A DNA stretch of 64,000 bases, taken from assembly GCA_963718665.1 (NCBI GenBank), contig OY970359.1, forward strand, positions 1,088,001 through 1,152,000, written 5' to 3'. This document shows, one piece after another, positions 1 through 64,000 of this stretch. The position numbers and the translations under genes are program-made. The first letter of the stretch is position 1; every line of letters begins with the position of its first letter. Under the pieces are notes generated by a model, which saw nothing but the letters and a program-made list of their open reading frames with translations, was not told where the DNA came from and ran no database searches. This stretch comes from an uncultured Phycisphaerales bacterium. GTDB taxonomy: Bacteria > Planctomycetota > Phycisphaerae > Sedimentisphaerales > Anaerobacaceae.

Positions 1-552
1 CTCATACAGATGCCCGACGTTATAAAGCTCGTGGCTTCCGTCTAATTTTGACCAACGTTCGTTGCCGAACCAGTTCTCTAACCTTTTGGTCTTTGTAGTT
101 CTCGCCGTGTATAAATAGCCGTCCTTCTCCTGTGCCGCGGCGATTTTAGCAATCACTTCATCGAGATATTTCTCCAGGTTCGGGTCCGGATACGCGCTTA
201 GCGAATAAGATGCCGCCTCGATGCTCTTATAAACATCCGAATCATCGAACGGGTATTGTCCGCAGAATTGTCCTTCTTTCAGCCCGCCTGCTACGGCGAA
301 ATTATCAATCCGCCCTGTCTTCTCGCACGCATTGAGGATATGCGGTATCGTTACCTTGCGGTTCGTTTCAATCCTCGGCTTCCAGAACTTGTCCGTCAAA
401 CTCACATCCGTCAGCGGCACCGCCTCAATCGGGTAATCTTTCTTCAGCTTGACTAATTTGCCGCGAGATGCTCCTGTTTCACATCCGCCTGCTGTCAGCC
501 CAAGAGCAATTGCGAGAATTGTCAAAATCGCGGTTATGCGTATGCCGTTCAT
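1..552 (-). CDS. Glycoside hydrolase family 127 (beta-L-arabinofuranosidase-like) lipoprotein, 5' part only; runs off the window
   Basis: Manual translation from the ATG at 552 (AAGGAGG RBS): MNGIRITAILTILAIALGLTAGGC..DYPIEAVPLTDVSLTDKFWKPRIETNRKVTIPH..GRIDNF..YPFDDSDVYKSIEAASY..AQEKDGYL. This is a typical GH127 N-terminus. Confidence 0.85.
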   Translation of the reverse strand, partial: MNGIRITAILTILAIALGLTAGGCETGASRGKLVKLKKDYPIEAVPLTDVSLTDKFWKPRIETNRKVTIPHILNACEKTGRIDNFAVAGGLKEGQFCGQYPFDDSDVYKSIEAASYSLSAYPDPNLEKYLDEVIAKIAAAQEKDGYLYTARTTKTKRLENWFGNERWSKLDGSHELYNVGHLYE

Positions 553-623
553 AATGCCTCCTTTGCATTTTTTATTTATTGGAACAAAATTCCGCAACAT
601 TTAAGGCAGATTATAAGGTGTGC

Positions 624-1565
624 TTACCCAAAGTGCAATTCGACAATATCCTTGTCGTTGAGGACGTGATTACGCTGGACGCTCTGACCTTCGTAAACGC
701 CTGTCCCCCAGATTCTGGCGTGCTTGAGTTTTTCCGCAAGCTCTCTGTGAATCACCCTGGCTAAATCCAGCACTGTTGACCCTTCAGGTATTGTAAACGG
801 CTCATTCATATCGGGTTTTTTCCCGGGCGGCTTGGCATATACCCTGATAATTCCCAGCAGCTTAAACAGCATTGCCGGCAGCTCACCCATTCCTTCGCCG
901 GTATCAACCGAAACAGCGATTATCTCAAAGCGGTTATCGCAAAATTGTTTAACCTTATCAATTGAGCCATTGCCCGCAATATCACTTTTGGTGCAAATGC
1001 ACACGGTTTTTTTGGCCGGCAGCAAATTTCTCGTCTCAAGAAAATCAAGGCAAACCTTCCATTGCTCTTCAACGTCAGCCGACAAATCAATCACAATCGC
1101 GATTAAATCGCAGTTTCGATATGTCCCAATCTGTCCGGGCATAACAATTTCAGCGGTGATGGGCGGCATATCCACAAGCTCAATCGGAACATCCTCGAAT
1201 TTCATCACCCCGGGTACAGGCACATTTGTCGCAAACGGAAAATCCGCAATGTGGACCTTCGCGTCGGTCAGCAATCCAACAATCGAGCTTTTGCCTGAGT
1301 TCGGCATACCGAGCAGGACAACCTGGCCCGCACCTGTGCGGGGGATGTGAAAGATATCCACGCCGCCGCTTTTGTGTCGTTTTTCCTCGCCCTCCTTCAA
1401 TGCGCTGAGCTTTTGTCGAAGGTCCGCCTTGAGCTTGTCGGTTCCCTTGTGCTTGGGCATCACCGCCAGCATCTGCTCAAGCGCAAGGATCTTCTCCTGG
1501 GTCGTAGTTGCCGACCGATACCACTGCTCCGCCTTAAAATAGTCAGGCGTCAAATTTGCCGGCAT
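624..1565 (-). CDS. DRG/Obg-family GTPase with TGS domain
   Basis: MPANL start, PKHKGT motif, GMPNSGKSS (G1), DMPP, TKSD (G4) and a C-terminal TGS-like domain. Confidence 0.9.
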   Translation of the reverse strand: MPANLTPDYFKAEQWYRSATTTQEKILALEQMLAVMPKHKGTDKLKADLRQKLSALKEGEEKRHKSGGVDIFHIPRTGAGQVVLLGMPNSGKSSIVGLLTDAKVHIADFPFATNVPVPGVMKFEDVPIELVDMPPITAEIVMPGQIGTYRNCDLIAIVIDLSADVEEQWKVCLDFLETRNLLPAKKTVCICTKSDIAGNGSIDKVKQFCDNRFEIIAVSVDTGEGMGELPAMLFKLLGIIRVYAKPPGKKPDMNEPFTIPEGSTVLDLARVIHRELAEKLKHARIWGTGVYEGQSVQRNHVLNDKDIVELHFG

Positions 1566-1596
1566 TTTCTAAAATCCGAAACAGGTTTTTAGCTGA

Positions 1597-2691
1597 TTAC
1601 TTTATATTTTCCGCAACAAGGTCGCCGACCTGGTTGGTCGAATAGCCCATCTTTCCTGCGGCTAATGATTTCAGCTTATTGGCCGTGACGAATTTTACTG
1701 AGTCCTCGATAGCATTCGCTGCTTTTTGCTCGCCGAGGGTCTCAAGCATCATCCCGCCCGCGCAAATCGCCGCCAACGGATTGATGACGGCTTTACCAGT
1801 GTATTTCGGTGCGCTGCCGCCTATCGGCTCGAACATGCTGACGCCTTCGGGATTGATATTGCCGCCAGCGGCGATTCCCATACCGCCCTGAATCATCGCG
1901 CCGAGGTCGGTGATGATGTCGCCGAACAGGTTGCCCGTAACAATCACGTCAAACCATTCGGGGTTTTTCACGAACCACATACAGGTTGCATCAACGTGAT
2001 AGTACTCGCGCTTGATATTCGGGTATTCCTTTTGACCCATTTCGTGGAATGCTCTTTCCCACAAATCATAAATGAAGGTCAGGACGTTCGTCTTGCCGCA
2101 AAGCGCAAGCGTGTTGTTTTCGCCTTTGCCTCTTGCCTTTTTGCCGTTTTTCTTTGCGTATTCGAATGCGTATTTCAGGCATCTATCGACCTGGAAGCGA
2201 GAGTAAACCGATGACTGTACCGCGACCTCGTGGGGCGTTCCTTTCATCGTAATGCCGCCCGTGCCTGTATATGCGTCGCCGGAGTTTTCACGCACGACGA
2301 CAAAATCAATCTGCTCAGGCCCTTTACCCTTTATAGGCGTCTCAACGCCGGGATATAATCTTACCGGGCGCAGGTTGATATACTGGTCAAGTTCGAACCG
2401 TAATTTTAATAAGATGCCTTTTTCCAAAATCCCCGGCTTAACGTCCGGATGACCGATTGCGCCCAGCAGTATCGAATCGAATTTGCACAGTTCAGCAATT
2501 GCGCTATCGGGCAGCGTTTCACCTGTTCTTTTGTATCTTTCGCCGCCGAAATCGAAAGGCGTCAAATCCAGCTTAAAGCCGAATTTTGCCGCAGCCGTAT
2601 TGATGACCTTTACCGCTTCCGCCGTAACTTCCGGCCCGGTGCCATCACCGCCTATCACGGCTATCTTGTAACTCTTAACACTTTTTGCCAC
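1597..2691 (-). CDS. leuB: 3-isopropylmalate dehydrogenase
   Basis: [30 protein letters not shown] and FEPIGGSAP motifs; lies in the leu operon. Confidence 0.93.
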
Positions 2692-2724
2692 GTCTTTTTC
2701 TCCTTTATTTCAATTTGTGGTTTG

Positions 2725-3207
2725 TTATTTACTTTTCTTTATATATTCGAGCAGTCCGCCATCTCTGATTATCTCTAAGGCAAATTGAGGCAAAGGCCGA
2801 AACTCGATTCGTTGGCCATTGGTCTTGTCCTCGATTATACCTTTATCGTAATCGATTTGCACCTCGTCACCGTCGCTGATTCGCTCGACCGCGTCTTTGC
2901 TCTCGATTGTGTAAAATCCGCAGTCAATCGCATTGCGGTAGAATATCCGCGCAAATGTCCTGGCGATTACCGTTTGCACACCCGCTCCGCGAATTGCCCA
3001 TACGGCATGCTCTCTCGACGAGCCGCAGCCGAAGTCATCGCCAGCGACAATTACGTCACCCTTGCTTAGCTTCTTTACAAACCCGGCGTCCAAATCTTCC
3101 ATACAATGCTTCGCAAGTTCCTGCTCGTTGTCGGTATTCAAATACCTGGCCGGTATTATCTCATCCGTGTTTATATGGTCTCTTTTATATACATTCGCCT
3201 TACTCAT
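2725..3207 (-). CDS. leuD: 3-isopropylmalate dehydratase small subunit
   Basis: INTDEIIPARYL, FGCGSSREHA and FARIFYRN motifs; start MSKANV follows a GAGGAG RBS. Confidence 0.93.
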   Translation of the reverse strand: MSKANVYKRDHINTDEIIPARYLNTDNEQELAKHCMEDLDAGFVKKLSKGDVIVAGDDFGCGSSREHAVWAIRGAGVQTVIARTFARIFYRNAIDCGFYTIESKDAVERISDGDEVQIDYDKGIIEDKTNGQRIEFRPLPQFALEIIRDGGLLEYIKKSK

Positions 3208-3230
3208 TTTTCTCCTCACTTCGACATTCA

Positions 3231-4493
3231 TTAAATATATTTTCTGCAATCTGTTAATTTTCCTTCGATAGCGCTTGCTGCCGCTGTGGCAGGACTTGCG
3301 AGATATACTTCACTCTTGGGACTTCCCATTCTGCCGACGAAGTTGCGATTGGTCGTGCTGACGCACTTCTCACCAGCGGCGAGAATTCCCATAAATCCGC
3401 CCAGACACGCGCCGCAGGTCGGCGCGGAGATTACGCAGCCGGCCTTATAGAAGACGCCGAATAGTCCTTCGTCATCCGCCTGTTTCCAGATTGTAGGCGT
3501 CGCGGGCACAATTATCGTGCGAATCTTCACCTCTTTGCCCTTCATAATCTTCGCGGCAATCCTGAGGTCTTCAATTCGTCCGTTAGTGCAGCTTCCGATA
3601 TACGCCTGGTCCATAGCCATACCTTTGCATTCGCTAATCGGCTTGGCGTTGCTCGGCAGATGCGGCATAGCGACCATCGGCTCTAACTTCGAGCAGTCAA
3701 ACTCCTCAACCGATGAATATTCCGCGTCGGCATCTGATTCGAATACCTTATAGGTCTTCTTGTCTTTTAGATGCGTGGCAAGATATTTCTTCGTCACGCT
3801 GTCAAAACCGATGATGCCGTTTTTCGCGCCTGCCTCGATTGCCATATTGGTGATGGTCATCCTTGCCTCCATCGACATATTCTTCAACGCAGGTCCGACG
3901 AATTCCATCGCTTTATAAAGCGCACCATCCACACCAATCCTCGTTATCACCGCGAGGATTACGTCCTTGCTGTAAACGCCGTGAGACAGTTTGCCGTTCA
4001 AAACAAACTTTATTGATTCCGGCACCCTGAACCAAAGTTCGCCCGTGGCGATTGACGCGGCTAAATCCGTCGAGCCGATACCTGTGCTGAACGCCGCGAA
4101 CGCGCCATAAGTGCAGGTATGCGAATCGCCGCCCACGATTACCTCGCCGGGCCTGATATGCCCTTGCTCTGGAAGTAACGCGTGGCATACGCCCACCCTG
4201 CCGAGCTTATAGTAGTATCTGATTTTATGGCGCCTCGCCCATTCATCAAGGCGCTTATGCAGCTCCGCGCTTTTGATGTCCTTTGCCGGCTGAAAATGGT
4301 CGGGCGTTACGACAATCTTGTTCTTGTCGAATACCTTATCGATTCCCTTTTCAATCAGCATCGATATCGCCGCCGGCGTCGTTACGTCGTGGCACATCAC
4401 CACATCAATCTTCGCGTTGATAAGCTCGCCTGCTTTTACAGTTTTGTTTCCACTCGCCCTTGCGAGGATTTTCTCTGTTATTGTCATTCCCAT
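3231..4493 (-). CDS. leuC: 3-isopropylmalate dehydratase large subunit
   Basis: [29 protein letters not shown] and [11 protein letters not shown] motifs. Confidence 0.93.
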
Positions 4494-4517
4494 CGTTCCG
4501 TTTCCTTTGTCTTTAAT

Positions 4518-4543
4518 GTCATTCCTGCGAAAGCAGGAATCCA
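4518..4543. repeat. Short palindromic REP-like element GTCATTCC-N-GCG..GGAATCCA
   Basis: GTCATTCCTGCGAAAGCAGGAATCCA; a related copy lies at 50672-50697. Confidence 0.75.
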
Positions 4544-4568
4544 TTCTGCCTTTTTCCTTTTTACCTTC

Positions 4569-6131
4569 TTAAAGTTCCGCTTTAGCTCCCGGCTCTTCAG
4601 CGCCGGGGCTGCCGACCATTCTGTTAATAGCGTCAATATACGCCTTTGCGCTTGCCTCGATGATGTCCGTCGAGACGCCTCTGCCGACAAACGTGCGACC
4701 ATCGGTTTTTATTTTCACCGTCGCTTCGCCGAGGGCTTCTTTGCCGCTTGTAACGGCACGTATCGAGTAGCTCTCTAATTTCGGCGAGAAACCAGTCGCC
4801 TCGCGTATCGCGTTATAGGCGGCGTCAACAGGCCCATCGCCGTCGGCTTGTGCCTCTTTAACTTCGCCTTTGGTTTTTATCTTCACGGCAGCAGTCGGTG
4901 CGTTGCCCGTCTCGATGAGCACGCGTAAATACTCAAGCGTAAAGGTATGCTCGACCGCACGCACCTCATCATCGATAATCGCGACAAGGTCCTCATCGAA
5001 CACCTCTTTTTTCTTGTCCGCCACCTGCAAAAACTTCTGATACGCCTGCTCAACTTCATCCTTGCTGAGCTTATAGCCGAGTTTCTTGCAATGGTCCGTG
5101 AACCCATGCCTGCCCGTATGCCTGCCAAGCACCATTCTTGAACCGGCAAGCCCAATCGTCTCAGGCGTCATTATCTCGTATGTCTTGCGTTCCTTTAGGA
5201 CGCCATCCACGTGCACACCCGATTCGTGGGCAAAGGCATTGGCACCGACAATCGCCTTATTCGGCTGAATGACAAATCCCGTCAGGCGAGACACAAGCTG
5301 GCTCGTCCGGAAAATCTCGGTTGTTTTGATGCCGGTCGTGAGTGGTTTTCCACCCGATGCTTTTGTGAAAAAGTCGGGCCTGGTATGTATCGCCATCACG
5401 ACTTCTTCGAGCGCGGCATTTCCAGCCCGTTCGCCAAGTCCGTTTATCGAGCATTCCACCTGTCTTGCGCCGTTTCTCACGCCTGCCAGCGAATTCGCAA
5501 CCGCCTGGCCCAGGTCGTTATGACAATGCGTGCTGATTACCGTCTTGTCGACGCCGGGGACACCGGCGACAAGCTGGGCGATAATCTGGCCGTATTCGTA
5601 AGGCAATACATAACCCACTGTATCCGGGATGTTCAGCGTCGTTGCGCCGGCTTCAATCACGGCGGTCAAAATCTCAATCAAAAACGGCATTTCGCTGCGA
5701 CAGGCATCCTCAGGCGAAAACTCAACGTCATCGGTAAAGCTCTTCGCTAACTTCACCGCCGCGACAGCCATCTTCAGCACCTCAGCGGGGGTCTTGTTGA
5801 GCTTGTGCTTCATATGTATCGGGCTTGTCGCGATAAACGTATGTATGCGTCGTTTCTTCGCGGGCGCAAGGGCCTTGCCAGCCGAGGTGATATCGGCTTC
5901 GTGAGCGCGGGCGAGGCCGCAAATCGTCGAGTTCTTTACCTGTTCGGCTATAAGTTTTGTCGCGTCAAACTGTGCGGGCGATGAGACCGGGAAACCCGCC
6001 TCGATGACGTCCACGCCCAAAAGCGCCAATTGCTGGGCGATTTCGAGCTTTTCAGCCACCGAAAGCGATGCGCCGGGCGCCTGTTCGCCGTCACGTAAGG
6101 TCGTGTCGAATATTATCACTTTGTCCTGCAT
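4569..6131 (-). CDS. leuA: 2-isopropylmalate synthase
   Basis: [23 protein letters not shown] and AHESGVH motifs; regulatory domain with GDGPVDA and DIIEASA. Confidence 0.95.
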
Positions 6132-6255
6132 TGTTTTATCTCCAAGTTCTTATACTGTCGGAAGTTAGGCAACCATTATGCCCTAAAACGGGCAGAAAAG
6201 CTACCGCTTTGTTTAAAGATTGAAAATAGGAAATCGAATTGTAGTACTATCGTTT

Positions 6256-6336
6256 TTATGCGCCTTGACGGCGCAGAATAAGAGCGAGGGCGATTAGCCC
6301 GGCAGGAACTACAAAATTTGTAAAGCTCTTAGTCAT
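6256..6336 (-). CDS. Putative leu operon leader peptide (26 aa)
   Basis: MTKSFTNFVVPAGLIALALILRRQGA*; four clustered Leu codons (CTA, CTC, CTT, CTG) and a stop about 125 nt upstream of leuA. Confidence 0.65.
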   Translation of the reverse strand: MTKSFTNFVVPAGLIALALILRRQGA

Positions 6337-6398
6337 ATCAATTATATTATACGGCATATCGTCAGCTTTGCAACAGTAATTATTAAAAAAAATGTTGG

Positions 6399-7331
6399 CT
6401 AAAGCAGCTTGTCAACTTTGGCGACGAGGTCTTTGACGTGGCTGACCGAGGTGTCGAATTCCTTATGTTCATCGGCGTTGAGGTTTAATTCGACGACTTT
6501 TTCGACGCCTGCTTTGCCGAGCACCGCGGGGACGCCGACGAAATAACCGCCTACGTTGTATTCCTTTTGGCAATAGACGCAGCAGGTTATCACGCTGCGG
6601 CTATTGCTCGTAATCGCCTCCGCCATTTTAACGACTCCCGCGGCTGGTGCGTAATGTGCGCTTGAGCCGAGCAGGTCAACGATTTCGATGCCGCCTTTTC
6701 TTGCGCGTTCAATCAGCCGGGCGATTGTTTCTTTGGGCAATAGCTCGGTGATTGATATTCCCGCGACGGTTGTGAACCGAGGCAGCGGGACCATATCATC
6801 GCCGTGGCCTCCCATCAGTATGCCGCGAATGTCCTCGCTGCTGATGTTTAATTCGGTCGCGACAAAATGGCAGAATCTTGCGACGTCGAGAGCCCCTGCC
6901 ATTCCCATTACCCTGTTCTTCGCAAAGCCCGTAACCTTCGACGCGACATATACCATCGCGTCGAGGGGGTTCGATACCACGATGACGATTGCCTGGGGAC
7001 AATATTTGGCGACTTTTTCGCTTACGTTTTTGACAATCTGGACGTTCTTTGCGAGCAAATCATCCCTGCTCATCCCCGGCTTTCGCGCAAGGCCGCTTGT
7101 GATTACGACGATTGAGCTGTCCTGTGCGGCTGCCCAGTCGGTCGTGCCCGTTATTTTGCAGCTATAACCCTGCACCGGGCCTGCTTCTGCCATATCGAGG
7201 GCCTTACCCTCTGCCAATCCTTTTACGATATCGATAAGAACGATGTCACCCAGTTTGCGCGAGGCCGCGATATGTGCCGTTGTCGCACCGACGTTGCCCG
7301 CACCTACGACTGTTAGTTTGTTGACGCTCAC
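6399..7331 (-). CDS. mdh: Malate dehydrogenase (LDH-like)
   Basis: VVGAGNVG, RKPGMSRDDLL, SNPLDAM and GGHGD motifs; GTG start after AAGGAG. Confidence 0.93.
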   Translation of the reverse strand: MSVNKLTVVGAGNVGATTAHIAASRKLGDIVLIDIVKGLAEGKALDMAEAGPVQGYSCKITGTTDWAAAQDSSIVVITSGLARKPGMSRDDLLAKNVQIVKNVSEKVAKYCPQAIVIVVSNPLDAMVYVASKVTGFAKNRVMGMAGALDVARFCHFVATELNISSEDIRGILMGGHGDDMVPLPRFTTVAGISITELLPKETIARLIERARKGGIEIVDLLGSSAHYAPAAGVVKMAEAITSNSRSVITCCVYCQKEYNVGGYFVGVPAVLGKAGVEKVVELNLNADEHKEFDTSVSHVKDLVAKVDKLL

Positions 7332-7348
7332 GATATTCTCCTTTTTAT

Positions 7349-8308
7349 TTACCGACACCTTATAAGCTGGTTTTCGTTGAAACTCAAGTTAGGGATATGC
7401 GTTTTGATGTCTTCGATGAAACGCAGACCGTCCTGCCAGTAGCCCGCGGTCGGCTTTATCGCGGGATTAAAGCCGAGGAAATAATTATTGATGTTCTCGA
7501 CGAGGACCTCTCGCAGGTATTTGCACGCCATCGACGCAAGTGATACAGGCATAAATTTACCATCCGCTCCCACTACGAAATGAACGCGTATTTTCCGATT
7601 GTTTGTTCGCATTTCGTAGCTGCTTCTGTCCTGGTCTTCGTGAATAATACGCAGTTGCGATTCGCCGAACATCAGCTGCAATTGGCGCTGATAGTGACTT
7701 CGTCCGCCCTGCCGGTCGATAACGATATCGAGGTCGTCGCCTGCGAAATCGCGCATAGCCGACTGCATTAATTCCGCGACCGCGGTAAAAAGCACCTTCG
7801 CCTTGTTATCAACCGCACTTACCATACGATTGTAATGCGCGACTTCCAGGCATCGGCTCTTTAATCCCAATAATTCGATATGCTGATTGGCAAGGTCGGC
7901 TCGCAGCATTGAAACCGCGATACCAATGTCTCCATCGTCTCCGCCAAGCTGATAGTCGCCTGCTTTTTTATACCACGGGTACTCCGCGATATGCTCAAGG
8001 CAATCAGGGCAAAGCGAGGATATGAGTTCGGTGAGGTTCTTCGGTTCGCTGCCGAGGTGTTTCAGCATCGCCAATACGGTTCGCCTGAGATGTTTTATGC
8101 CGATGGTCCTTGTGAACGCCTTTTTGCTGTCAACAATGAGCAGTCGGCCTTTAAGCGAGGCGCGTTTATCGGATACGCTTGCCCGCAAAATTTCCCAGTG
8201 ATTCGCCCATATTATATTATCCGGTACGCGGAATGCGCTCGACGAGACCACCAGAGGCCCCAGAATCGGCCCGAAACCCGCCTCGTCTATCCCCACCAGT
8301 ATCGCCAT
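7349..8308 (-). CDS. Ribonuclease HII family protein
   Basis: GIDEAGFGPILGPLVV, DSKK, IDRQGG and ADGKFMPVSLASMACK motifs. Confidence 0.8.
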   Translation of the reverse strand: MAILVGIDEAGFGPILGPLVVSSSAFRVPDNIIWANHWEILRASVSDKRASLKGRLLIVDSKKAFTRTIGIKHLRRTVLAMLKHLGSEPKNLTELISSLCPDCLEHIAEYPWYKKAGDYQLGGDDGDIGIAVSMLRADLANQHIELLGLKSRCLEVAHYNRMVSAVDNKAKVLFTAVAELMQSAMRDFAGDDLDIVIDRQGGRSHYQRQLQLMFGESQLRIIHEDQDRSSYEMRTNNRKIRVHFVVGADGKFMPVSLASMACKYLREVLVENINNYFLGFNPAIKPTAGYWQDGLRFIEDIKTHIPNLSFNENQLIRCR

Positions 8309-8329
8309 CCGTGACTCCCCCCTGCTCCG

Positions 8330-9067
8330 CTAAAGCGTTTCGTGCCTTATGATTGCACGGTAAATGCCGTTGACTCGTTTGCCATCAACCATCGCGGGTG
8401 GATACTTTTCATTCCTCGGCTGCAATCTTACCGTGTCGCTGGTCTCGAAGAATACCCGCTTAAAAGTCGTTTCGTGAGGTGTTGAGAACCGCACGAAGCA
8501 ATCGTCGCCGTTTCGCACCTCAGCGGCGGGCGAAAATACTATGATGTCACCCTCTTTGAATTTCGGCTCCATCGAATCGCCCACAACCCGCACCGCGAAC
8601 GCGTTGGGGTCGTGAACGTCCGGGCAGCGAATGTAATCGTCCGCGACGCCGACCGGGTAATCGAGGTCGTTAAAATCGGTCGGATATCCCGCGGCGACCT
8701 TGTTGATAATAGGGACAAGCCGACCGGGCGAAAGCGATGGTTTGCTGGCAATCGCTTCCTGTGAGCCGTCCTTTTTCTTGTCTTTGTTGAGATGACGCCA
8801 TTTTTCGTTTTCCGCCTCGACGGTCTCGACCCTCTCCCGAACGTCAGCGGGCATCCGTTCTATGTGCGCAAGATACAAAAGCGTTCCCGGCTCGAATCTC
8901 AGGACTTTCTCTAATTTTTGCAGAAGCTCATCGCTCGGCGGGTTGCTCACCTTGCCCGTCTCTATCGTCGAAAGATACGGCTTCGAAAATCCTATCCGGC
9001 TGCCCACCTCATCGAGCGTCAACCCCAGTTCTTCGCGTTTGCTTCTGATTATTTCGCCGAGTGACAT
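8330..9067 (-). CDS. XRE-HTH plus peptidase S24 (LexA/CI-like) repressor
   Basis: N-terminal HTH (LTLDEVGSRIGFSKPYLSTIETG), VAAG cleavage site, catalytic GDSM Ser and TFKR Lys. Confidence 0.88.
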   Translation of the reverse strand: MSLGEIIRSKREELGLTLDEVGSRIGFSKPYLSTIETGKVSNPPSDELLQKLEKVLRFEPGTLLYLAHIERMPADVRERVETVEAENEKWRHLNKDKKKDGSQEAIASKPSLSPGRLVPIINKVAAGYPTDFNDLDYPVGVADDYIRCPDVHDPNAFAVRVVGDSMEPKFKEGDIIVFSPAAEVRNGDDCFVRFSTPHETTFKRVFFETSDTVRLQPRNEKYPPAMVDGKRVNGIYRAIIRHETL

Positions 9068-9299
9068 CGCGTTTCTCCTGTATATTTGTTTGCGCCTGTC
9101 GGAACCAAACCACTTTGCCATCTAAATACCAATGCGTATTATATGTCTGGCAAACAAATCCACAAGTTCATTTAAGCAAATAAACGACACAGAGGTTAGA
9201 AAGAAAAAAGGAGGTAGGCGTTATTTCGCAAATATCCTCAATATCTGTTCAAAAACAGCGATTTTACGAAAAATGGGGCGACTCAGGGCAGGCAAGTGT

Positions 9300-10007
9300 T
9301 CAGATCGTCTTGCCGGCATAGTCCTGTGCGCAGAACAACCTGCCGGTTGTCCCGTCGTCAATCAGGACGGGCACCAGCGCCCCGGGCAACACTGACTCGA
9401 CGGCATTCGGGGCTTGCGGGCCGCCCAAATCCGTGCGCAGCCAGCCGGGATCCATCAGGTTCATCAGCACGCCGGTATCTTTGAGATGGCCTGCGGTGTC
9501 GGCCACGAACTTGTCCACGGCCGCCTTGGAGATGGCGTAGGCAATCAACTCCGGCTGGTCCTTTATCCCAGAGGTGACGTTGATAATCCGTCCCCAGTGA
9601 CGCTGCACCATGCCTGGAATCAGGCAGTGGCAGATACGGATGAGCGAAATGACGTTCACCTCGAAACTTTTGCGGAAATCGGCGGCGGGGACGTTCTGCC
9701 AGTCGTTGTGGTATGGCGTCATTACTGCGGCGTTGTTATAAACGATGTCGATGCCCGGGCCGGTACCCAGGACGCTTGTCAACATCGCGTCCACCTGGTT
9801 CTGGTCAGACAACTCGCCCGCGACCTGGCGTACCTGCACGCCCCTGGCGGTCAGCTCAGCGGCCAGAGATTTCGTATGGGCAGCGTCACGGCTGTGGAGC
9901 ACCAGGTTACAGCCATATTGGGACAACCCCAGGCAGACCTGCCTGCCTATGCCCCGACTTGCACCGGTTACCAAAGCCCACTTTCCGCAGATATCAGCTT
10001 TCTTCAT
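9300..10007 (-). CDS. Short-chain dehydrogenase/reductase
   Basis: TGASRGIG, NNAA, YAISK and PGWLRTD motifs. Confidence 0.9.
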   Translation of the reverse strand: MKKADICGKWALVTGASRGIGRQVCLGLSQYGCNLVLHSRDAAHTKSLAAELTARGVQVRQVAGELSDQNQVDAMLTSVLGTGPGIDIVYNNAAVMTPYHNDWQNVPAADFRKSFEVNVISLIRICHCLIPGMVQRHWGRIINVTSGIKDQPELIAYAISKAAVDKFVADTAGHLKDTGVLMNLMDPGWLRTDLGGPQAPNAVESVLPGALVPVLIDDGTTGRLFCAQDYAGKTI

Positions 10008-10061
10008 CGATTGACCCCTTTCTATGAATCCAATACTTACCAGGCCGCCACCAGCCAAGCG

Positions 10062-10085
10062 ACCCCTTCGACAAGCTCAGGGCAG
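10062..10085. repeat. REP-like element CCCTTCGACAAGCTCAGGGC
   Basis: Intergenic short element resembling a widespread bacterial repeat type; only one clear copy in this window. Confidence 0.5.
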
Positions 10086-10343
10086 ATAAACTCACCAGAA
10101 CCCAAAGGCGATCATCGTAACTTTTTGCAGGTAGTAGTCAAGGCATTCCAGACGCCCCCCGCCGTTTTTCAAAGCAAAACGAAACGCGGGGGCAAGCAGG
10201 CGATTGAATCTCCGAGCATCTTGCGGCAGAGAGAGCTTATATGTTATATTGTCATTTATGGAAAAGCATATCCATAGCAGCCGAACAATATGGGCCGCGT
10301 GAGATATTATTGTCCGATTGTTTTTGAAAGGACATGTTGAAAA

Positions 10344-10958
10344 ATGAAACAATTGTTACTGGTCCTGTTGGTGCTTGGGGTGTCTATGCCGGCCAGCGCC
10401 GACGTGCATGTCTATAACATGAAGGCGAGCAACGCGGAATACAAATATAATTCAGATTCATCAGATTCAAATGCCTGGGGGCAGATTAAAGATACCAATA
10501 CCGCGTTTGTTATCTTCGAGCTGCCAGGCGGCGGTTCAACCAACGTCTGGGCCGTTTATACCTATAAAGCTAAGGACCCAAACGGCAAAATGCAAAATTA
10601 TTGCAAGGGTGAAAACCGGGGCATATTAGGTTTTGAGCATGCGTCGTTAAGCCCAACAAAGGCAAAGTGGGTCATATCAGAGGCAGCCAATGGACGCCGT
10701 ATTATTCTGACCGGCGATGTAAACACGGCAAACATCCGCAGCTACAAAAGTTCCTGCAATTCCTGTCATGACCCGTCAAAAGGCACCCCTACATTTGACA
10801 TTACATCCTCCTTCGCCGGTTATTCGATAAAGAACAGAACCGACGCCAACCACACTGCGTTGTCCCTGAATGTGTACGTCGTCAGCCCAAATGAGACAGT
10901 AAAGATGCCTGTTTTGGTTGACGTTTCCGGCATCCGGTTTCTGATGCCTTTGAATTAA
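10344..10958 (+). CDS. Secreted hypothetical protein with one CXXCH motif
   Basis: Signal peptide ending ASA-D; contains SSCNSCHD. Confidence 0.7.
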   Translation: MKQLLLVLLVLGVSMPASADVHVYNMKASNAEYKYNSDSSDSNAWGQIKDTNTAFVIFELPGGGSTNVWAVYTYKAKDPNGKMQNYCKGENRGILGFEHASLSPTKAKWVISEAANGRRIILTGDVNTANIRSYKSSCNSCHDPSKGTPTFDITSSFAGYSIKNRTDANHTALSLNVYVVSPNETVKMPVLVDVSGIRFLMPLN

Positions 10959-11041
10959 ACTCTTTTCTGTTTTTAATAATTTTCGCTTTTAGATTTGCTT
11001 TGCGTTTTATTGTTTCATCCGCCTTTTTCTCACAATCGCCT

Positions 11042-11683
11042 TCAGCGCCTGGTGTCGCCGGCGCGGTCGTCGAAGGCGATGTCATCAATGAAGAAACTTC
11101 CGTCCGTCCCTTCCCCGGCCATAAAACCCATTTGCGGCTCGCACATTATCCTCGGGTTGAAGCCCTTCGCGGGTTTGAGGGCCGCCAGCGGAATCACCAC
11201 TTCGTGCCACTCGCCGTCGAGCATCTGGGGACAGTACCTGAGGACCTGCACTTTTGCGGTGTGTTCTTCGGGAGTGTCAAGAACCTCGCCGTTGCACAGC
11301 AGGTTGATTTGGAGTGGGCCGCCCTTGCCTTTGGTCTTTATCCGGAAGGTCAGGTTCTTCATGGCGCTGGCGTCCGTGCCGACGTTGCCTGTTTTGAAGG
11401 CGAGCCAGTTCCAGCCCGCGCCAAGCCATTCCTTGCTGCCTTTAAACTTGAACTCCAGCGCGGTATTACCGCTGTGGGCCTCAACGGTCTGCGGCTTAAT
11501 CGTCGCAGTGGTGGAATTTGTCCAGCCGGCACCCTTGCTCGCTTGTTCCCCATCCCACACCACAACCCGCTTCACAGCCGGCGCGGCTTCGACCTTACCC
11601 CGTGATATATTCGCAGAACCGGTTGACCGACAACCCGCACCAAGTATAGCTATCCCAAATCCGATAATCAAAAATCTCATCAT
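11042..11683 (-). CDS. Lipoprotein with galactose-binding-fold carbohydrate-binding module (CBM11/CBM30-like)
   Basis: Lipobox LGAGC; AHSGNTALEF, WLGAGWNW, GEWHEVVIPL and FFIDDIAF motifs. Confidence 0.65.
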   Translation of the reverse strand: MMRFLIIGFGIAILGAGCRSTGSANISRGKVEAAPAVKRVVVWDGEQASKGAGWTNSTTATIKPQTVEAHSGNTALEFKFKGSKEWLGAGWNWLAFKTGNVGTDASAMKNLTFRIKTKGKGGPLQINLLCNGEVLDTPEEHTAKVQVLRYCPQMLDGEWHEVVIPLAALKPAKGFNPRIMCEPQMGFMAGEGTDGSFFIDDIAFDDRAGDTRR

Positions 11684-12017
11684 AAAAATCTCTAGGCGAA
11701 AAGATTTAGCTAAAACAACTATAAATCCTCACGTTCCAAACGTAAAACTTATTAAGGAACGTCCTCTTCGGCGGAAATAAAAAGGGGCTGCCAGCCCACA
11801 CCCAAAGCCGACAGCCCGGACGAGTATCACCCGTCCTCCACTTATATATACGTGTACCCCTAAATTACGTGCTAATGAAAATAAAAAGGCAGTTTTGCCT
11901 GTCTCGATGACAGTAAAGACCCCAGACGCAAGACCAAAGACAGGAGACCCCGCTTCGCTAAAGCTCCGCCGCACTGTGTGCTATGTAGGGCAGGAGCTAC
12001 GCAGGGCAGGCGAAATA

Positions 12018-13094
12018 CTAACTGATTTCAATAAGCTCGTATTTCCTGCTTCCGAGGCCGATTTTTTCGGCGTGCTCAATTTGCCATTTGCCGTTGAGGT
12101 TGGGGTATTTGGATATTTTGTCTAACGGTTTGCCTGCGGATTTTTCCATCAAATCAATCGCCGCGGCGTCAACAGCGACAGGGTCGGTCGAGCCGAGTAT
12201 GCCGATATCCTTGACGATATTGTGGTCGGGGTTGCCCATACAATCGCAGTCGCTTGTAATCGAAATCGCGAAGTTTATAAACGCCGCTCGTCCGTCTTTG
12301 CCCGCGAGCACTCCCTTTGCGTGTTCAGCAATGTTGCATTCGAGAACTTTAATATCCTTGTCCCAGTCGTGCTGAACCGCTCCGAATCTGCATACGGCCA
12401 AACACTCCGCGCAGCCGACGCATTTGTCCTTGTTGATGTGCGCCTTGAGGTCTTCCATATTAATAGCGACCTCCGGGCAGTGGCGGTAACATTCGCCGCA
12501 GCCGGTGCATTTGCTCATATCGACGCTGGGCTTGAACGCCGCGTGCTGGCGCATCTTGCCTTTCCTGCTTGCGCATCCCATTCCGAGCGTCTTTAACGTT
12601 GCCGCGAAGCATGTCCCTATGTGTCCCGTAACGTGCGACACCGCCAGAATCGACTGCACTCTCGCGATATCATAAGCAATTGAAACCTCCTTATTGAGTT
12701 CGCCATCGATTTTGACGACTGTCTCGCTCGTCCCGAAGATGCCGTCGGGCGGGATAAACGGTATGCCGAGTCCGCTCATATCGAACCCGTGCTCGTGCGC
12801 CACTACCACGTGGTCGATTGCGTTGTGTCGTTTGCCAAGATACAGCGTGCTTGTGTCAGTCAGGAATGGTTTGGTCTTGATTTTAATCAGTTCGTCAACA
12901 AGCCCTTTGAGGCAGGGAGCTTTGATGTAGGTTTTGTTTCCTTTTTCTCCGACGTGAATTTTTACCGCGGTAAAATCGGTTGGCTTGAAGCATTTTGCGA
13001 AGCCCGCTTCTTTGAAGAGGCGAGCTGCCTTAGCGGAGATAATTTTTTCGCCGTCTTCAATAGCCGACTTGATAAAATATACCTTTGGAATCAT
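12018..13094 (-). CDS. DUF362 domain Fe-S protein with two 4Fe-4S ferredoxin motifs
   Basis: KIHVGEKGN, LKTLGMGCASRKGK, CTGCGECYRHCP, CVGCAECLAVC and DPVAVDAA motifs. Confidence 0.9.
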   Translation of the reverse strand: MIPKVYFIKSAIEDGEKIISAKAARLFKEAGFAKCFKPTDFTAVKIHVGEKGNKTYIKAPCLKGLVDELIKIKTKPFLTDTSTLYLGKRHNAIDHVVVAHEHGFDMSGLGIPFIPPDGIFGTSETVVKIDGELNKEVSIAYDIARVQSILAVSHVTGHIGTCFAATLKTLGMGCASRKGKMRQHAAFKPSVDMSKCTGCGECYRHCPEVAINMEDLKAHINKDKCVGCAECLAVCRFGAVQHDWDKDIKVLECNIAEHAKGVLAGKDGRAAFINFAISITSDCDCMGNPDHNIVKDIGILGSTDPVAVDAAAIDLMEKSAGKPLDKISKYPNLNGKWQIEHAEKIGLGSRKYELIEIS

Positions 13095-13106
13095 TAGATA
13101 GCCCCC

Positions 13107-13844
13107 TTATTTACCTGTGAAGATGATGATGCCTACGAGCAGCAGTATTACGATTACGCAGACGCCTATCGCCGTGTAGAACACCCACATAAACTGCCTG
13201 GTCTGCCGGGCCACGATGTATTTGAGATACCTGTCGCTTGCCGCGAATGTTCTGCTCATTTGTGCTATGCCGCTGGTGTGGTCTTTGGTGCTCTGGTTGA
13301 GCTTTGCGAGCGTTTCGTTGAACTTGCCGAACGTTTCGGTCATCTGTATATCAACATCCGCCGCCGCCGCCAGTTGCCTGTCGATTGCCAGCAGAGCATC
13401 GGTTTGCTTTGCGCTTTCCACGGGAATCTTTTCTATCGCCGAAAGAAGCTGCTGGTCTTTGAGGATATTCGCCTTGAGCTGTAAAACGAGCTGCTCGGTG
13501 AGCGCCTTCTGGTTTTCAACGACAGCCGGGAAGTTTTCGAGCAGTTTTGGGAACTGTTCGATGCGTGCGATGAGGTTTTCGTGCTGTGAGACCTGTTTGT
13601 TGAGGTGGTCGTTTATGTCCTTAATCTGGTCGATGAGCGTTTCGAAGCCGGCCTGGAATTTTTCCATTTCGGGTTTGCCCCGCACGGCCACTGTTTGTAA
13701 CGGACTCCCATTCGCGGACGGGGTCTGGTTGTGAATTATCAGCCCGTCGTCGCTTAACGTCGGCTGGTCAAAGTCGTCGTGCGAGGAGGGAAACTGTTTT
13801 CGCAGCCAATTCTGAAATCGCGTTAGTAACGCCCGAAGTTCCAT
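13107..13844 (-). CDS. Hypothetical coiled-coil protein with C-terminal transmembrane anchor
   Basis: Q/L/E-rich helical ORF with a hydrophobic C-terminus. Confidence 0.7.
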   Translation of the reverse strand: MELRALLTRFQNWLRKQFPSSHDDFDQPTLSDDGLIIHNQTPSANGSPLQTVAVRGKPEMEKFQAGFETLIDQIKDINDHLNKQVSQHENLIARIEQFPKLLENFPAVVENQKALTEQLVLQLKANILKDQQLLSAIEKIPVESAKQTDALLAIDRQLAAAADVDIQMTETFGKFNETLAKLNQSTKDHTSGIAQMSRTFAASDRYLKYIVARQTRQFMWVFYTAIGVCVIVILLLVGIIIFTGK

Positions 13845-14143
13845 CCGTCTATAATCCTTTTCAGCCACAAAGAAAATCAGAATATCAGGAAATCATGGCA
13901 TCAGGCCTAACGGCATTATAGTATAGCCAGATATCCCGGCAACCTGGTATCCTGTTCTGTGCTTTCTTGCGGTTTGATTATCGCACATCTCGCCGGTTTT
14001 GCCAAGAGCAAAACGCTGTCTGCTTTCAGGCGATTGGTTTGTAGAAATCGGCCGGTTTTTGGGAAAGCGTATTTTTCAAAACGCCGAGAGCTTCCACGCC
14101 GTTGTCCTTATACACCGCCAATTTCATTTAGCGAATTCCGTGG

Positions 14144-15448
14144 CTACTTATCGATGGGCAGTTTGACGCCGCCCTGCGGTGTTCGCTCGACGTTGCTTTT
14201 CATTCCTTCCGGCTCACCTGCGGGAAGCGATTTTGTTCTGCAAATCAGTCCCCGTGCAAGCTGCGACGCATCGCCCGATACCACTGAGCAATAAGACAGA
14301 ACAGGCGCGACCTTGTCGATGCGAATAGTCGCGACGAGTATTTCCGTTGAGCCGATTATCTCATTGGTGTCGGCGTCGGCAATCTGCTTATCAGCTTTGA
14401 ATACGTCGAGTAATGTCCCCGTAACGAGCCGGTCACCTCCCTGGTCGATGATAATTTTGCCATCGGCTTCGATTGACGCGATACGAGGCGGGTATAGCTG
14501 GTTGCTCATTTTATTAACGACCTCGGCTGCTGCTTTGGCGACGAGATTATCAACAAGCTCTCTGTAATCGAGGTCTGGCGGCTCCCATTTTGTAACAAGC
14601 TGCTTGACCTCGTCGGTTTCGAGCCGCAGCCGGACTGAATCCGAGAACTTAACCTGCCTCGACGACGCAACAATAACGCTGTAATCGAAAGCGAAATCCG
14701 CGCGGTATTCCTTAAAGTTGACACCGGGGGCGGCTTCGTTGCTCGTGTGCCTGATCCACAGCTTCGCTTCGGTAATTGTCCCCACGAGCATATAATCGGC
14801 ACCGAGGGCCTGCCCGATTCTTGCCTGCTCTTCGATTGGCGCGGTAAGGAAAAGAACACCCTGTTCATTCAGATATTCCTGGATATGCTGCCTGTCCAGG
14901 ACGGCGAATTTATTTGTCTGCGTCAGCAGTGTGGTGATTCTCTGTGCGAGCTTGTCGGCAAGCTGCTCGCCGGGCACAGTTAATTCGATAAAGGAATAAA
15001 ACCGTTCTTCGGGCCTTAGCGGCATAACCGCAAATCGAGTCCTCGATGTTTTATCGGCAACACGGTTATATACCCATACCGTGAGCGTAACCTGGTATGT
15101 GCCGTCGTCAAGCTTCTTCTCGCCGATTATCTCGTATGTCTTCACTAATCCCGCGATATCGGTTGTCTGCAAAGTGCCGCTCGTCTGAACCGACACCGCG
15201 TCGAAGCCGACTGTTTTCCCGGTGTTCGTGCGGTTGATGTCTGCCGATGCCGAGCGGTAGCCGAATGAGTAATCGCCCGAACCGACTTTGATGCCTTTGA
15301 CCTGTGCGACCGCCTGGAAAAGTCCGTTCCTTATAGCGTCATCTTTCGACGGCCCTTGTCCCTGAACCTCCTTGACTATCGTGTCCTCAGCAAAGGCGAG
15401 TGAGCAGAAGACAACCGTTATTGCGATAAAAGCGCAAATCGTTTTCAT
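14144..15448 (-). CDS. CsgG/HfaB-family (FlgT-like) periplasmic protein
   Basis: Signal peptide; LTQTNKFAVLDRQ..LGADYMLVGTI core; last gene of the LpoB cluster. Confidence 0.75.
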   Translation of the reverse strand: MKTICAFIAITVVFCSLAFAEDTIVKEVQGQGPSKDDAIRNGLFQAVAQVKGIKVGSGDYSFGYRSASADINRTNTGKTVGFDAVSVQTSGTLQTTDIAGLVKTYEIIGEKKLDDGTYQVTLTVWVYNRVADKTSRTRFAVMPLRPEERFYSFIELTVPGEQLADKLAQRITTLLTQTNKFAVLDRQHIQEYLNEQGVLFLTAPIEEQARIGQALGADYMLVGTITEAKLWIRHTSNEAAPGVNFKEYRADFAFDYSVIVASSRQVKFSDSVRLRLETDEVKQLVTKWEPPDLDYRELVDNLVAKAAAEVVNKMSNQLYPPRIASIEADGKIIIDQGGDRLVTGTLLDVFKADKQIADADTNEIIGSTEILVATIRIDKVAPVLSYCSVVSGDASQLARGLICRTKSLPAGEPEGMKSNVERTPQGGVKLPIDK

Positions 15449-15568
15449 TTTTGAACTCCCTAAAAAAATCAACAACCTCACAATGACAGTTGAGCAGTTG
15501 ACCGCAGTTTCGCATTTTCACCTGCTCTACTGTTCAAATACTCAACTGCTCTGTCGGCCAAAAGCCGA

Positions 15569-16195
15569 CTACCACGGGACTTTTTTGCTGTCGCCGCGTT
15601 TCCCGAGAACGATTTCGTTTTGCCAGAAAACCAGACCATTGGTCAGATTGTTCATCTGGAGCTGGAAATAATACTCGACCTGCTGTTTATCGTTGTCATA
15701 GCGACCGTTTCTCTGGATGATTTTGCCGGAGATGCTTAGTTCCGGCGCGATAAGCTGGCCTTTTGCCTGCACAGTATCCTTGTTGAACTCATCGGCCTTG
15801 TCCGAGTCGCGAGTCAGTTCCCTGCTGCTATAGACCAGGCTGTCTTTTGGCGCGTTGCCTGCACCGACGGCTGCGGTCATAACAATCAGTCCGGACCTTG
15901 TCATCTCCTGCTCAACTTTGGCCATAAGCTGGTCGGTATCGATGTGCTGCATAGTGTCGTTGACGATTCGGCCTTTGGCGACGACGTATCTTCCGCCGCC
16001 TTCTTTTTTGAATGTGCCCGACTCGACCATTGACTGCACCATTTCACTTGCTGCCCTGTCGAAGTCGCGGTAATCGAGCTGCATAACCGCTTTGCCCTGG
16101 TCGTTGATTGTGTCAACGTTTTCGGTCTGGGGTGAGCAACCGACAAATGTTACGGATGAAGCGAGTACCGCAAAAGCCAATATTTTTTTAATCAT
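15569..16195 (-). CDS. lpoB: Penicillin-binding protein activator LpoB-family lipoprotein
   Basis: Lipobox FVGC; NDTMQHIDTD and YYFQLQMNNLTNGLVFWQNE motifs. Confidence 0.8.
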   Translation of the reverse strand: MIKKILAFAVLASSVTFVGCSPQTENVDTINDQGKAVMQLDYRDFDRAASEMVQSMVESGTFKKEGGGRYVVAKGRIVNDTMQHIDTDQLMAKVEQEMTRSGLIVMTAAVGAGNAPKDSLVYSSRELTRDSDKADEFNKDTVQAKGQLIAPELSISGKIIQRNGRYDNDKQQVEYYFQLQMNNLTNGLVFWQNEIVLGKRGDSKKVPW

Positions 16196-16209
16196 AGTCC
16201 TGTCTCCGG

Positions 16210-16644
16210 TTAATTAGGGATTTTTCGAGTGTTCATACGAAAATCAACAGCGGTTGTTCTCGGCGCAACGGCCTTAATAGCGAACGGCACTTTTGCCGCC
16301 GCGGAAGTTTGCAGCCACTTGCTGGTCGTGGTATCGATTACCATGCCGGTCTTGTCGAGCCACTCGACCTTGTATTCGAACACTATCGGGTTAAACGCCC
16401 GGTTGTGCCCCGCTATCTCGAGCTGCAGGAAGCCGTCTTTGTTGACGTAGGTAACGGCGCGGTCGATTTCAACGCCCTCGCCGATAATCCAGCTAAAGGC
16501 GTGAATCACCGGCTTGGTTACGATGTTGGTCACCACGTTGTCGCTTTTGACGTCTTCAGCCATCGTAACTCTTTTGTCTTCCTGCTGACAACCCCACAGG
16601 GTTACCGCGACGACAAGCAGCAACGTATTAAGCATCAATCTCAT
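16210..16644 (-). CDS. YcfL/DUF1425 family lipoprotein
   Basis: Lipobox LWGC; YKVEWLDKTGMVI and AVAPRTTAVDFR motifs. Confidence 0.8.
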   Translation of the reverse strand: MRLMLNTLLLVVAVTLWGCQQEDKRVTMAEDVKSDNVVTNIVTKPVIHAFSWIIGEGVEIDRAVTYVNKDGFLQLEIAGHNRAFNPIVFEYKVEWLDKTGMVIDTTTSKWLQTSAAAKVPFAIKAVAPRTTAVDFRMNTRKIPN

Positions 16645-16667
16645 ATTTCACCTCCGAAAAAGAATTC

Positions 16668-18053
16668 CTAAAATGCCAGGACCTCGCACACAGGCGAAGC
16701 GCCGGCGTTGATTATTTTAATATATACGATTGCGTTCCTGCAAGGGGGAATATGCACGTCAAACGCGGTATAGCCACCAGCAAAAACCTGGAGTAAGCGG
16801 TTTTCCGGTATGGCACATCGGGCAACCTGGAAATCCTTGGGCAAAGCAGACCATATTCGCACGTCCGCCGCGGTAGTCGCTAAGCTGTAAACCGCTATGG
16901 CCGCCGTCATAATCCCGTAGTTGTCGTTGTTCCTGGCCGCGGCCTGTGCCGCCGCCTTGACCGCAGCGGATGCGATTGCCCTTATCAGGATGCCCTTGAA
17001 ATCCTTTTTGAATTCGGTCTCGATTACGCGTTCCATATCCACGACCTGTCTGGTCTGGTATTCGCCAGCATCGGTCTTGATATTCAGATAAGGATACGCA
17101 ACTCTTCTCGGAGTCAGCTTGGGCAGTGCGATTCCCGCGTAATAAATCCTGGAGCTGACCAGCACAAGCGGCAAGTCAACTCGGAACTCTCCTTTGACCG
17201 GCCCCAGCCCGTTTTCAAATATCACCCAGCACTGGTTTTCCAGTTTCGCTTTTCCGGATGCCACATCATCCGCGAAAACGAGGTCGTTTTTGATGTAGTC
17301 ATTGTCGGGGACCATTCCCGCGGTCTCTTTCAGCAGGTCGGCCGCCCTGTCGTTTTCGCCGATGAGCAGGAAATAAATCCCCGCCAGATACGTTGTGAAG
17401 GGATTCACAAAATCAGGATACGGCTTGAACTCGCTCAGGTCCGGGTAATTGGCATTGATGATTGCTGTTGTCTTGGGGTCGTCTGCCATTGCCTTGGCGT
17501 CGGTATTGGTTTTTTCCTTCTGCTTGTCGAGCTTGGCTTCGAGCTTTCTGATTTCCTCGTTAAAATGTTCCTTTGCCCGCGTTTGCCTGTCCAGGGCGCG
17601 GTTGAATTCCACCCTTGCCATGTCAGGTTTTTTCTCCGCCAGAAATTCGAGCGCCTTGTAAGTATTGACCATTATGCCGTCGTATTCCTGGCCCTTATAG
17701 GGGATAGCGTTGTCGTTGACGAGAGTAGAGCCGACAGTATCGAGAACTTCCGAGTTCGGAGCGAAGTAATTCATCATTTCTTCGGCTTTGTCGAATTTCG
17801 CGACGCTGTCGGCGTGGTCAAGCTGGGCTTTTTCTGATGCGGCAAGCTGAAGCGTCCAGAGAAGGTCATCGCCCGATGGTTTTTTATCCTTCTTGATTTT
17901 GCTTTCAGCGAATTTCCCCGCCTGGTTGAAATCTCCGGCCTCGAACTGCCTGTTGAAGGTGCCGAGGTCACTCATCGCCGGGTTGCACCCAGTCAGACAC
18001 AAGCTGGACACTAACGCTAAAATTGCTATCGTAATTTTTATTCGCATTTTCAT
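16668..18053 (-). CDS. COG3014 family TPR-like lipoprotein
   Basis: Lipobox LTGC; YKGQEYDGIMVNTYKAL, ARVEFNRA, ENGLGP and ADVRIWSALP motifs. Confidence 0.82.
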   Translation of the reverse strand: MKMRIKITIAILALVSSLCLTGCNPAMSDLGTFNRQFEAGDFNQAGKFAESKIKKDKKPSGDDLLWTLQLAASEKAQLDHADSVAKFDKAEEMMNYFAPNSEVLDTVGSTLVNDNAIPYKGQEYDGIMVNTYKALEFLAEKKPDMARVEFNRALDRQTRAKEHFNEEIRKLEAKLDKQKEKTNTDAKAMADDPKTTAIINANYPDLSEFKPYPDFVNPFTTYLAGIYFLLIGENDRAADLLKETAGMVPDNDYIKNDLVFADDVASGKAKLENQCWVIFENGLGPVKGEFRVDLPLVLVSSRIYYAGIALPKLTPRRVAYPYLNIKTDAGEYQTRQVVDMERVIETEFKKDFKGILIRAIASAAVKAAAQAAARNNDNYGIMTAAIAVYSLATTAADVRIWSALPKDFQVARCAIPENRLLQVFAGGYTAFDVHIPPCRNAIVYIKIINAGASPVCEVLAF

Positions 18054-18264
18054 TGTTTATCCTCTACACCAAAAATTGTCAGAGATATAGGATAGCAGTC
18101 CACCGGCTATTGTCAAGAAAACTTCGGATTTTATCGATTTCGCAGATTATCGCCGCTGCCCGGCGGGAAAAGTAAAAAACTGGAAAATTTTCCATTTTTT
18201 TGTTGCAGGTTTTGTAATTGGGCGGTAGAAGAGAGTTGCAGCAGTTCTTTGGAAAAGAAATATG

Positions 18265-18572
18265 GTAATCACAGGTTCAGCATAACAGATTCACCGCCGA
18301 GAACGCGGAGACCGCAGAGAAAAAATAAATTCAAATGAATCTCTGCGTGCTCAGCGGCCTTTGCGGTAAAAAATTTTGCTGGATAATCAAATGGGAACTC
18401 GGTTGAAAGCCGAGACCGACCCGCGGCTGTAAGCGTCTGTTCCGATGATGAATCGGAAGTCCTAAAGGCAGATATCCACTGTTTCGCGCTAATCTTAAGC
18501 AAAAAGAGAGATTGGTGCGGGGTGGGAAGGAGCTTTTAGGTAAGACGCGAGTCAGAAAACCTGCCTGTGGTG
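18265..18572 (+). ncRNA. Cobalamin (B12) riboswitch aptamer, enlarged
   Basis: CACAGG..CCTGTG outer stem; AATGGGAA-CTCGGT-TGAA-AGCCGAG; CCCGCGGCTGTAA; CCACTG..GGGAAGG; B12 box GAGTCAGAAAACCTGCC. Confidence 0.9.
18293..18367. repeat. 9-bp-period palindromic MITE-like repeat inside the riboswitch
   Basis: ACCGCCGAGAACGCGGAGACCGCAGAG..CTCTGCGTGCTCAGCGGCCTTTGCGGT; a related half-element lies at 39538-39582. Confidence 0.7.
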
Positions 18573-18585
18573 AATTAAGTGGTTT

Positions 18586-18646
18586 ACCCCGTGAGATAAA
18601 GCGTAGCGGAAAATATTTATATCGCTGATTAGTTATCTCACGGGGT
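18586..18646. repeat. 14-bp perfect inverted repeat in the riboswitch expression platform
   Basis: ACCCCGTGAGATAA..TTATCTCACGGGGT. Confidence 0.75.
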
Positions 18647-18722
18647 TAATGGAGTTCTCGCGGAATGGAACTCGGCGCCGATGTGCTATAGCGCAGTTTT
18701 TGCGCTTTGTTTTTAGTTTATC

Positions 18723-18762
18723 AAGCCGTCGTTCCTTTCGCGGGACGACGGCTTTTTATTTT
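18723..18762 (+). terminator. Intrinsic terminator, probable riboswitch off state
   Basis: AAGCCGTCGTTCC-TTTCGC-GGGACGACGGCTT followed by TTTATTTT, about 120 nt upstream of the first CDS. Confidence 0.85.
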
Positions 18763-18883
18763 GCGCAGTTTTGGAGTTGACGCGTGAAAGGAGGTTCAAG
18801 GGCAATAGGTATTACCGGATTCATATGTGACGGAGAGGGGTAACAGTGATAAGAGAGTTTATTAGAGTTTTGGAGAAGAGAAA

Positions 18884-19447
18884 ATGGTTTCGAAGAAGGT
18901 GATGAGAGATTTAATGGTCGTTTTGCTAACAGGATTTTGCGGGACGGTTAGCTCAGTAGCAAATGCCGCGATTAATTACAATTTCGACGGCCTACCAGTA
19001 GCCATTGATTACTGGGCCGGCTCCGGAAGCAATGAGGCCGTTGTTGTCGTCGATTTTGGCGCAACCGGCGGCGACAGCTATGCTTTTGGTTTCGAGTGGA
19101 ACGGTATCGCAACCGGATATGATGCCCTTGTTGCAATTGCCGCGGCTGGCCCCCTAGAATTTGAGGCAACCGACTATGGTAGCATGGGCTACTATATTGA
19201 CAATTTCCAGTATAACGGCGAAAGCGGCAATCAAAGTTATTATTGGCAGTATTTCACCAGCAGCGACGGCAGCGTATGGGACTCATCTATGGTAGGCCCT
19301 TCCGACCGCATACTAACCAACGGCGATTTCGACGGCTGGTACAACAGCTTTAACCCCGGCGTGTCACCGACGACGCCGATTCCTGAGCCATTGACGATTG
19401 TTCTGTTGGGCGTTGGCGGTTTGTTTCTAAGGAAACGCAGAGCGTAA
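18884..19447 (+). CDS. PEP-CTERM surface protein with transcobalamin/DUF4430-like motif; putative B12 binder
   Basis: Signal peptide; YWQYF..WDSSMVGPSDRILTNGDFDGW; C-terminal IPEPLTIVLLGVGGLFLRKRRA. PEP-CTERM is secure, B12 binding is inferred. Confidence 0.75.
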   Translation: MVSKKVMRDLMVVLLTGFCGTVSSVANAAINYNFDGLPVAIDYWAGSGSNEAVVVVDFGATGGDSYAFGFEWNGIATGYDALVAIAAAGPLEFEATDYGSMGYYIDNFQYNGESGNQSYYWQYFTSSDGSVWDSSMVGPSDRILTNGDFDGWYNSFNPGVSPTTPIPEPLTIVLLGVGGLFLRKRRA

Positions 19448-19470
19448 GCAGTTCACTTCAGCTTAACAGG

Positions 19471-19501
19471 CGGGTGGGGCTTATAACCATAGCCCCACCC
19501 G
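19471..19501 (+). other. Intergenic GC-rich hairpin without U-tract
   Basis: CGGGTGGGGCT..AGCCCCACCCG. Confidence 0.7.
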
Positions 19502-19520
19502 AAATCTGGAAAGGAAAATA

Positions 19521-20507
19521 ATGTTCGGCGCAAAAGCATATATAGGTTTTCTTGCGGTTTGTCTTTTCATTGCAACAGCCGCAAAGGCCTCCTATGTTTA
19601 TGACCCAAATGACTTTGCAGCAGAAGTTATCGATTACGTTCAGGGCACTGGTGTACCCAAAGATTTCCTGACAGGTCAACCGTTTAACGACCCCAATATG
19701 GCCTTAGGCAGACCAACGCTGGAAACTACCGGCGATGGCTGGTTCATATCGCCCAATGAGCAGGTGCCTGTTGTTCCGGTTTATCCTCCTTTTCGTTCTT
19801 TCGAATTGGTTGCCATCGGCACTGGCGGACGATTGACCGTCAAATTCAATCTTCGCGTCGTACATGACAAAAATAATCCCTATGGGATAGATTTCATCAT
19901 TTACGGTAATGCTTTTCTGACAATCAGCGGAGGTCAAAACTGGACAAACGGTAATCCGGAGCTAACCACTGTCGGTGGCTCGTGCTCAGCCAAGCCGGGT
20001 ATAGTCGCTGTCAGCCAGGATGGCAATAACTGGTATTATTTCTCGAACGGCCCATACGCGGATAGTTTTGCTCCTACCGCAAGCTATGAGTGGGACGACG
20101 TCAATAACGTATGGGGTGACGAGCTTGACCCCACTCGACCGATAGACCCCAATCTGACGGCCGCTTCCCTGAACGGTCTGACAGTCGCCGAGGTAATCAA
20201 TGCCTACAATGGCTCAGCTGGCGGAACCGGTTTTGACATAGGCACGCTCGGACTGGGCTGGATTCAATATGTCCGGATAGAAAATGGCCCAACCAGCGGC
20301 GTAATACCAGATATAGACGCCATCGCCGGTGTAAGCTGTTGCGGTGATTATAAACATCCCTACCCCGTGGGTGACTTGAATCAGGATTGCAGGGTCAATT
20401 TCGTTGACTTCGCGATACTGGCACAGCAATGGCATGCGGGAACTGGTTGGGATGATTTGTCAGATTTGGCTGACAACTGGCTAAAGTGTAGTTGTGAATA
20501 CCCATAA
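19521..20507 (+). CDS. Secreted BtuH-like (cell-surface B12-binding-like) protein with dockerin-like C-terminus
   Basis: AIGTGGRLTVKF..GIDFIIYGNAF..KPGIVAVSQDG..W..GGTGFDI..IQYVRI; tail GDLNQDCRVNFVDFAILAQQW..DDLSDLADNWL. Confidence 0.6.
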   Translation: MFGAKAYIGFLAVCLFIATAAKASYVYDPNDFAAEVIDYVQGTGVPKDFLTGQPFNDPNMALGRPTLETTGDGWFISPNEQVPVVPVYPPFRSFELVAIGTGGRLTVKFNLRVVHDKNNPYGIDFIIYGNAFLTISGGQNWTNGNPELTTVGGSCSAKPGIVAVSQDGNNWYYFSNGPYADSFAPTASYEWDDVNNVWGDELDPTRPIDPNLTAASLNGLTVAEVINAYNGSAGGTGFDIGTLGLGWIQYVRIENGPTSGVIPDIDAIAGVSCCGDYKHPYPVGDLNQDCRVNFVDFAILAQQWHAGTGWDDLSDLADNWLKCSCEYP

Positions 20508-20540
20508 ATCCGTGAGATTAATCCGCCGAAAGTTGATAAA

Positions 20541-21287
20541 ATGCGAAGCAGGGCTTTTACACTGGTAGAGTTGCTGGTTGTAATCTCCGTGGTAGCTGTC
20601 TTAATGGCATTTCTGATGCCGGCGCTGGCCAGAGCCAGGCAGCAGAGTAAAACCATAGTATGCCTGAGCAACCTCCGGCAAATGGCAATAGCTTCACAGG
20701 TGTATATAAGTAACAACGATGGCTCCTATCCCATCGCCTACACATCTCAATACGTATCTCCCCTGTCTGTCTCTTATGCCTGGGATTTTACAACGACGAC
20801 AAACTGGAACACGGGTGAGCAAAAAGTAATTCCGGGCTTATTATGGGAAGGCGAGACAATCGAGAAAATACAACAGTGCCCGTCTTTTAACGGCAGTGCT
20901 AACTGGCTTGAGGACCCTTACACAGGTTACAACTACAACACCAGCTACATAGGACACGGTCAGCTCGAAAGCATTCCTGCCCCTGCAAGGGTAGAAATGA
21001 TTAGAAGACCGAGTCGATGCGCCCTCTTCGGTGATGGCCAGTGGGCCGCTGGGGCAGATAAGTTTATGCGGGCGCCCTGGCCAAATCCAGGCGATGCGTC
21101 CTTTTCCGGCAGATACGCCGGAACACAAGGTTATCGGCATCAAGGCAAAACCAACGTTGCCTATTGTGACAACCACGCGGCGACCGTCAGCGAATGCTAT
21201 ACAAACACCGATAAAGCTGATGCAGCCAACATCGCCCCGGGCACGGGTTTTTTGTCGCCGGATAACAGCGCATACGACCCGGAGTAA
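20541..21287 (+). CDS. Prepilin-type N-methylation domain protein (DUF1559-like pseudopilin)
   Basis: RAFTLVELLVVISVVAVLMAFLMPALARAR..CLSNLRQ; C-terminal RHQGKTNVAYCDNH (H-X9-DG-like). Confidence 0.9.
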   Translation: MRSRAFTLVELLVVISVVAVLMAFLMPALARARQQSKTIVCLSNLRQMAIASQVYISNNDGSYPIAYTSQYVSPLSVSYAWDFTTTTNWNTGEQKVIPGLLWEGETIEKIQQCPSFNGSANWLEDPYTGYNYNTSYIGHGQLESIPAPARVEMIRRPSRCALFGDGQWAAGADKFMRAPWPNPGDASFSGRYAGTQGYRHQGKTNVAYCDNHAATVSECYTNTDKADAANIAPGTGFLSPDNSAYDPE

Positions 21288-21353
21288 AAAAGCCACAAAA
21301 ACACCAAGGCACAAATCTTTATATTTTCACGTCTTTATGGTAATCTGCCGCGA

Positions 21354-22070
21354 ATGCGGCTGCAATTTATCGTATGCAAGGTGATGCAAAAAGAGGCGTA
21401 TTATTGCGCTGCCCGCTCGCCAAACACAGTTGACGTGGTGGTGATGAAACAGGGGCTGCACAATGAGCCGGAAAAATTGCGCCGGGAGGTTCAAAAGGCG
21501 CTCGATACGACAACTGATACCCAGAACAGACCCTACGATGCTTCGCTTCTGGGATATGGGCTTTGCAGTAACGGGATAATCGGCTTGTCGGCCAAAATTC
21601 CGATTATTGTGCCGAGAGGACATGACTGCGTAACACTCCTTTTGGGCTCGAAAGACGTATATAAGGAGTATTTTGACAGCCACCGCGGGGTTTACTGGTT
21701 CAGTCCGGGATGGATTGAGACGGATATGCAGCCCGGCAAGGAACGCTTCGAGAGGACGCTCAAGGAATATATTGAAAAATTCGGTGAGGACAACGCCAAG
21801 TATCTTATGGAAACCGAGCAGAGCTGGATGAAGGAATACAACTGGGCGACGTATATCGACTGGGGATTTGCCAACAATGAGCGAGAAAAGCAGTTCACTA
21901 AAAAGGCGGCGGAATATCTCAACTGGAAGTATGATGAAGTCAAGGGTGATTCGGGCCTGATGCAGCGGCTTGTGGACGGCCGATGGAATGAGAAGGATTT
22001 TCTGGTTGTTAAGCCGGGACAGAAAATAACAGAGGATTTAACGAACGACGGCCTGATAAAAGCTGAGTAA
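21354..22070 (+). CDS. DUF1638 domain protein
   Basis: CKVMQKE, GLHNEPEKLR, LGYGLCSNG, HDCVTLLLGS and YWFSPGW motifs. Confidence 0.85.
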   Translation: MRLQFIVCKVMQKEAYYCAARSPNTVDVVVMKQGLHNEPEKLRREVQKALDTTTDTQNRPYDASLLGYGLCSNGIIGLSAKIPIIVPRGHDCVTLLLGSKDVYKEYFDSHRGVYWFSPGWIETDMQPGKERFERTLKEYIEKFGEDNAKYLMETEQSWMKEYNWATYIDWGFANNEREKQFTKKAAEYLNWKYDEVKGDSGLMQRLVDGRWNEKDFLVVKPGQKITEDLTNDGLIKAE

Positions 22071-22078
22071 GGTGTTGA

Positions 22079-23059
22079 ATGATAAGTGAAATTGTATCAG
22101 CGATTGATTTTGGGAGGCATAAACTTACGCCATGGGGAGTTATATCCGTTCTGATTTTTGTCGGCGTCACATTCGCAGTTTACGCGGCTGAGGCATACCT
22201 GATAATTGGCATTGTAAAAAGCAAGCGAAGGGGACAAGTAATTCCGAAGCGATTCCGATCCGCGGGCGCGATAATTATTCATTTGCTGGCGATAGTGGGA
22301 ACGGCCTGTTTATTATACGGCCATCTTATCGAGCCATACTGGGTAGAGGTTAAAAAAGTCGAAATCCCTACGAGCAAATTGCATCAAACCACGGTGCGGA
22401 TAGTGCAAATATCGGATACGCATTGCACCATAAGACCGCTCAATGAGAAAAAAATGGTGGAAATAATTAATCGTCTAAAGCCGGACATTATCGTATTTAC
22501 AGGCGATTCAGCAAACAACTCAAGGGGATTAAAGCGGTTTAAAGAAACAATGGGGAAGCTGGAGGCCCGGCTCGGAAAATTTGCTGTGCGCGGAAATATC
22601 GATGATTACTTCTGGCTAAGGACGGACATCTTCAGCGGGACAGGTTTCGTTGACCTTGACGAAAACAGCATCGAAATTGATAAAAATGGGGAGAAGGTTT
22701 GGATTACAGGAGTTTCCTGCGAAAAGGAAGGCAAGGCAGGTGATGTGCTGAAGAAAGTGCCTGACGATTGCTTCAGTGTTTTTCTTTATCACTACCCTGA
22801 TTTGGTGGAAGATTTGAACGGTATGCACGTTGATTTATATCTTGCGGGACATACTCACGGCGGGCAGATTGCCCTGCCGTTTTACGGCGCGATTATTACG
22901 CTCTCTAAATTCGGTAAAAAATACGAATCCGGCGAGTACAAGGTCGGCAACACTATTCTTTATGTAAATCGCGGTCTTGGACTGGCCGCCGGCTTTAACC
23001 CGAAGATGAGATTTTTTGCGAGACCTGAAATAACAGTTTTTGATTTGAAGCCGAAATAG
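22079..23059 (+). CDS. Membrane-anchored metallophosphoesterase (YkuE-like)
   Basis: SDTH, FTGD, RGNID, AGHTHGGQ and VNRGLG motifs. Confidence 0.88.
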   Translation: MISEIVSAIDFGRHKLTPWGVISVLIFVGVTFAVYAAEAYLIIGIVKSKRRGQVIPKRFRSAGAIIIHLLAIVGTACLLYGHLIEPYWVEVKKVEIPTSKLHQTTVRIVQISDTHCTIRPLNEKKMVEIINRLKPDIIVFTGDSANNSRGLKRFKETMGKLEARLGKFAVRGNIDDYFWLRTDIFSGTGFVDLDENSIEIDKNGEKVWITGVSCEKEGKAGDVLKKVPDDCFSVFLYHYPDLVEDLNGMHVDLYLAGHTHGGQIALPFYGAIITLSKFGKKYESGEYKVGNTILYVNRGLGLAAGFNPKMRFFARPEITVFDLKPK

Positions 23060-23061
23060 GT

Positions 23062-25014
23062 ATGCCAGACAGTGATATACAGGTAAAACAAACGGAAATA
23101 TCCAGGACGGTGTTAATATGCGTTGTCCTGGCGGCGGCGACGTTTGCAGCTTTTGAAGGGGTAAGGTCGAACTATTTTGTTTTTTATGACGACGACAAAT
23201 ATATTACCGGCAACGATGCGGTGTTAAGGGGGTTTAGTATTGAGTCGCTCAGATGGGCGTTTACGACCGGGTATCAGGGGAACTGGCATCCGCTGACGTG
23301 GGTAAGTCATCTTATTGATGTTTCCGTTTTTGGTCTTAACCCGGCAGGACACCATTTGGTCAGTGTCGGTTTTCACATCGCAAACGTAATCCTGCTTTTT
23401 TTGATATTGAAAAAAATGACGTCCGCGGTCTGGCTAAGTGCATTTGTCGCGGCAGTGTTCGGTTTGCATCCTATTGGCGTGGAATCCGTCGCCTGGGCCG
23501 CCGAGCGTAAAAATGTTTTGAGCAGCTTTTTTGCGTTTTTGACGATATGGGCATATTTGCGGTACGCGCGAAAGCCGGGGTTGTGGCGATACTCGGCGAT
23601 GACAATTCTTTTCACGGCGGGATTGCTTTCCAAGTCAATGCTGGTAACGCTGCCTTTTGTTTTGATTTTGCTGGACTATTGGCCGATTGCCAGGTTCGGG
23701 GAGCTGAAGGGGCGGCGGTGGCTTTGGCGGGCGATTATCGATAAAACCCCGCTTATAGCGATTTCGGCGGCGTTTTGCGCTGTAACGTATCTGGTGCAGG
23801 CCAAAGCGGGAGCAGTGCCGGATATGGTTTCGTTGCCAATAAGCTTACGGGCCAGCAACGCGCTGGTGTCGTATATCAGATATATCGGCAAGATTTTTTA
23901 CCCGACCCCGCTGGCGGCTTTGTATCCGCTTGATGCTAACGGATATCCGTCGTGGAAGGTGATTTTGTGCCTTGTGCTGCTGCTGGCATTGACGACGGCA
24001 GTAATTATTGAGAGATACAGGCACAGATTCTTGCTGACGGGGTGGTTTTGGTATTTGGGGACATTGGTGCCCGTTATCGGTCTGGTCCAGGTGGGCGTGC
24101 AGGCGATGGCGGACCGATATATGTACCTGCCCGGCATAGGTATTTATATCGTAGTCGCCTGGCTTGCCAGCGAAATATCGGCGAAATCGCGTCTGCCAAA
24201 AATTGTTCCGGCTGTAACGGGCACGGCAGTCCTGCTCGCGTTGCTGCTGATGACCAGAGCGCAGGTCAGATACTGGAAGAACAGCGAATCGCTGTTTAAG
24301 CACACCCTGGATGTAACGACAAATAATTACGTGATGCACAATAATTACGGCGAGGTTTTCAAAGAATCAGGGCGTTTGGATGAAGCTATAGAAAATTTCA
24401 GGCAGGCGCTGGCGGTGTATCCGATGGGGATAGAAGCGCATGAAAAGCTTGCACAAGCGTTGCAGGACAAGGGGCAGGACGCCGAAGCGGCCGCTGAGTT
24501 CGAGCTGGCGCTGCGGGCAAAGCCGGACGGAACCGAGACACGAAATCGCTATGGGGTCTCGCTTGTAAAAATTAAGCAGTATAACAAAGCGTTTGAACAA
24601 TTCGACAAGGTGCTGACGGAGAATCCGCACGAGTTGAGCGCATTGAATAATCTTTATAAAGCCGGCGTCGAGAGCGGACAGATTGATAAGGCGCTGGGTA
24701 TGATTCTGAATTTACAGGCGAAAGACCCGAATAATTTCGAGTTCTACCAGAAAGGCGGGTTGCTTTACGGCATAAAGGGCGACATAAATACCGCGACAGA
24801 GCAGCTCGAAAAGGCGTGCAGATTGTCCAATTATCAGGTTTCGGAGCCGATGGCGTTTCTTTCGCAGGCGTACGCCGCCAAAAAGGATATGAAAAGCGCC
24901 ATCGATATGGCACAAAAGGCGCTTTCGGCGGCCCAGAAAGAAGGCAGAGACGATGTTGTTACACAGCTAAGGGCCAGTTTGGAATCGTATCAGCGGGCAA
25001 TGAAAGGAAATTGA
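23062..25014 (+). CDS. TMTC-like multi-TM glycosyltransferase with TPR repeats
   Basis: YDDDKYI, NWHPLTW, HPIGVESVAWAAERK and ADRYMYLP motifs; C-terminal TPR repeats. Confidence 0.85.
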   Translation: MPDSDIQVKQTEISRTVLICVVLAAATFAAFEGVRSNYFVFYDDDKYITGNDAVLRGFSIESLRWAFTTGYQGNWHPLTWVSHLIDVSVFGLNPAGHHLVSVGFHIANVILLFLILKKMTSAVWLSAFVAAVFGLHPIGVESVAWAAERKNVLSSFFAFLTIWAYLRYARKPGLWRYSAMTILFTAGLLSKSMLVTLPFVLILLDYWPIARFGELKGRRWLWRAIIDKTPLIAISAAFCAVTYLVQAKAGAVPDMVSLPISLRASNALVSYIRYIGKIFYPTPLAALYPLDANGYPSWKVILCLVLLLALTTAVIIERYRHRFLLTGWFWYLGTLVPVIGLVQVGVQAMADRYMYLPGIGIYIVVAWLASEISAKSRLPKIVPAVTGTAVLLALLLMTRAQVRYWKNSESLFKHTLDVTTNNYVMHNNYGEVFKESGRLDEAIENFRQALAVYPMGIEAHEKLAQALQDKGQDAEAAAEFELALRAKPDGTETRNRYGVSLVKIKQYNKAFEQFDKVLTENPHELSALNNLYKAGVESGQIDKALGMILNLQAKDPNNFEFYQKGGLLYGIKGDINTATEQLEKACRLSNYQVSEPMAFLSQAYAAKKDMKSAIDMAQKALSAAQKEGRDDVVTQLRASLESYQRAMKGN

Positions 25015-25018
25015 GGAA

Positions 25019-25576
25019 GTGGAATTGCTTTCGGTTATTACGATAGCAGTTGGTCTGGCGATGGATACCTTCGCGGTGTCAATCGTTACCGGTGCCGCGT
25101 ATAAACAGTTGCACATCCGTCATACGCTGCGAATGGCGGGATTCTTCGGCGGGTTTCAGGCGCTTATGCCCGTTGTCGGTTATCTGGCGGGGCTGACGGT
25201 GAGACAATACGTGTCGAATTATGACCACTGGATTGCCTTCGGAATACTTGCCGCAGTTGGGCTCAAGATGATTTACGAGTCGTTCAAAATCAAAGAGGAA
25301 AGACAAACCCCGAATCCGGCGAATCTTCTGGTGGTGCTTGCCCTTGCGGTGGCGACGAGCATCGACGCCCTGGCGGTCGGCATTACGATTTCACTTATTA
25401 CACATGCGATTGCGCTGACGGTTATCATTATCGGTGCGGTAACTTTCGGCTTGTCGTTTGCCGGCGTCTATATCGGCAAAAAATTCGGGCATTTCTTCGA
25501 GGGCGGTATCGAAATAATCGGCGGCCTTGTCCTCATCGCCCTCGGCCTTAAAATCGTCCTCCAGCACGTCGCTTAA
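25019..25576 (+). CDS. mntP: Manganese efflux pump MntP
   Basis: GLAMDTFAVS, FQALMP, DHWIAF and ATSIDALAVG motifs. Confidence 0.9.
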   Translation: MELLSVITIAVGLAMDTFAVSIVTGAAYKQLHIRHTLRMAGFFGGFQALMPVVGYLAGLTVRQYVSNYDHWIAFGILAAVGLKMIYESFKIKEERQTPNPANLLVVLALAVATSIDALAVGITISLITHAIALTVIIIGAVTFGLSFAGVYIGKKFGHFFEGGIEIIGGLVLIALGLKIVLQHVA

Positions 25577-26343
25577 ATTAAACCAGCGGCGGGGGAATCA
25601 ATCAGCCAGAGGACTTTATCCAGAACAGGCCAGAGGACGTGAATCGGATAGCGAATCTCATCGGGCGGGCCGGCGAGAACTTGTTTTAAGGTTTCGGCTT
25701 TTTCGGAACCGCTGACAAGAACGACTACCTGTGAAGCAGCGCAGATAACGGGATGAGTAAGCGTGATTCTGTTAACGGTCTTGTCGGGCAATTTCTGGTC
25801 CAAAAGATAAACCACGCAGGCGAGGTCTTTTGTATCAAAGCAGGCGTTGGAGTTCGGGAAAAGTGAGCCAGTATGGCCATCAGACCCCATACCGAGAATG
25901 ATAAGGTCGAATTTCGGCAGTTGACCCGATTTTATGTGAAAGACGCTGCGAAGTGTTTTCTCGTATTGCCTGGCAGCGGAATCGAAGTCCTCGAAGTCGG
26001 TCGAAATCGGGTGGATGTTTTCTTTGGGTATTGGGACTTTCGTCAGAAATGTATCCGCGGCGAGTTTGTAGTTGCTGTGTGGTGAATCGTGGGGGACATA
26101 TCTTTCATCGACCCAGAATAAATTAATTTTATCCCACGGCAGCGACAACGCCTTTTTTTCTGAGCCGATAATTTCAAAGAATCGCTGCGGGCTTCTGCCT
26201 CCGGATATCGCCAGATAAAAAGCGTCTTTTTGTTTGATGGTTTCTTCGACTGAGGCGACAAACAAGTCGAGGCATTTGTATGCGAGCGCATCGACGTCTG
26301 TGACGATTTGCGTGTTCGGCTTTTTTTGTTTTGTCAGGGACAT
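25573..26343 (-). CDS. pgl: 6-phosphogluconolactonase
   Basis: SGGRSP, WVDERYVP, LGMGSDGHTGSLFP and RITLT motifs. Confidence 0.92.
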   Translation of the reverse strand: MSLTKQKKPNTQIVTDVDALAYKCLDLFVASVEETIKQKDAFYLAISGGRSPQRFFEIIGSEKKALSLPWDKINLFWVDERYVPHDSPHSNYKLAADTFLTKVPIPKENIHPISTDFEDFDSAARQYEKTLRSVFHIKSGQLPKFDLIILGMGSDGHTGSLFPNSNACFDTKDLACVVYLLDQKLPDKTVNRITLTHPVICAASQVVVLVSGSEKAETLKQVLAGPPDEIRYPIHVLWPVLDKVLWLIDSPAAGLI

Positions 26344-26484
26344 CGCCGGAGAGTCCTTTCATAAAACGATAATCAAATTAACAATATATTATACCGTCCG
26401 GCAGGATGATTTGTGCAGGTTTTTAGGGTTTTCATAACTCTTTGGCAAACAAAGAGTTATGAATAGTAAAATTGGAGGAAATCA

Positions 26485-28065
26485 TTAGTGCACGGACACA
26501 GTTTCCGCGTGAGGAGTTGTCTTTTTCATCAAAAACACCAGAGGAATCAGCAGCAGGAACATCCCCCCGAGAACCCAGAAAACGTCTAAATAGGCAAGCA
26601 TTGCGGCCTGCTGCTGGACAAAGCCGTAAATAAGCGTTTTTGCTTTTATTGCCGCAGTGGCAATATCAGTTCCCTGCTGAACGAGCATTGCCTGGATGTT
26701 TGCGAAATAATGCTGATAAGCCGGCGTGGTTTCGGTAACGTGCTCGACTAATCTGCTCTGGTGGAATTGCATTCGCCGGGCAAGCAGTGTTGTGGTAAGA
26801 GATATGCCGAAGCTGCCGCCCAGATTTCTTGCCAAGTTAATCAGTCCTGATGCGTTGTCAGTATCTGCTTTTGCAACATAGTAATAGGCGACGGTATTAA
26901 TTGGTATAAATAAAAACCCAAGTCCAGCGGACATAACGCTTCTTGCCCAGACGGCATTCGAAAAGCTGATTTGAAGATTGAATCCTGCGGACATAAAAAG
27001 ACCGATGGCGCCGAATACCGAACCTATGATAAGAAGCCATTTCGCCTGGATTTTTGTCACCAGTAATCCCACTATCGGCATCGAAATCATTGTGATTATG
27101 CCCCCGGGTGATATCACCAGGCCGCTGTCCAGCGCCGAATATCCCAGCAGATTCTGCAAAAACATCGGCAGTAACGCTGTGCTGCCATATAATATAAACC
27201 CGAGTGTGTACATCATGAAAACGCTGACGGCAAAATTGCTGTCTTTTAGTATGCGAAGTTTTATAACAGGGTCTCTCTGTCGAAGTTCCCAAAAAACGGC
27301 CGATATCAGGCATACCGCGGAGATTACAGAAAGCGTTACGATAAAGTGGGAATCGAACCAGTCCTCGCGTTCACCTTTGTCTAAGAGAATCTGGAGAGCG
27401 CCAAGTCCCACCGCGATAAAGCCTAAGCCGACATAATCTATTTTGAAGTCCTTACCGATTTTTTTACGAACAAGATAAGGCGGGTTATGAACCAGCAGCA
27501 TCCCAAGAAACACGGCCAGTATTCCGACCGGGACATTGATAAAGAACACCCATCGCCAGTTATAATTGTCTGTAATCCATCCGCCCAGTGTCGGCCCGAT
27601 GATTGGGGCGGTTATCACGCAGAACCCGAACATCGCCATTGCCATACCGCGTTTTTCCCTGGGGAAGCTTTCTATCAAAATAGATTGCGCTATTGGCTGA
27701 AGCGCCCCCCCGCCAGCCCCCTGCAAAATTCGGTAAAATACCAGAAGCTCAATATTCGGGGCCAGCCCGCACAAAAATGATGCCGTGGTAAACAGTATCA
27801 CGCAGGCCAGATAAAATTGCTTTCTGCCGAACAGCGACGAAAACCATCCGCCAAGCGGCAAAACAATCGCGTTCGAGACAAGATACGCGGTTAAAACCCA
27901 TGTGCTCTCATCGCTTGAAGTAGAAAGACTGCCCGCGATGTGAGGCAACGCCACGTTGGTTATGGTGGTGTCGAGCACCTCCATAAACGGCGCAATTATC
28001 ACCGCTCCCGCAAGTACCCACGGATGATGCGGCAGCTGCTCTTGATGATTGATATCATTAGACAT
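26485..28065 (-). CDS. DHA2 family MFS efflux permease (EmrB-like), copy 1
   Basis: FMEVLDTTITNVALPHIAG, WVLTAYL, GPTLGGWITDNYNWRWVFFIN and RNLGGSFG motifs. Confidence 0.92.
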   Translation of the reverse strand: MSNDINHQEQLPHHPWVLAGAVIIAPFMEVLDTTITNVALPHIAGSLSTSSDESTWVLTAYLVSNAIVLPLGGWFSSLFGRKQFYLACVILFTTASFLCGLAPNIELLVFYRILQGAGGGALQPIAQSILIESFPREKRGMAMAMFGFCVITAPIIGPTLGGWITDNYNWRWVFFINVPVGILAVFLGMLLVHNPPYLVRKKIGKDFKIDYVGLGFIAVGLGALQILLDKGEREDWFDSHFIVTLSVISAVCLISAVFWELRQRDPVIKLRILKDSNFAVSVFMMYTLGFILYGSTALLPMFLQNLLGYSALDSGLVISPGGIITMISMPIVGLLVTKIQAKWLLIIGSVFGAIGLFMSAGFNLQISFSNAVWARSVMSAGLGFLFIPINTVAYYYVAKADTDNASGLINLARNLGGSFGISLTTTLLARRMQFHQSRLVEHVTETTPAYQHYFANIQAMLVQQGTDIATAAIKAKTLIYGFVQQQAAMLAYLDVFWVLGGMFLLLIPLVFLMKKTTPHAETVSVH

Positions 28066-28244
28066 AATTTTTAATTCACATTTTAGATGGCAGTGATTGT
28101 ATCCCAAATAAATTTTCCGGCGTCATATACGGTAATGCGTTTTGTTTCCAATTCTAAAAACGAGCCGGAAATAAAGCCGGTTCCGAAACAACTATGCAAT
28201 CCACAAAATTTGTTGCCGTTTTTCTCATCAGGTTTGTCGCTCCT

Positions 28245-29833
28245 TCAATCCATTGGCACGACGGCCGGTTTTTTGCCATATTGGACGTGTTTGAACAAGA
28301 AAAGCAACGGAATACATCCGAGCGCAAGCCAACCGAGAAGTCTGAAATTGTCCACAAATGCCCACAAATGCGCCTGCCGGTCGAGTGTCTGGTAAATGAG
28401 GCCGTAGGCCTGATTAGCGGCAGTTACCAGATTGGTTCGTCTCGCCAGCGCGTGCTGGAGGACGGATAGGTGCTGCGTGAACACCGGATTGGCCGGCGTC
28501 AAATACCTAACCATCAGCGCCTGGTGCGCCTGCGCCGCGCGCTGATCATGGTGGTAACAAAAGCGATGCCGATGCTGCCGCCTAGGTTGCGCATTAAATT
28601 ATAAAGGCCGGTGGCATTACCCATCTGGGTCTGGGACAAACGTCCCATCGTGGCTACCGTCAGCGGCACAAAAATGAAACTGACGGCAATGCCGTTTATA
28701 ACGCTCGGCCAAATGACGGCGGCCTCGCTCACCTGCAGGTTGATATCGCTGAGCATGAAGGAAGCTATGGCCAACACGGGAAACCCCACGCACATCAGCC
28801 AGCGGTTTTGGATGCGTCCGACCAGTTGTCCGACTAATATCGTAGCGATGAACGCCCCGATGCCGCGCGGGCTTAAGGCGTAACCGCTTTGCAGCGCCGG
28901 ATAACCCATAAGTGTCTGCAGAAACAGCGGCAATTCCACCGTTGTGCCGTAAAGAATTGCAACGACCACTGTGGCCAGCACCAGCCCCACAGTAAAATTG
29001 CGATTTTTCAAAATTCGCAAATTCACCAAAGGATGTTCCACCGTGAATTCCCGTGCGATAAACCCAATCATGGCCGCGACCGAAATGCCCGTAAACCACC
29101 GGACCCAATTCGCGTCGAACCAGTCGGCCTCCTGCCCCTTGTCCAGGACGATTTGCAATGTCGCCAGCCAAAGCACCAGCAACCCGAACCCGATGAAATC
29201 AATGGCCGCCTTTTCATTGCGTTTGATGTAAGGCGGGTCTCTGACAAACCAATTCACCAGGCACATGGCCATGATGCCCATCGGCAGGTTGATGTAAAAA
29301 ACCCATCGCCAGGAATAATTGTCCGTTATCCAGCCGCCCAGTGTCGGACCGATAATGGGCGCTACCACCACACACTGTGTAAAGATGGCCATGGCAATGC
29401 CCCGTTTCTTCATCGGGAAACTTTCCAGCAGCACCGCCTGGGCAATGGGTACCATAACGCCGCCGCCCGCGCCTTGAAACACCCGCGCCAGAATTAGCAT
29501 AGGCAGATTCACCGCCGCGCCGCATACCGCCGACGCCAGCGTGAAAAGAGCCACGCACCAAAGCAACAACCGTTTGCGACCGAAATGATTTCCCAGCCAG
29601 CCGGTCATCGGCAGGATGATGGCATTAGATACCAGATAGCTTGTTAGCACCCAGGTTGCCTCGTCCGTTGTAACCGACAGGTTACCGGCAATGTGCGGCA
29701 ATGCGATATTGACGATGGACGTGTCGAGCACCTGCATAAATGGCGCAAGCATCACCGCACCCGCTAACACCCACGGATTATGCGGCAGCCACTCCTCGTG
29801 TGGATGCGGTATTTTTTCCGTGCTGCCTGTCAT
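28245..29833 (-). CDS. DHA2 family MFS efflux permease (EmrB-like), copy 2, frameshifted near 28535
   Basis: ORFs 28514-29833 and 28245-28514 join into one full-length EmrB. Confidence 0.85.
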
Positions 29834-30792
29834 TTTATCTTAACCACGGGAACAACCGACATTCCGGGTGAAAGCTTTTTCAGGTCATTGGCATTTTCAT
29901 CGAAAACAATTTTTACGGGCACCCTCTGAACAACCTTGATATAATTGCCGGTGGCGTTTTCCGGCGGCAGCAAACTGAATACTGCACCTGTTCCTGCCTG
30001 GATACTGTCAACGTGTCCTTTGAAAGTTTTTCCGGAATAAGCATCGACCTTAATAGTTACCTGCTGGCCCGGCTTCATATGCTTCAATTGTGTTTCCTTG
30101 AAGTTGGCGACCACCCAGATTTCCGGCGGGACAATCGCCAGCAACGGCTGCCCCGTGGTTATATGTTCGCCCTGCTCGACGGATTTTTGGGTAACCAAGC
30201 CCGCCTGAGGAGCAATTATCTTCGTGTATGAAAGATTCAATTCGGCCTGCTCGACCGCGGCTTTCGCTTCGGCGACTCTTGCCTGGGCGGCGACAATCTG
30301 GCTGTTGGCAGATTCGAGTTGTGCCTGTGCAGAACGCGCAGCTGCCGAGGCGTTGTCCAATTGCTGCTGAGTGATTCCGGCTTTGGCGTCAAATAACTGC
30401 TGGTATCTATTGTAATCCTTTTCAGTTCTGCTCGCCTCCACCGATGCCATACTCGCCTGGGCCTGGCTTTGTTTTACTGCCGCTTGTGCCGTCGAGAGAT
30501 TTGCGCTGGCCATATCAAGGTTGACCTGGAAATCATGCGGGTCAAGCTCGACAAGGACGTCCCCCTGCCCAACGGACTGGTTGTCGTTCACAAGTACTTT
30601 ATCAACGTAGCCGGAGACACGCGCGCTTATCGAAACGATGTGCCCGGTTATGAACGCGTCATCGGTTGATTCACGCGACATCGCCCGGACGATATAAATT
30701 CCCGCACATATCAATACAGCTATGCCCGCTATTATCCCGATTGAAGTTATTCGTTCCCAGCCGCCTCTGATTGCTCTTTTGATAATACTCAT
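29830..30792 (-). CDS. HlyD/EmrA membrane fusion protein
   Basis: STDDAF, WVVANFKETQL and FSLLPPENATGNYIKVVQRVPV motifs. Confidence 0.93.
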   Translation of the reverse strand: MSIIKRAIRGGWERITSIGIIAGIAVLICAGIYIVRAMSRESTDDAFITGHIVSISARVSGYVDKVLVNDNQSVGQGDVLVELDPHDFQVNLDMASANLSTAQAAVKQSQAQASMASVEASRTEKDYNRYQQLFDAKAGITQQQLDNASAAARSAQAQLESANSQIVAAQARVAEAKAAVEQAELNLSYTKIIAPQAGLVTQKSVEQGEHITTGQPLLAIVPPEIWVVANFKETQLKHMKPGQQVTIKVDAYSGKTFKGHVDSIQAGTGAVFSLLPPENATGNYIKVVQRVPVKIVFDENANDLKKLSPGMSVVPVVKIK

Positions 30793-32259
30793 TTTTCCTT
30801 TCGCTCCATTTGAACGTTATTTGTGTCCGACGCCGGTTGCGTCATCTTTGAGGGTTCTAAACGCGCAAGTGTGCCCATTGCCCTGTTCAGGTCGAGTTTG
30901 GCGACCAGGTGAGAATAAATCGCCTGGTAATAGTTCGCCTTGGCTGTTGTGAGAGCCGTCTGGGCGTCAACTACCTCAACCTGTGTATTTGTGCCTTCTC
31001 TGTAACCCGCCTCAACCAGCCGCAGCCCTTCTTCCGCGCGGGAAAGATTGAGCTTCTGCGAATCGACGAATTCGGCGGCGTCCTCGATGCTGAGGGTTGC
31101 CTTTGTCAGTTCAAACAACGCCGTTTCCTCGGTATCGACCAGGTCAATCTGCGATTGTTTGAGCCGGGCCTTTTGCGAAATGACGCCGCCCTCGCGCGAA
31201 ACCGTCAAAAAGCGGCAAAGACGCCATAAGCCCGTAATCCCACCCGTTATCCCATTCGTTCAACATCGGGTTATGGGTATTCGGTTTTGTCCAGTAATCC
31301 TTGTAATACGCGCTTACTATCGGGTAATAAGTGCTTTGCGCAATTGTAAGCAGCTCTTTCTGCTGTCTTATATCAAGCTCCCTGCTGAACAGGTCGGGCC
31401 TGTTTCGATACGCGGCCGCGACTGCCTGTTCCATCGTGATGCTAAAAGGAGAGTAAACAAGCTCGTTGCCGAGAACAAATACGCTGTCCTGCGAAACGCC
31501 CATTATTTTGACAAGGTTTGCTTTGGATATATTGATGGCGTTTCGCCGCTGAATAAACTGCGCTGTGAAATTCGACAGCTCAACTTCTGCACGCAAAACG
31601 TCATAACTGGAAGCGACACCAACGGCGTGTTTTTGGTTTACGTCATCCAGGTGCACCTTTGCGGATTTCACTGCATCCTCGCTTATTGCGTAAAGCTGCT
31701 GGTCCAAAAGAACGGTATAATAACCGAGTTGTGCCGCGTAAACCGTTTCCTGGACGGCAATCCTCACGGCCTGGTCGGCCATAAGCACCCCAAGACGCCC
31801 CGCGTTGATTCTGGCGGGAATCGCCCCGCCCGCGAATATCGGCTGAGTAACCGTTAACGCCGCCGAATAATTATCCAGCGTACCAACTGTTATGTTTTGG
31901 CCGCCGAAGGTAAAATATGGTTTCTCGTCAACACGCTCATAACCGCCCGAAATTGCCACCGTCGGCAGTATCGCAGAATACGAACCAAGCTCTCCACCCC
32001 GCGCGGCTTCCCTTTCCTCTAACGTTTTCAAAAGCATTTTGTTGTTTGTCAGCGTCAGCTTCAGGCAGTCGTCGAGAGAAAGTTTTCCCGAAATTATCGG
32101 CTGCGTCTGTTTCTCGACCTCTTTGCGGCCTTCCCACTGTTTATATGCCGATTCCCGTGACAGCGTCGCCTCGTTAGTGAACTCTTCTTTGCTGACGCAG
32201 CCGGTAAGTGAAATCGCGGACAGTAAAAGGCACAGGATTATATTGGTTGCCAGTTTCAT
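30789..32259 (-). CDS. TolC family outer-membrane protein, frameshifted near 31195
   Basis: ORFs 31144-32259 and 30789-31208 join (LPLFDGF..EGGVISQK); lipobox LTGC. Confidence 0.85.
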
Positions 32260-32924
32260 TTCTTGTCCCCTTTGGCGTAAGCCCTGATTCCGGCCGCCAA
32301 GAATTTGACTATATGGTCTATTGACTCATCGATATTAACCGATGTTATTGAATGGCCTTGCGCCCCTTCGAACAACACCTTGACCTGCGTAATGTGAACC
32401 AGTTGGCCGGTTAGTGAAAGAACGCACATCAGGGCATCGTGTTCATTGATGTTCGGACAAATAACAGCAATCGCTTCTTCCATTGCGGTTATTGACGGGG
32501 CAGCCAGTTCATCGAGAAACATATTTTTGGGTAGCCGCTGCTCCGCCATTTCTCGAAAGAAAAGCTGCATAAATCGCTGGCTTTGCTGCGGGTCTGCGAA
32601 CGGCTTGAGAAAATCAACCGAGTATGCGTAAAGTAACTTTTTGAGTGTCGGTTTAGCTTTGTCGCTCATAACGGTCTTGATGGCGTTAAGCCGGCTCTCA
32701 TTCATCTCACGAAGACGCAATCGGAATAGTTCTTCGTAAAGTTCGCGTTTGTCGCCGAAAAAATAATTTACGGACGCGAGTCCACGTCTTGCCTTTGTGG
32801 TAATGTCTCGAATAGTGGTTCCGTCAAAACCCTTTTGAGCGAACATCTCTTCCGCGGCTTCCAGCAGCCGCTTTCGTGTTATTCGGGCCTCTTTTGTCAG
32901 GTTTTTGTCATCTAAACTATTCAT
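32256..32924 (-). CDS. TetR family regulator (CecR-like C-terminus)
   Basis: RLLEAAEEMFAQKGFDGTTIRDI..VNYFFGDKRELY. Confidence 0.92.
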   Translation of the reverse strand: MNSLDDKNLTKEARITRKRLLEAAEEMFAQKGFDGTTIRDITTKARRGLASVNYFFGDKRELYEELFRLRLREMNESRLNAIKTVMSDKAKPTLKKLLYAYSVDFLKPFADPQQSQRFMQLFFREMAEQRLPKNMFLDELAAPSITAMEEAIAVICPNINEHDALMCVLSLTGQLVHITQVKVLFEGAQGHSITSVNIDESIDHIVKFLAAGIRAYAKGDKK

Positions 32925-32970
32925 ACTTATCTCCTTGAACCAGCTTTTTTAGTCGCTTGCATAAAGCGCT

Positions 32971-33026
32971 TGTTTCATACAAAGTATAAAACATTTGTAT
33001 CAAACAGTTGTATGAAACATTTGTTT
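32971..33026. promoter_or_regulatory. Putative TetR operator array
   Basis: Inverted pair TGTTTCATACAA / TTGTATGAAACA plus three AAACA(T/G)TTGT(A/T)T units at 13-bp spacing. Confidence 0.7.
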
Positions 33027-33260
33027 TGGACACTCGGTTAATAATACAAAAGTCAAAAAAGCCCATTATTGAAATTATAGTAAGGTTTCAATGTAGCTTG
33101 TTTGGCAAATAGATAGGGCAAAAACACGACATTTTTCTTCAAAAAATTGGCTGATTTTGGACTAAAAATTGAGTGGTTTTTGACATTAAAACGGGGCGGA
33201 AGTATATACTTAACGCACAAGCTATGTTTCTTTTTTGCAACGTAGAAAAACCGGCTTAAT

Positions 33261-33395
33261 TTATTTGCTTTCTTTAGGCCAACCTTCCGGCGGTTTTTGT
33301 TTACGAAGGGCCTTTTTGACAGCCCTTTCCCAGTCGCCCTCGATTTTAAGATGCTCTGTTTTCGGGCCTCGCTGTTTTTGTTGTTTTTTAGGCAT
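33261..33395 (-). CDS. 44-aa basic small ORF inside IS1595
   Basis: MPKKQQKQRGPKTEHLKIEGDWERAVKKALRKQKPPEGWPKESK*; its start overlaps the transposase stop (ATGCCTAA). Confidence 0.55.
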   Translation of the reverse strand: MPKKQQKQRGPKTEHLKIEGDWERAVKKALRKQKPPEGWPKESK

Positions 33396-34352
33396 TAACT
33401 ATTGGCTCCCGATAAGTTAGACGTTTACCCTCTGACCCTTGAATCGCTTTTGCGATACGCTCCCCGTCGTTTAATTGTCGGGTATTCCAACGAAACGCGA
33501 ACTCGGAAACGTATCTATGTAAGTGCTTTTTGCTTACTGAATGGAATGTTCCATATAAACCGCGTTTGAGGGCGCAAAGAAACTTTCCACTGTATTGGTA
33601 TAAATATCGCCCCGAACATATTCGCGTCGGCTATGACATACTGTTTTATGCCCGCTCCAAAATACTCTTGTGGCGCTCTTGTAAGCGGGTTCTTCATCAG
33701 TAATTATTCTTGACGCCAAATCGACTTGTTTCCATAATTCATTTTTCAATGCTTCGGCAGTTACATTCGGAATAACGCGCGTCCGAACACCACCATTGCG
33801 TTCAACTAAGGCCAGTACGGGCGTTTTTGGCGTGCCTCGCCCCCGTAAACCCTTCCTGTGGAATCGCGGTTTGCCGCCGACATAAGTTTCGTCCGCCTCA
33901 ATAGTCCCCTGTAATTTCTTTTCTTGTTTTGGCGCAGTCATTGCGTAACGAATACGATGCAAAATAAATAAAGCTGTTTTGTAAGTTACATTGCACTCCC
34001 GCTTAATCTGTAAGGCACTTACGCCGTTCTTCGATGCACAAGCCGCCCAGAAAGCGTGACACCATATTTTAAGTGGCACTCGTGAATCCTCAAAAACTGT
34101 GCCGACGCGAACGGTATATTGTTTTTTGCAACCGTCCTCGTGACAACGCCATAGGAATCTCTTGTTACGTCCACCATCCTTGCCTGTCATTTTAGATACA
34201 TTGATACTGCCACAATGAGGACAGGCAGGATACTCACCCCAGCGTTGCTTTTCCATAAAATACACTGCCGCCGCTTCGTTGGAGCAAGCTATTGGCAACT
34301 CCTTAACGATTACGTCTTTTGTCCGAACAGGTTTTTTATTTTTTATCTTCAT
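33388..34352 (-). CDS. IS1595 (ISXO2-like) DDE transposase, frameshift near 33572
   Basis: CPHCGS Zn ribbon, EADETYVGG, ITDE and TNTVESFF; continues in another frame as LKRGLYGTFHSVSKKHLHRYVSEFAFRWN. Confidence 0.9.
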
Positions 34353-34417
34353 AGAAGCATTGTAACGCCTATCGTCTGTGTGTCAAGTATAAAATTACTA
34401 TTTTTTCAAATTATTTT

Positions 34418-35164
34418 TTACTGCCGTTTTTTAAAGTATTTTTGAATATCTGTAATATATACGTTATTATGGTGTGTTGTTTGCATTGGTATAGGCATAT
34501 CAATAGTCAAAGAACTATTGAGAATAAGAATTAATGAACCACCAATAACATTACTATCTAATACCATATCCGATAAGTGAATCATGGCATTGTTGGCTTC
34601 TGCAAGGGAATAGATTGGTTTGCCAAACAATGGTTGTTCCCCATCAGGATTAAATGCTGATGCTCCATAGTGACCTTTATTGCTATCGGTTGGATTGCTA
34701 TAACAACTTTGCGCATTCATTACAAGCAAGATATTTTGGTCTTTCGCTAAGAACATAAATGCGTGTCCTAAACCTGTATATATGTTACGAACATTATTAG
34801 AATCAACTGTCACTTCGACCGTGGCTGTGGCTGTTCGCAAAGGTTTTTTGTAAGGATTGTCACGGTCGCATACAAAAACCAATTTAGACCAAAAAAGTAA
34901 CGCAATTAAAAAACAAATAATTAACAAAACAAAATCAGTGTTGAACCCTGATTTAATTTTATTATAAATACCGGTTTCGTTTAAAATGGCTAATAAAGTT
35001 GTTAATATCGCCCATATAAATAATACAACAAATATCGCGCCAATCGTAGGTATTGACAATATATAGCTCACAATGCACCCCAAACCTGTTGTGATGATGA
35101 ATTTAAACCGAACAGTTTTAAGGTGTAGGGTAATCTTGTTTTCTTTATTTTGTTCCATATCCAT
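34418..35164 (-). CDS. AT-rich hypothetical membrane protein
   Basis: 248-aa ORF with about three N-terminal hydrophobic segments. Confidence 0.6.
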   Translation of the reverse strand: MDMEQNKENKITLHLKTVRFKFIITTGLGCIVSYILSIPTIGAIFVVLFIWAILTTLLAILNETGIYNKIKSGFNTDFVLLIICFLIALLFWSKLVFVCDRDNPYKKPLRTATATVEVTVDSNNVRNIYTGLGHAFMFLAKDQNILLVMNAQSCYSNPTDSNKGHYGASAFNPDGEQPLFGKPIYSLAEANNAMIHLSDMVLDSNVIGGSLILILNSSLTIDMPIPMQTTHHNNVYITDIQKYFKKRQ

Positions 35165-35343
35165 ATTCTAAGAGTATAAACTGGCCCATTATCCCAATAA
35201 AGCATTATTCTTATTCCTTTCCTTTGAGTTTGTGATGGTTTAAAATACGATTGGTTTCTATGTGGTCTTTTATGCTTGTTACTATCGAAACGATGACGTT
35301 GAGGGAAAAGAGACCCCAAAAAGCCCATTCATAAAACTTATAA

Positions 35344-35853
35344 ATGAAAGGAATTTTTACGGTTGGATTACTTTCAGCATCATTGTCTATCTTTCGCACA
35401 ATAATTGAAAAGTTGTTTTCTTGGAGGACAGATAGACCAACAGTCACCATTAAAAATTGCCTTATTAGAGCAACATTTGGGTTTGAATTTAAAGAAGGAC
35501 AACAAGCCACTGTCGCTGGAGCATTATCCTTTGAAGGGTTTATATCGGCGGGGGGGAAAAACTGTTCTGTAACAGAAATCGGTTTAATATTAGAAAAAAG
35601 AAACTTTGCCGGATTTGTAGAAAAATCAACACAACTGCCGCTTAATGTCCTCTCGAACCATACCGTTCCTTTTGTTATGTATGGACAATGTGACTGGTTA
35701 GCAAAAAAAAACGAACCAGTTGGCAACCAATTTTTCGTTCCCGCTCGAATTGCAATAGTATTTAATAATAAGCATCCAATAATAAAAAAAGTTGTTTTTC
35801 GGACAGTCACGCCATACATTTTTCGTCCTCCTGAGTCGCTTGGGAAATTCTGA
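35344..35853 (+). CDS. AT-rich hypothetical protein
   Basis: 169-aa ORF with a hydrophobic N-terminus and beta-rich remainder; preferred over the antisense ORF, but uncertain. Confidence 0.45.
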   Translation: MKGIFTVGLLSASLSIFRTIIEKLFSWRTDRPTVTIKNCLIRATFGFEFKEGQQATVAGALSFEGFISAGGKNCSVTEIGLILEKRNFAGFVEKSTQLPLNVLSNHTVPFVMYGQCDWLAKKNEPVGNQFFVPARIAIVFNNKHPIIKKVVFRTVTPYIFRPPESLGKF

Positions 35854-36013
35854 ACAGTAACTTATTCATAGACCTTCCCCCCTATCCTTTCCCCTTGTGC
35901 GCAGCCCCATCCTTCCGTTCCTGCTTGTGCGTTCTGTATATACTTCCGAAACGGGGCTGTTTTGCCGAGGCAAACCAGACCTTTCCGAAGGCAAATATAA
36001 CGATTGTAATGAC

Positions 36014-37222
36014 TCAGTATTTGGGCAGGGCGTCTTCGAGGTCGGCGATGAGGTCATCAGTGTCCTCAATGCCCACGGCAAGCCGGAACAGTGTGTCGGT
36101 AATTCCCAGTTTGTATCTTTCCTTTCGGCTGTAGTCGTAATAACTGACAAGGGCGGGATGAGTAATCAGCGATTCCACGCCGCCCAGCGATGGCCCGATG
36201 TTAATCAGTTTCAGCCGGTCGAGCAGCCGTTTGGAATCGGCAAGAGTCCCTTTTACCTCGAACGAAACTACGCCGCCGCCGCCCTGCATCTGTTGTGTCG
36301 CGACTTCATAGTGCTGGTGACTTGGCAGGAAGGGATAATAAACACGCCTTATTGCCGGATGTGCTTCGAGCCATTCAGCAATTCGCAACGCGGATTCGTT
36401 CTGATAACGGATGCGAAGCGGGAATGTCTTTAGCCCGCGCAAAAGCATATAGCAGCAGTGCGGGTCGATGGTGCCGCCCATCGATTTGTGCAGGTCGCGG
36501 ATTTTTTCTACCAGCTCCTGTTTGCCTAATACCGCCCCGGCCAGGATATCGTTATGGCCCGCTAAATACTTCGTGCAGCTTTGCAGAACGAGGTCCATAC
36601 CGAATTCGATGGGCCTCTGGTTGTATGGCGTGGCAAAAGTCGAGTCGATAAGCGTCAGGATTTTGTGCTTGTCGGCTATTCTTTTGATTTTCACAAGGTC
36701 GAAGATGTTCAGATACGGATTAGTGGGCGATTCGGAAAAAATGAAGCGGGTATTTTTCCTGATGGCCCTGTCGATAATGCCATAGTCGCCGAATGGGACA
36801 ATCGTGCAGTCAATAGCGAACTGCTTTAAATATGACTGGCAGAACTCCAGCGTCTTTTTATAGCTGTCGTCGGTAATAACGATATGGTCGCCCGAATGCA
36901 CAAGCGATAAAATAGTTGTGGTAATAGCGCTCATCCCCGACGAAAATACGACGCAGTCCTCTGCGCCTTCAAGGTCAGCCAGTCGCTGCTCGGCGATTTT
37001 GGCGGTCGGGTTGCCGTATCGGCCATATTCGTAATGTGCCTTGCCCTTTTTTGTGTAATCCTCGATTGCCTTGCTGTTTTTGAAGGTAAATGTGGCGGTC
37101 TGGACAATCGGCGTCATCAGCGAGTCCGCGTATTTCTGCCTCGGCTCACCCGCGTGAATCGCCCTTGTCGCCATCGACGCTCTGCTATGAAGTTTTTTCG
37201 CCTTTTTTAGTGTATCTGCCAT
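36014..37222 (-). CDS. Cys/Met metabolism PLP enzyme (cystathionine gamma-synthase-like)
   Basis: YGRYGNPT, FSSGMSA, ESPTNP, DSTFATP, SCTKYLAGHND and SLGGVESL motifs. Confidence 0.9.
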   Translation of the reverse strand: MADTLKKAKKLHSRASMATRAIHAGEPRQKYADSLMTPIVQTATFTFKNSKAIEDYTKKGKAHYEYGRYGNPTAKIAEQRLADLEGAEDCVVFSSGMSAITTTILSLVHSGDHIVITDDSYKKTLEFCQSYLKQFAIDCTIVPFGDYGIIDRAIRKNTRFIFSESPTNPYLNIFDLVKIKRIADKHKILTLIDSTFATPYNQRPIEFGMDLVLQSCTKYLAGHNDILAGAVLGKQELVEKIRDLHKSMGGTIDPHCCYMLLRGLKTFPLRIRYQNESALRIAEWLEAHPAIRRVYYPFLPSHQHYEVATQQMQGGGGVVSFEVKGTLADSKRLLDRLKLINIGPSLGGVESLITHPALVSYYDYSRKERYKLGITDTLFRLAVGIEDTDDLIADLEDALPKY

Positions 37223-37570
37223 ATTGTTTCCCTTTCGCAGTTCAGGATGACTTATTTATCCGAAAAAGAGGCCGGCTTCAAGTGATTTTTGGCCGCTGTT
37301 TTCGCTGATTGACACTGTTTTCTGTCTTCGGTCTTCTGTCTTCTGATTTTTTGACACGGATTACGCGATTTGATGCTGTTTGCTATTTGTATTTGACGCG
37401 GGGAATGTGGGGATTTATAGTAGGTTTGGGTAGAATCATTAAGGATTGACGGGAATCAGAGTTTTGTGTAAATTGTCTTCTGACGTTTAGAAATCAAAGA
37501 GACGGGAATGGGTGGAACGGAATATTGGTAAGCGATATGTCCATGTGAAGGGGAAAACAACAGAGAGGAA

Positions 37571-38104
37571 ATGGAAAAGAAAGAGATGGACTTAAACCGT
37601 TTGGGACATGGTATGCCAGGAATAACACCGGAATTTGGGATGTGCTTGGCTCAGGCGGCAGCCGTTTGTTTAGAGGACCAAGGACATTCATCTGGATCAG
37701 TAATGAACGTCGACGGCGCATTTGAAACAGCTTTTTCGATGTCATGGGACCGCGCTACTGAACAAATAAAAAAATGTTGGGGAGATTTGGAAGTTACTAC
37801 AGAACATGGGGCTTATGGAGTTGCAATTCTTCTTGTGCTCGCGTTGACCGAATACACGATCATAGAACGTTCACGAAAAGGTACAGGTTTTGACTTTTGG
37901 CTAGGGAATAACAAGAACGAAGAAAATCTTTTTCAAGGAAAATCAAGGCTAGAAGTATCGGGTATTCGGAGGGGTGATAGGCAAGTAATAAGCGAACGGA
38001 TCAAAAGAAAAAGAATACAGATTGGCATGGGTGATGGTAAACTCCCTGGGATTGTTGTCGTTGTGGAATTCAGCATGCCACACTCGCGGATTGTGAACAA
38101 ATGA
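37571..38104 (+). CDS. Hypothetical protein, possible PD-(D/E)XK-like nuclease fold
   Basis: TEHGAYG..ERSRKGTGFDFWLG..RLEVSG..VVVVEF; AT-rich. Confidence 0.6.
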   Translation: MEKKEMDLNRLGHGMPGITPEFGMCLAQAAAVCLEDQGHSSGSVMNVDGAFETAFSMSWDRATEQIKKCWGDLEVTTEHGAYGVAILLVLALTEYTIIERSRKGTGFDFWLGNNKNEENLFQGKSRLEVSGIRRGDRQVISERIKRKRIQIGMGDGKLPGIVVVVEFSMPHSRIVNK

Positions 38105-39216
38105 TGGAAATAAGCAAAATTCATGACTTGGCAATGGAGCTTGCTGATAAAGCTTGCATTGCCAGATTACACGGGGATTTGAAAGAAGCTGAACGGCTAA
38201 CCCGAGAAGCATTTGAAAAAGAACGTGAAGCTGCGTCTTGCTTATCTGACAAGTGTGAATGCGAGCCGACGCGGTCCGTTCTTTATAGAAGTGCTGCTTC
38301 GCTCGCGCTTGAATGCGGAGAGCAGCGTGAAGCCGAACGGTTAATAGGATTTGCTTTGTCAGGCACCCCACCTAATGAAGTCGCAGAAGAGCTTCGTGAC
38401 CTTTTGGAAAAGGTGAATTTTGAAAGACACCTTTCTTTGAGGGGATTAAAACTCGGCTCGGACGAGTTTCAGTTTTCTATATGGGGAAATCTTGTCAGTT
38501 ACGGAATGGCTGAGAGCGAAGAGTTCATCAGCAGGGTTCAAAATATCGAGAAAATAATATATCGAACAGCAGAAAGAAGACTTAGTAAACCGTTTAGAGA
38601 AGCGGGTCGAAAGAAGAAGGAACTTGAAAAAGAACTTGAGCTTTACGTTTCTGTTCCGCGAGCAGCAAGCTTTGCCGTTTCGTTTCGTTTGGGAAGTAGT
38701 AGACAGGCCAAGCTACCAGGGATGAGCCTATCGGAAGATGTGATAAGCGAAATGTTCGAGTGCTTTGATTTGTTAAATGCAGAAAAGATGGTTCTGCTCG
38801 AAGAAAAATTTAGAGATAAAGCTTACTTTACCAATTTCGTCCGGTTGGCTCAAACAATCGCTCCCGACGGGGAAAATATCAAGTCCGTTGGCCTCACAAG
38901 GTTTAAGGATAACAAAGAGAATAATGTTGTTTTGTCGACTCCTAGAAGTCAAATTGTGAGGATCGGCGAAAGTGATAAAATGCGAGAGTCAAAAGAGCGG
39001 ATTAAGATAATAGGGACAATGCGTTACGCTGATGATACTAAGAAGGAAGGGGTTATAAAGGTAATTGACGAGCATAAAAAAACGCACATCGTTAAGGTGC
39101 CAAGTGGAATGATGGCGGACATTGTACGGCCAATGTTCGATTTTGAAGTCGTAGTAACTGGATATCTAAAAGATAGTATTATAATCCTTGAGGACATCGA
39201 TAAGGCTTCTGAATGA
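38101..39216 (+). CDS. Hypothetical protein with helical TPR-like N-terminal domain
   Basis: HDLAMELAD..EPTRSVLYRSAASLAL..AEELRDLLE; ATGA overlap with the upstream gene. Confidence 0.7.
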   Translation: MMEISKIHDLAMELADKACIARLHGDLKEAERLTREAFEKEREAASCLSDKCECEPTRSVLYRSAASLALECGEQREAERLIGFALSGTPPNEVAEELRDLLEKVNFERHLSLRGLKLGSDEFQFSIWGNLVSYGMAESEEFISRVQNIEKIIYRTAERRLSKPFREAGRKKKELEKELELYVSVPRAASFAVSFRLGSSRQAKLPGMSLSEDVISEMFECFDLLNAEKMVLLEEKFRDKAYFTNFVRLAQTIAPDGENIKSVGLTRFKDNKENNVVLSTPRSQIVRIGESDKMRESKERIKIIGTMRYADDTKKEGVIKVIDEHKKTHIVKVPSGMMADIVRPMFDFEVVVTGYLKDSIIILEDIDKASE

Positions 39217-39231
39217 GAGGGAAAGCCAGCG

Positions 39232-39339
39232 ATGCCAGATAAAGATGTCAAAACAGTTAAGGATTTGATTTATTACCAATACGCCAAGATAATTGTGCGG
39301 CGGGCGTCCCTTACGGGAGTGGTTAAAAAAACAGCGTAA
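39232..39339 (+). pseudogene. Probable truncated gene remnant
   Basis: MPDKDVKTVKDLIYYQYAKIIVRRA reads like a protein N-terminus and then runs into intergenic repeats. Confidence 0.4.
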
Positions 39340-39579
39340 ATCTGCGTTAATCAGCGTTAAAAAAATCCTTCGTGCCTTTGTGGCTTCGTGGTGAATCTTT
39401 GTTTTCAGCTCAAAAACGCAACTTGCCCTCACCCCCCATACACAAAAAGGAGGGGCAAGTAGGGTCAAGTAGGGGCAACTAAAAAATTCCTTGCAATATC
39501 ATCAGTATTTCTTATGCCCGCTATTAAAACTGAAATTCTCTGTGTCCTCTGTGTGCTCTGGGGCTAAAAAACTCTGTGG

Positions 39580-41525
39580 CTAATTTTTGCTTGTTTTCAA
39601 ATCGTATGCCCTGTAAAGCAATTCGAGATATTGCTCTTTTTCTTTGACCTGGCCATGTACCCTGGCGAGCATTTTGTAATCTCTATATACTTTTTCCTCG
39701 CCGAAACTTTCATGCAGCTTTTTTATAGCTGCCTCCGTTTCCTCAATTGCCTGCTCAATCTTTTCCGCCGGCCAGATATTAAATTGTTTCAGCTCCGGCG
39801 GGGTTGTCTTCCTCGGCTTATCCCGCTTTTGCCTTTTAGGTTTTGCGGCCTGCGGGACTGTTTCCCGTTCTAATGCCCTTTGCTCTAAGAGTTCGGCATA
39901 CCGGCTAAATGAGCCGTTTATAAACTCAAATCTGCCCGCCGCCGTTTTGCCCAGCTCATCTGCGCCGAGCACAATAAGCCGCTGGGCTATCCTGTCGAGA
40001 AAAAACCTGTCGTGACTTACGACGATTATTGTCCCCGTGTAGTCCCCAAGTGCGTTTTCGAGCGCCTCGATACTTGGAATATCAAGGTGATTTGTCGGCT
40101 CATCGAGTATAAGAACCTCCGGCTCGGACAAAACCAGCTTGCAAAGCGCAAGCCGGTTTCGCTCTCCACCGCTAAGGTCCGCCACCTTCTTAAACACGTC
40201 GTCTTTGACAAACAGAAATGCCCCGAGGCACTGCGCACCTGTTCGGGCAGCATTTCAGGAATGACCAAAGCTGCCTCTTCAAGCACGGTATTTTCCGAAT
40301 TCAGTTCCGCCCCTGCCTGGTCAAGATAACCAACGGAAAGGGTCTTCTTAAGCTCGATTGCTCCGGAGGTCGGCTCGATTTGCCCAAGGGCAAGTTTCAG
40401 CAGCGTTGTTTTGCCCATTCCGTTTGGGCCGATGATACCTGTCCGCTGGCCGGTTAAAAGCTCGAAACTCATGTTTTCAAACAGCATTAGATTGCCAAAG
40501 CTCTTCGTAAGATTTTCGCATGTTACCACCGCATCCACTCGCTTACCCTTGTTTTCCACCTCGGCAAATTTAAAGCTAAGCTCTCTCGTGCGTTTCGGTT
40601 TTTCGAGAAAGTCAGGATTGTTTTTGAGAAGATTATCGAGCCGCGTTTGCCTGCCCTGCGCAACCTTTTTCGTTCCCTTGCGGTTTATATTGCGCACAAT
40701 AAAGTCGCGGGTTTTTTCGACGAACTCCAGCCGCTGTTCGTACTGACGCCCCAGTTCAATATCTCGCTTTTCTTTTTCCTGCCTGTAACTGCTGTAATTG
40801 CCCGTGAAAACGTCTGCCCTGCGGTTCCTGATTTCCACAATTTTACAAACCAATCTGTCTAAAAGAAACCTGTCGTGGCTGACAATCAGCGCAGCGCCGC
40901 CGTAGTTTTTTAAGAATTTTTCAAGCCACAGGGTCGCGTCCCAGTCGAGATGGTTTGTCGGCTCATCTAAGAGCAGCAGGTTCGCGTCCGCCAGCAGGAC
41001 TTTTGCGAGCCCCAGCCGCGACAATTGCCCCCCGCTTAACTGCGTCGTTTTTAGCGAATAATGTTTTTCCTCAAGACCCAGCCCCGCGGCGATTTCTTTT
41101 ATTTTCGTTTCATACCTGTAGCCGCCTATAATTTCAAATTCGCTGCTCAGCCGGTCGTATTGCTGCATCGCGGATTTTAATTCGCCGCCGGAAAGTCCGC
41201 TTAATGTCTCCGCCGAGTCGTGCATCCTTTTTTGCAGGTCGAGTATTTCCTGAGCGCTGCTGTGCAGTTCTTCAAGAACAGTTTTTTCACCGCCAAAAAC
41301 CGGCTCCTGCGGCAGGTATCCGATTCGCAGGGCCTTTCTTTGATGAACCTCGCCGGCATCAGGCGGCAGTATTCCGAGAATCATTTTCAACAGCGTGGTT
41401 TTTCCGCACCCGTTGCTCCCGACAAGCCCAACCTTCTCGGCGGGGTATATTTTCAAATCGAGCCGGTCAAAAATCACTTGCGGCCCGAATGATATATGTA
41501 TCTCTTTTAATGTTACTATCGGCAT
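39580..41525 (-). CDS. ABC-F family ATPase (Uup-like), frameshifted near 40230
   Basis: Two ABC domains (GSNGCGKTT, LSGGQ, DEPTNHLD; GPNGMGKTT, LSGGE, DEPTNHLD) split over two frames. Confidence 0.88.
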
Positions 41526-41810
41526 TGAGACATTATACCGGTTTTTTATGGTTTGGTGTGCGCCGGAATTCGTAATTTGGACGTGCGAGATATCTGCTAA
41601 GTGATTTGGCCTATCCGATTAAGCAATTCCCCTATTTGTAAACCTGTCACACTTACCGGAAGATTATGCCGTTACCATCTTTATGTTTCCTGGCTAATGA
41701 GTTTTTTGTCAGTAAATCGCGGGACTGTATCGCCAGACGAAGGTGAAATGACAGTAGCACATATTGTCTGAAAGAATGTTTAAGAAGGGATTTTTACTAA
41801 AGGAGAATTT

Positions 41811-42260
41811 ATGATATCAAAAATTATTGTGCCAACAGACGGTTCAAAAACAGCTCAAAAGGCAGCTACTTATGCGATTGGCCTGGCAAAGCAGTTACAT
41901 GCCTCAATAATTATCATGAGTGTTGTTGATAAGCGATTCATGGTAAGTCGAACAGTACTTTTCAAGCCGTCCAGCCGGTATGTGACAGAGTCCATAGAGG
42001 ATTATCAACAGGAGGCCGCTGAAAGACATACAAGAGAAATAAAGAAACTGTGCGGAAAAAAAGGTGTCCGATCAAAGACCGTCATAAAATCAGGACATCC
42101 TGTTGAGGAGATTGTCAAAGAGGCCGAAAAGTCGAAGGCAGGCCTTATTGTTATGGGCTCCCATGGCCAAAGCACTTTAGCGGCCGCGACCCTTGGCAGT
42201 GTTACCTATGGGGTAATCCACAAAGATACGACAGTCCCGGTTCTGGTGGTAAGAAGGTGA
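41811..42260 (+). CDS. Universal stress protein
   Basis: IIVPTDGS, GHPVEEI, IVMGSHG..LGSVT and PVLVVR motifs. Confidence 0.92.
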   Translation: MISKIIVPTDGSKTAQKAATYAIGLAKQLHASIIIMSVVDKRFMVSRTVLFKPSSRYVTESIEDYQQEAAERHTREIKKLCGKKGVRSKTVIKSGHPVEEIVKEAEKSKAGLIVMGSHGQSTLAAATLGSVTYGVIHKDTTVPVLVVRR

Positions 42261-42323
42261 TACGTGTTCAATATAGAGAGTGACCTTATTGTAAACAAAG
42301 ATAAATTTTAGATAATAGTCATT

Positions 42324-44813
42324 ATGGGTTCGAATGCAAATAAGCCCGACGTTAAAACCGAGGCGAAGGAAGATCTCAAATCTTTGCCTATGCCGGAATT
42401 GGAGAAAAAACTGGCGTCATCGCCGGAAGGCCTCAGTCAGGCCGAGGCGCAGAAACGGCTGACTCAATATGGGCCTAATGAGATTGAAGAAAAGAAAACC
42501 AATCCATTCCTGAAATTCCTCAGTTATTTTTGGGGTCCCATTCCGTGGATGATAGAAATAGCGGTAATCCTGTCGGGCGTCGTCCGGCACTGGCCTGATT
42601 TTTTCATCATTCTCCTTTTGCTTGTTGCCAATGCCGTGGTCGGATTCTGGGAAGAACACGAGGCGGGCAACGCCATCGCTGCCCTGAAGGCCAAACTGGC
42701 TATCAAGGCCAGGGTGAAACGCGATGGAAAGTGGGTCACCCCGGAGGCGCGTGAATTGGTGCCGGGAGATGTCATTCGCGTACGATTGGGCGATATTGTG
42801 CCGGCGGATGCTCGCTTACTGGAGGGCGACCCGGTAGAGGTTGACCAGTCCGCACTAACAGGCGAATCTTTGCCCGCTACGCGCAAACCCGGCGAAGCCG
42901 TGTTTTCCGGTTCGATCATTCGTCAGGGTGAAATTGGCGCACTGGTCTATGCTACGGGTGCGAATACCTACTTTGGCAAGACAGCACAATTGGTGCAGGA
43001 AGCGCACACCGTAAGCCACTTTCAACGCGCAGTGCTGAAGATTGGCAATTATCTGATTATCCTCGCGGTAGCTCTGGTGGCTGTGATTATTACCGTCGCG
43101 ATATTCCGCGGCGACAAGATACTCACCACGCTGCAATTTGCCCTGGTGCTGACTGTAGCGGCCATTCCCGTAGCAATGCCGACGGTGTTGTCGGTAACGA
43201 TGGCGGTCGGCGCACGCCTGCTCGCTAAGAAAGAGGCGATTGTCAGCCGGCTGGTGGCCATCGAGGAATTGGCCGGCACAGATGTGCTATGTTCTGACAA
43301 GACCGGCACCCTGACCCAGAACAAGTTGACGCTGGGCGATCCGTTCAGCGTGAACAATATTCCTGCCGAGCAGGTCATCCTCAACGCCGCGCTGGCGTCG
43401 CGAGCAGATAATAACGACACCATTGATCTGGCCGTTTTGGGTGGACTGAAAGACAGGGATTCGTTAAAAGCTTATGAGGTGGTCCATTTCCAGCCGTTCG
43501 ATCCTGTGCATAAACGCACCGAGGCCGCTGTCAAAACCAAAGACGGAAAGACGTTCAAAGTAACAAAAGGTGCGCCGCAGGTGATTTTAGAATTGTCAGC
43601 CAATGCCGGGCAGATCAAGCCCACCGTCGAAAAAGCGGTCAACGAATTTGCGGCTCGAGGCTTTCGTTCGTTAGGCGTGGCGCACGCTGAAGGTGAAGGC
43701 CAATGGCAGTTTATTGGTGTGTTGCCCCTGTTCGATCCGCCGCGGGAAGACGCCAAGGCAACCATCGCGACTGCCCGACAAATGGGCGTGAATATAAAAA
43801 TGGTTACGGGCGATGCACTGGCCATCGCCATGGAAACCGCCAAAAAGTTAGACATGGGCACGAATATCCTCGATGCCGCCGGCCTGGGCGACTCGAAAAA
43901 GCAAGAAACTACAGCGGTGGCCGAGTCCATTGAAAAGGCCGACGGCTTCGCCCAGGTGTTCCCCGAACACAAGTTTCATATTGTGGATGTCCTGCAGAAA
44001 CGCGGCCACATCGTCGGCATGACGGGCGACGGGGTGAATGATGCTCCTGCGCTGAAGAAAGCCGACTGCGGCATTGCCGTTTCGGCTGCGACGGACGCGG
44101 CGCGAGCAGCGGCGGCCATTGTGCTGCTGACGCCGGGCCTGTCGGTTATTATTGACGCGATTAAGGAGAGCCGGCGAATTTTCCAGCGGATGAACAGTTA
44201 CGCGATTTACCGTATCGCCGAAACAATCCGCGTACTGTTGTTCATGACGTTGGCAATCCTGGTCTTCAACTTTTATCCATTGACTGCGGTGATGATAGTG
44301 ATGCTGGCGTTGCTCAACGACGGCGCGATTCTGTCCATTGCCTATGACAACGTTCATTACAAGAATCAGCCCGAGGCATGGAACATGCGCATGGTGCTGG
44401 GTATCGCCACGGTACTGGGCGTCATTGGGGTCGTCTCCGCCTTCGGCTTGTTTTATCTCGGCGAGCGTGTCTTTCATCTCGACCGTGCGCACATCCAGAC
44501 GCTGATGTATTTGAAGCTGTCCGTTGCGGGACATCTGACGATTTTCCTGACGCGCACGCGAGGCCCATTCTGGTCCATACGCCCCGCGCGGGTTCTATGG
44601 GCGGCAGTGCTCGGCACGCAAATAATTGCGACGCTGATAGCGGTTTATGGGTTGTTTATGACGCCACTCGGCTGGGGTTGGGCCGGGTTCGTGTGGGGCT
44701 ATGCGTTGCTATGGTTCCTCGTGAATGACCGCGTGAAACTGCTCGCGTATCGGATTTTTGATCCTGTCAAAGCCAAGACGCCGTCCGATTTGACACCGCA
44801 GATCGCCAAATGA
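42324..44813 (+). CDS. Plasma-membrane proton-efflux P-type ATPase (P3A)
   Basis: TGESLP, IPVAMP, CSDKTGTLT, FDPVHKRT, KGAP, TGDGVNDAPALK and LNDG motifs. Confidence 0.93.
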   Translation: MGSNANKPDVKTEAKEDLKSLPMPELEKKLASSPEGLSQAEAQKRLTQYGPNEIEEKKTNPFLKFLSYFWGPIPWMIEIAVILSGVVRHWPDFFIILLLLVANAVVGFWEEHEAGNAIAALKAKLAIKARVKRDGKWVTPEARELVPGDVIRVRLGDIVPADARLLEGDPVEVDQSALTGESLPATRKPGEAVFSGSIIRQGEIGALVYATGANTYFGKTAQLVQEAHTVSHFQRAVLKIGNYLIILAVALVAVIITVAIFRGDKILTTLQFALVLTVAAIPVAMPTVLSVTMAVGARLLAKKEAIVSRLVAIEELAGTDVLCSDKTGTLTQNKLTLGDPFSVNNIPAEQVILNAALASRADNNDTIDLAVLGGLKDRDSLKAYEVVHFQPFDPVHKRTEAAVKTKDGKTFKVTKGAPQVILELSANAGQIKPTVEKAVNEFAARGFRSLGVAHAEGEGQWQFIGVLPLFDPPREDAKATIATARQMGVNIKMVTGDALAIAMETAKKLDMGTNILDAAGLGDSKKQETTAVAESIEKADGFAQVFPEHKFHIVDVLQKRGHIVGMTGDGVNDAPALKKADCGIAVSAATDAARAAAAIVLLTPGLSVIIDAIKESRRIFQRMNSYAIYRIAETIRVLLFMTLAILVFNFYPLTAVMIVMLALLNDGAILSIAYDNVHYKNQPEAWNMRMVLGIATVLGVIGVVSAFGLFYLGERVFHLDRAHIQTLMYLKLSVAGHLTIFLTRTRGPFWSIRPARVLWAAVLGTQIIATLIAVYGLFMTPLGWGWAGFVWGYALLWFLVNDRVKLLAYRIFDPVKAKTPSDLTPQIAK

Positions 44814-44926
44814 ACCTATGAACTATACGAGAATGTCAGAACTGGGGCCATGCAGAGCAGGAGATTCAGAAAGATGAACCCCATAAATAAACAGACGCGA
44901 ACAATTTGGCTGGTATTGCCGAAAGG

Positions 44927-45802
44927 ATGAATATGAAAATCAATTCAAAGGATTTCCGTGTGCGGCCCGGAGAAAAGGTCAAACTCAAAGAGTGGCCGAC
45001 GATTGTAAAACCCTTTTGCAAGTCGAAGAAGCGGTATCAAAAACTCTTGGGAGAACACGTTGAGAAATTAAGCTCGCTGCAACGCCTTCACTACGCGTCC
45101 GACCGCTATGCATTGCTGCTAATTTTTCAGGGGATGGACGCTGCCGGCAAGGACGGTGTTATCCGGCACGTTATGTCCGGGGTCAATCCGCAAGGCTGCC
45201 AGGTTTTCAGTTTCAAACAGCCGAGTACTGAGGAATTGAAGCACGATTTTCTTTGGCGAACGACCTGCCGTCTGCCGGAACGCGGGAGGATAGGCATCTT
45301 CAATCGTTCCTACTATGAGGAGGTGCTTATCGTTCGCGTGCATCCTGAGATTCTCCACAGCCAGGGACTTCCGGATGAGTTGCTCGACGAGAAGACCATT
45401 TGGGATGAACGGTATCGTTCCATTGTTGACTTGGAGAGGCATCTTTATCGTAACGGAACGCGGACCATCAAAGTGTTCCTCCACCTTTCGCAGGACGAAC
45501 AGCGAAAGCGATTCCTCGAGCGCATTGATGAACCGGACAAAAACTGGAAATTCAGCATCTCGGACAGCAACGAGAGGAAATACTGGAAGCGTTACATGAA
45601 GGCCTATGAGGATTGCCTGAACGCGACAAGCACTCATCATGCGCCATGGTATGTCGTTCCCGCCGATGACAAAGAGAATGCCCCGTTGATTGTTTCCCAA
45701 ATTGTCCTTGATGCGCTCGATAAGCTTAAGATGGCATATCCCAAAACCACCGCAAAACGTCGACGAGAATTGAAATCTATCCGCAAACTGCTCGAAAGAT
45801 AA
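44927..45802 (+). CDS. Polyphosphate kinase 2 family protein
   Basis: [31 protein letters not shown] and PWYVVPAD motifs. Confidence 0.92.
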
Positions 45803-45996
45803 AACCATGACCATAAAAAACCACAACAACAATATTAAATCGACAGAGTAGGCCTCAAATCTGTGTCAGGGTATGGGGGTAAATTAGCCAAAGGTTTGGA
45901 GGATAAAGAGTTGCGCGGTTTGGCGGTCAGGGCGACAAAAACAAGTTGTAAAGATTTTAGCCGGTGGCGGTTACATTAATTACCAGACCCGAAGGT

Positions 45997-46848
45997 TTAG
46001 CTATAGATGTTGATTAAGCTGACAAAGAAAAGGATAAGCACGGCGAAGCAGGCAATCGGGATAATGTAAATAAACGAGCCCGGAGGCAAGGCAAAAGCAA
46101 TCGCCGCCGCAGCGGCTGTCGCGGCAATACCGATTTTGCTCGATATCGTCGCAATCAGCGACGCGGTGACCCCTACTTCCAGAGATGAGGCGGTAATAGT
46201 AACCGAAGATGCCGCTTTGGCGGAAGTCGTAACTACCCCGAACAGGGCAAGGGCAATGAGGAAGTAGTATTTGCTGAAACCCTGCATCGCTAATTGCCTT
46301 CGCAGCGAGGTCTTGGCGCGGAAAAACATAACCCTCGAACGCAATTCGGAGCAGTTCATCACCGCGGCGATTTGGGCATAATCCATGTTCTCGAAACAGC
46401 GGAGGATGAGAATGTTACGATATTTCAGCTTTAGCCGCTTCATCGCCATAAAGACCGCGTCGGACAATTCTTTTCGCAGAAGCTCAGTCAGGCCGTCGTT
46501 AAAGTCGGCGCTGACGCGGTTATGGATATACCGTTGTTCCTCTTCGGACAGCTCAACGGTTTTCCTGCGTTGAAGGTCCCGGTAGTAATGCTGCACCTTG
46601 CCCATCGCCGTCCTGAAGAGCCACCCCCAGAAATGGTCCACGTGTTCGAGCTGGTTTAGTGATTGAATCATAAAGAGTATTGTCTCCTGCAAGATATCCT
46701 GTGTGATGGTCTGGTCGAGCGTGAGCCGGTAGATATAGGCATAAAGACGCTCACTGGCCAGCTCAACAAGCCGGTTCATACTGTCCTTGTTGCCCAGTTT
46801 GGCCTCGTGAATCAGCGCCGGGCTTATATTTTGCAGCACTGTCGCCAT
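45997..46848 (-). CDS. ECF sigma-70 factor with C-terminal membrane extension
   Basis: Region 2 (DILQET..FWGWLFR), region 4 (YRNILILR..YAQIAAVM..FRAK) and hydrophobic C-terminal segments. Confidence 0.88.
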   Translation of the reverse strand: MATVLQNISPALIHEAKLGNKDSMNRLVELASERLYAYIYRLTLDQTITQDILQETILFMIQSLNQLEHVDHFWGWLFRTAMGKVQHYYRDLQRRKTVELSEEEQRYIHNRVSADFNDGLTELLRKELSDAVFMAMKRLKLKYRNILILRCFENMDYAQIAAVMNCSELRSRVMFFRAKTSLRRQLAMQGFSKYYFLIALALFGVVTTSAKAASSVTITASSLEVGVTASLIATISSKIGIAATAAAAAIAFALPPGSFIYIIPIACFAVLILFFVSLINIYS

Positions 46849-46868
46849 ACGTCTATCCTGTATATATT

Positions 46869-46894
46869 GTCCATAAGGAGCGGGGTTTGTTACA
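46869..46894 (-). promoter_or_regulatory. Putative ECF promoter of the sigma gene (autoregulation)
   Basis: TGTAAC-N16-GGAC on the minus strand, 21 nt before the ATG. Confidence 0.6.
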
Positions 46895-46941
46895 CATTTT
46901 TTATGATTTTTTCAAAAAACCGAAAAATTCCGCAAAATTCC

Positions 46942-46967
46942 TGTAACGCAAAGGGCAATTCCCGGAC
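46942..46967 (+). promoter_or_regulatory. Putative ECF promoter, divergent twin
   Basis: TGTAAC-N16-GGAC on the plus strand. Confidence 0.6.
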
Positions 46968-46974
46968 TTAGTAA

Positions 46975-47190
46975 TATGGAAGATGGCCGAAAAACGCGCC
47001 AGCCGGTTATCTGGGGGGGTGGCGCCACACCCCGGCCCGCTTCCAAATTTGCAGGTTGTTTCGACAACCAGCGAATGAAAAGTGAGAACCCGCTGCGACT
47101 CGACGGTTCCCGTCGAGGTCGGAAGGAAGGGTCGGCGTGACTCGAACGATGCGGTATCGGGTGCAGGCACAGCCGACCCTTCCGTTTTTT
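46975..47190 (+). ncRNA. Candidate small structured RNA (about 215 nt)
   Basis: Follows the promoter; hairpins GGTTGT-TTCG-ACAACC and CTCGACGG-TTC-CCGTCGAG; 12-bp stem GGAAGGGTCGGC/GCCGACCCTTCC followed by a U-tract. Confidence 0.45.
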
Positions 47191-47310
47191 AATACCCCCC
47201 CCCAAAAAAATCACTGCCGGATAACCCCGTTCTTTAGTGGTTGCGTTTTTTGTCGCGGTTACTATAATTATCGCCATTTAGAATTGTGCGCATTTTAGGA
47301 GACGGAAAAT

Positions 47311-49044
47311 ATGCACGGTATTCAATTGGGTCACATCGATTATGCTCTTCTGTTTATCTATTTTGCCTTTGTGCTGGGAATCGGCTTCGCGTTGAGGCGA
47401 TACACCAAAACCAGCACGGATTTCTTCCTCTCAGGCAGGTCGATACCGGCGTGGATTACGGGGCTTGCCTTCATATCCGCCAACCTCGGGGCACAGGAAG
47501 TTATCGGAATGGGCGCATCCGGCGCAAAATACGGCATTATGACCAGTCATTTTTACTGGGTGGGCGCTATTCCCGCGATGGTTTTCGTGGGCGTCTTTAT
47601 GATGCCTTTCTACTATGGCTCAAAGGCACGTTCAGTGCCTGAATATCTCAAGCTTCGCTTCGATGAAAAGACCCGTGCTTTCAACGCCATGTCATTTGCG
47701 GTTATGACCGTTTTCTCGTCCGGCATCTCGATGCACGTCCTTGCAAAACTTCTTGAGCAAATCCTCGGCTTCAATTATCACATGTGCATCATTGTCTCGG
47801 CAGCGATTGTGCTGATTTACATCTTCCTTGGCGGCCTGACCTCCGCAATCTACAACGAGGTCTTGCAGTTCTTCCTCATTGTCCTCGGTTTTCTGCCCTT
47901 GGTCTTCCTGGGCCTCAAAAGCGTCGGCGGCTGGGACGGGCTTGTCGCCAAGCTTAACGTCGTGGCAACCAGCCCAACCAACCCCGCGGGCAAGGCGTTC
48001 GTACCCGGTGCCTGGACTGAATCCTGGGCGCACATGAATTCCGCAAGCGCAAACCCAATGGGCGTCGAATGGTTCGGAATGGTGATGGGGCTTGGTTTTG
48101 TTCTTTCATTCGGTTACTGGTGCACGGACTTTTTGGTTGTGCAAAGGGCAATGGCGGCCAACTCAATGTCCGCCGCCCGGCGCACGCCCCTGATTGCCGC
48201 CTTCCCAAAAATGCTCTTCCCGGCGCTGGTGATTCTCCCCGGTATGATTGCCATCGCCCTTCATCAAAACGGCGGCTCCTTCCTGCCAAAAGACGCAGCC
48301 GGGAATGTGGATTACAATATGGCCGTGCCTGCAATGCTCGCCAAATTCCTCCCGCCCGGCCTTCTCGGTATCGGCATCACGGCTCTTATGGCGTCGTTTA
48401 TGTCGGGTATGGCGGGCAACGTTACCGCCTTCAATACCGTCTGGACTTATGACCTCTATCAAAGCTACATCAAGCCAGGGCAATCCGACCGGCATTATCT
48501 GCGTATGGGCCACATCATCACGGTCGTCGGCATCCTGTTAAGTATCGCCTGTGCTTATGTCGCAAGCGCCTTCAATAACATTATGGATATGCTCCAGCTT
48601 GTCTTTGGCTTCGTAAACGCGCCGCTGTTTGCGACGTTCCTTCTCGGAATGTTTTGGCGCAGAGCTACGGGCCACGGCGCATTCTTCGGCCTGCTTTCAG
48701 GCACACTCGCCGCCGCCCTTCACCACGGCCTGACCCTGCCCGTTGGCGCGACTATGGGAATCAAGGGCGGCTGGCTCTGTGGCGGTCACGCCCTGCATAC
48801 CTACCCGGTCGATATGGCACAGAACTTCTGGGCGGCCATTTACGCCTGGAGCACCTGCTTTGTCGTTACAATCGTCGTTTCGCTGATAACAGCGAAAAAT
48901 AAAACAGACGACGAATTGCGAGGCCTGGTTTATTCGCTGACCCCGCGCATCAAAGAGCAGGGCATTGTCTGGTATAAACAGCCGGCGGTCCTCGGCGTCA
49001 TTGTGCTGGCAGCGGCAATAGCCCTCAATATTATCTTTTGGTAA
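47311..49044 (+). CDS. Sodium:solute symporter family protein
   Basis: DFFLSGR, SANLGAQE, PEYLKLRF and YWCTDFLVVQRAMAA motifs. Confidence 0.93.
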   Translation: MHGIQLGHIDYALLFIYFAFVLGIGFALRRYTKTSTDFFLSGRSIPAWITGLAFISANLGAQEVIGMGASGAKYGIMTSHFYWVGAIPAMVFVGVFMMPFYYGSKARSVPEYLKLRFDEKTRAFNAMSFAVMTVFSSGISMHVLAKLLEQILGFNYHMCIIVSAAIVLIYIFLGGLTSAIYNEVLQFFLIVLGFLPLVFLGLKSVGGWDGLVAKLNVVATSPTNPAGKAFVPGAWTESWAHMNSASANPMGVEWFGMVMGLGFVLSFGYWCTDFLVVQRAMAANSMSAARRTPLIAAFPKMLFPALVILPGMIAIALHQNGGSFLPKDAAGNVDYNMAVPAMLAKFLPPGLLGIGITALMASFMSGMAGNVTAFNTVWTYDLYQSYIKPGQSDRHYLRMGHIITVVGILLSIACAYVASAFNNIMDMLQLVFGFVNAPLFATFLLGMFWRRATGHGAFFGLLSGTLAAALHHGLTLPVGATMGIKGGWLCGGHALHTYPVDMAQNFWAAIYAWSTCFVVTIVVSLITAKNKTDDELRGLVYSLTPRIKEQGIVWYKQPAVLGVIVLAAAIALNIIFW

Positions 49045-49055
49045 TGGAGAAAATT

Positions 49056-49271
49056 ATGAGCGATGGAATGAAACTTGATGTGCGGCTCCCGATAGGCATA
49101 ATGTTCGTTTTATACGGGGCAATGCTTGCTATTTACGGTTTGTTGTCCGACCCGGCTATTTATGAACGCTCGCTTGGTATCAACATTAACCTTTGGTGGG
49201 GATTAGTGATGTTCGCCTTCGGCGCGTTTATGCTGCTCATGGCGTGGCGTGGAGCCAAAAAGCGCCCGTAA
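49056..49271 (+). CDS. Small two-TM membrane protein accompanying the SSS transporter
   Basis: LDVRLPIGIMF..SLGININLWWG. Confidence 0.8.
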   Translation: MSDGMKLDVRLPIGIMFVLYGAMLAIYGLLSDPAIYERSLGININLWWGLVMFAFGAFMLLMAWRGAKKRP

Positions 49272-49305
49272 CGGCTCTCGTTAAGAGAATATAATCAACA
49301 ACAAT

Positions 49306-49341
49306 CGGCTGGTTTGCGATTGCAAGCCGGCCATTTTTTTT
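49306..49341 (+). terminator. Intrinsic terminator
   Basis: GGCTGGTTTGC-GATT-GCAAGCCGGCC followed by a T-tract. Confidence 0.75.
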
Positions 49342-49375
49342 ATACCCTCTTGATATTACTTAAGGATTATCGATT

Positions 49376-50524
49376 ATGACCGATGGACAACCAGTTCAAC
49401 AACCTCAACCACCCGCCCCGGCGGCACAGCCAGCCGCATCGGCAACGCCGCCACCTGCCCCGGCAGCATCGCCAGCCGCACCGGCTGCACCCATAGCCGA
49501 GCCGGGCCATAACCTCAAAGGCCCTTTCGAGGCGACTGTATTATTCAATAAAACCCTGCGCAAATGCTTCTGCCGGATGGGGCTTCAATTTACCGGCGCA
49601 GGAGCAGAGGCCTTCGCTAAAACAAGACCGGGCCAGTTTGCTCAGTTCGACCTCTCTAATGTCGCGCTGCCAGCACCCGAGGCAATACCGGATTGCCTCA
49701 AAGACGCCGCGACAAAACAGATTCTTCTTCGCAGGCCCTTCAGCTTCGCCCGCGTCGCCAAAGAGGTGAGTCCGCCGATTCATCCCGGGGCAGGCCCCGC
49801 AAGTCATTCCGCTATGCCCCCTTCGGCTGCGCACCCCTCGACTCACGTCGGGACGGGCAAAATAATCGTCGAGGTCGTTTACTGCGTCCTCGGCCCCGCG
49901 ACACTGCGTATGACCACGCTCGTTAAGAGCAATTCAATCAATATCATAGGGCCATTGGGTAATGGCTTCACGGTTCCGCAAGGCAAAAAACGTGCGCTCT
50001 TGGTCGCGGGCGGAATGGGTTCGCCTCCGCTCGAACACCTGGCGCAGGTCATCACCGCCGAACACCCGACTATGGACGCGATTGCATTTGCGGGTGCAAA
50101 GACAAAAGAGGATTTGCCTTTTGAAAGACCCCTCGACAATCTTTCGCGGGAGATTGGCTTCTGGCTCGGCGAATTCGCCAGGTACAGCATCAGCTCATTC
50201 GTCGCCACCGACGACGGCTCCGCCGGCTTCAAGGGCCTTGTCAGCAATTGTATCATCGACTGGCTTTCGCAGAACAGCATCAGCCTCAATCCTGCTGAAA
50301 CAATCATCTACGCCTGCGGCCCCCGCTCGATGCTTGCAACTATCGCCAAGTTCGCCCGCGATAAAAAAATCGACTGCCAAATCAGTATGGAAGAGATGAT
50401 GGCTTGCGGCATAGGCCTCTGCCAATCCTGCGCCGTCAAATGTAAAGCCGATGGCCCCGGCGAGACATACAAACTCTGCTGCAAAGATGGCCCCGTCTTC
50501 GATGCTAAAGAAATTGTCTTTTGA
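49376..50524 (+). CDS. pyrK: Dihydroorotate dehydrogenase electron transfer subunit
   Basis: PGQF, LRRPFS, GPLGNGF, AGGMG, ACGP, MACGIGLCQSC and CKDGPVF motifs. Confidence 0.88.
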   Translation: MTDGQPVQQPQPPAPAAQPAASATPPPAPAASPAAPAAPIAEPGHNLKGPFEATVLFNKTLRKCFCRMGLQFTGAGAEAFAKTRPGQFAQFDLSNVALPAPEAIPDCLKDAATKQILLRRPFSFARVAKEVSPPIHPGAGPASHSAMPPSAAHPSTHVGTGKIIVEVVYCVLGPATLRMTTLVKSNSINIIGPLGNGFTVPQGKKRALLVAGGMGSPPLEHLAQVITAEHPTMDAIAFAGAKTKEDLPFERPLDNLSREIGFWLGEFARYSISSFVATDDGSAGFKGLVSNCIIDWLSQNSISLNPAETIIYACGPRSMLATIAKFARDKKIDCQISMEEMMACGIGLCQSCAVKCKADGPGETYKLCCKDGPVFDAKEIVF

Positions 50525-50534
50525 CATGGACCCG

Positions 50535-50697
50535 TCCTCCGTAGCTTTAGCGAAGGAGGATTAACATGGGATTAACACTATTTCATTAAAATACTTAGCC
50601 CCGTCATCTTCACCAAAGGCGAGTGACGGGGTTATTCTTTTGCCTGCCCTGCGTATCCTCAGTGAAGTAGGGTCATTCCCGCGGAAGCGGGAATCCA
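50535..50697. repeat. Cluster of REP-like palindromes
   Basis: TCCTCCGTAGCTTTAGCGAAGGAGGA, CCCTGCGTATCCTCAGTGAAGTAGGG and GTCATTCCCGCGGAAGCGGGAATCCA. Confidence 0.75.
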
Positions 50698-50738
50698 GTT
50701 CTTTAATCGTGGACGTGTCTTCCGTTTCCTCGGCGAAG

Positions 50739-51155
50739 TTAAGCACTTGGTGAGACAAAACCGATTTTCTTGGCAAAAGCCAGTTCAATAACTCCGACCT
50801 TTCCCGGTATCCCAGCAAAACCTGCGAGCAATGGCCACAGCAAAGCAATGATAGCGGGTAGAGGATGATGATGAAAGAAAAGGTAAATTGCGCTCCCGAC
50901 TGCGGATGGCCACTTGAGCCAAACAACAATGCAGCAGGCAATCGTTGCAAAAGCAACATTGACGAAAAGATACCTTAGGAGACACCATAGGACTCCGAGA
51001 ATTACCACAACACCCAAAACCAAATACCAAGGGAAGAAAATGAACAGGATAGGTGCCAACGGTTGCGAGACAAAGGCTGGTAATGCTGCCCACTCGATTG
51101 AGCGAAGCCACAACCATCTCTTGATTTCATCATTAGTCCAATTTGTGAAATTCAT
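50739..51155 (-). CDS. Hypothetical membrane protein
   Basis: 138-aa hydrophobic ORF. Confidence 0.6.
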   Translation of the reverse strand: MNFTNWTNDEIKRWLWLRSIEWAALPAFVSQPLAPILFIFFPWYLVLGVVVILGVLWCLLRYLFVNVAFATIACCIVVWLKWPSAVGSAIYLFFHHHPLPAIIALLWPLLAGFAGIPGKVGVIELAFAKKIGFVSPSA

Positions 51156-51357
51156 ATTCGATGCTTATCCTGCCCACTTTATATCCAATTGCCGTCCTGT
51201 TTGTCAAAAGAAATTGTTGTGAAATCCCTCTTCCTCAACTCAAAACTAAAAACTGTCCACTGTACGCTGCCCGCTACGCGCCGTCTGTGGTCTTTTGTCT
51301 GGCGTCTTGTGTCTTAAACTGTCCGCTGTACGCTACCCGCGGAACGCTGCTCTTTAA

Positions 51358-53171
51358 TCAATCGATTTTTTCACCCGTAACTTCCTGAGTATCTCTCGAT
51401 GTTTTCTGCACTCCGGCCAGTTTTGCACCGTCGAGTTTGCAGTCGAAGACAATCGGATATTTGCCGGCTGATACTTTGAAGCTCACTTTATCGCCATCGA
51501 GAGTAATCTTGTTGATTGGCGTCACGCCATACAGGCCGCTCATGTCCGGATTGACCTTGAGGCGCTGCTCCGGGCTGCCCCATTTGACTTTTGAATTTAA
51601 AATCCAGTTTCCGATGAGCTGCGAGCCGGGGCTGTTCGCTTCGACGGGTATTGCATTAGCGTTTGTCTTGAGGATGCGACGGCCCTCTATATGGGATTTG
51701 TTCCCGTTGCAGGTTACGGTTCCCGAAATCCTGCTGCCTTCGATTGTCCCCGTGAAATAGCCGTTGATGATTTCCTTTCTGGATTGCGCCGGCTGGCAAA
51801 ACGTGATTGCTCCGTCCTTAAATCTGACGTCCCCAAGCTCGGTGAGTTGTTTCGAATTTATCCACTGTCCGGTTAACTTGCCTGCGCTGTCCGCCCCAAA
51901 ATATAAAATTGCATTGCCTTGTCCGCCACAGGGGTCTGCCTTCATCAGCCAGTCGCCGTATAACTCACTTGCCCCCATACGAGCCGATTCCGGCAGCGTA
52001 GAAACCGGTGTTTCCGCGATTTTGCTGAGGTCCGGCGGCGTATATCCGGGCGATTTGCCGGTAATAAGCAGTTGCTTCACATAAACGCCAAAATCCGGCG
52101 TCGGCATATAATTCCAGCCCGCTATCAATGTAGGCCCCGCGGCCGGATGCATATCCCACGCCGTGAACGACCAGTTATTATCATAAATTCCCTGGAGCAG
52201 GTGCAGCAGCCAGTCGTCGTTCAGCGCGGCTGACGGATTGTTCCCCCACCACTCCTTGCGCCGATTGGGGCCGCCCGACCAGCCAAATTCGGAAACGATA
52301 ACGGGAAATTTGACGCTGGCTTCTTTCATACTGGCAATCCATGTAAAGATACTTTCGCCAAAGTAGTCATAAGCGTGATTGGCGTAAATGACGCCGTTGC
52401 CCGTCGGGTCTTTGAGCTGTCTGCCCTCAAGTATGCCGTCGAAATCGTATGCAAACGCCAGACCGCCCGCGATGACAACGTTCTTGGCTCCTGTTGAGCG
52501 CACGGCATCGAGCATTTCCTGCATTCCCACGGCTTCGTATTCTTTCACCGGCAAATCGGGTCCGTTTGGCCGGTCATTGATTTCTCCGCCCTTCAGCCAG
52601 ACGTCCCAGGTTACGTCGTGCGGCTCGTTGTAAAGGTCAAAAATAACCGCCGGGTTATTCGCATATACAGAGGCGAAATCCTTCCAGAATATGATGCTGT
52701 TGCGGTCAGGCATCGAATGCTGGTTGATATTCTGTCCCCATTCGTTGACATCGGACCAGTGCAAATCCAGAATAATGTAGCAGCCCTTCGAGCTGCACAG
52801 GTCAACCACCTTTTTTACCAGCGCCGATATGCCTTGCCCTCATCCTTCTGTTCCGGGGCTTTCCCGAACCAGCGGTCCTGCGTTAACGGCAGGCGAATGA
52901 TGTTGCAGTTCCAGTCATCAATAGCGACTCGTACCGTCTCAAGGATATGTCCTTCTCCGTCGCTGGACCATTCAAGGGAGGCGGTGTTTACGCCTCGCAG
53001 CAAAACGGGCTGCTCCTTGCTGTTGAGAACCTGATTTCCTTTTACCTTCAGAGCAAGCGGCGGTGACGTTGATTTTACCTGCATCCCCGATTGCGATTTT
53101 TCCGGCGGCGTCGAGCACCCAGCCAATACAGCCGCTGTAAGCAAAATCGACACAACCAGTTTCACGTTCAT
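51358..53171 (-). CDS. GH5 (cellulase family) lipoprotein, frameshifted near 52820
   Basis: Lipobox LAGC; LRGVN, IRLP, ILDLHW, LYNEP, HAY and VSEFG motifs; beta-rich C-terminal domains. Confidence 0.85.
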
Positions 53172-53319
53172 ACGTTGCTCCTTTCATCAGTCCTTATCTG
53201 GAACAGATATAACTGCCCGGCGAAGAGGGTGTCAATCTGTGGTTTAAATCCGAAATGTAAATCGGCAATCGACATTTATCCGCCAGTCAATGTGGCGGAA
53301 TCGCAAATCGGAAATCAAT

Positions 53320-54393
53320 TTACTCTTTAATGACGACGTTACCTGTCCCTGAAGTGATTCGGCCAATCTTATAGACCTTCTCGCCATAGCCCGTCAGTTT
53401 CTCAGCAATCGAGTCGGCGAAATCCTCCGCGACGACTAAAACGTAACCAATCCCCATATTGAAAACGCGGAACATCTCTTCTTCCTCGACCGGGCCTTTT
53501 TCAGCTAAGAATTTGAAAATCGCAGGGATGGGCCAGCTTTCTTTTTTCAAAACCGCGTCGCAATTTTTCGGAAGCACCCGCGGGATATTGCCGGGCAATC
53601 CCGCCCCCGTGATATGCGCCATACCGTGAATGACTTTTTTGACCTTGTATTGTGAAAGCAGTTTAATAATGGGCCTGACGTAAATCTTCGTCGGCTCAAG
53701 CAAACAATCACCCAGTATCCGCCCATCAAGTTCCGGGATATTATCCGTCGGCTGGAACTGATTGGTCTTGAAGCAGATATTGCGGGCAAGCGCGTAGCCA
53801 TTGCTGTGCAGGCCACTTGAGGCAAGGCCAAGTATTACGTCGCCCTTGCGGACCTCTTTGGTGCCGGAGATGATTTTTTTCCGCTCAACGACGCCCACCG
53901 CGAAACCCGCCATATCAAAATCATCCGTTTTATAAGTATCGGGCATCTCGGCTGTCTCGCCGCCAATCAACGCGCAGTCCGCCATTCGGCAGCCCTTCGC
54001 GACGCCCTTGACCATTTCTGCCACGACGTGCGGGTCGAGCTTATTGAGCGCGATATAATCCAGAAAGAACAACGGCTCCGCCCCCAGCACTAACATATCA
54101 TTAACGCTCATCGCAACCAAATCGATACCCACGGTATCGAAGCGGTTCATTGTCGAGGCCAGAAGCACTTTACTGCCTACGCCGTCGGTGCAGGCGACAA
54201 GCACAGGGTTTTTGTAGTTTCTTTTGAAGAGGCGTTCATCGTAATCGAGGCGGAACAACCCCGCGAACCCCCCCTTAAGCGCCATCACCCGCGGATTGAA
54301 CGTGCTCGCCACGTGCGGGTAAATCAGGTCTTCCATTTCGTCGCTGGCGTCAATGTTCACGCCGGAACTTGCGTATGTTATTGGTTTACCCAT
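53320..54393 (-). CDS. purM: Phosphoribosylformylglycinamidine cyclo-ligase
   Basis: TDGVGSK, GAEPLFFLDY, GGETAEMP, SSGLHSNG and FNMGIG motifs. Confidence 0.95.
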   Translation of the reverse strand: MGKPITYASSGVNIDASDEMEDLIYPHVASTFNPRVMALKGGFAGLFRLDYDERLFKRNYKNPVLVACTDGVGSKVLLASTMNRFDTVGIDLVAMSVNDMLVLGAEPLFFLDYIALNKLDPHVVAEMVKGVAKGCRMADCALIGGETAEMPDTYKTDDFDMAGFAVGVVERKKIISGTKEVRKGDVILGLASSGLHSNGYALARNICFKTNQFQPTDNIPELDGRILGDCLLEPTKIYVRPIIKLLSQYKVKKVIHGMAHITGAGLPGNIPRVLPKNCDAVLKKESWPIPAIFKFLAEKGPVEEEEMFRVFNMGIGYVLVVAEDFADSIAEKLTGYGEKVYKIGRITSGTGNVVIKE

Positions 54394-54411
54394 TTGTTCT
54401 TCCGTATCGAA

Positions 54412-55910
54412 CTATTGCGAATCCTCGAACATCCTCATCTGGTAGTGTTCGAGCGAGAATTTAGTCATAGCTATGTCAACCGGTATTCTGTATTTGCCTG
54501 CCCAGCACGCCGTGCAGTAATGGTCCGGCGGTAAAGTCGCACAGGATAATAGGCCCTCGAGGGACATATAACCAAGCGATTCGACTTCAAGGAACTCGCG
54601 AATCTGCTCTAATGTCCGGTTGTTGGCGATCAGCTCTTCTTTGGTCGGAAAGTCAATGCCGTAAAAACAGGGAAAACGAATCGGCGGACAACTCACCCGC
54701 ATATGAATCTCTTTTGCCCCGGCGTCGCGGAACGCCTTGATTTTGCCCTTGGTAGTGGTGCCGCGGACGATGGAATCATCGACGACGACGATACGTTTGC
54801 CTTTTACGACTTCCCTGATAGGCGCAAGTTTTATTTTTACGGCAAGCTCCCGCGTGTTCTGGTCAGGCGAGATAAACGTCCTGCCGACGTAGTGGCTCCT
54901 GACCATACCCAAATCGAAAGGAATTCCTGATTTTTCAGCGAAGCCAATGGCGGCGGACGTTCCTGAGTCGGGAATAGGAACGACGACGTCGGCTTTGACC
55001 GGATGCTCAACTGCAAGTCGCCGGCCGAGTTTTTTCCGGAATTCGTAAACATTCTCGCCGAATATGCTGCTGTTTGGCTTCGCGAAATAGACGTGCTCGA
55101 ACAGGCAATGTGCGGGCTTGATACTGCCCGGCTTAATAAAGAACCTGCTGGACAGCCCCTTTTTGTCGAGCGTAACGATTTCTCCCGGCTCAACTTCGCG
55201 GATGAATTTCGCGTCGATGGCGTCGAGTGCACACGTCTCGCTCGCTACCACATACGCACCCGCGTCGGTTTTGCCGATGCACAGAGGCCGAATGCCGTAA
55301 GGGTCGCGTGCCGCCTCGATGCGGTCCGGGAAAAGGAATAATAACGAATATGCGCCCTGCAAATGATTGAGGACGTGACCCAGCGGATCGGGTTTCGAGA
55401 CGTGGGTGGGTTTGGCTATAAGATGGGCGATTATTTCAGTATCGGTTGTGGATTTGAATATGCTGCCGTATGCCTCGTATTCGTCGCGGAGCAGGCCTGC
55501 GTTAATGAGGTTGCCGTTATGGGCGATAGCGACCTGGCCTCGTGAATACTCAACGAAAAACGGCTGGCTGTTGGCCACCTTCGATGAGCCGGTTGTTGAG
55601 TAGCGGACATGGCCTATGGCGATTGGGTTGGCTAAACTTTCCATTATGCCTGTGCCCGGCGGAAGACCCGCTGGACGTTGCCCATTGCCGTATAGCAGTT
55701 GATTGTTTCGCCGTTGCTCGACGCGATGCCCGCGGATTCCTGCCCTCGGTGTTGCAGGGCGAAAATACCATAGTATGTTTTCTGCACCGCTGCCGGGTCG
55801 CCGAATATGCCGAACAGGCCGCAGTTTTCCTTCTTATCGCATGTAAAATCTGCCGGTGGTTCGATGTGCTCACCACTGAAAGGCGGACAGTGTTCGCTTT
55901 CGTAATGCAT
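54412..55910 (-). CDS. purF: Amidophosphoribosyltransferase, frameshifted near 55655
   Basis: ENCGLFG, LQHRGQESAG, GHVRYSTTG, AHNGNL and VVVDDSIVRGTT split over two frames. Confidence 0.92.
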
Positions 55911-55983
55911 CAAGATTTACCCCTGGATAACCACCTACCGCCCACGCCTGCCGACGGGCAAGGGTTTGGGGCGATAAAGGAAT

Positions 55984-56012
55984 AGTTTAACTGAACCGGC
56001 TCCTGGCGTCAA
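55984..56012 (-). promoter_or_regulatory. Sigma-70 promoter of purF-purM
   Basis: TTGACG-N17-TAAACT. Confidence 0.7.
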
Positions 56013-56064
56013 GTCCGGCGATAACTTTATATATACGCCGGCGAGGGCAATTTGGGCGGAGGAT

Positions 56065-56484
56065 TTAGGCGTCGGGATACATAAATTCGGGCATCCGGCG
56101 GATTTTGCCCTTGCCATCGACGCAGGCAAGAACGCTTTCGGCCTCGGCTAACAGTTCGCCGGTATTGGGTCTGGTTAGCTTGTAAGAATGCTCAACTTTG
56201 CTGGCGGTAACATTTGTGCAGATTGTTTCGAGGTTAAGCTTTTCATCGTAAAAAGCGGGTCTGCGGTACTTGATGCGCAGCTCGGCTATTACGAAAAAGA
56301 CGCCCGCAGCTTCGAGGTCCTTGTAGGCAAGCCCGTTGGCGCGAAGCAGTTCGGTTCGGCCCATCTCGAAATAGACGGGATAGACGCTGTGATGCACGAC
56401 GCCGCCCTGGTCGGTCTCGCTGTATCGCGGCTGGATGGTTATCGTGCAGGATTTAATCTTTGTACTGTCCGGGAAACCCATCAA
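56065..56484 (-). CDS. Acyl-CoA thioesterase (YbgC/FadM family)
   Basis: RYSETDQGGVVHHSVYPVYFEMGRTE and YRRPAFYD motifs. Confidence 0.9.
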   Translation of the reverse strand: MMGFPDSTKIKSCTITIQPRYSETDQGGVVHHSVYPVYFEMGRTELLRANGLAYKDLEAAGVFFVIAELRIKYRRPAFYDEKLNLETICTNVTASKVEHSYKLTRPNTGELLAEAESVLACVDGKGKIRRMPEFMYPDA

Positions 56485-56666
56485 GTTATCACCCTGTTTA
56501 TATCAATTTATCGTATTTCGTAACATCTGGCGGACACAAAGAATACCAAAATCGGGACGGGTTTGTCAAAATATTCAATTGACTTTTGAATGTCGTTATG
56601 GGAAGATTACTGCCTTGTGTTTTAACGGAAATGTTGCGAATTTATACTCCACGAAAGGATATCCAA

Positions 56667-58007
56667 ATGAAAATTAGCACGAAATTGGTTTTATCGGGAG
56701 TTTGCTTGCTGGCTGGAATGGTCTTATTTCAGGGCTGCCAAACGGCGGCGGTAAAAGAAACAAAGCCCGAAGTCAAGCCGGCAGCCCCGGTGGTAAAAGC
56801 TGCCGAGCCGAACGTTGTGGCCAAAGAAGCAAAACCCGAGGTCAAAGTGGAAGCCAAAGAAACAAAGCCCGAAGCCAAAGCTGAAGTTAAGGAAGCAAAG
56901 CCGGAGGTCAAGCCGGCAGCCCCGGAGGTAAAAGCTGCCGAGCCGAACGTTGCGGCCAAAGAAGCAAAGCCCGAAGCCAAACCGGCAGTCCCGGCGGTAA
57001 AAGCTGCCGAGCCGAATGTTGTTGCGGAAAGCAACGGCGTTGCAGTTACAGTTAATGGCAAGGATATTACCGAGGCGGACGTTGACGCCAAGATAAATGC
57101 GTATATGACGCGGATGGCTTCCCAGATTCCGCCGGGTATGACCGAGCAATACAAGAAGCAAATGCGACCTCAGGTGGTCGAGAGTATGGTTATGGAACAG
57201 CTTTTAGATGAGCAGATAAAGAAAGCGAACATCAACATAACCGACAGCGACGTAAACAACAAGATTAACGAAATCATAGCCACCCAGCCGGGTATGACAA
57301 TGGAATCGTTCAAGGAGATGATTACATCACGGGGACAGTCGTTTGACGAGGTAAAAGAGCAGATAAAAAAGACGATGAGTTATGAAAAGCTTATCGCTAA
57401 CGTAGAGGTCAACGACGCCGAGGCGAAGGCGTTTTATGATGAGAATAAAGAGGACTTCAATAAGCCCGAGCAGGTCAAGGCGAGTCATATTCTTGTGAAG
57501 GTAGATGCACCAGCAACGCCTGAGCAGAAGGCGGCTGCTAAAACGAAGATAGAGGGTTTGCTCAAACAGGCAAAGGCGGGCGGAGATTTTGCCGCTCTGG
57601 CGAAGGAGAATTCCGACGACACCGGCTCGAAGATGAGGGGCGGCGACCTTGGATTTTTCGATAAAAACACAATGGTCAAGGAGTTTGCCGACGCGGCGTT
57701 CGCGTTGAAGGTTGGAGATATAAGCGGTGTGGTCGAGACGCAGTACGGCTACCACATAATAAAGGTCACCGACCGCAAAAAGGGCGGCCTGACGCCATTC
57801 GAGAAGGCAAAGCCGGATATCATAAAATCGCTTGAGGACAAAAAGAAAGGCGAGCTGTTCAGGCAGCTTCTTGAGAAAATAAAAGCGGAAGCCAAGATAG
57901 TGTATCCTCCCGGCAAAGAGCCGAAGCCGAGGATGCCGATGATGCCGAAAGGACAGAGACCGAACACACAGGCGCCCCAGTCCGAGTCAGCGCCGTCGCC
58001 GAAGTAA
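56667..58007 (+). CDS. Parvulin-type peptidyl-prolyl isomerase (PrsA/SurA-like) lipoprotein
   Basis: Lipobox FQGC; VKASHILV, FAALAKENSDD, GGDLGFF and ETQYGYHIIK motifs; K/P/E/A repeat linker. Confidence 0.92.
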   Translation: MKISTKLVLSGVCLLAGMVLFQGCQTAAVKETKPEVKPAAPVVKAAEPNVVAKEAKPEVKVEAKETKPEAKAEVKEAKPEVKPAAPEVKAAEPNVAAKEAKPEAKPAVPAVKAAEPNVVAESNGVAVTVNGKDITEADVDAKINAYMTRMASQIPPGMTEQYKKQMRPQVVESMVMEQLLDEQIKKANINITDSDVNNKINEIIATQPGMTMESFKEMITSRGQSFDEVKEQIKKTMSYEKLIANVEVNDAEAKAFYDENKEDFNKPEQVKASHILVKVDAPATPEQKAAAKTKIEGLLKQAKAGGDFAALAKENSDDTGSKMRGGDLGFFDKNTMVKEFADAAFALKVGDISGVVETQYGYHIIKVTDRKKGGLTPFEKAKPDIIKSLEDKKKGELFRQLLEKIKAEAKIVYPPGKEPKPRMPMMPKGQRPNTQAPQSESAPSPK

Positions 58008-58033
58008 ACATAGTATTGTGAGCGTAAAATAAG

Positions 58034-58071
58034 CTGGGTTCCCGCAGCGAATGGGAACCCGGTTTTTTATT
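58034..58071 (+). terminator. Intrinsic terminator
   Basis: CTGGGTTCCC..GGGAACCCGG followed by TTTTTTATT. Confidence 0.8.
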
Positions 58072-58088
58072 GGCGTTTCGTTTTTATT

Positions 58089-58688
58089 TCAGCACACATG
58101 GGTTTCTTCTGGGAAGTTTAAGCAGGCAAACTCACCGCGATACTTCTTCGCCGCCTCATCATACGCTTTTGCGGCTTCTACTTCAGAGTCGAAGTAACCG
58201 AGAGATATTCTTTTCTTCGACACGCTGATGTATGCTGTCCACTTCCGGTATGCTTTGTAAAAACTGACCCCTTTGAACCGTGATGAGGTATTTTTTCTTT
58301 TTCGCATATTGCCGCAATTCTGTGCACGCGTTGCCAGCCGCAGATTGGCCCTCCTGTTATCGAGAGAATCGCCGTTTCTGTGGTCAACAAGAACGCCTTT
58401 AGGGGCATCCATAATCAACCTGTGCAATCGCACAAGTTTTATATAGTCAGCGCCGATTCTTTGGCCCCTCGTAGCATAGTATTTATTTTTGTTTCCGGCA
58501 GCGTACCATTTGAAGCGGGCAAATTGGTAGTAATCCTTCAGGTCCACGATTGTCCATAGCCTTTCGTCTAAGTAAATTTTCCGATAAGTGTAGCCGAACT
58601 TCAATTGCCGGTAAATCACCACCGGCCACGCAAAAATACGGTCTAACCAAACGGGAATCTTTATTGAAATGTTAATGCCAGTTTCCAT
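58089..58688 (-). CDS. HNH endonuclease-AP2 domain protein
   Basis: LHRLIM..VDHRNGDSLDNRRANLR (HNH); SRFKGV..WTAYI..LGYFDSEVEAAKAYD (AP2). Confidence 0.9.
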   Translation of the reverse strand: METGINISIKIPVWLDRIFAWPVVIYRQLKFGYTYRKIYLDERLWTIVDLKDYYQFARFKWYAAGNKNKYYATRGQRIGADYIKLVRLHRLIMDAPKGVLVDHRNGDSLDNRRANLRLATRAQNCGNMRKRKNTSSRFKGVSFYKAYRKWTAYISVSKKRISLGYFDSEVEAAKAYDEAAKKYRGEFACLNFPEETHVC

Positions 58689-59265
58689 ATCTCACCTTCC
58701 TGTCCCCGAGTGTCTGCTAACTTGGCAGGTAACAGGGGATCCAAAAATTGTTTTAAAATCCCAAATTCCACTTTTCAAATTATAAATCAAAAATTGGAAC
58801 AGACCTTATCTTGGCCTGAATCTTGGGACTGCTGTCCCGAAATGCCGTGCGGTTCTCCGCTACTCCTGCCCTGTCTTGGGCTGCTACCTTGCCTGCCCTC
58901 CGTAGCCTTTGGCGAAGGAGGGTCCCTCTATATATAGGGTGATTTTGCGTGTGTTTTAAGGAGTTACGAAATATTTTTTTCCTGCCCTAAATCAGTAAGT
59001 TCTTGTGGGAAAAGGAATAAAAAAAATTTCAAAAATCGTGAAATTTTTTTGACAATATAGGTAATATATCAATAACAGTTACACAGTATTACTTCCCGGC
59101 CTGCCCTTCGTAGCAAGCATCGTCCTCCATAGCAATAGCGAAGAAGGGATTTTTTTCGGGCACTTGCGCGACAAGCGTTTTAAGTATCTATATAGATTGC
59201 CCAAATTAACACGGATGGACAAACCGTCCGCGAAATGATTATCACTAAATTATTGCCTACTAACA

Positions 59266-59940
59266 TTAATTCGTAAAATCAAGCAGTAAATGATATACCA
59301 AGAGCTTACGATTATTCGTTATTCTGTTATGCTTGGTTTTATAGCAGTGATTAACATTTTCAACGCGAGCTTCTTGCCATAGACCATCTTCCGTTATGCT
59401 CACTTCTTCACTTCTGCTGAGAGCATCAGGAATTTGTTTGGCCCAATATTCACAATCATCAGATTGAATATATCCCAGCATTCCGCCGGTATTATCTTCT
59501 GGAGCGTAATTTCCTGTTATAAATTCCATCAATCCTTCATTGCCAATATAGTTACCTACAGGAAAATTTTTGTTCTTCAGCCGCTTAGCTTCAAATCGAA
59601 TACGCTTCTGGGGCTTTCTTCCCGCTAACGTGCAAACAATATCAACCCTCTTTCTATTTTTACCCAATCTCCCTTTTGTGTTTTCGGGGGACTCCTCATT
59701 CACAACGTAATTATTTGTCCACTCAGGAGAGGAAAAGCTATCGATATATTCGTTTGTGCATCTCACAAGTTCTCCCGTTATACTTGGCTCTTCTTCGTTA
59801 GAATAGTCATCATTATTTTCTATAAGCCTTTTGTGCCCGGCAATAATCAAACATAAAGCATCGCGATGAAAACCAGCTTCATAATCATTGCTGTCATCTG
59901 ACCGATTGATGCTTAGTTTGTTTTGCCCCGAGATTGCCAT
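59266..59940 (-). CDS. Putative PD-(D/E)XK nuclease partner of the methyltransferase
   Basis: RVDIV..IRFEAKRL; starts 3 nt after the MTase stop; AT-rich. Confidence 0.6.
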   Translation of the reverse strand: MAISGQNKLSINRSDDSNDYEAGFHRDALCLIIAGHKRLIENNDDYSNEEEPSITGELVRCTNEYIDSFSSPEWTNNYVVNEESPENTKGRLGKNRKRVDIVCTLAGRKPQKRIRFEAKRLKNKNFPVGNYIGNEGLMEFITGNYAPEDNTGGMLGYIQSDDCEYWAKQIPDALSRSEEVSITEDGLWQEARVENVNHCYKTKHNRITNNRKLLVYHLLLDFTN

Positions 59941-59943
59941 GGG

Positions 59944-62900
59944 TTATTTGTTTGTTGCCAGTTTCTCCGCAATAAAATCATCAGCTTCCGCAAGAGCCTG
60001 GCTTTTCAACCAGTACAATCTCTGTCGGGGTTTGAATATATACGTTTTTCTACCTTCATGAATTTGTAAACAGCGAGTGAAATATATCCACTGACTTTTT
60101 GCTTCTGTTAATTTTTCCTGTAGCTCGTTCATTATCTGTCGAGTCTTGTTGTCTTCAACTTTATTAACTTCAGGCTCTGTTGCCGTGGATTGTTTAAGAT
60201 GATCAACTATCATAACTGTTGAGTTATCGGAATAATATATCTTTACATTGTGAACTTTGCTCTTGCCGCTATGGTCTAGAAATAGATCAAGCTCTTCCTG
60301 GAATATGCTGGCAAATTCATCTATTTCTTTTTTTGTTGCCGGTTCAATCACATCTTTGGCATCAATAACGCCATCGTTTAGCTTCATTCGAACATTAAGC
60401 ATGTCTTCAATTAGCCATTGTTGTTTTTTGCTTATCCCCAAAAGTGTAAAAACATTATTATTCATTTTCTTTAAGAGATCGTCCAATCTTGGTAATGAGT
60501 CCTTCGGTTTGGACGAGTCGCCTAGATGTTCAAACAACGGTGTTCGTTCATATCCTCGACTTTTTACTCTTAGTCGCCTTTCTCTTTCCTCCGCTTCGGC
60601 TATTTCATCATGAAGCTTAGCCCATTCAGTTAAAGCGCTATCTGAAAGCTCAGATAATGGCACCGGTAGCTTCTTAAGATCATAAAGATTCGGCCGGTCT
60701 CTCTCTATACCCCATGCAGCACTAGTTAGCCATTGTTGGTATTTGACAAATTGCGATTTAAGATATAATGCCAGAGCCTTTAACAATCTCTTTTGATTAT
60801 CTTGACCTGCAATTCCTATCTGTCGAGGAGGTATCATAAAATCAACCTCCGAGTAAACAGAAAAGCTTCTGGAAGCCGAAATTATTATGTGGGGTGCTTT
60901 AAATAATTTCAACCCGGCTTTTCCACCTCTATTTCTCAAATAAACGTCGTTACGACCAAAGCTTTTGTAAACATTACTTTGTAGAGCAAAACAATCCTCA
61001 GGAATCTCTTCAACATTGGTGTAGTATTTATCTACGTATTCAGGGTAATACTTGTGATTAGCTTTAAACTTTGTAAGACGATCCTGATAACTTTCGAGCG
61101 TCTCCGACTCGGACCTGATTGGTAATGTTCTAAATTCAGGCCCTTGATTCATGGCCAAACCATAGTGATTCTTAAAAGCCAAAATATCATTGTATTTATT
61201 TAATATAATATCTAATAAATATTTATCTCGGTGCATACCCCACATTGCTGTTTTCCAGGGTATGGAAGAACCATCCTTGATATCTCTAAAGGATATTTCT
61301 TTTATCGTGGAATAATTCACAAAAATAGACCATATCCTTTTAGTTTCGCCTTTCTGGCTAAGTTGGGATGCATGCTCTACTGCAAAAGGAGCATAAGTAG
61401 TTATGTAATGCTCCGATTTATTCCAATCTTTTTTGCCGGAATAGAAAAATGCTGCCGCAGGATTAATTGCCTCTTCGAACAAATATCTTCTGATATTTGC
61501 AAAATTTACAATACACCACGTTTCGATTTCAGAAAAGAATTTAGCCCTAAATCGGTGCCCCTGTTTTTTGAATAATGTCAGGGCGGGCATAAGTAGCCCG
61601 CATTGTCCGTCTTCACTTAGAAATTGAGTTGCTTTCCAAGCAAATGCTTCCGCCAATTGGTAGTTATCAACTGGATATGTTTTGTTATTGGCATCTATCC
61701 AATCAATGGCCTTACAATCAGATAACTTTTTGTCTTTCTTTTTGTTTATATTTTTCCATGGCGGATTACCGATAATCCAGTCATAGCTTTGCTTAGGTAT
61801 AGATACATCATCTTCGTCAAAAAAACCGCCTTTGCAGTGGAAAATATTTTGGTTGTGCAAATTTGGAAGTCTGAAAGTAGGATAAGTTCTCAGATCGTGA
61901 GGTTCGATATAATCGAGCAAAGTAAGAGATAAACTTAATTCTGCTACCCGGCAAGCCTCCTCGTCTGCATCCAGACCAAAAATATGATCAACTAAAAGCT
62001 TTCTTAATTCTGTAGGATTGAGTTTGGCTTTTCTACTTCTTACGATGCTTTCGACCAATCTTCGATAACATTGAACCAGAAATGCCCCCGAACCACATGA
62101 CGGGTCAAAAACTTTCATTCCCTCCTTGAGAGGTTTTTTAGTGTCTAATTCATCAAGTATGAAATTAACCAAATGAACAGGGGTGTAATAAGCACCTTTT
62201 TCTTTTCCCTCACCCTCTTGGTGTAAAAACTGTTGATAAACTACAGACAGGGTTTCTATGGGAATGCAAGAAAAATCATACATACTAAACAGAACCTGTT
62301 GAACGCTTTCAGGATCATCACCTTTGAAAACACTAGCAACTTTTTTGATATGTTTTGCTTGTATATTATTAGTGCTTGGCAACGGGAAAACCGAGCCGTT
62401 TAAAAAAACGTTCAAGTATTCTTCAAGCTCATAAAGCTTAGTCTTATTAGCATTTCTACCAAAAATATCATCTACATTATTCTTTGCTTTTTCAAACCGT
62501 TCATCAGAGAGAATGCCCCTGTCTCTTAGATATTTCAAGTAAATGTATTTTCCTATTAAGATATGAGCCTGTTCCATTGGCAGATTGTAATTTTTGCCGG
62601 TAAGAACTGTGGCGAGTTTTTTAAGGTTTCCTAGCAGATGCCGATCAACTCGTTTCTCAGTTGAGATTATTTTTTGCTTCCAAATGTCTCCAGAGTCAAT
62701 AGCTTCGGATTTGAACGCAGAAAGTTTACTCAAAACTTCCGTGGCATTTTTGGCTACTTCTAAAAATCTTTCTTCTTCACTTTGATTACGGTCATATTCG
62801 AAGCCAGAATATAAACGGAATTTCTTTGGTGTAACAACAAGCAAAAAGGGGACTATGTTTTGGTTCCAGACCCTATGATGGATTTTTTCAGCTTTATCCT

Positions 62901-63123
62901 CATTTTCAGCTTCGCACACATAAACGACCGGAGTAATTGAACTATTTGAAAGCTTATCCGGTGAATCAAGAAGTGCGTAAACACCTTTTAAATTACAATA
63001 CTCTTGCTTCTCTGCCTGAGTAAAGAAAAAGGAATAGCCATGATGTTCTTCCAGCCGTTTACCTTGTAAAAAGGCGGGGTTATCTTTGTAGCCTAATACT
63101 TCGATAAGCTCCTGAGTAGTCAT
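59944..63123 (-). CDS. Large N6-adenine DNA methyltransferase (type IIG/Eco57I-like architecture)
   Basis: GAYYTP, FDPSCGSGAFL and IGNPPW motifs; C-terminal TRD-like region. Confidence 0.85.
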   Translation of the reverse strand: MTTQELIEVLGYKDNPAFLQGKRLEEHHGYSFFFTQAEKQEYCNLKGVYALLDSPDKLSNSSITPVVYVCEAENEDKAEKIHHRVWNQNIVPFLLVVTPKKFRLYSGFEYDRNQSEEERFLEVAKNATEVLSKLSAFKSEAIDSGDIWKQKIISTEKRVDRHLLGNLKKLATVLTGKNYNLPMEQAHILIGKYIYLKYLRDRGILSDERFEKAKNNVDDIFGRNANKTKLYELEEYLNVFLNGSVFPLPSTNNIQAKHIKKVASVFKGDDPESVQQVLFSMYDFSCIPIETLSVVYQQFLHQEGEGKEKGAYYTPVHLVNFILDELDTKKPLKEGMKVFDPSCGSGAFLVQCYRRLVESIVRSRKAKLNPTELRKLLVDHIFGLDADEEACRVAELSLSLTLLDYIEPHDLRTYPTFRLPNLHNQNIFHCKGGFFDEDDVSIPKQSYDWIIGNPPWKNINKKKDKKLSDCKAIDWIDANNKTYPVDNYQLAEAFAWKATQFLSEDGQCGLLMPALTLFKKQGHRFRAKFFSEIETWCIVNFANIRRYLFEEAINPAAAFFYSGKKDWNKSEHYITTYAPFAVEHASQLSQKGETKRIWSIFVNYSTIKEISFRDIKDGSSIPWKTAMWGMHRDKYLLDIILNKYNDILAFKNHYGLAMNQGPEFRTLPIRSESETLESYQDRLTKFKANHKYYPEYVDKYYTNVEEIPEDCFALQSNVYKSFGRNDVYLRNRGGKAGLKLFKAPHIIISASRSFSVYSEVDFMIPPRQIGIAGQDNQKRLLKALALYLKSQFVKYQQWLTSAAWGIERDRPNLYDLKKLPVPLSELSDSALTEWAKLHDEIAEAEERERRLRVKSRGYERTPLFEHLGDSSKPKDSLPRLDDLLKKMNNNVFTLLGISKKQQWLIEDMLNVRMKLNDGVIDAKDVIEPATKKEIDEFASIFQEELDLFLDHSGKSKVHNVKIYYSDNSTVMIVDHLKQSTATEPEVNKVEDNKTRQIMNELQEKLTEAKSQWIYFTRCLQIHEGRKTYIFKPRQRLYWLKSQALAEADDFIAEKLATNK

Positions 63124-63262
63124 TTTCCCCGTTATCAATAATAATTGAACGTGCCGTCCTTCAAACACTATACATTGTCAGTCAAATCGTGTTTTGTGTC
63201 AAGATTTTTGCCTTTCTCCTTGTCGGACAAAACCCGCGTAAATCCGTGTTACCTGTCCTGCC

Positions 63263-64000
63263 TTATTTCAGGAGCGAGGCGGGCTCAATGTTGCCAGCTT
63301 CGATATCCTTGAAGTATTTCACAGTGCCGTATTTCAATTCGACGGCGGCATCTTCGTCGCAGACGATGATTGCTTTGGGATGCAACTGAAGGACGCTGAC
63401 CGTCCACAAATGATTTACGCCCTGGTCGATTGCGTGATGCAAGGCACGTGCCTTGCTGTGGCCTGAGGCGATTATCAGCGTCTCTCTTGCATCCATCACG
63501 GTAGCGACGCCGACGGTGAGCGCGGTTTTGGGAACTTTGTTTACGTCATCGTCGAAGAAGCGTGAGTTGGCGATGATTGTGTCCTGCGTGAGGGTTTTGA
63601 CTCGCGTTCGGCTTGCCAGCGACGAGCCGGGTTCGTTGAAGGCGATGTGTCCGTCGGGGCCGACGCCTCCTATGAAAAGCTCGACGCCGCCGAGCTGCTT
63701 CATTTTTTTCTCGTAGCGTTCACATTCGGCTTCGAGATTTTTGGCGTTGCCGTCGAGGATGTTGACATTTTTGGCGGGGATATCGATGTGGTTGAAAAAA
63801 TTGTTCCGCATATAGTAATGATAGCTTGCGGGGTGGTCTTCGGGCAGGCCGACGTATTCATCCATATTGAAAGTGATGACGTTTTTGAACGTTACCTTTT
63901 TTGCCGAATTGAGTTTAATCAGCTCTTTATACATTCCGAGGGGCGATGAGCCGGTGGGCAGGCCGAGAAGGAAAGGTTTTGTTTTAGTCGGCCCAAAATC
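63263..64000 (-). CDS. nagB: Glucosamine-6-phosphate deaminase; 5' end lies outside the window
   Basis: [30 protein letters not shown] and ANSRFF motifs. Confidence 0.95.

Follow-up and report, generated by a model that had tools for sequence, protein, structure and literature searches.

A B12-riboswitch cassette encoding predicted surface cobamide binders and a DUF1559-class pilin-like protein in a Phycisphaerales bacterium

Introduction

What could a cobalamin riboswitch be controlling when the genes behind it encode secreted proteins and a pilin-like protein? The question is raised by a locus in a stretch of 64,000 nucleotides (hereafter, the window) from the genome of an uncultured Phycisphaerales bacterium. 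An initial annotation had proposed that the surface proteins capture cobamides and that a pseudopilin moves them through a secretin or pilus machine, independently of TonB. The features it described were confirmed where it had placed them, and its interpretation is partly supported: capture of cobamide at the cell surface by the cassette is, on predicted structures, well supported, and we infer that the pilin-like protein may move B12 inwards. Literature searches found no description of the cassette.

Riboswitch and terminator

The riboswitch aptamer lies on the forward strand at positions 18330–18582, where RF00174 is matched over its full length (model positions 1–189) with 60.9 bits and an E-value of 1.3e-12, above the gathering score of 31.5. 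The intrinsic terminator of the expression platform is located at 18723–18764 on the same strand; its hairpin (18723–18754) has a stem of 13 base pairs, eight of them G-C, and an energy of −23.5 kcal/mol, and is followed by the T-run TTTTTATTTT. Four forward-strand open reading frames come next, P1 to P4, and the arrangement of riboswitch, terminator and four co-oriented genes described in the initial annotation stands. No further terminator-like site was found on this strand between 18760 and 25200. Of 71 related loci, 66 also have a terminator-like hairpin with a T-run 3' of the aptamer; in control coding stretches such a structure was seen in 15 of 67. The match is the only one to RF00174 in the 2.61 Mb genome, and in all five near-complete relatives the sole match likewise sits at the cassette. 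One relative (L056) carries a second, separate riboswitch immediately 5' of the pseudopilin gene P3.

Predicted structures of P1 and P2

P1 (18884–19447, forward strand) is a secreted protein of 187 amino acids with a PEP-CTERM anchor, scoring 18.1 against the TIGR02595 cut-off of 16; by the Pfam model it scores 18.1, under the cut-off of 20.7. In its predicted model (pLDDT 82), residues 47–157 match the beta-domains of transcobalamin, intrinsic factor and haptocorrin, with VIA Z-scores of 12.0–12.9 and a root mean square deviation of 2.0–2.2 Å over about 100 residues. Entry 3u7z comes after these beta-domains in the VIA ranking (Z 11.2), and the tier below it does not exceed Z 6.5. For this part of P1 the model thus predicts the fold of the transcobalamin beta-domain, a B12-binding domain.

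P2 (19521–20507, forward strand) is a secreted protein of 328 amino acids. It matches no Pfam family, its C-terminal dockerin-like tail resembling Dockerin_1 at an E-value of 0.074 only, and its 577 relatives in the protein database are named 'hypothetical protein' or 'dockerin type I domain-containing protein' at source. The predicted model has a pLDDT of 87.3, exceeding 94 in the core. In the VIA comparison its best matches are residues 388–660 of 8blw_B (BtuG1; Z 12.8 over 152 amino acids, 28% identity) and residues 315–592 of 7biz_A (BtuH2; Z 12.5 over 153 amino acids, 26% identity), with Foldseek E-values of 4e-8 and 8e-6, respectively; structural matches beyond these two reach at most Z 9.3, with 6–14% identity. 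A profile built from P2 relatives recovered no BtuH chain by sequence. The core of P2 (residues 25–272) is therefore predicted, from its modelled structure, to share the B12-binding fold of Bacteroides BtuH and BtuG1. Both proteins had been called B12-binder-like in the initial annotation, and both models do match solved B12-binding domains.

The pilin-like protein P3

P3 (20541–21287, forward strand; 248 amino acids) is a type IV pilin-like protein, or pseudopilin, of the DUF1559 class, with an N_methyl match at 5e-6 and an H-X9-D(N) motif. Its earlier description as an N-methyl pseudopilin holds; the assignment to DUF1559 holds through its orthologues, 18 of 33 of which match PF07596 (best 3e-13), and through its Atlas model, which resembles DUF1559 clusters with TM-scores of 0.72–0.92, but the P3 of the window itself has no PF07596 match even at E ≤ 10. 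The prepilin motif with a glutamate at position 10 is invariant in the 33 orthologues, and the N-terminus resembles GspG and pilin helices. The globular domain of 190 amino acids is conserved, with the invariant motifs YTGYNYN, GANKFMR and GTQGYRH and two invariant cysteines.

Orthologues in other genomes, one per genome, align over the full length with 40–93% identity, while the 19 other pilin-like matches in this genome align to P3 over the N-terminal 60–90 residues only, or, if longer, with 28–30% identity. In a tree of P3 orthologues and paralogues the orthologues did not group as a single clade, two changes being required, and the deep forks stay open. The genome contains five secretin genes, all outside the window, and no tie of P3 to a particular one was found.

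Prediction of a complex between P2 and P3 gave a score of 0.32, versus 0.00 for the best control, which lends weak support to contact; one of the three runs scored 0.01, contact agreement between runs was at least 34% and the partner pLDDT at least 83. Of 157 solved complexes, 116 attain the mark used for complex scores, as do 2 of 215 mismatched pairs; at scores of 0.60 or under, only 18 of the 157 and both mismatches do so.

Conservation of the cassette

We surveyed 80 loci with P2 relatives, taken from species genomes. RF00174 is matched 5' of P2 in 18 of the 20 loci of a first set and in 71 of the 80, most of those without a riboswitch being truncated by contig ends. A P3 orthologue adjoins P2 in 74 loci, and the remaining six are truncated in the same manner. 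The P1 domain is detectable in 64 loci, in 15 of which it is fused to P2. The conserved unit is the trio P1-P2-P3, and not four genes. In support of the initial annotation, the combination of riboswitch, binder and pseudopilin recurs in several related groups, with records from Planctomycetota, Kiritimatiellae, Verrucomicrobiota and Lentisphaerae. P2 relatives that end in PEP-CTERM or in a verrucomicrobial-type C-terminus still adjoin a P3 orthologue, and in a sister family the order is riboswitch, P2, a beta-propeller protein and another DUF1559 pilin. The coding region of the cassette is hypervariable between conserved flanks, and P3 diverges along with the surface proteins.

In four loci, genes of B12 transport or metabolism are joined to the gene string of the cassette. 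Directly 3' of P3, L062 and L079 encode Peripla_BP_2 and an ABC ATPase (btuF/btuD-like), which in L079 begin 3 nucleotides after P3; L061 has CobU and CobT in this place, and L111 has CobA/CobO.

Cobamide-related genes in the genome

A search of the genome for btuB, suggested by the initial annotation, found no BtuB, and TonB (TonB_C), CobS and CbiC were not found either; the genome is 94.6% complete, so these absences fall short of proof. Its sole Plug-domain protein is TOL_0244-like and scores 48.7 with TIGR01779, for which the cut-off is 599.7. The claim that btuB, btuCDF and ECF-transporter genes are missing is correct for the window, where 47 further open reading frames were compared with Pfam and none was found, but a BtuFCD-like operon is located elsewhere in the genome (C1:1336228-1338994). 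Its best matches are BtuC and a corrinoid ATPase, with BtuF ranking second for the binding protein. The genome also encodes B12-binding or B12-dependent proteins, a corrinoid protein and a RamA-like gene.

Among the five near-complete relatives carrying the cassette, FecCD was found in all, and no Plug domain, the mark of a TonB-dependent transporter, in four. The Plug domain is absent from 11 of 20 cassette genomes and present in 300 of 401 genomes of a phylum sample. Nine of the 20 do have Plug-domain proteins; therefore, the cassette is not restricted to bacteria without such transporters. CbiC was found in one of the 20.

Proposed mechanism and alternatives

The explanation we prefer, at a probability of roughly one half, is that the cassette is a B12-repressed system for capturing cobamide at the surface, in which P3 would link the binders with a pilus or secretin machine and hand the vitamin on, inwards, to an importer of the BtuFCD type, no TonB-dependent transporter being involved. 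At low intracellular cobamide the terminator would not form and P1 to P3 would be produced. P1, anchored by PEP-CTERM, and P2, with its dockerin-like tail, would be exported and bind cobamide on the surface; the P1-P2 fusions suggest that the two may hold it clamped between each other. Prepilin peptidase would cleave P3, and a short fibre would be built by one of the type II secretion or type IV pilus machines of the genome. P3 would contact P2 and carry or pass the cobamide over the outer membrane and periplasm, leaving the last step to the BtuFCD-like ABC importer. The cassette would then likely serve to scavenge B12 in bacteria without the usual outer-membrane importer.

Alternatively, P3 might be a periplasmic cobamide carrier, tethered to the inner membrane and feeding BtuFCD, with cobamide captured by P1 and P2 crossing the outer membrane via another channel. 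Such a carrier would be akin to the sugar-binding proteins with pilin signals known from the Sulfolobus 'bindosome'. It would suit the Pfam name of DUF1559 (SBP_bac_10), the conserved globular domain with its invariant aromatic and polar motifs and cysteines, the btuF/btuD-like genes behind P3 in L079 and L062, and the BtuFCD-type importer of this genome and all five relatives. Yet we consider it unlikely: a BtuF-like binding protein is already present, outer-membrane passage is left unexplained in genomes without a TonB-dependent transporter, and the co-divergence of P3 with the surface proteins fits exposure or contact with them, to which the predicted P2-P3 complex also points weakly. That complex, the constant adjacency of P2 and P3, the GspG-like N-terminus and the five secretins may equally be accommodated if P3 works in export only, as the cargo-specific pseudopilin of a type II secretion-like machine that secretes P1 and P2 or anchors them, for instance by way of the dockerin-like tail, and has no role in vitamin entry. 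A second pair of a dockerin-tailed and a pilin-like protein, at C1:255555-258424, agrees with this, but only two of the six open reading frames with a dockerin-like tail in the genome adjoin a pilin-like one, P3 is retained beside P2 relatives with other C-termini, and sorting of P1 by PEP-CTERM is a separate route. Import through the outer membrane also remains unexplained, and we regard a pure export role as doubtful to the same degree.

Less probable still is that the cassette does not import at all, binding cobamide for hoarding from competitors, storage or sensing, or serving a B12-regulated surface function without binding. The available text of 10.1101/2025.07.01.662609 and PMC13616437 discusses BtuH-type and BtuJ-type proteins as Bacteroides reservoirs, and hypervariability between conserved flanks is expected of exposed surface proteins; against this, the cassette holds the only B12 switch in all six genomes examined, B12-dependent proteins are encoded where CobS and CbiC were not found (and CbiC was found in just one of the 20 cassette genomes), and transport or cobamide genes share its gene string in the four loci described above. 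The initial annotation had also counted the DUF1638 protein P4 (21354–22070, forward strand) as part of the unit, an idea to which we give very little credence. P4 matches PF07796 (140.9 bits, cut-off 27; E 4.2e-41), is the only DUF1638 protein of the genome and starts 66 nucleotides 3' of P3 in the same orientation; the interval contains no terminator-like site. Only five of the 80 loci, all close kin, have DUF1638 behind the cassette, placing P4 outside the conserved module; in those loci its identity is 93–97%, versus only 41–86% for P2. Its translation, read by eye, has no evident signal peptide at the N-terminus. The available text of PMC5764234 ties the family genetically to cytoplasmic, B12-dependent methionine synthesis, for which it is needed, and there and in the accessible part of PMC12478193 it co-occurs with RamA-like activators; elsewhere, this genome carries a RamA-like gene and encodes a corrinoid protein. 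P4 is a cytoplasmic corrinoid-handling neighbour, which in the genus of the window only may be co-transcribed with, or read through from, the cassette.

Comparison with known systems

The beta-domain of transcobalamin, intrinsic factor and haptocorrin, known in shorter proteins as Pfam DUF4430, superposes as a whole on residues 47–157 of the P1 model (about 2.1 Å), and the isolated human domain was crystallised with cyanocobalamin (entry 5np4, which is among both the VIA and the Foldseek matches of P1). P1 differs in being a bacterial PEP-CTERM protein without an alpha-domain partner, with 12–15% identity and no DUF4430 match even at E ≤ 10.

The prepilin-type proteins known as DUF1559 or H-X9-DG, from Planctomycetota and related PVC bacteria, share with P3 the prepilin cleavage and methylation motif and the H-X9-D motif, in addition to the profile matches of its orthologues and the Atlas neighbours. 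According to the available text of PMC10632474, the family is without known function, with 68 paralogues in P. limnophila, two of them essential. P3, in contrast, is associated with predicted B12 binders under a ligand-specific switch.

In type IV pilus DNA uptake and in the Sulfolobus bindosome, large solutes are imported without TonB by way of a pilin-like subunit. We know of no vitamin substrate for pilus-dependent uptake or pilin-signal binding systems, and the B12 cassette has no linked assembly genes; the likeness would be one of analogy.

Also among the closest known systems is the Btu relay for extracellular cobamide in Bacteroides thetaiotaomicron, in which, as far as the available text of PMC8941943 and PMC13616437 goes, BtuJ, BtuH, BtuK and BtuG act with BtuB, and then BtuFCD. 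Unlike the relay, the cassette lacks BtuB in every locus examined, no BtuB equivalog was found in its own genome, and four of the five near-complete relatives are without any TonB-dependent transporter. In place of lipoprotein signals it has PEP-CTERM and a dockerin-like tail as anchors, a sequence profile does not reveal its P2 as a homologue of BtuH, and its strictly conserved, dedicated pilin-like protein has no Btu counterpart. The two systems are alike in their control by B12 riboswitches, in placing several secreted, surface-held B12 binders (predicted ones in the cassette) ahead of an inner-membrane BtuFCD importer, and in the BtuH B12-binding fold predicted for P2. Binder domains are fused in both, as BtuGH there and as P1-P2 here, and the beta-propeller protein that follows P2 in the sister family recalls BtuG.

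Riboswitch and gene organisation

The cobalamin riboswitch aptamer lies on the forward strand at positions 18330-18582 of the window, where a covariance-model search matched it over the full length of RF00174 (model positions 1-189) with 60.9 bits, exceeding the gathering score of 31.5 (E 1.3e-12). About 140 nt 3' of the aptamer, on the same strand, is a terminator hairpin of 13 bp (18723-18754, -23.5 kcal/mol), with eight G-C pairs and followed by TTTTTATTTT. It is the sole strong forward-strand terminator-like site that a terminator scan found within 18000-25200. The aptamer is likewise followed by a terminator-like feature in 66 of 71 related loci; among control coding stretches, 15 of 67 have one. 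The cassette switch is a terminator-type B12 switch, with the hairpin as the predicted expression platform for the downstream genes. A sigma-70 promoter scan was uninformative (12 sites, 9.7 expected).

Four forward-strand genes follow, so that the riboswitch, terminator and co-oriented genes described in the initial annotation are all in place. P1 (187 aa, 18884-19447) is a PEP-CTERM protein that scores 18.1 with TIGR02595 (cut-off 16) and 18.1 with Pfam PEP-CTERM, the latter under the cut-off of 20.7. P2 (328 aa, 19521-20507) matches no Pfam family, and its tail resembles Dockerin_1 at E 0.074 only. P3 (248 aa, 20541-21287), the pilin-like protein, matches N_methyl (PF07963) at 5e-6, and P4 (238 aa, 21354-22070) is a DUF1638 protein (PF07796, 4.2e-41, 140.9 bits, cut-off 27). 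The initial annotation had also noted that the window holds no btuB, btuCDF or ECF-transporter gene; a Pfam scan of 47 further window ORFs agrees, with the reservation for btuCDF that a BtuFCD-like operon is present elsewhere in the genome.

Just upstream of the riboswitch, on the minus strand, is a divergent envelope lipoprotein-like cluster (14144-18053) encoding CsgG-like, LpoB-like and DUF1425 proteins and a 461-aa protein without a family. Other minus-strand features of the window are an outer-membrane efflux protein (OEP, 30789-32259) and an ABC-F ATPase (39580-41525), each in two overlapping ORFs that could be due to frameshifts or assembly errors, an IS1595-family transposase (33534-34352), and an HNH-AP2 protein beside a 1074-aa MmeI/Eco57I-like methylase-type restriction-modification enzyme (58089-63168).

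Conservation of the cassette

Of 401 genomes sampled across the phylum, 25 have P2 relatives, the source genome counted; four genomes with P2 matches were left out as cassette genomes, three because the match was tail-only or weak (G093, G284, G014) and one because it was short and weak (G238, E 1.7e-5). RF00174 lies 5' of P2 on the same strand in 18 of 20 loci from this sample, the remaining two being on cut contigs. A pattern scan with one genome per species gave 534 relatives, from which 80 loci were kept. These are mostly from Phycisphaerae, Sedimentisphaerales and Anaerohalosphaeraceae records, with some from Kiritimatiellae, Verrucomicrobiota and Lentisphaeraceae and one from a metagenome-assembled genome labelled Bacillota. 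RF00174 is found upstream in 71 of the 80 (19, 19, 18 and 15 per batch of 20). Among the nine loci without it, the upstream stretch is shorter than 250 nt in four (L070, L093, L121, L125) and 738 nt long in two (L134, L136); the other three (L105, L108, L133) have no RF00174 match in at least 1764 nt.

The order switch, P1, P2, P3 is found in 35 of the 80 loci, and in five more with P4 downstream. P1 and P2 are fused in 15 loci, which argues that they act together; in eight the switch is followed directly by P2 and P3, and a few have other orders, e.g., P1 behind P3 in two Kiritimatiellae records. The P1 domain is detectable in 64 loci and a P3 orthologue in 74 (44-93% identity over an alignment of 150 aa or more). 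In the six without a P3 orthologue, the contig stops inside or just past P2, or, in L129, P3 itself is cut short. The survey behind B12 riboswitches that the initial annotation had proposed thus finds the trio conserved, and the switch with P1 to P3 is, from these gene orders, a unit conserved across several PVC lineages.

In a sister family of five loci (L049, L051, L053, L054, L055), the switch is followed by P2, a propeller of about 475 aa and a different DUF1559 pilin. The propeller is PQQ_2/BamB-like, stands in P1's stead and recalls the BtuG propeller. With two pilin subfamilies behind the switch, the tie between B12 switch and pilin is seen twice. Another locus (L056) has two riboswitches, one directly 5' of P3 and the other 5' of P2. 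Given the recurrence of the tie with two pilin subfamilies, the pseudopilin is, as far as can be judged from sequence, probably not independently transcribed.

Compared with two close relatives (L127, L128), the leader (18172-18913) has 82-89% DNA identity and the downstream P4-P5 genes 89-92%, with 97% identity for the P4 protein. Between these flanks, the DNA of the cassette coding region (18913-21250) aligns in short patches only, and the protein identities are 32-36% for P1, 41% for P2 and 49-51% for P3. Such joint divergence of P1 to P3 between conserved flanks fits exposed, interacting proteins or a replacement by recombination.

Downstream genes

P4 follows the cassette in only five of the 80 loci, all close kin, so the DUF1638 gene, proposed initially as the fourth member of the unit, is not a conserved part of it. 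No signal peptide is evident at the P4 N-terminus, as judged by eye from the translation. Phaeobacter inhibens is reported to need the DUF1638 family for B12-dependent methionine synthesis (PMC5764234), and the family is described as co-occurring with RamA-like activators (PMC5764234; PMC12478193).

We scanned 57 ORFs 3' of P3 for families. In L062 and L079, same-strand genes behind P3 encode a Peripla_BP_2 protein together with an ABC ATPase, the gap after P3 being 3 nt in L079; in L061 they encode CobU and CobT, in L111 CobA/CobO and in L073 a His_Phos_1 protein.

Elsewhere, the commonest next gene encodes a ComF-like protein, which has DZR_2 and in some loci also Pribosyltran. This double zinc ribbon protein is found directly 3' of P3 in 19 loci (L064, L066, L070-L072, L074, L075, L084, L089, L098, L101, L113, L123, L131, L135, L041, L043, L045, L046), with the phosphoribosyltransferase domain in 14 of them. 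ComF proteins function in DNA uptake linked to pili; the adjacency may be plain synteny among kin.

Predicted folds of P1 and P2

The P1 model has a pLDDT of 82. Its residues 47-157 superimpose on the transcobalamin, intrinsic factor and haptocorrin beta-domains with Z scores of 12.0-12.9 and rmsd values of 2.0-2.2 Å over about 100 residues. The superposition spans the whole beta-domain, and the 14 best matches are all to these three proteins; the fifteenth is 3u7z (Z 11.2), and the next tier consists of beta-grasp proteins with Z at most 6.5. A Foldseek search points to the same fold. P1 is therefore predicted to have the transcobalamin beta-domain fold. Among Pfam families, P1 matches only PEP-CTERM at E<=10; DUF4430, which we take to be PF14478, is not matched. 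Shorter transcobalamin-like proteins consisting of the beta-domain are described as filed under DUF4430 (PMC4350170). The P1 C-terminus, IPEPLTIVLLGVGGLFLRKRRA, combines a PEP motif with a transmembrane stretch and a basic end. Among 50 separate P1 relatives, a regular expression found the PEP motif in 46, and the other four have TPEP or APEP.

The P2 model has a pLDDT of 87.3, with more than 94 in the core. It superimposes on residues 388-660 of 8blw_B with a Z score of 12.8 and on residues 315-592 of 7biz_A with 12.5 (153 aa, 26% identity), with Foldseek E-values of 4.1e-8 and 7.8e-6. The next structural tier consists of CBM32-like jellyrolls (Z at most 9.3, 6-14% identity). P2 is thus predicted to carry the BtuH B12-binding fold of about 270 aa, through which it may bind B12. 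The BtuH domain, of this size and common to BtuH1, BtuH2 and BtuG1, is reported to bind B12 directly (PMC8941943; PMC13616437), and its paper presents it as having no known structural homologues and as largely a Bacteroidetes domain (PMC8941943). Homologues, defined there by BLASTX at E<=0.03 (PMC8941943), are reported from gut Bacteroidetes and three Firmicutes (PMC8941943; PMC13616437); the corrin-contacting and two-metal-site residues are listed in PMC13616437.

Searched with a profile built from 51 P2 relatives, the full set of PDB chain sequences yields no BtuH or BtuG chain at E<=1, so the tie between P2 and BtuH is at the level of the fold only. In genomic setting, P2-type genes share the BtuH-family trait of a riboswitch-controlled cobamide locus, with RF00174 upstream in 71 of the 80 loci. 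The only NCBIfam match of P2 is to the LIC_13355 lipoprotein (1.7e-5), far under the cut-off. An assignment of P2 to DUF4465, obtained with the Atlas set of predicted structural models (score 0.89), was dropped, as the fold search gives BtuH and not the BtuJ jellyroll.

The pilin-like protein P3

The prepilin motif of P3, RAFTLVELLVV with Glu10 at position +5, is invariant in 33 orthologues and is followed by a hydrophobic helix. In profile comparison with the PDB, the likeness of P3 to solved pilins and GspG is confined to the N-terminal helix. N_methyl is matched by all 33 and the DUF1559 family PF07596 by 18 (best 3e-13). The initial annotation of the third gene as a DUF1559 pseudopilin is borne out in its N_methyl motif; the family label needs one qualification, in that the window's own copy misses PF07596 even at E<=10. 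The Atlas model of P3 aligns with clusters bearing PF07596 at TM scores of 0.72-0.92. In the H-X9-D motif, His200 and Asp210 are invariant, while Gly211 is nearly so, being Asn in the window's copy; TIGR04294, presumably the H-X9-DG motif model, is not among the NCBIfam matches of P3. The orthologues also share two invariant cysteines and strongly conserved motifs of their own.

The genome has 19 other pilin-like matches, which align in the N-terminal 60-90 residues only or have 28-30% identity over longer stretches. In the phylum sample, full-length matches of at least 40% identity occur once per genome, always beside P2 except in G143, where P2 and P3 are on separate short contigs. By these matches, P3 is one specific orthologue per genome. 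In a tree of P3 orthologues and paralogues the deep forks are open and the orthologues need two changes, but may still have a single origin.

A second pair of genes is present outside the window, on the minus strand at C1:255555-258424 of the source contig. It encodes a protein of 600 aa that ends in a dockerin-like tail and, after 114 nt, a 317-aa pilin-like protein; P3 has only two long-range matches in the source genome, one of them to this pilin-like protein (28% identity over 268 aligned columns). A general rule pairing dockerin-tail proteins with pilins was rejected: two of six ORFs with a dockerin-like tail adjoin a pilin-like ORF.

Apparent cobamide requirement and transport

The source genome is a single contig of 2.61 Mb (94.6% complete), in which the window is C1:1088001-1152000. 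A whole-genome search gave one RF00174 match, that of the cassette. There are six matches to B12-binding domains, four above the curated cut-off, one being an MtgC/MtbC-type corrinoid protein of 214 aa; a RamA-like activator and the DUF1638 gene P4 are also present. The RamA-like (RACo_C_ter) match, outside the window at C1:175301-176074, lies in a 557-aa open frame with one in-frame TGA; gene splitting, a sequencing error or codon recoding may account for it.

TonB_C, CobS and CbiC were not found in the genome at its 94.6% completeness. With B12-dependent proteins present and neither CobS nor CbiC found, the organism seems to depend on imported cobamide. The genome search for btuB, which the initial annotation had suggested, gave no BtuB equivalog: the only Plug-domain protein scores 48.7 with the BtuB model TIGR01779 (cut-off 599.7), has its best NCBIfam match in the TOL_0244 family and has a YfiR-like neighbour; it was rejected as BtuB. 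Outside the window, at C1:1336228-1338994, NCBIfam matches reveal a BtuFCD-like operon. The best match of its permease is BtuC (257.8 bits) and that of its ATPase is a corrinoid ABC ATPase (248 bits). With the binding protein, a PGF-CTERM-anchored substrate-binding model leads (121.4 bits) and BtuF is second (106.7 bits); each of these scores is under the equivalog cut-off. Judging from gene content, the organism appears to need imported cobamide and to have an inner-membrane importer, the outer-membrane one not being recognisable.

Five near-complete cassette genomes have exactly one RF00174 each, always that of the cassette; all five have a full-length FecCD permease, and four have no Plug domain at all. 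A Plug domain is present in 9 of 20 cassette genomes, compared with 300 of 401 in the phylum sample, a tendency and not a test, because kin are not independent. CbiC is present in 1 of 20 cassette genomes and 37 of 401 in the sample; auxotrophy was dropped as a discriminator, CbiC being missing from most of the phylum sample.

Possible mechanism and significance

We consider cobamide capture the probable role of the cassette, at roughly 85%. At low cobamide, the cassette would be transcribed, and P1 and P2 would be displayed at the surface and bind cobamide, perhaps as a clamp of the kind formed by the two transcobalamin domains. The pilin-like subunit P3 might then couple P1 and P2 to an envelope-spanning machine, with the cobamide passed on to BtuFCD.

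This pilin-coupled import step is tentative, and we would put it somewhat below even odds. P3 might instead be a periplasmic tethered carrier, or an export or anchoring factor. A complex prediction for P2 and P3 gave a score of 0.32 (runs of 0.01, 0.32 and 0.49; best control 0.00), with at least 34% of contacts shared between runs and a partner pLDDT of at least 83. Of 157 solved complexes, 116 reach the mark for such predictions, as do 2 of 215 mismatched pairs; only 18 of these complexes and both mismatches do so with a score of 0.60 or below. The models hint faintly at a P2-P3 contact. Taking pilin-coupled import further, a pilus-type fibre could be the outer-membrane B12 route in PVC bacteria, with a dedicated DUF1559 pilin that docks the surface binders and pulls cobamide in by way of a secretin, taking over from BtuB and TonB; we regard this as less likely than not.

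If it were true, the huge DUF1559 (H-X9-DG) expansion would represent a set of uptake pilins, each specific to its substrate, and B12 would be the first ligand to be assigned. One model planctomycete is reported to have 68 DUF1559 paralogues, two of them essential (PMC10632474). The cassette ties one DUF1559 orthologue to a ligand-specific RNA switch and two predicted B12-binder folds in several PVC lineages, making both the puzzle of how a 1.3 kDa vitamin crosses the outer membrane without TonB-dependent transporters and that of DUF1559 function accessible to direct experiment. In a literature search whose coverage excluded most subscription journals and bioRxiv supplements, we found no account joining DUF1559 or pseudopilins with B12 riboswitches, no functional study of DUF1559, as judged by title or abstract, and nothing related on B12 uptake in Planctomycetes with TonB and pili.

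By prediction, the BtuH fold and the transcobalamin beta-domain fold now extend to environmental PVC bacteria. Among known systems, the Bacteroides Btu relay comes closest; in comparison, the cassette is without BtuB and TonB, its anchors differ, and it has an obligate pilin-like component.
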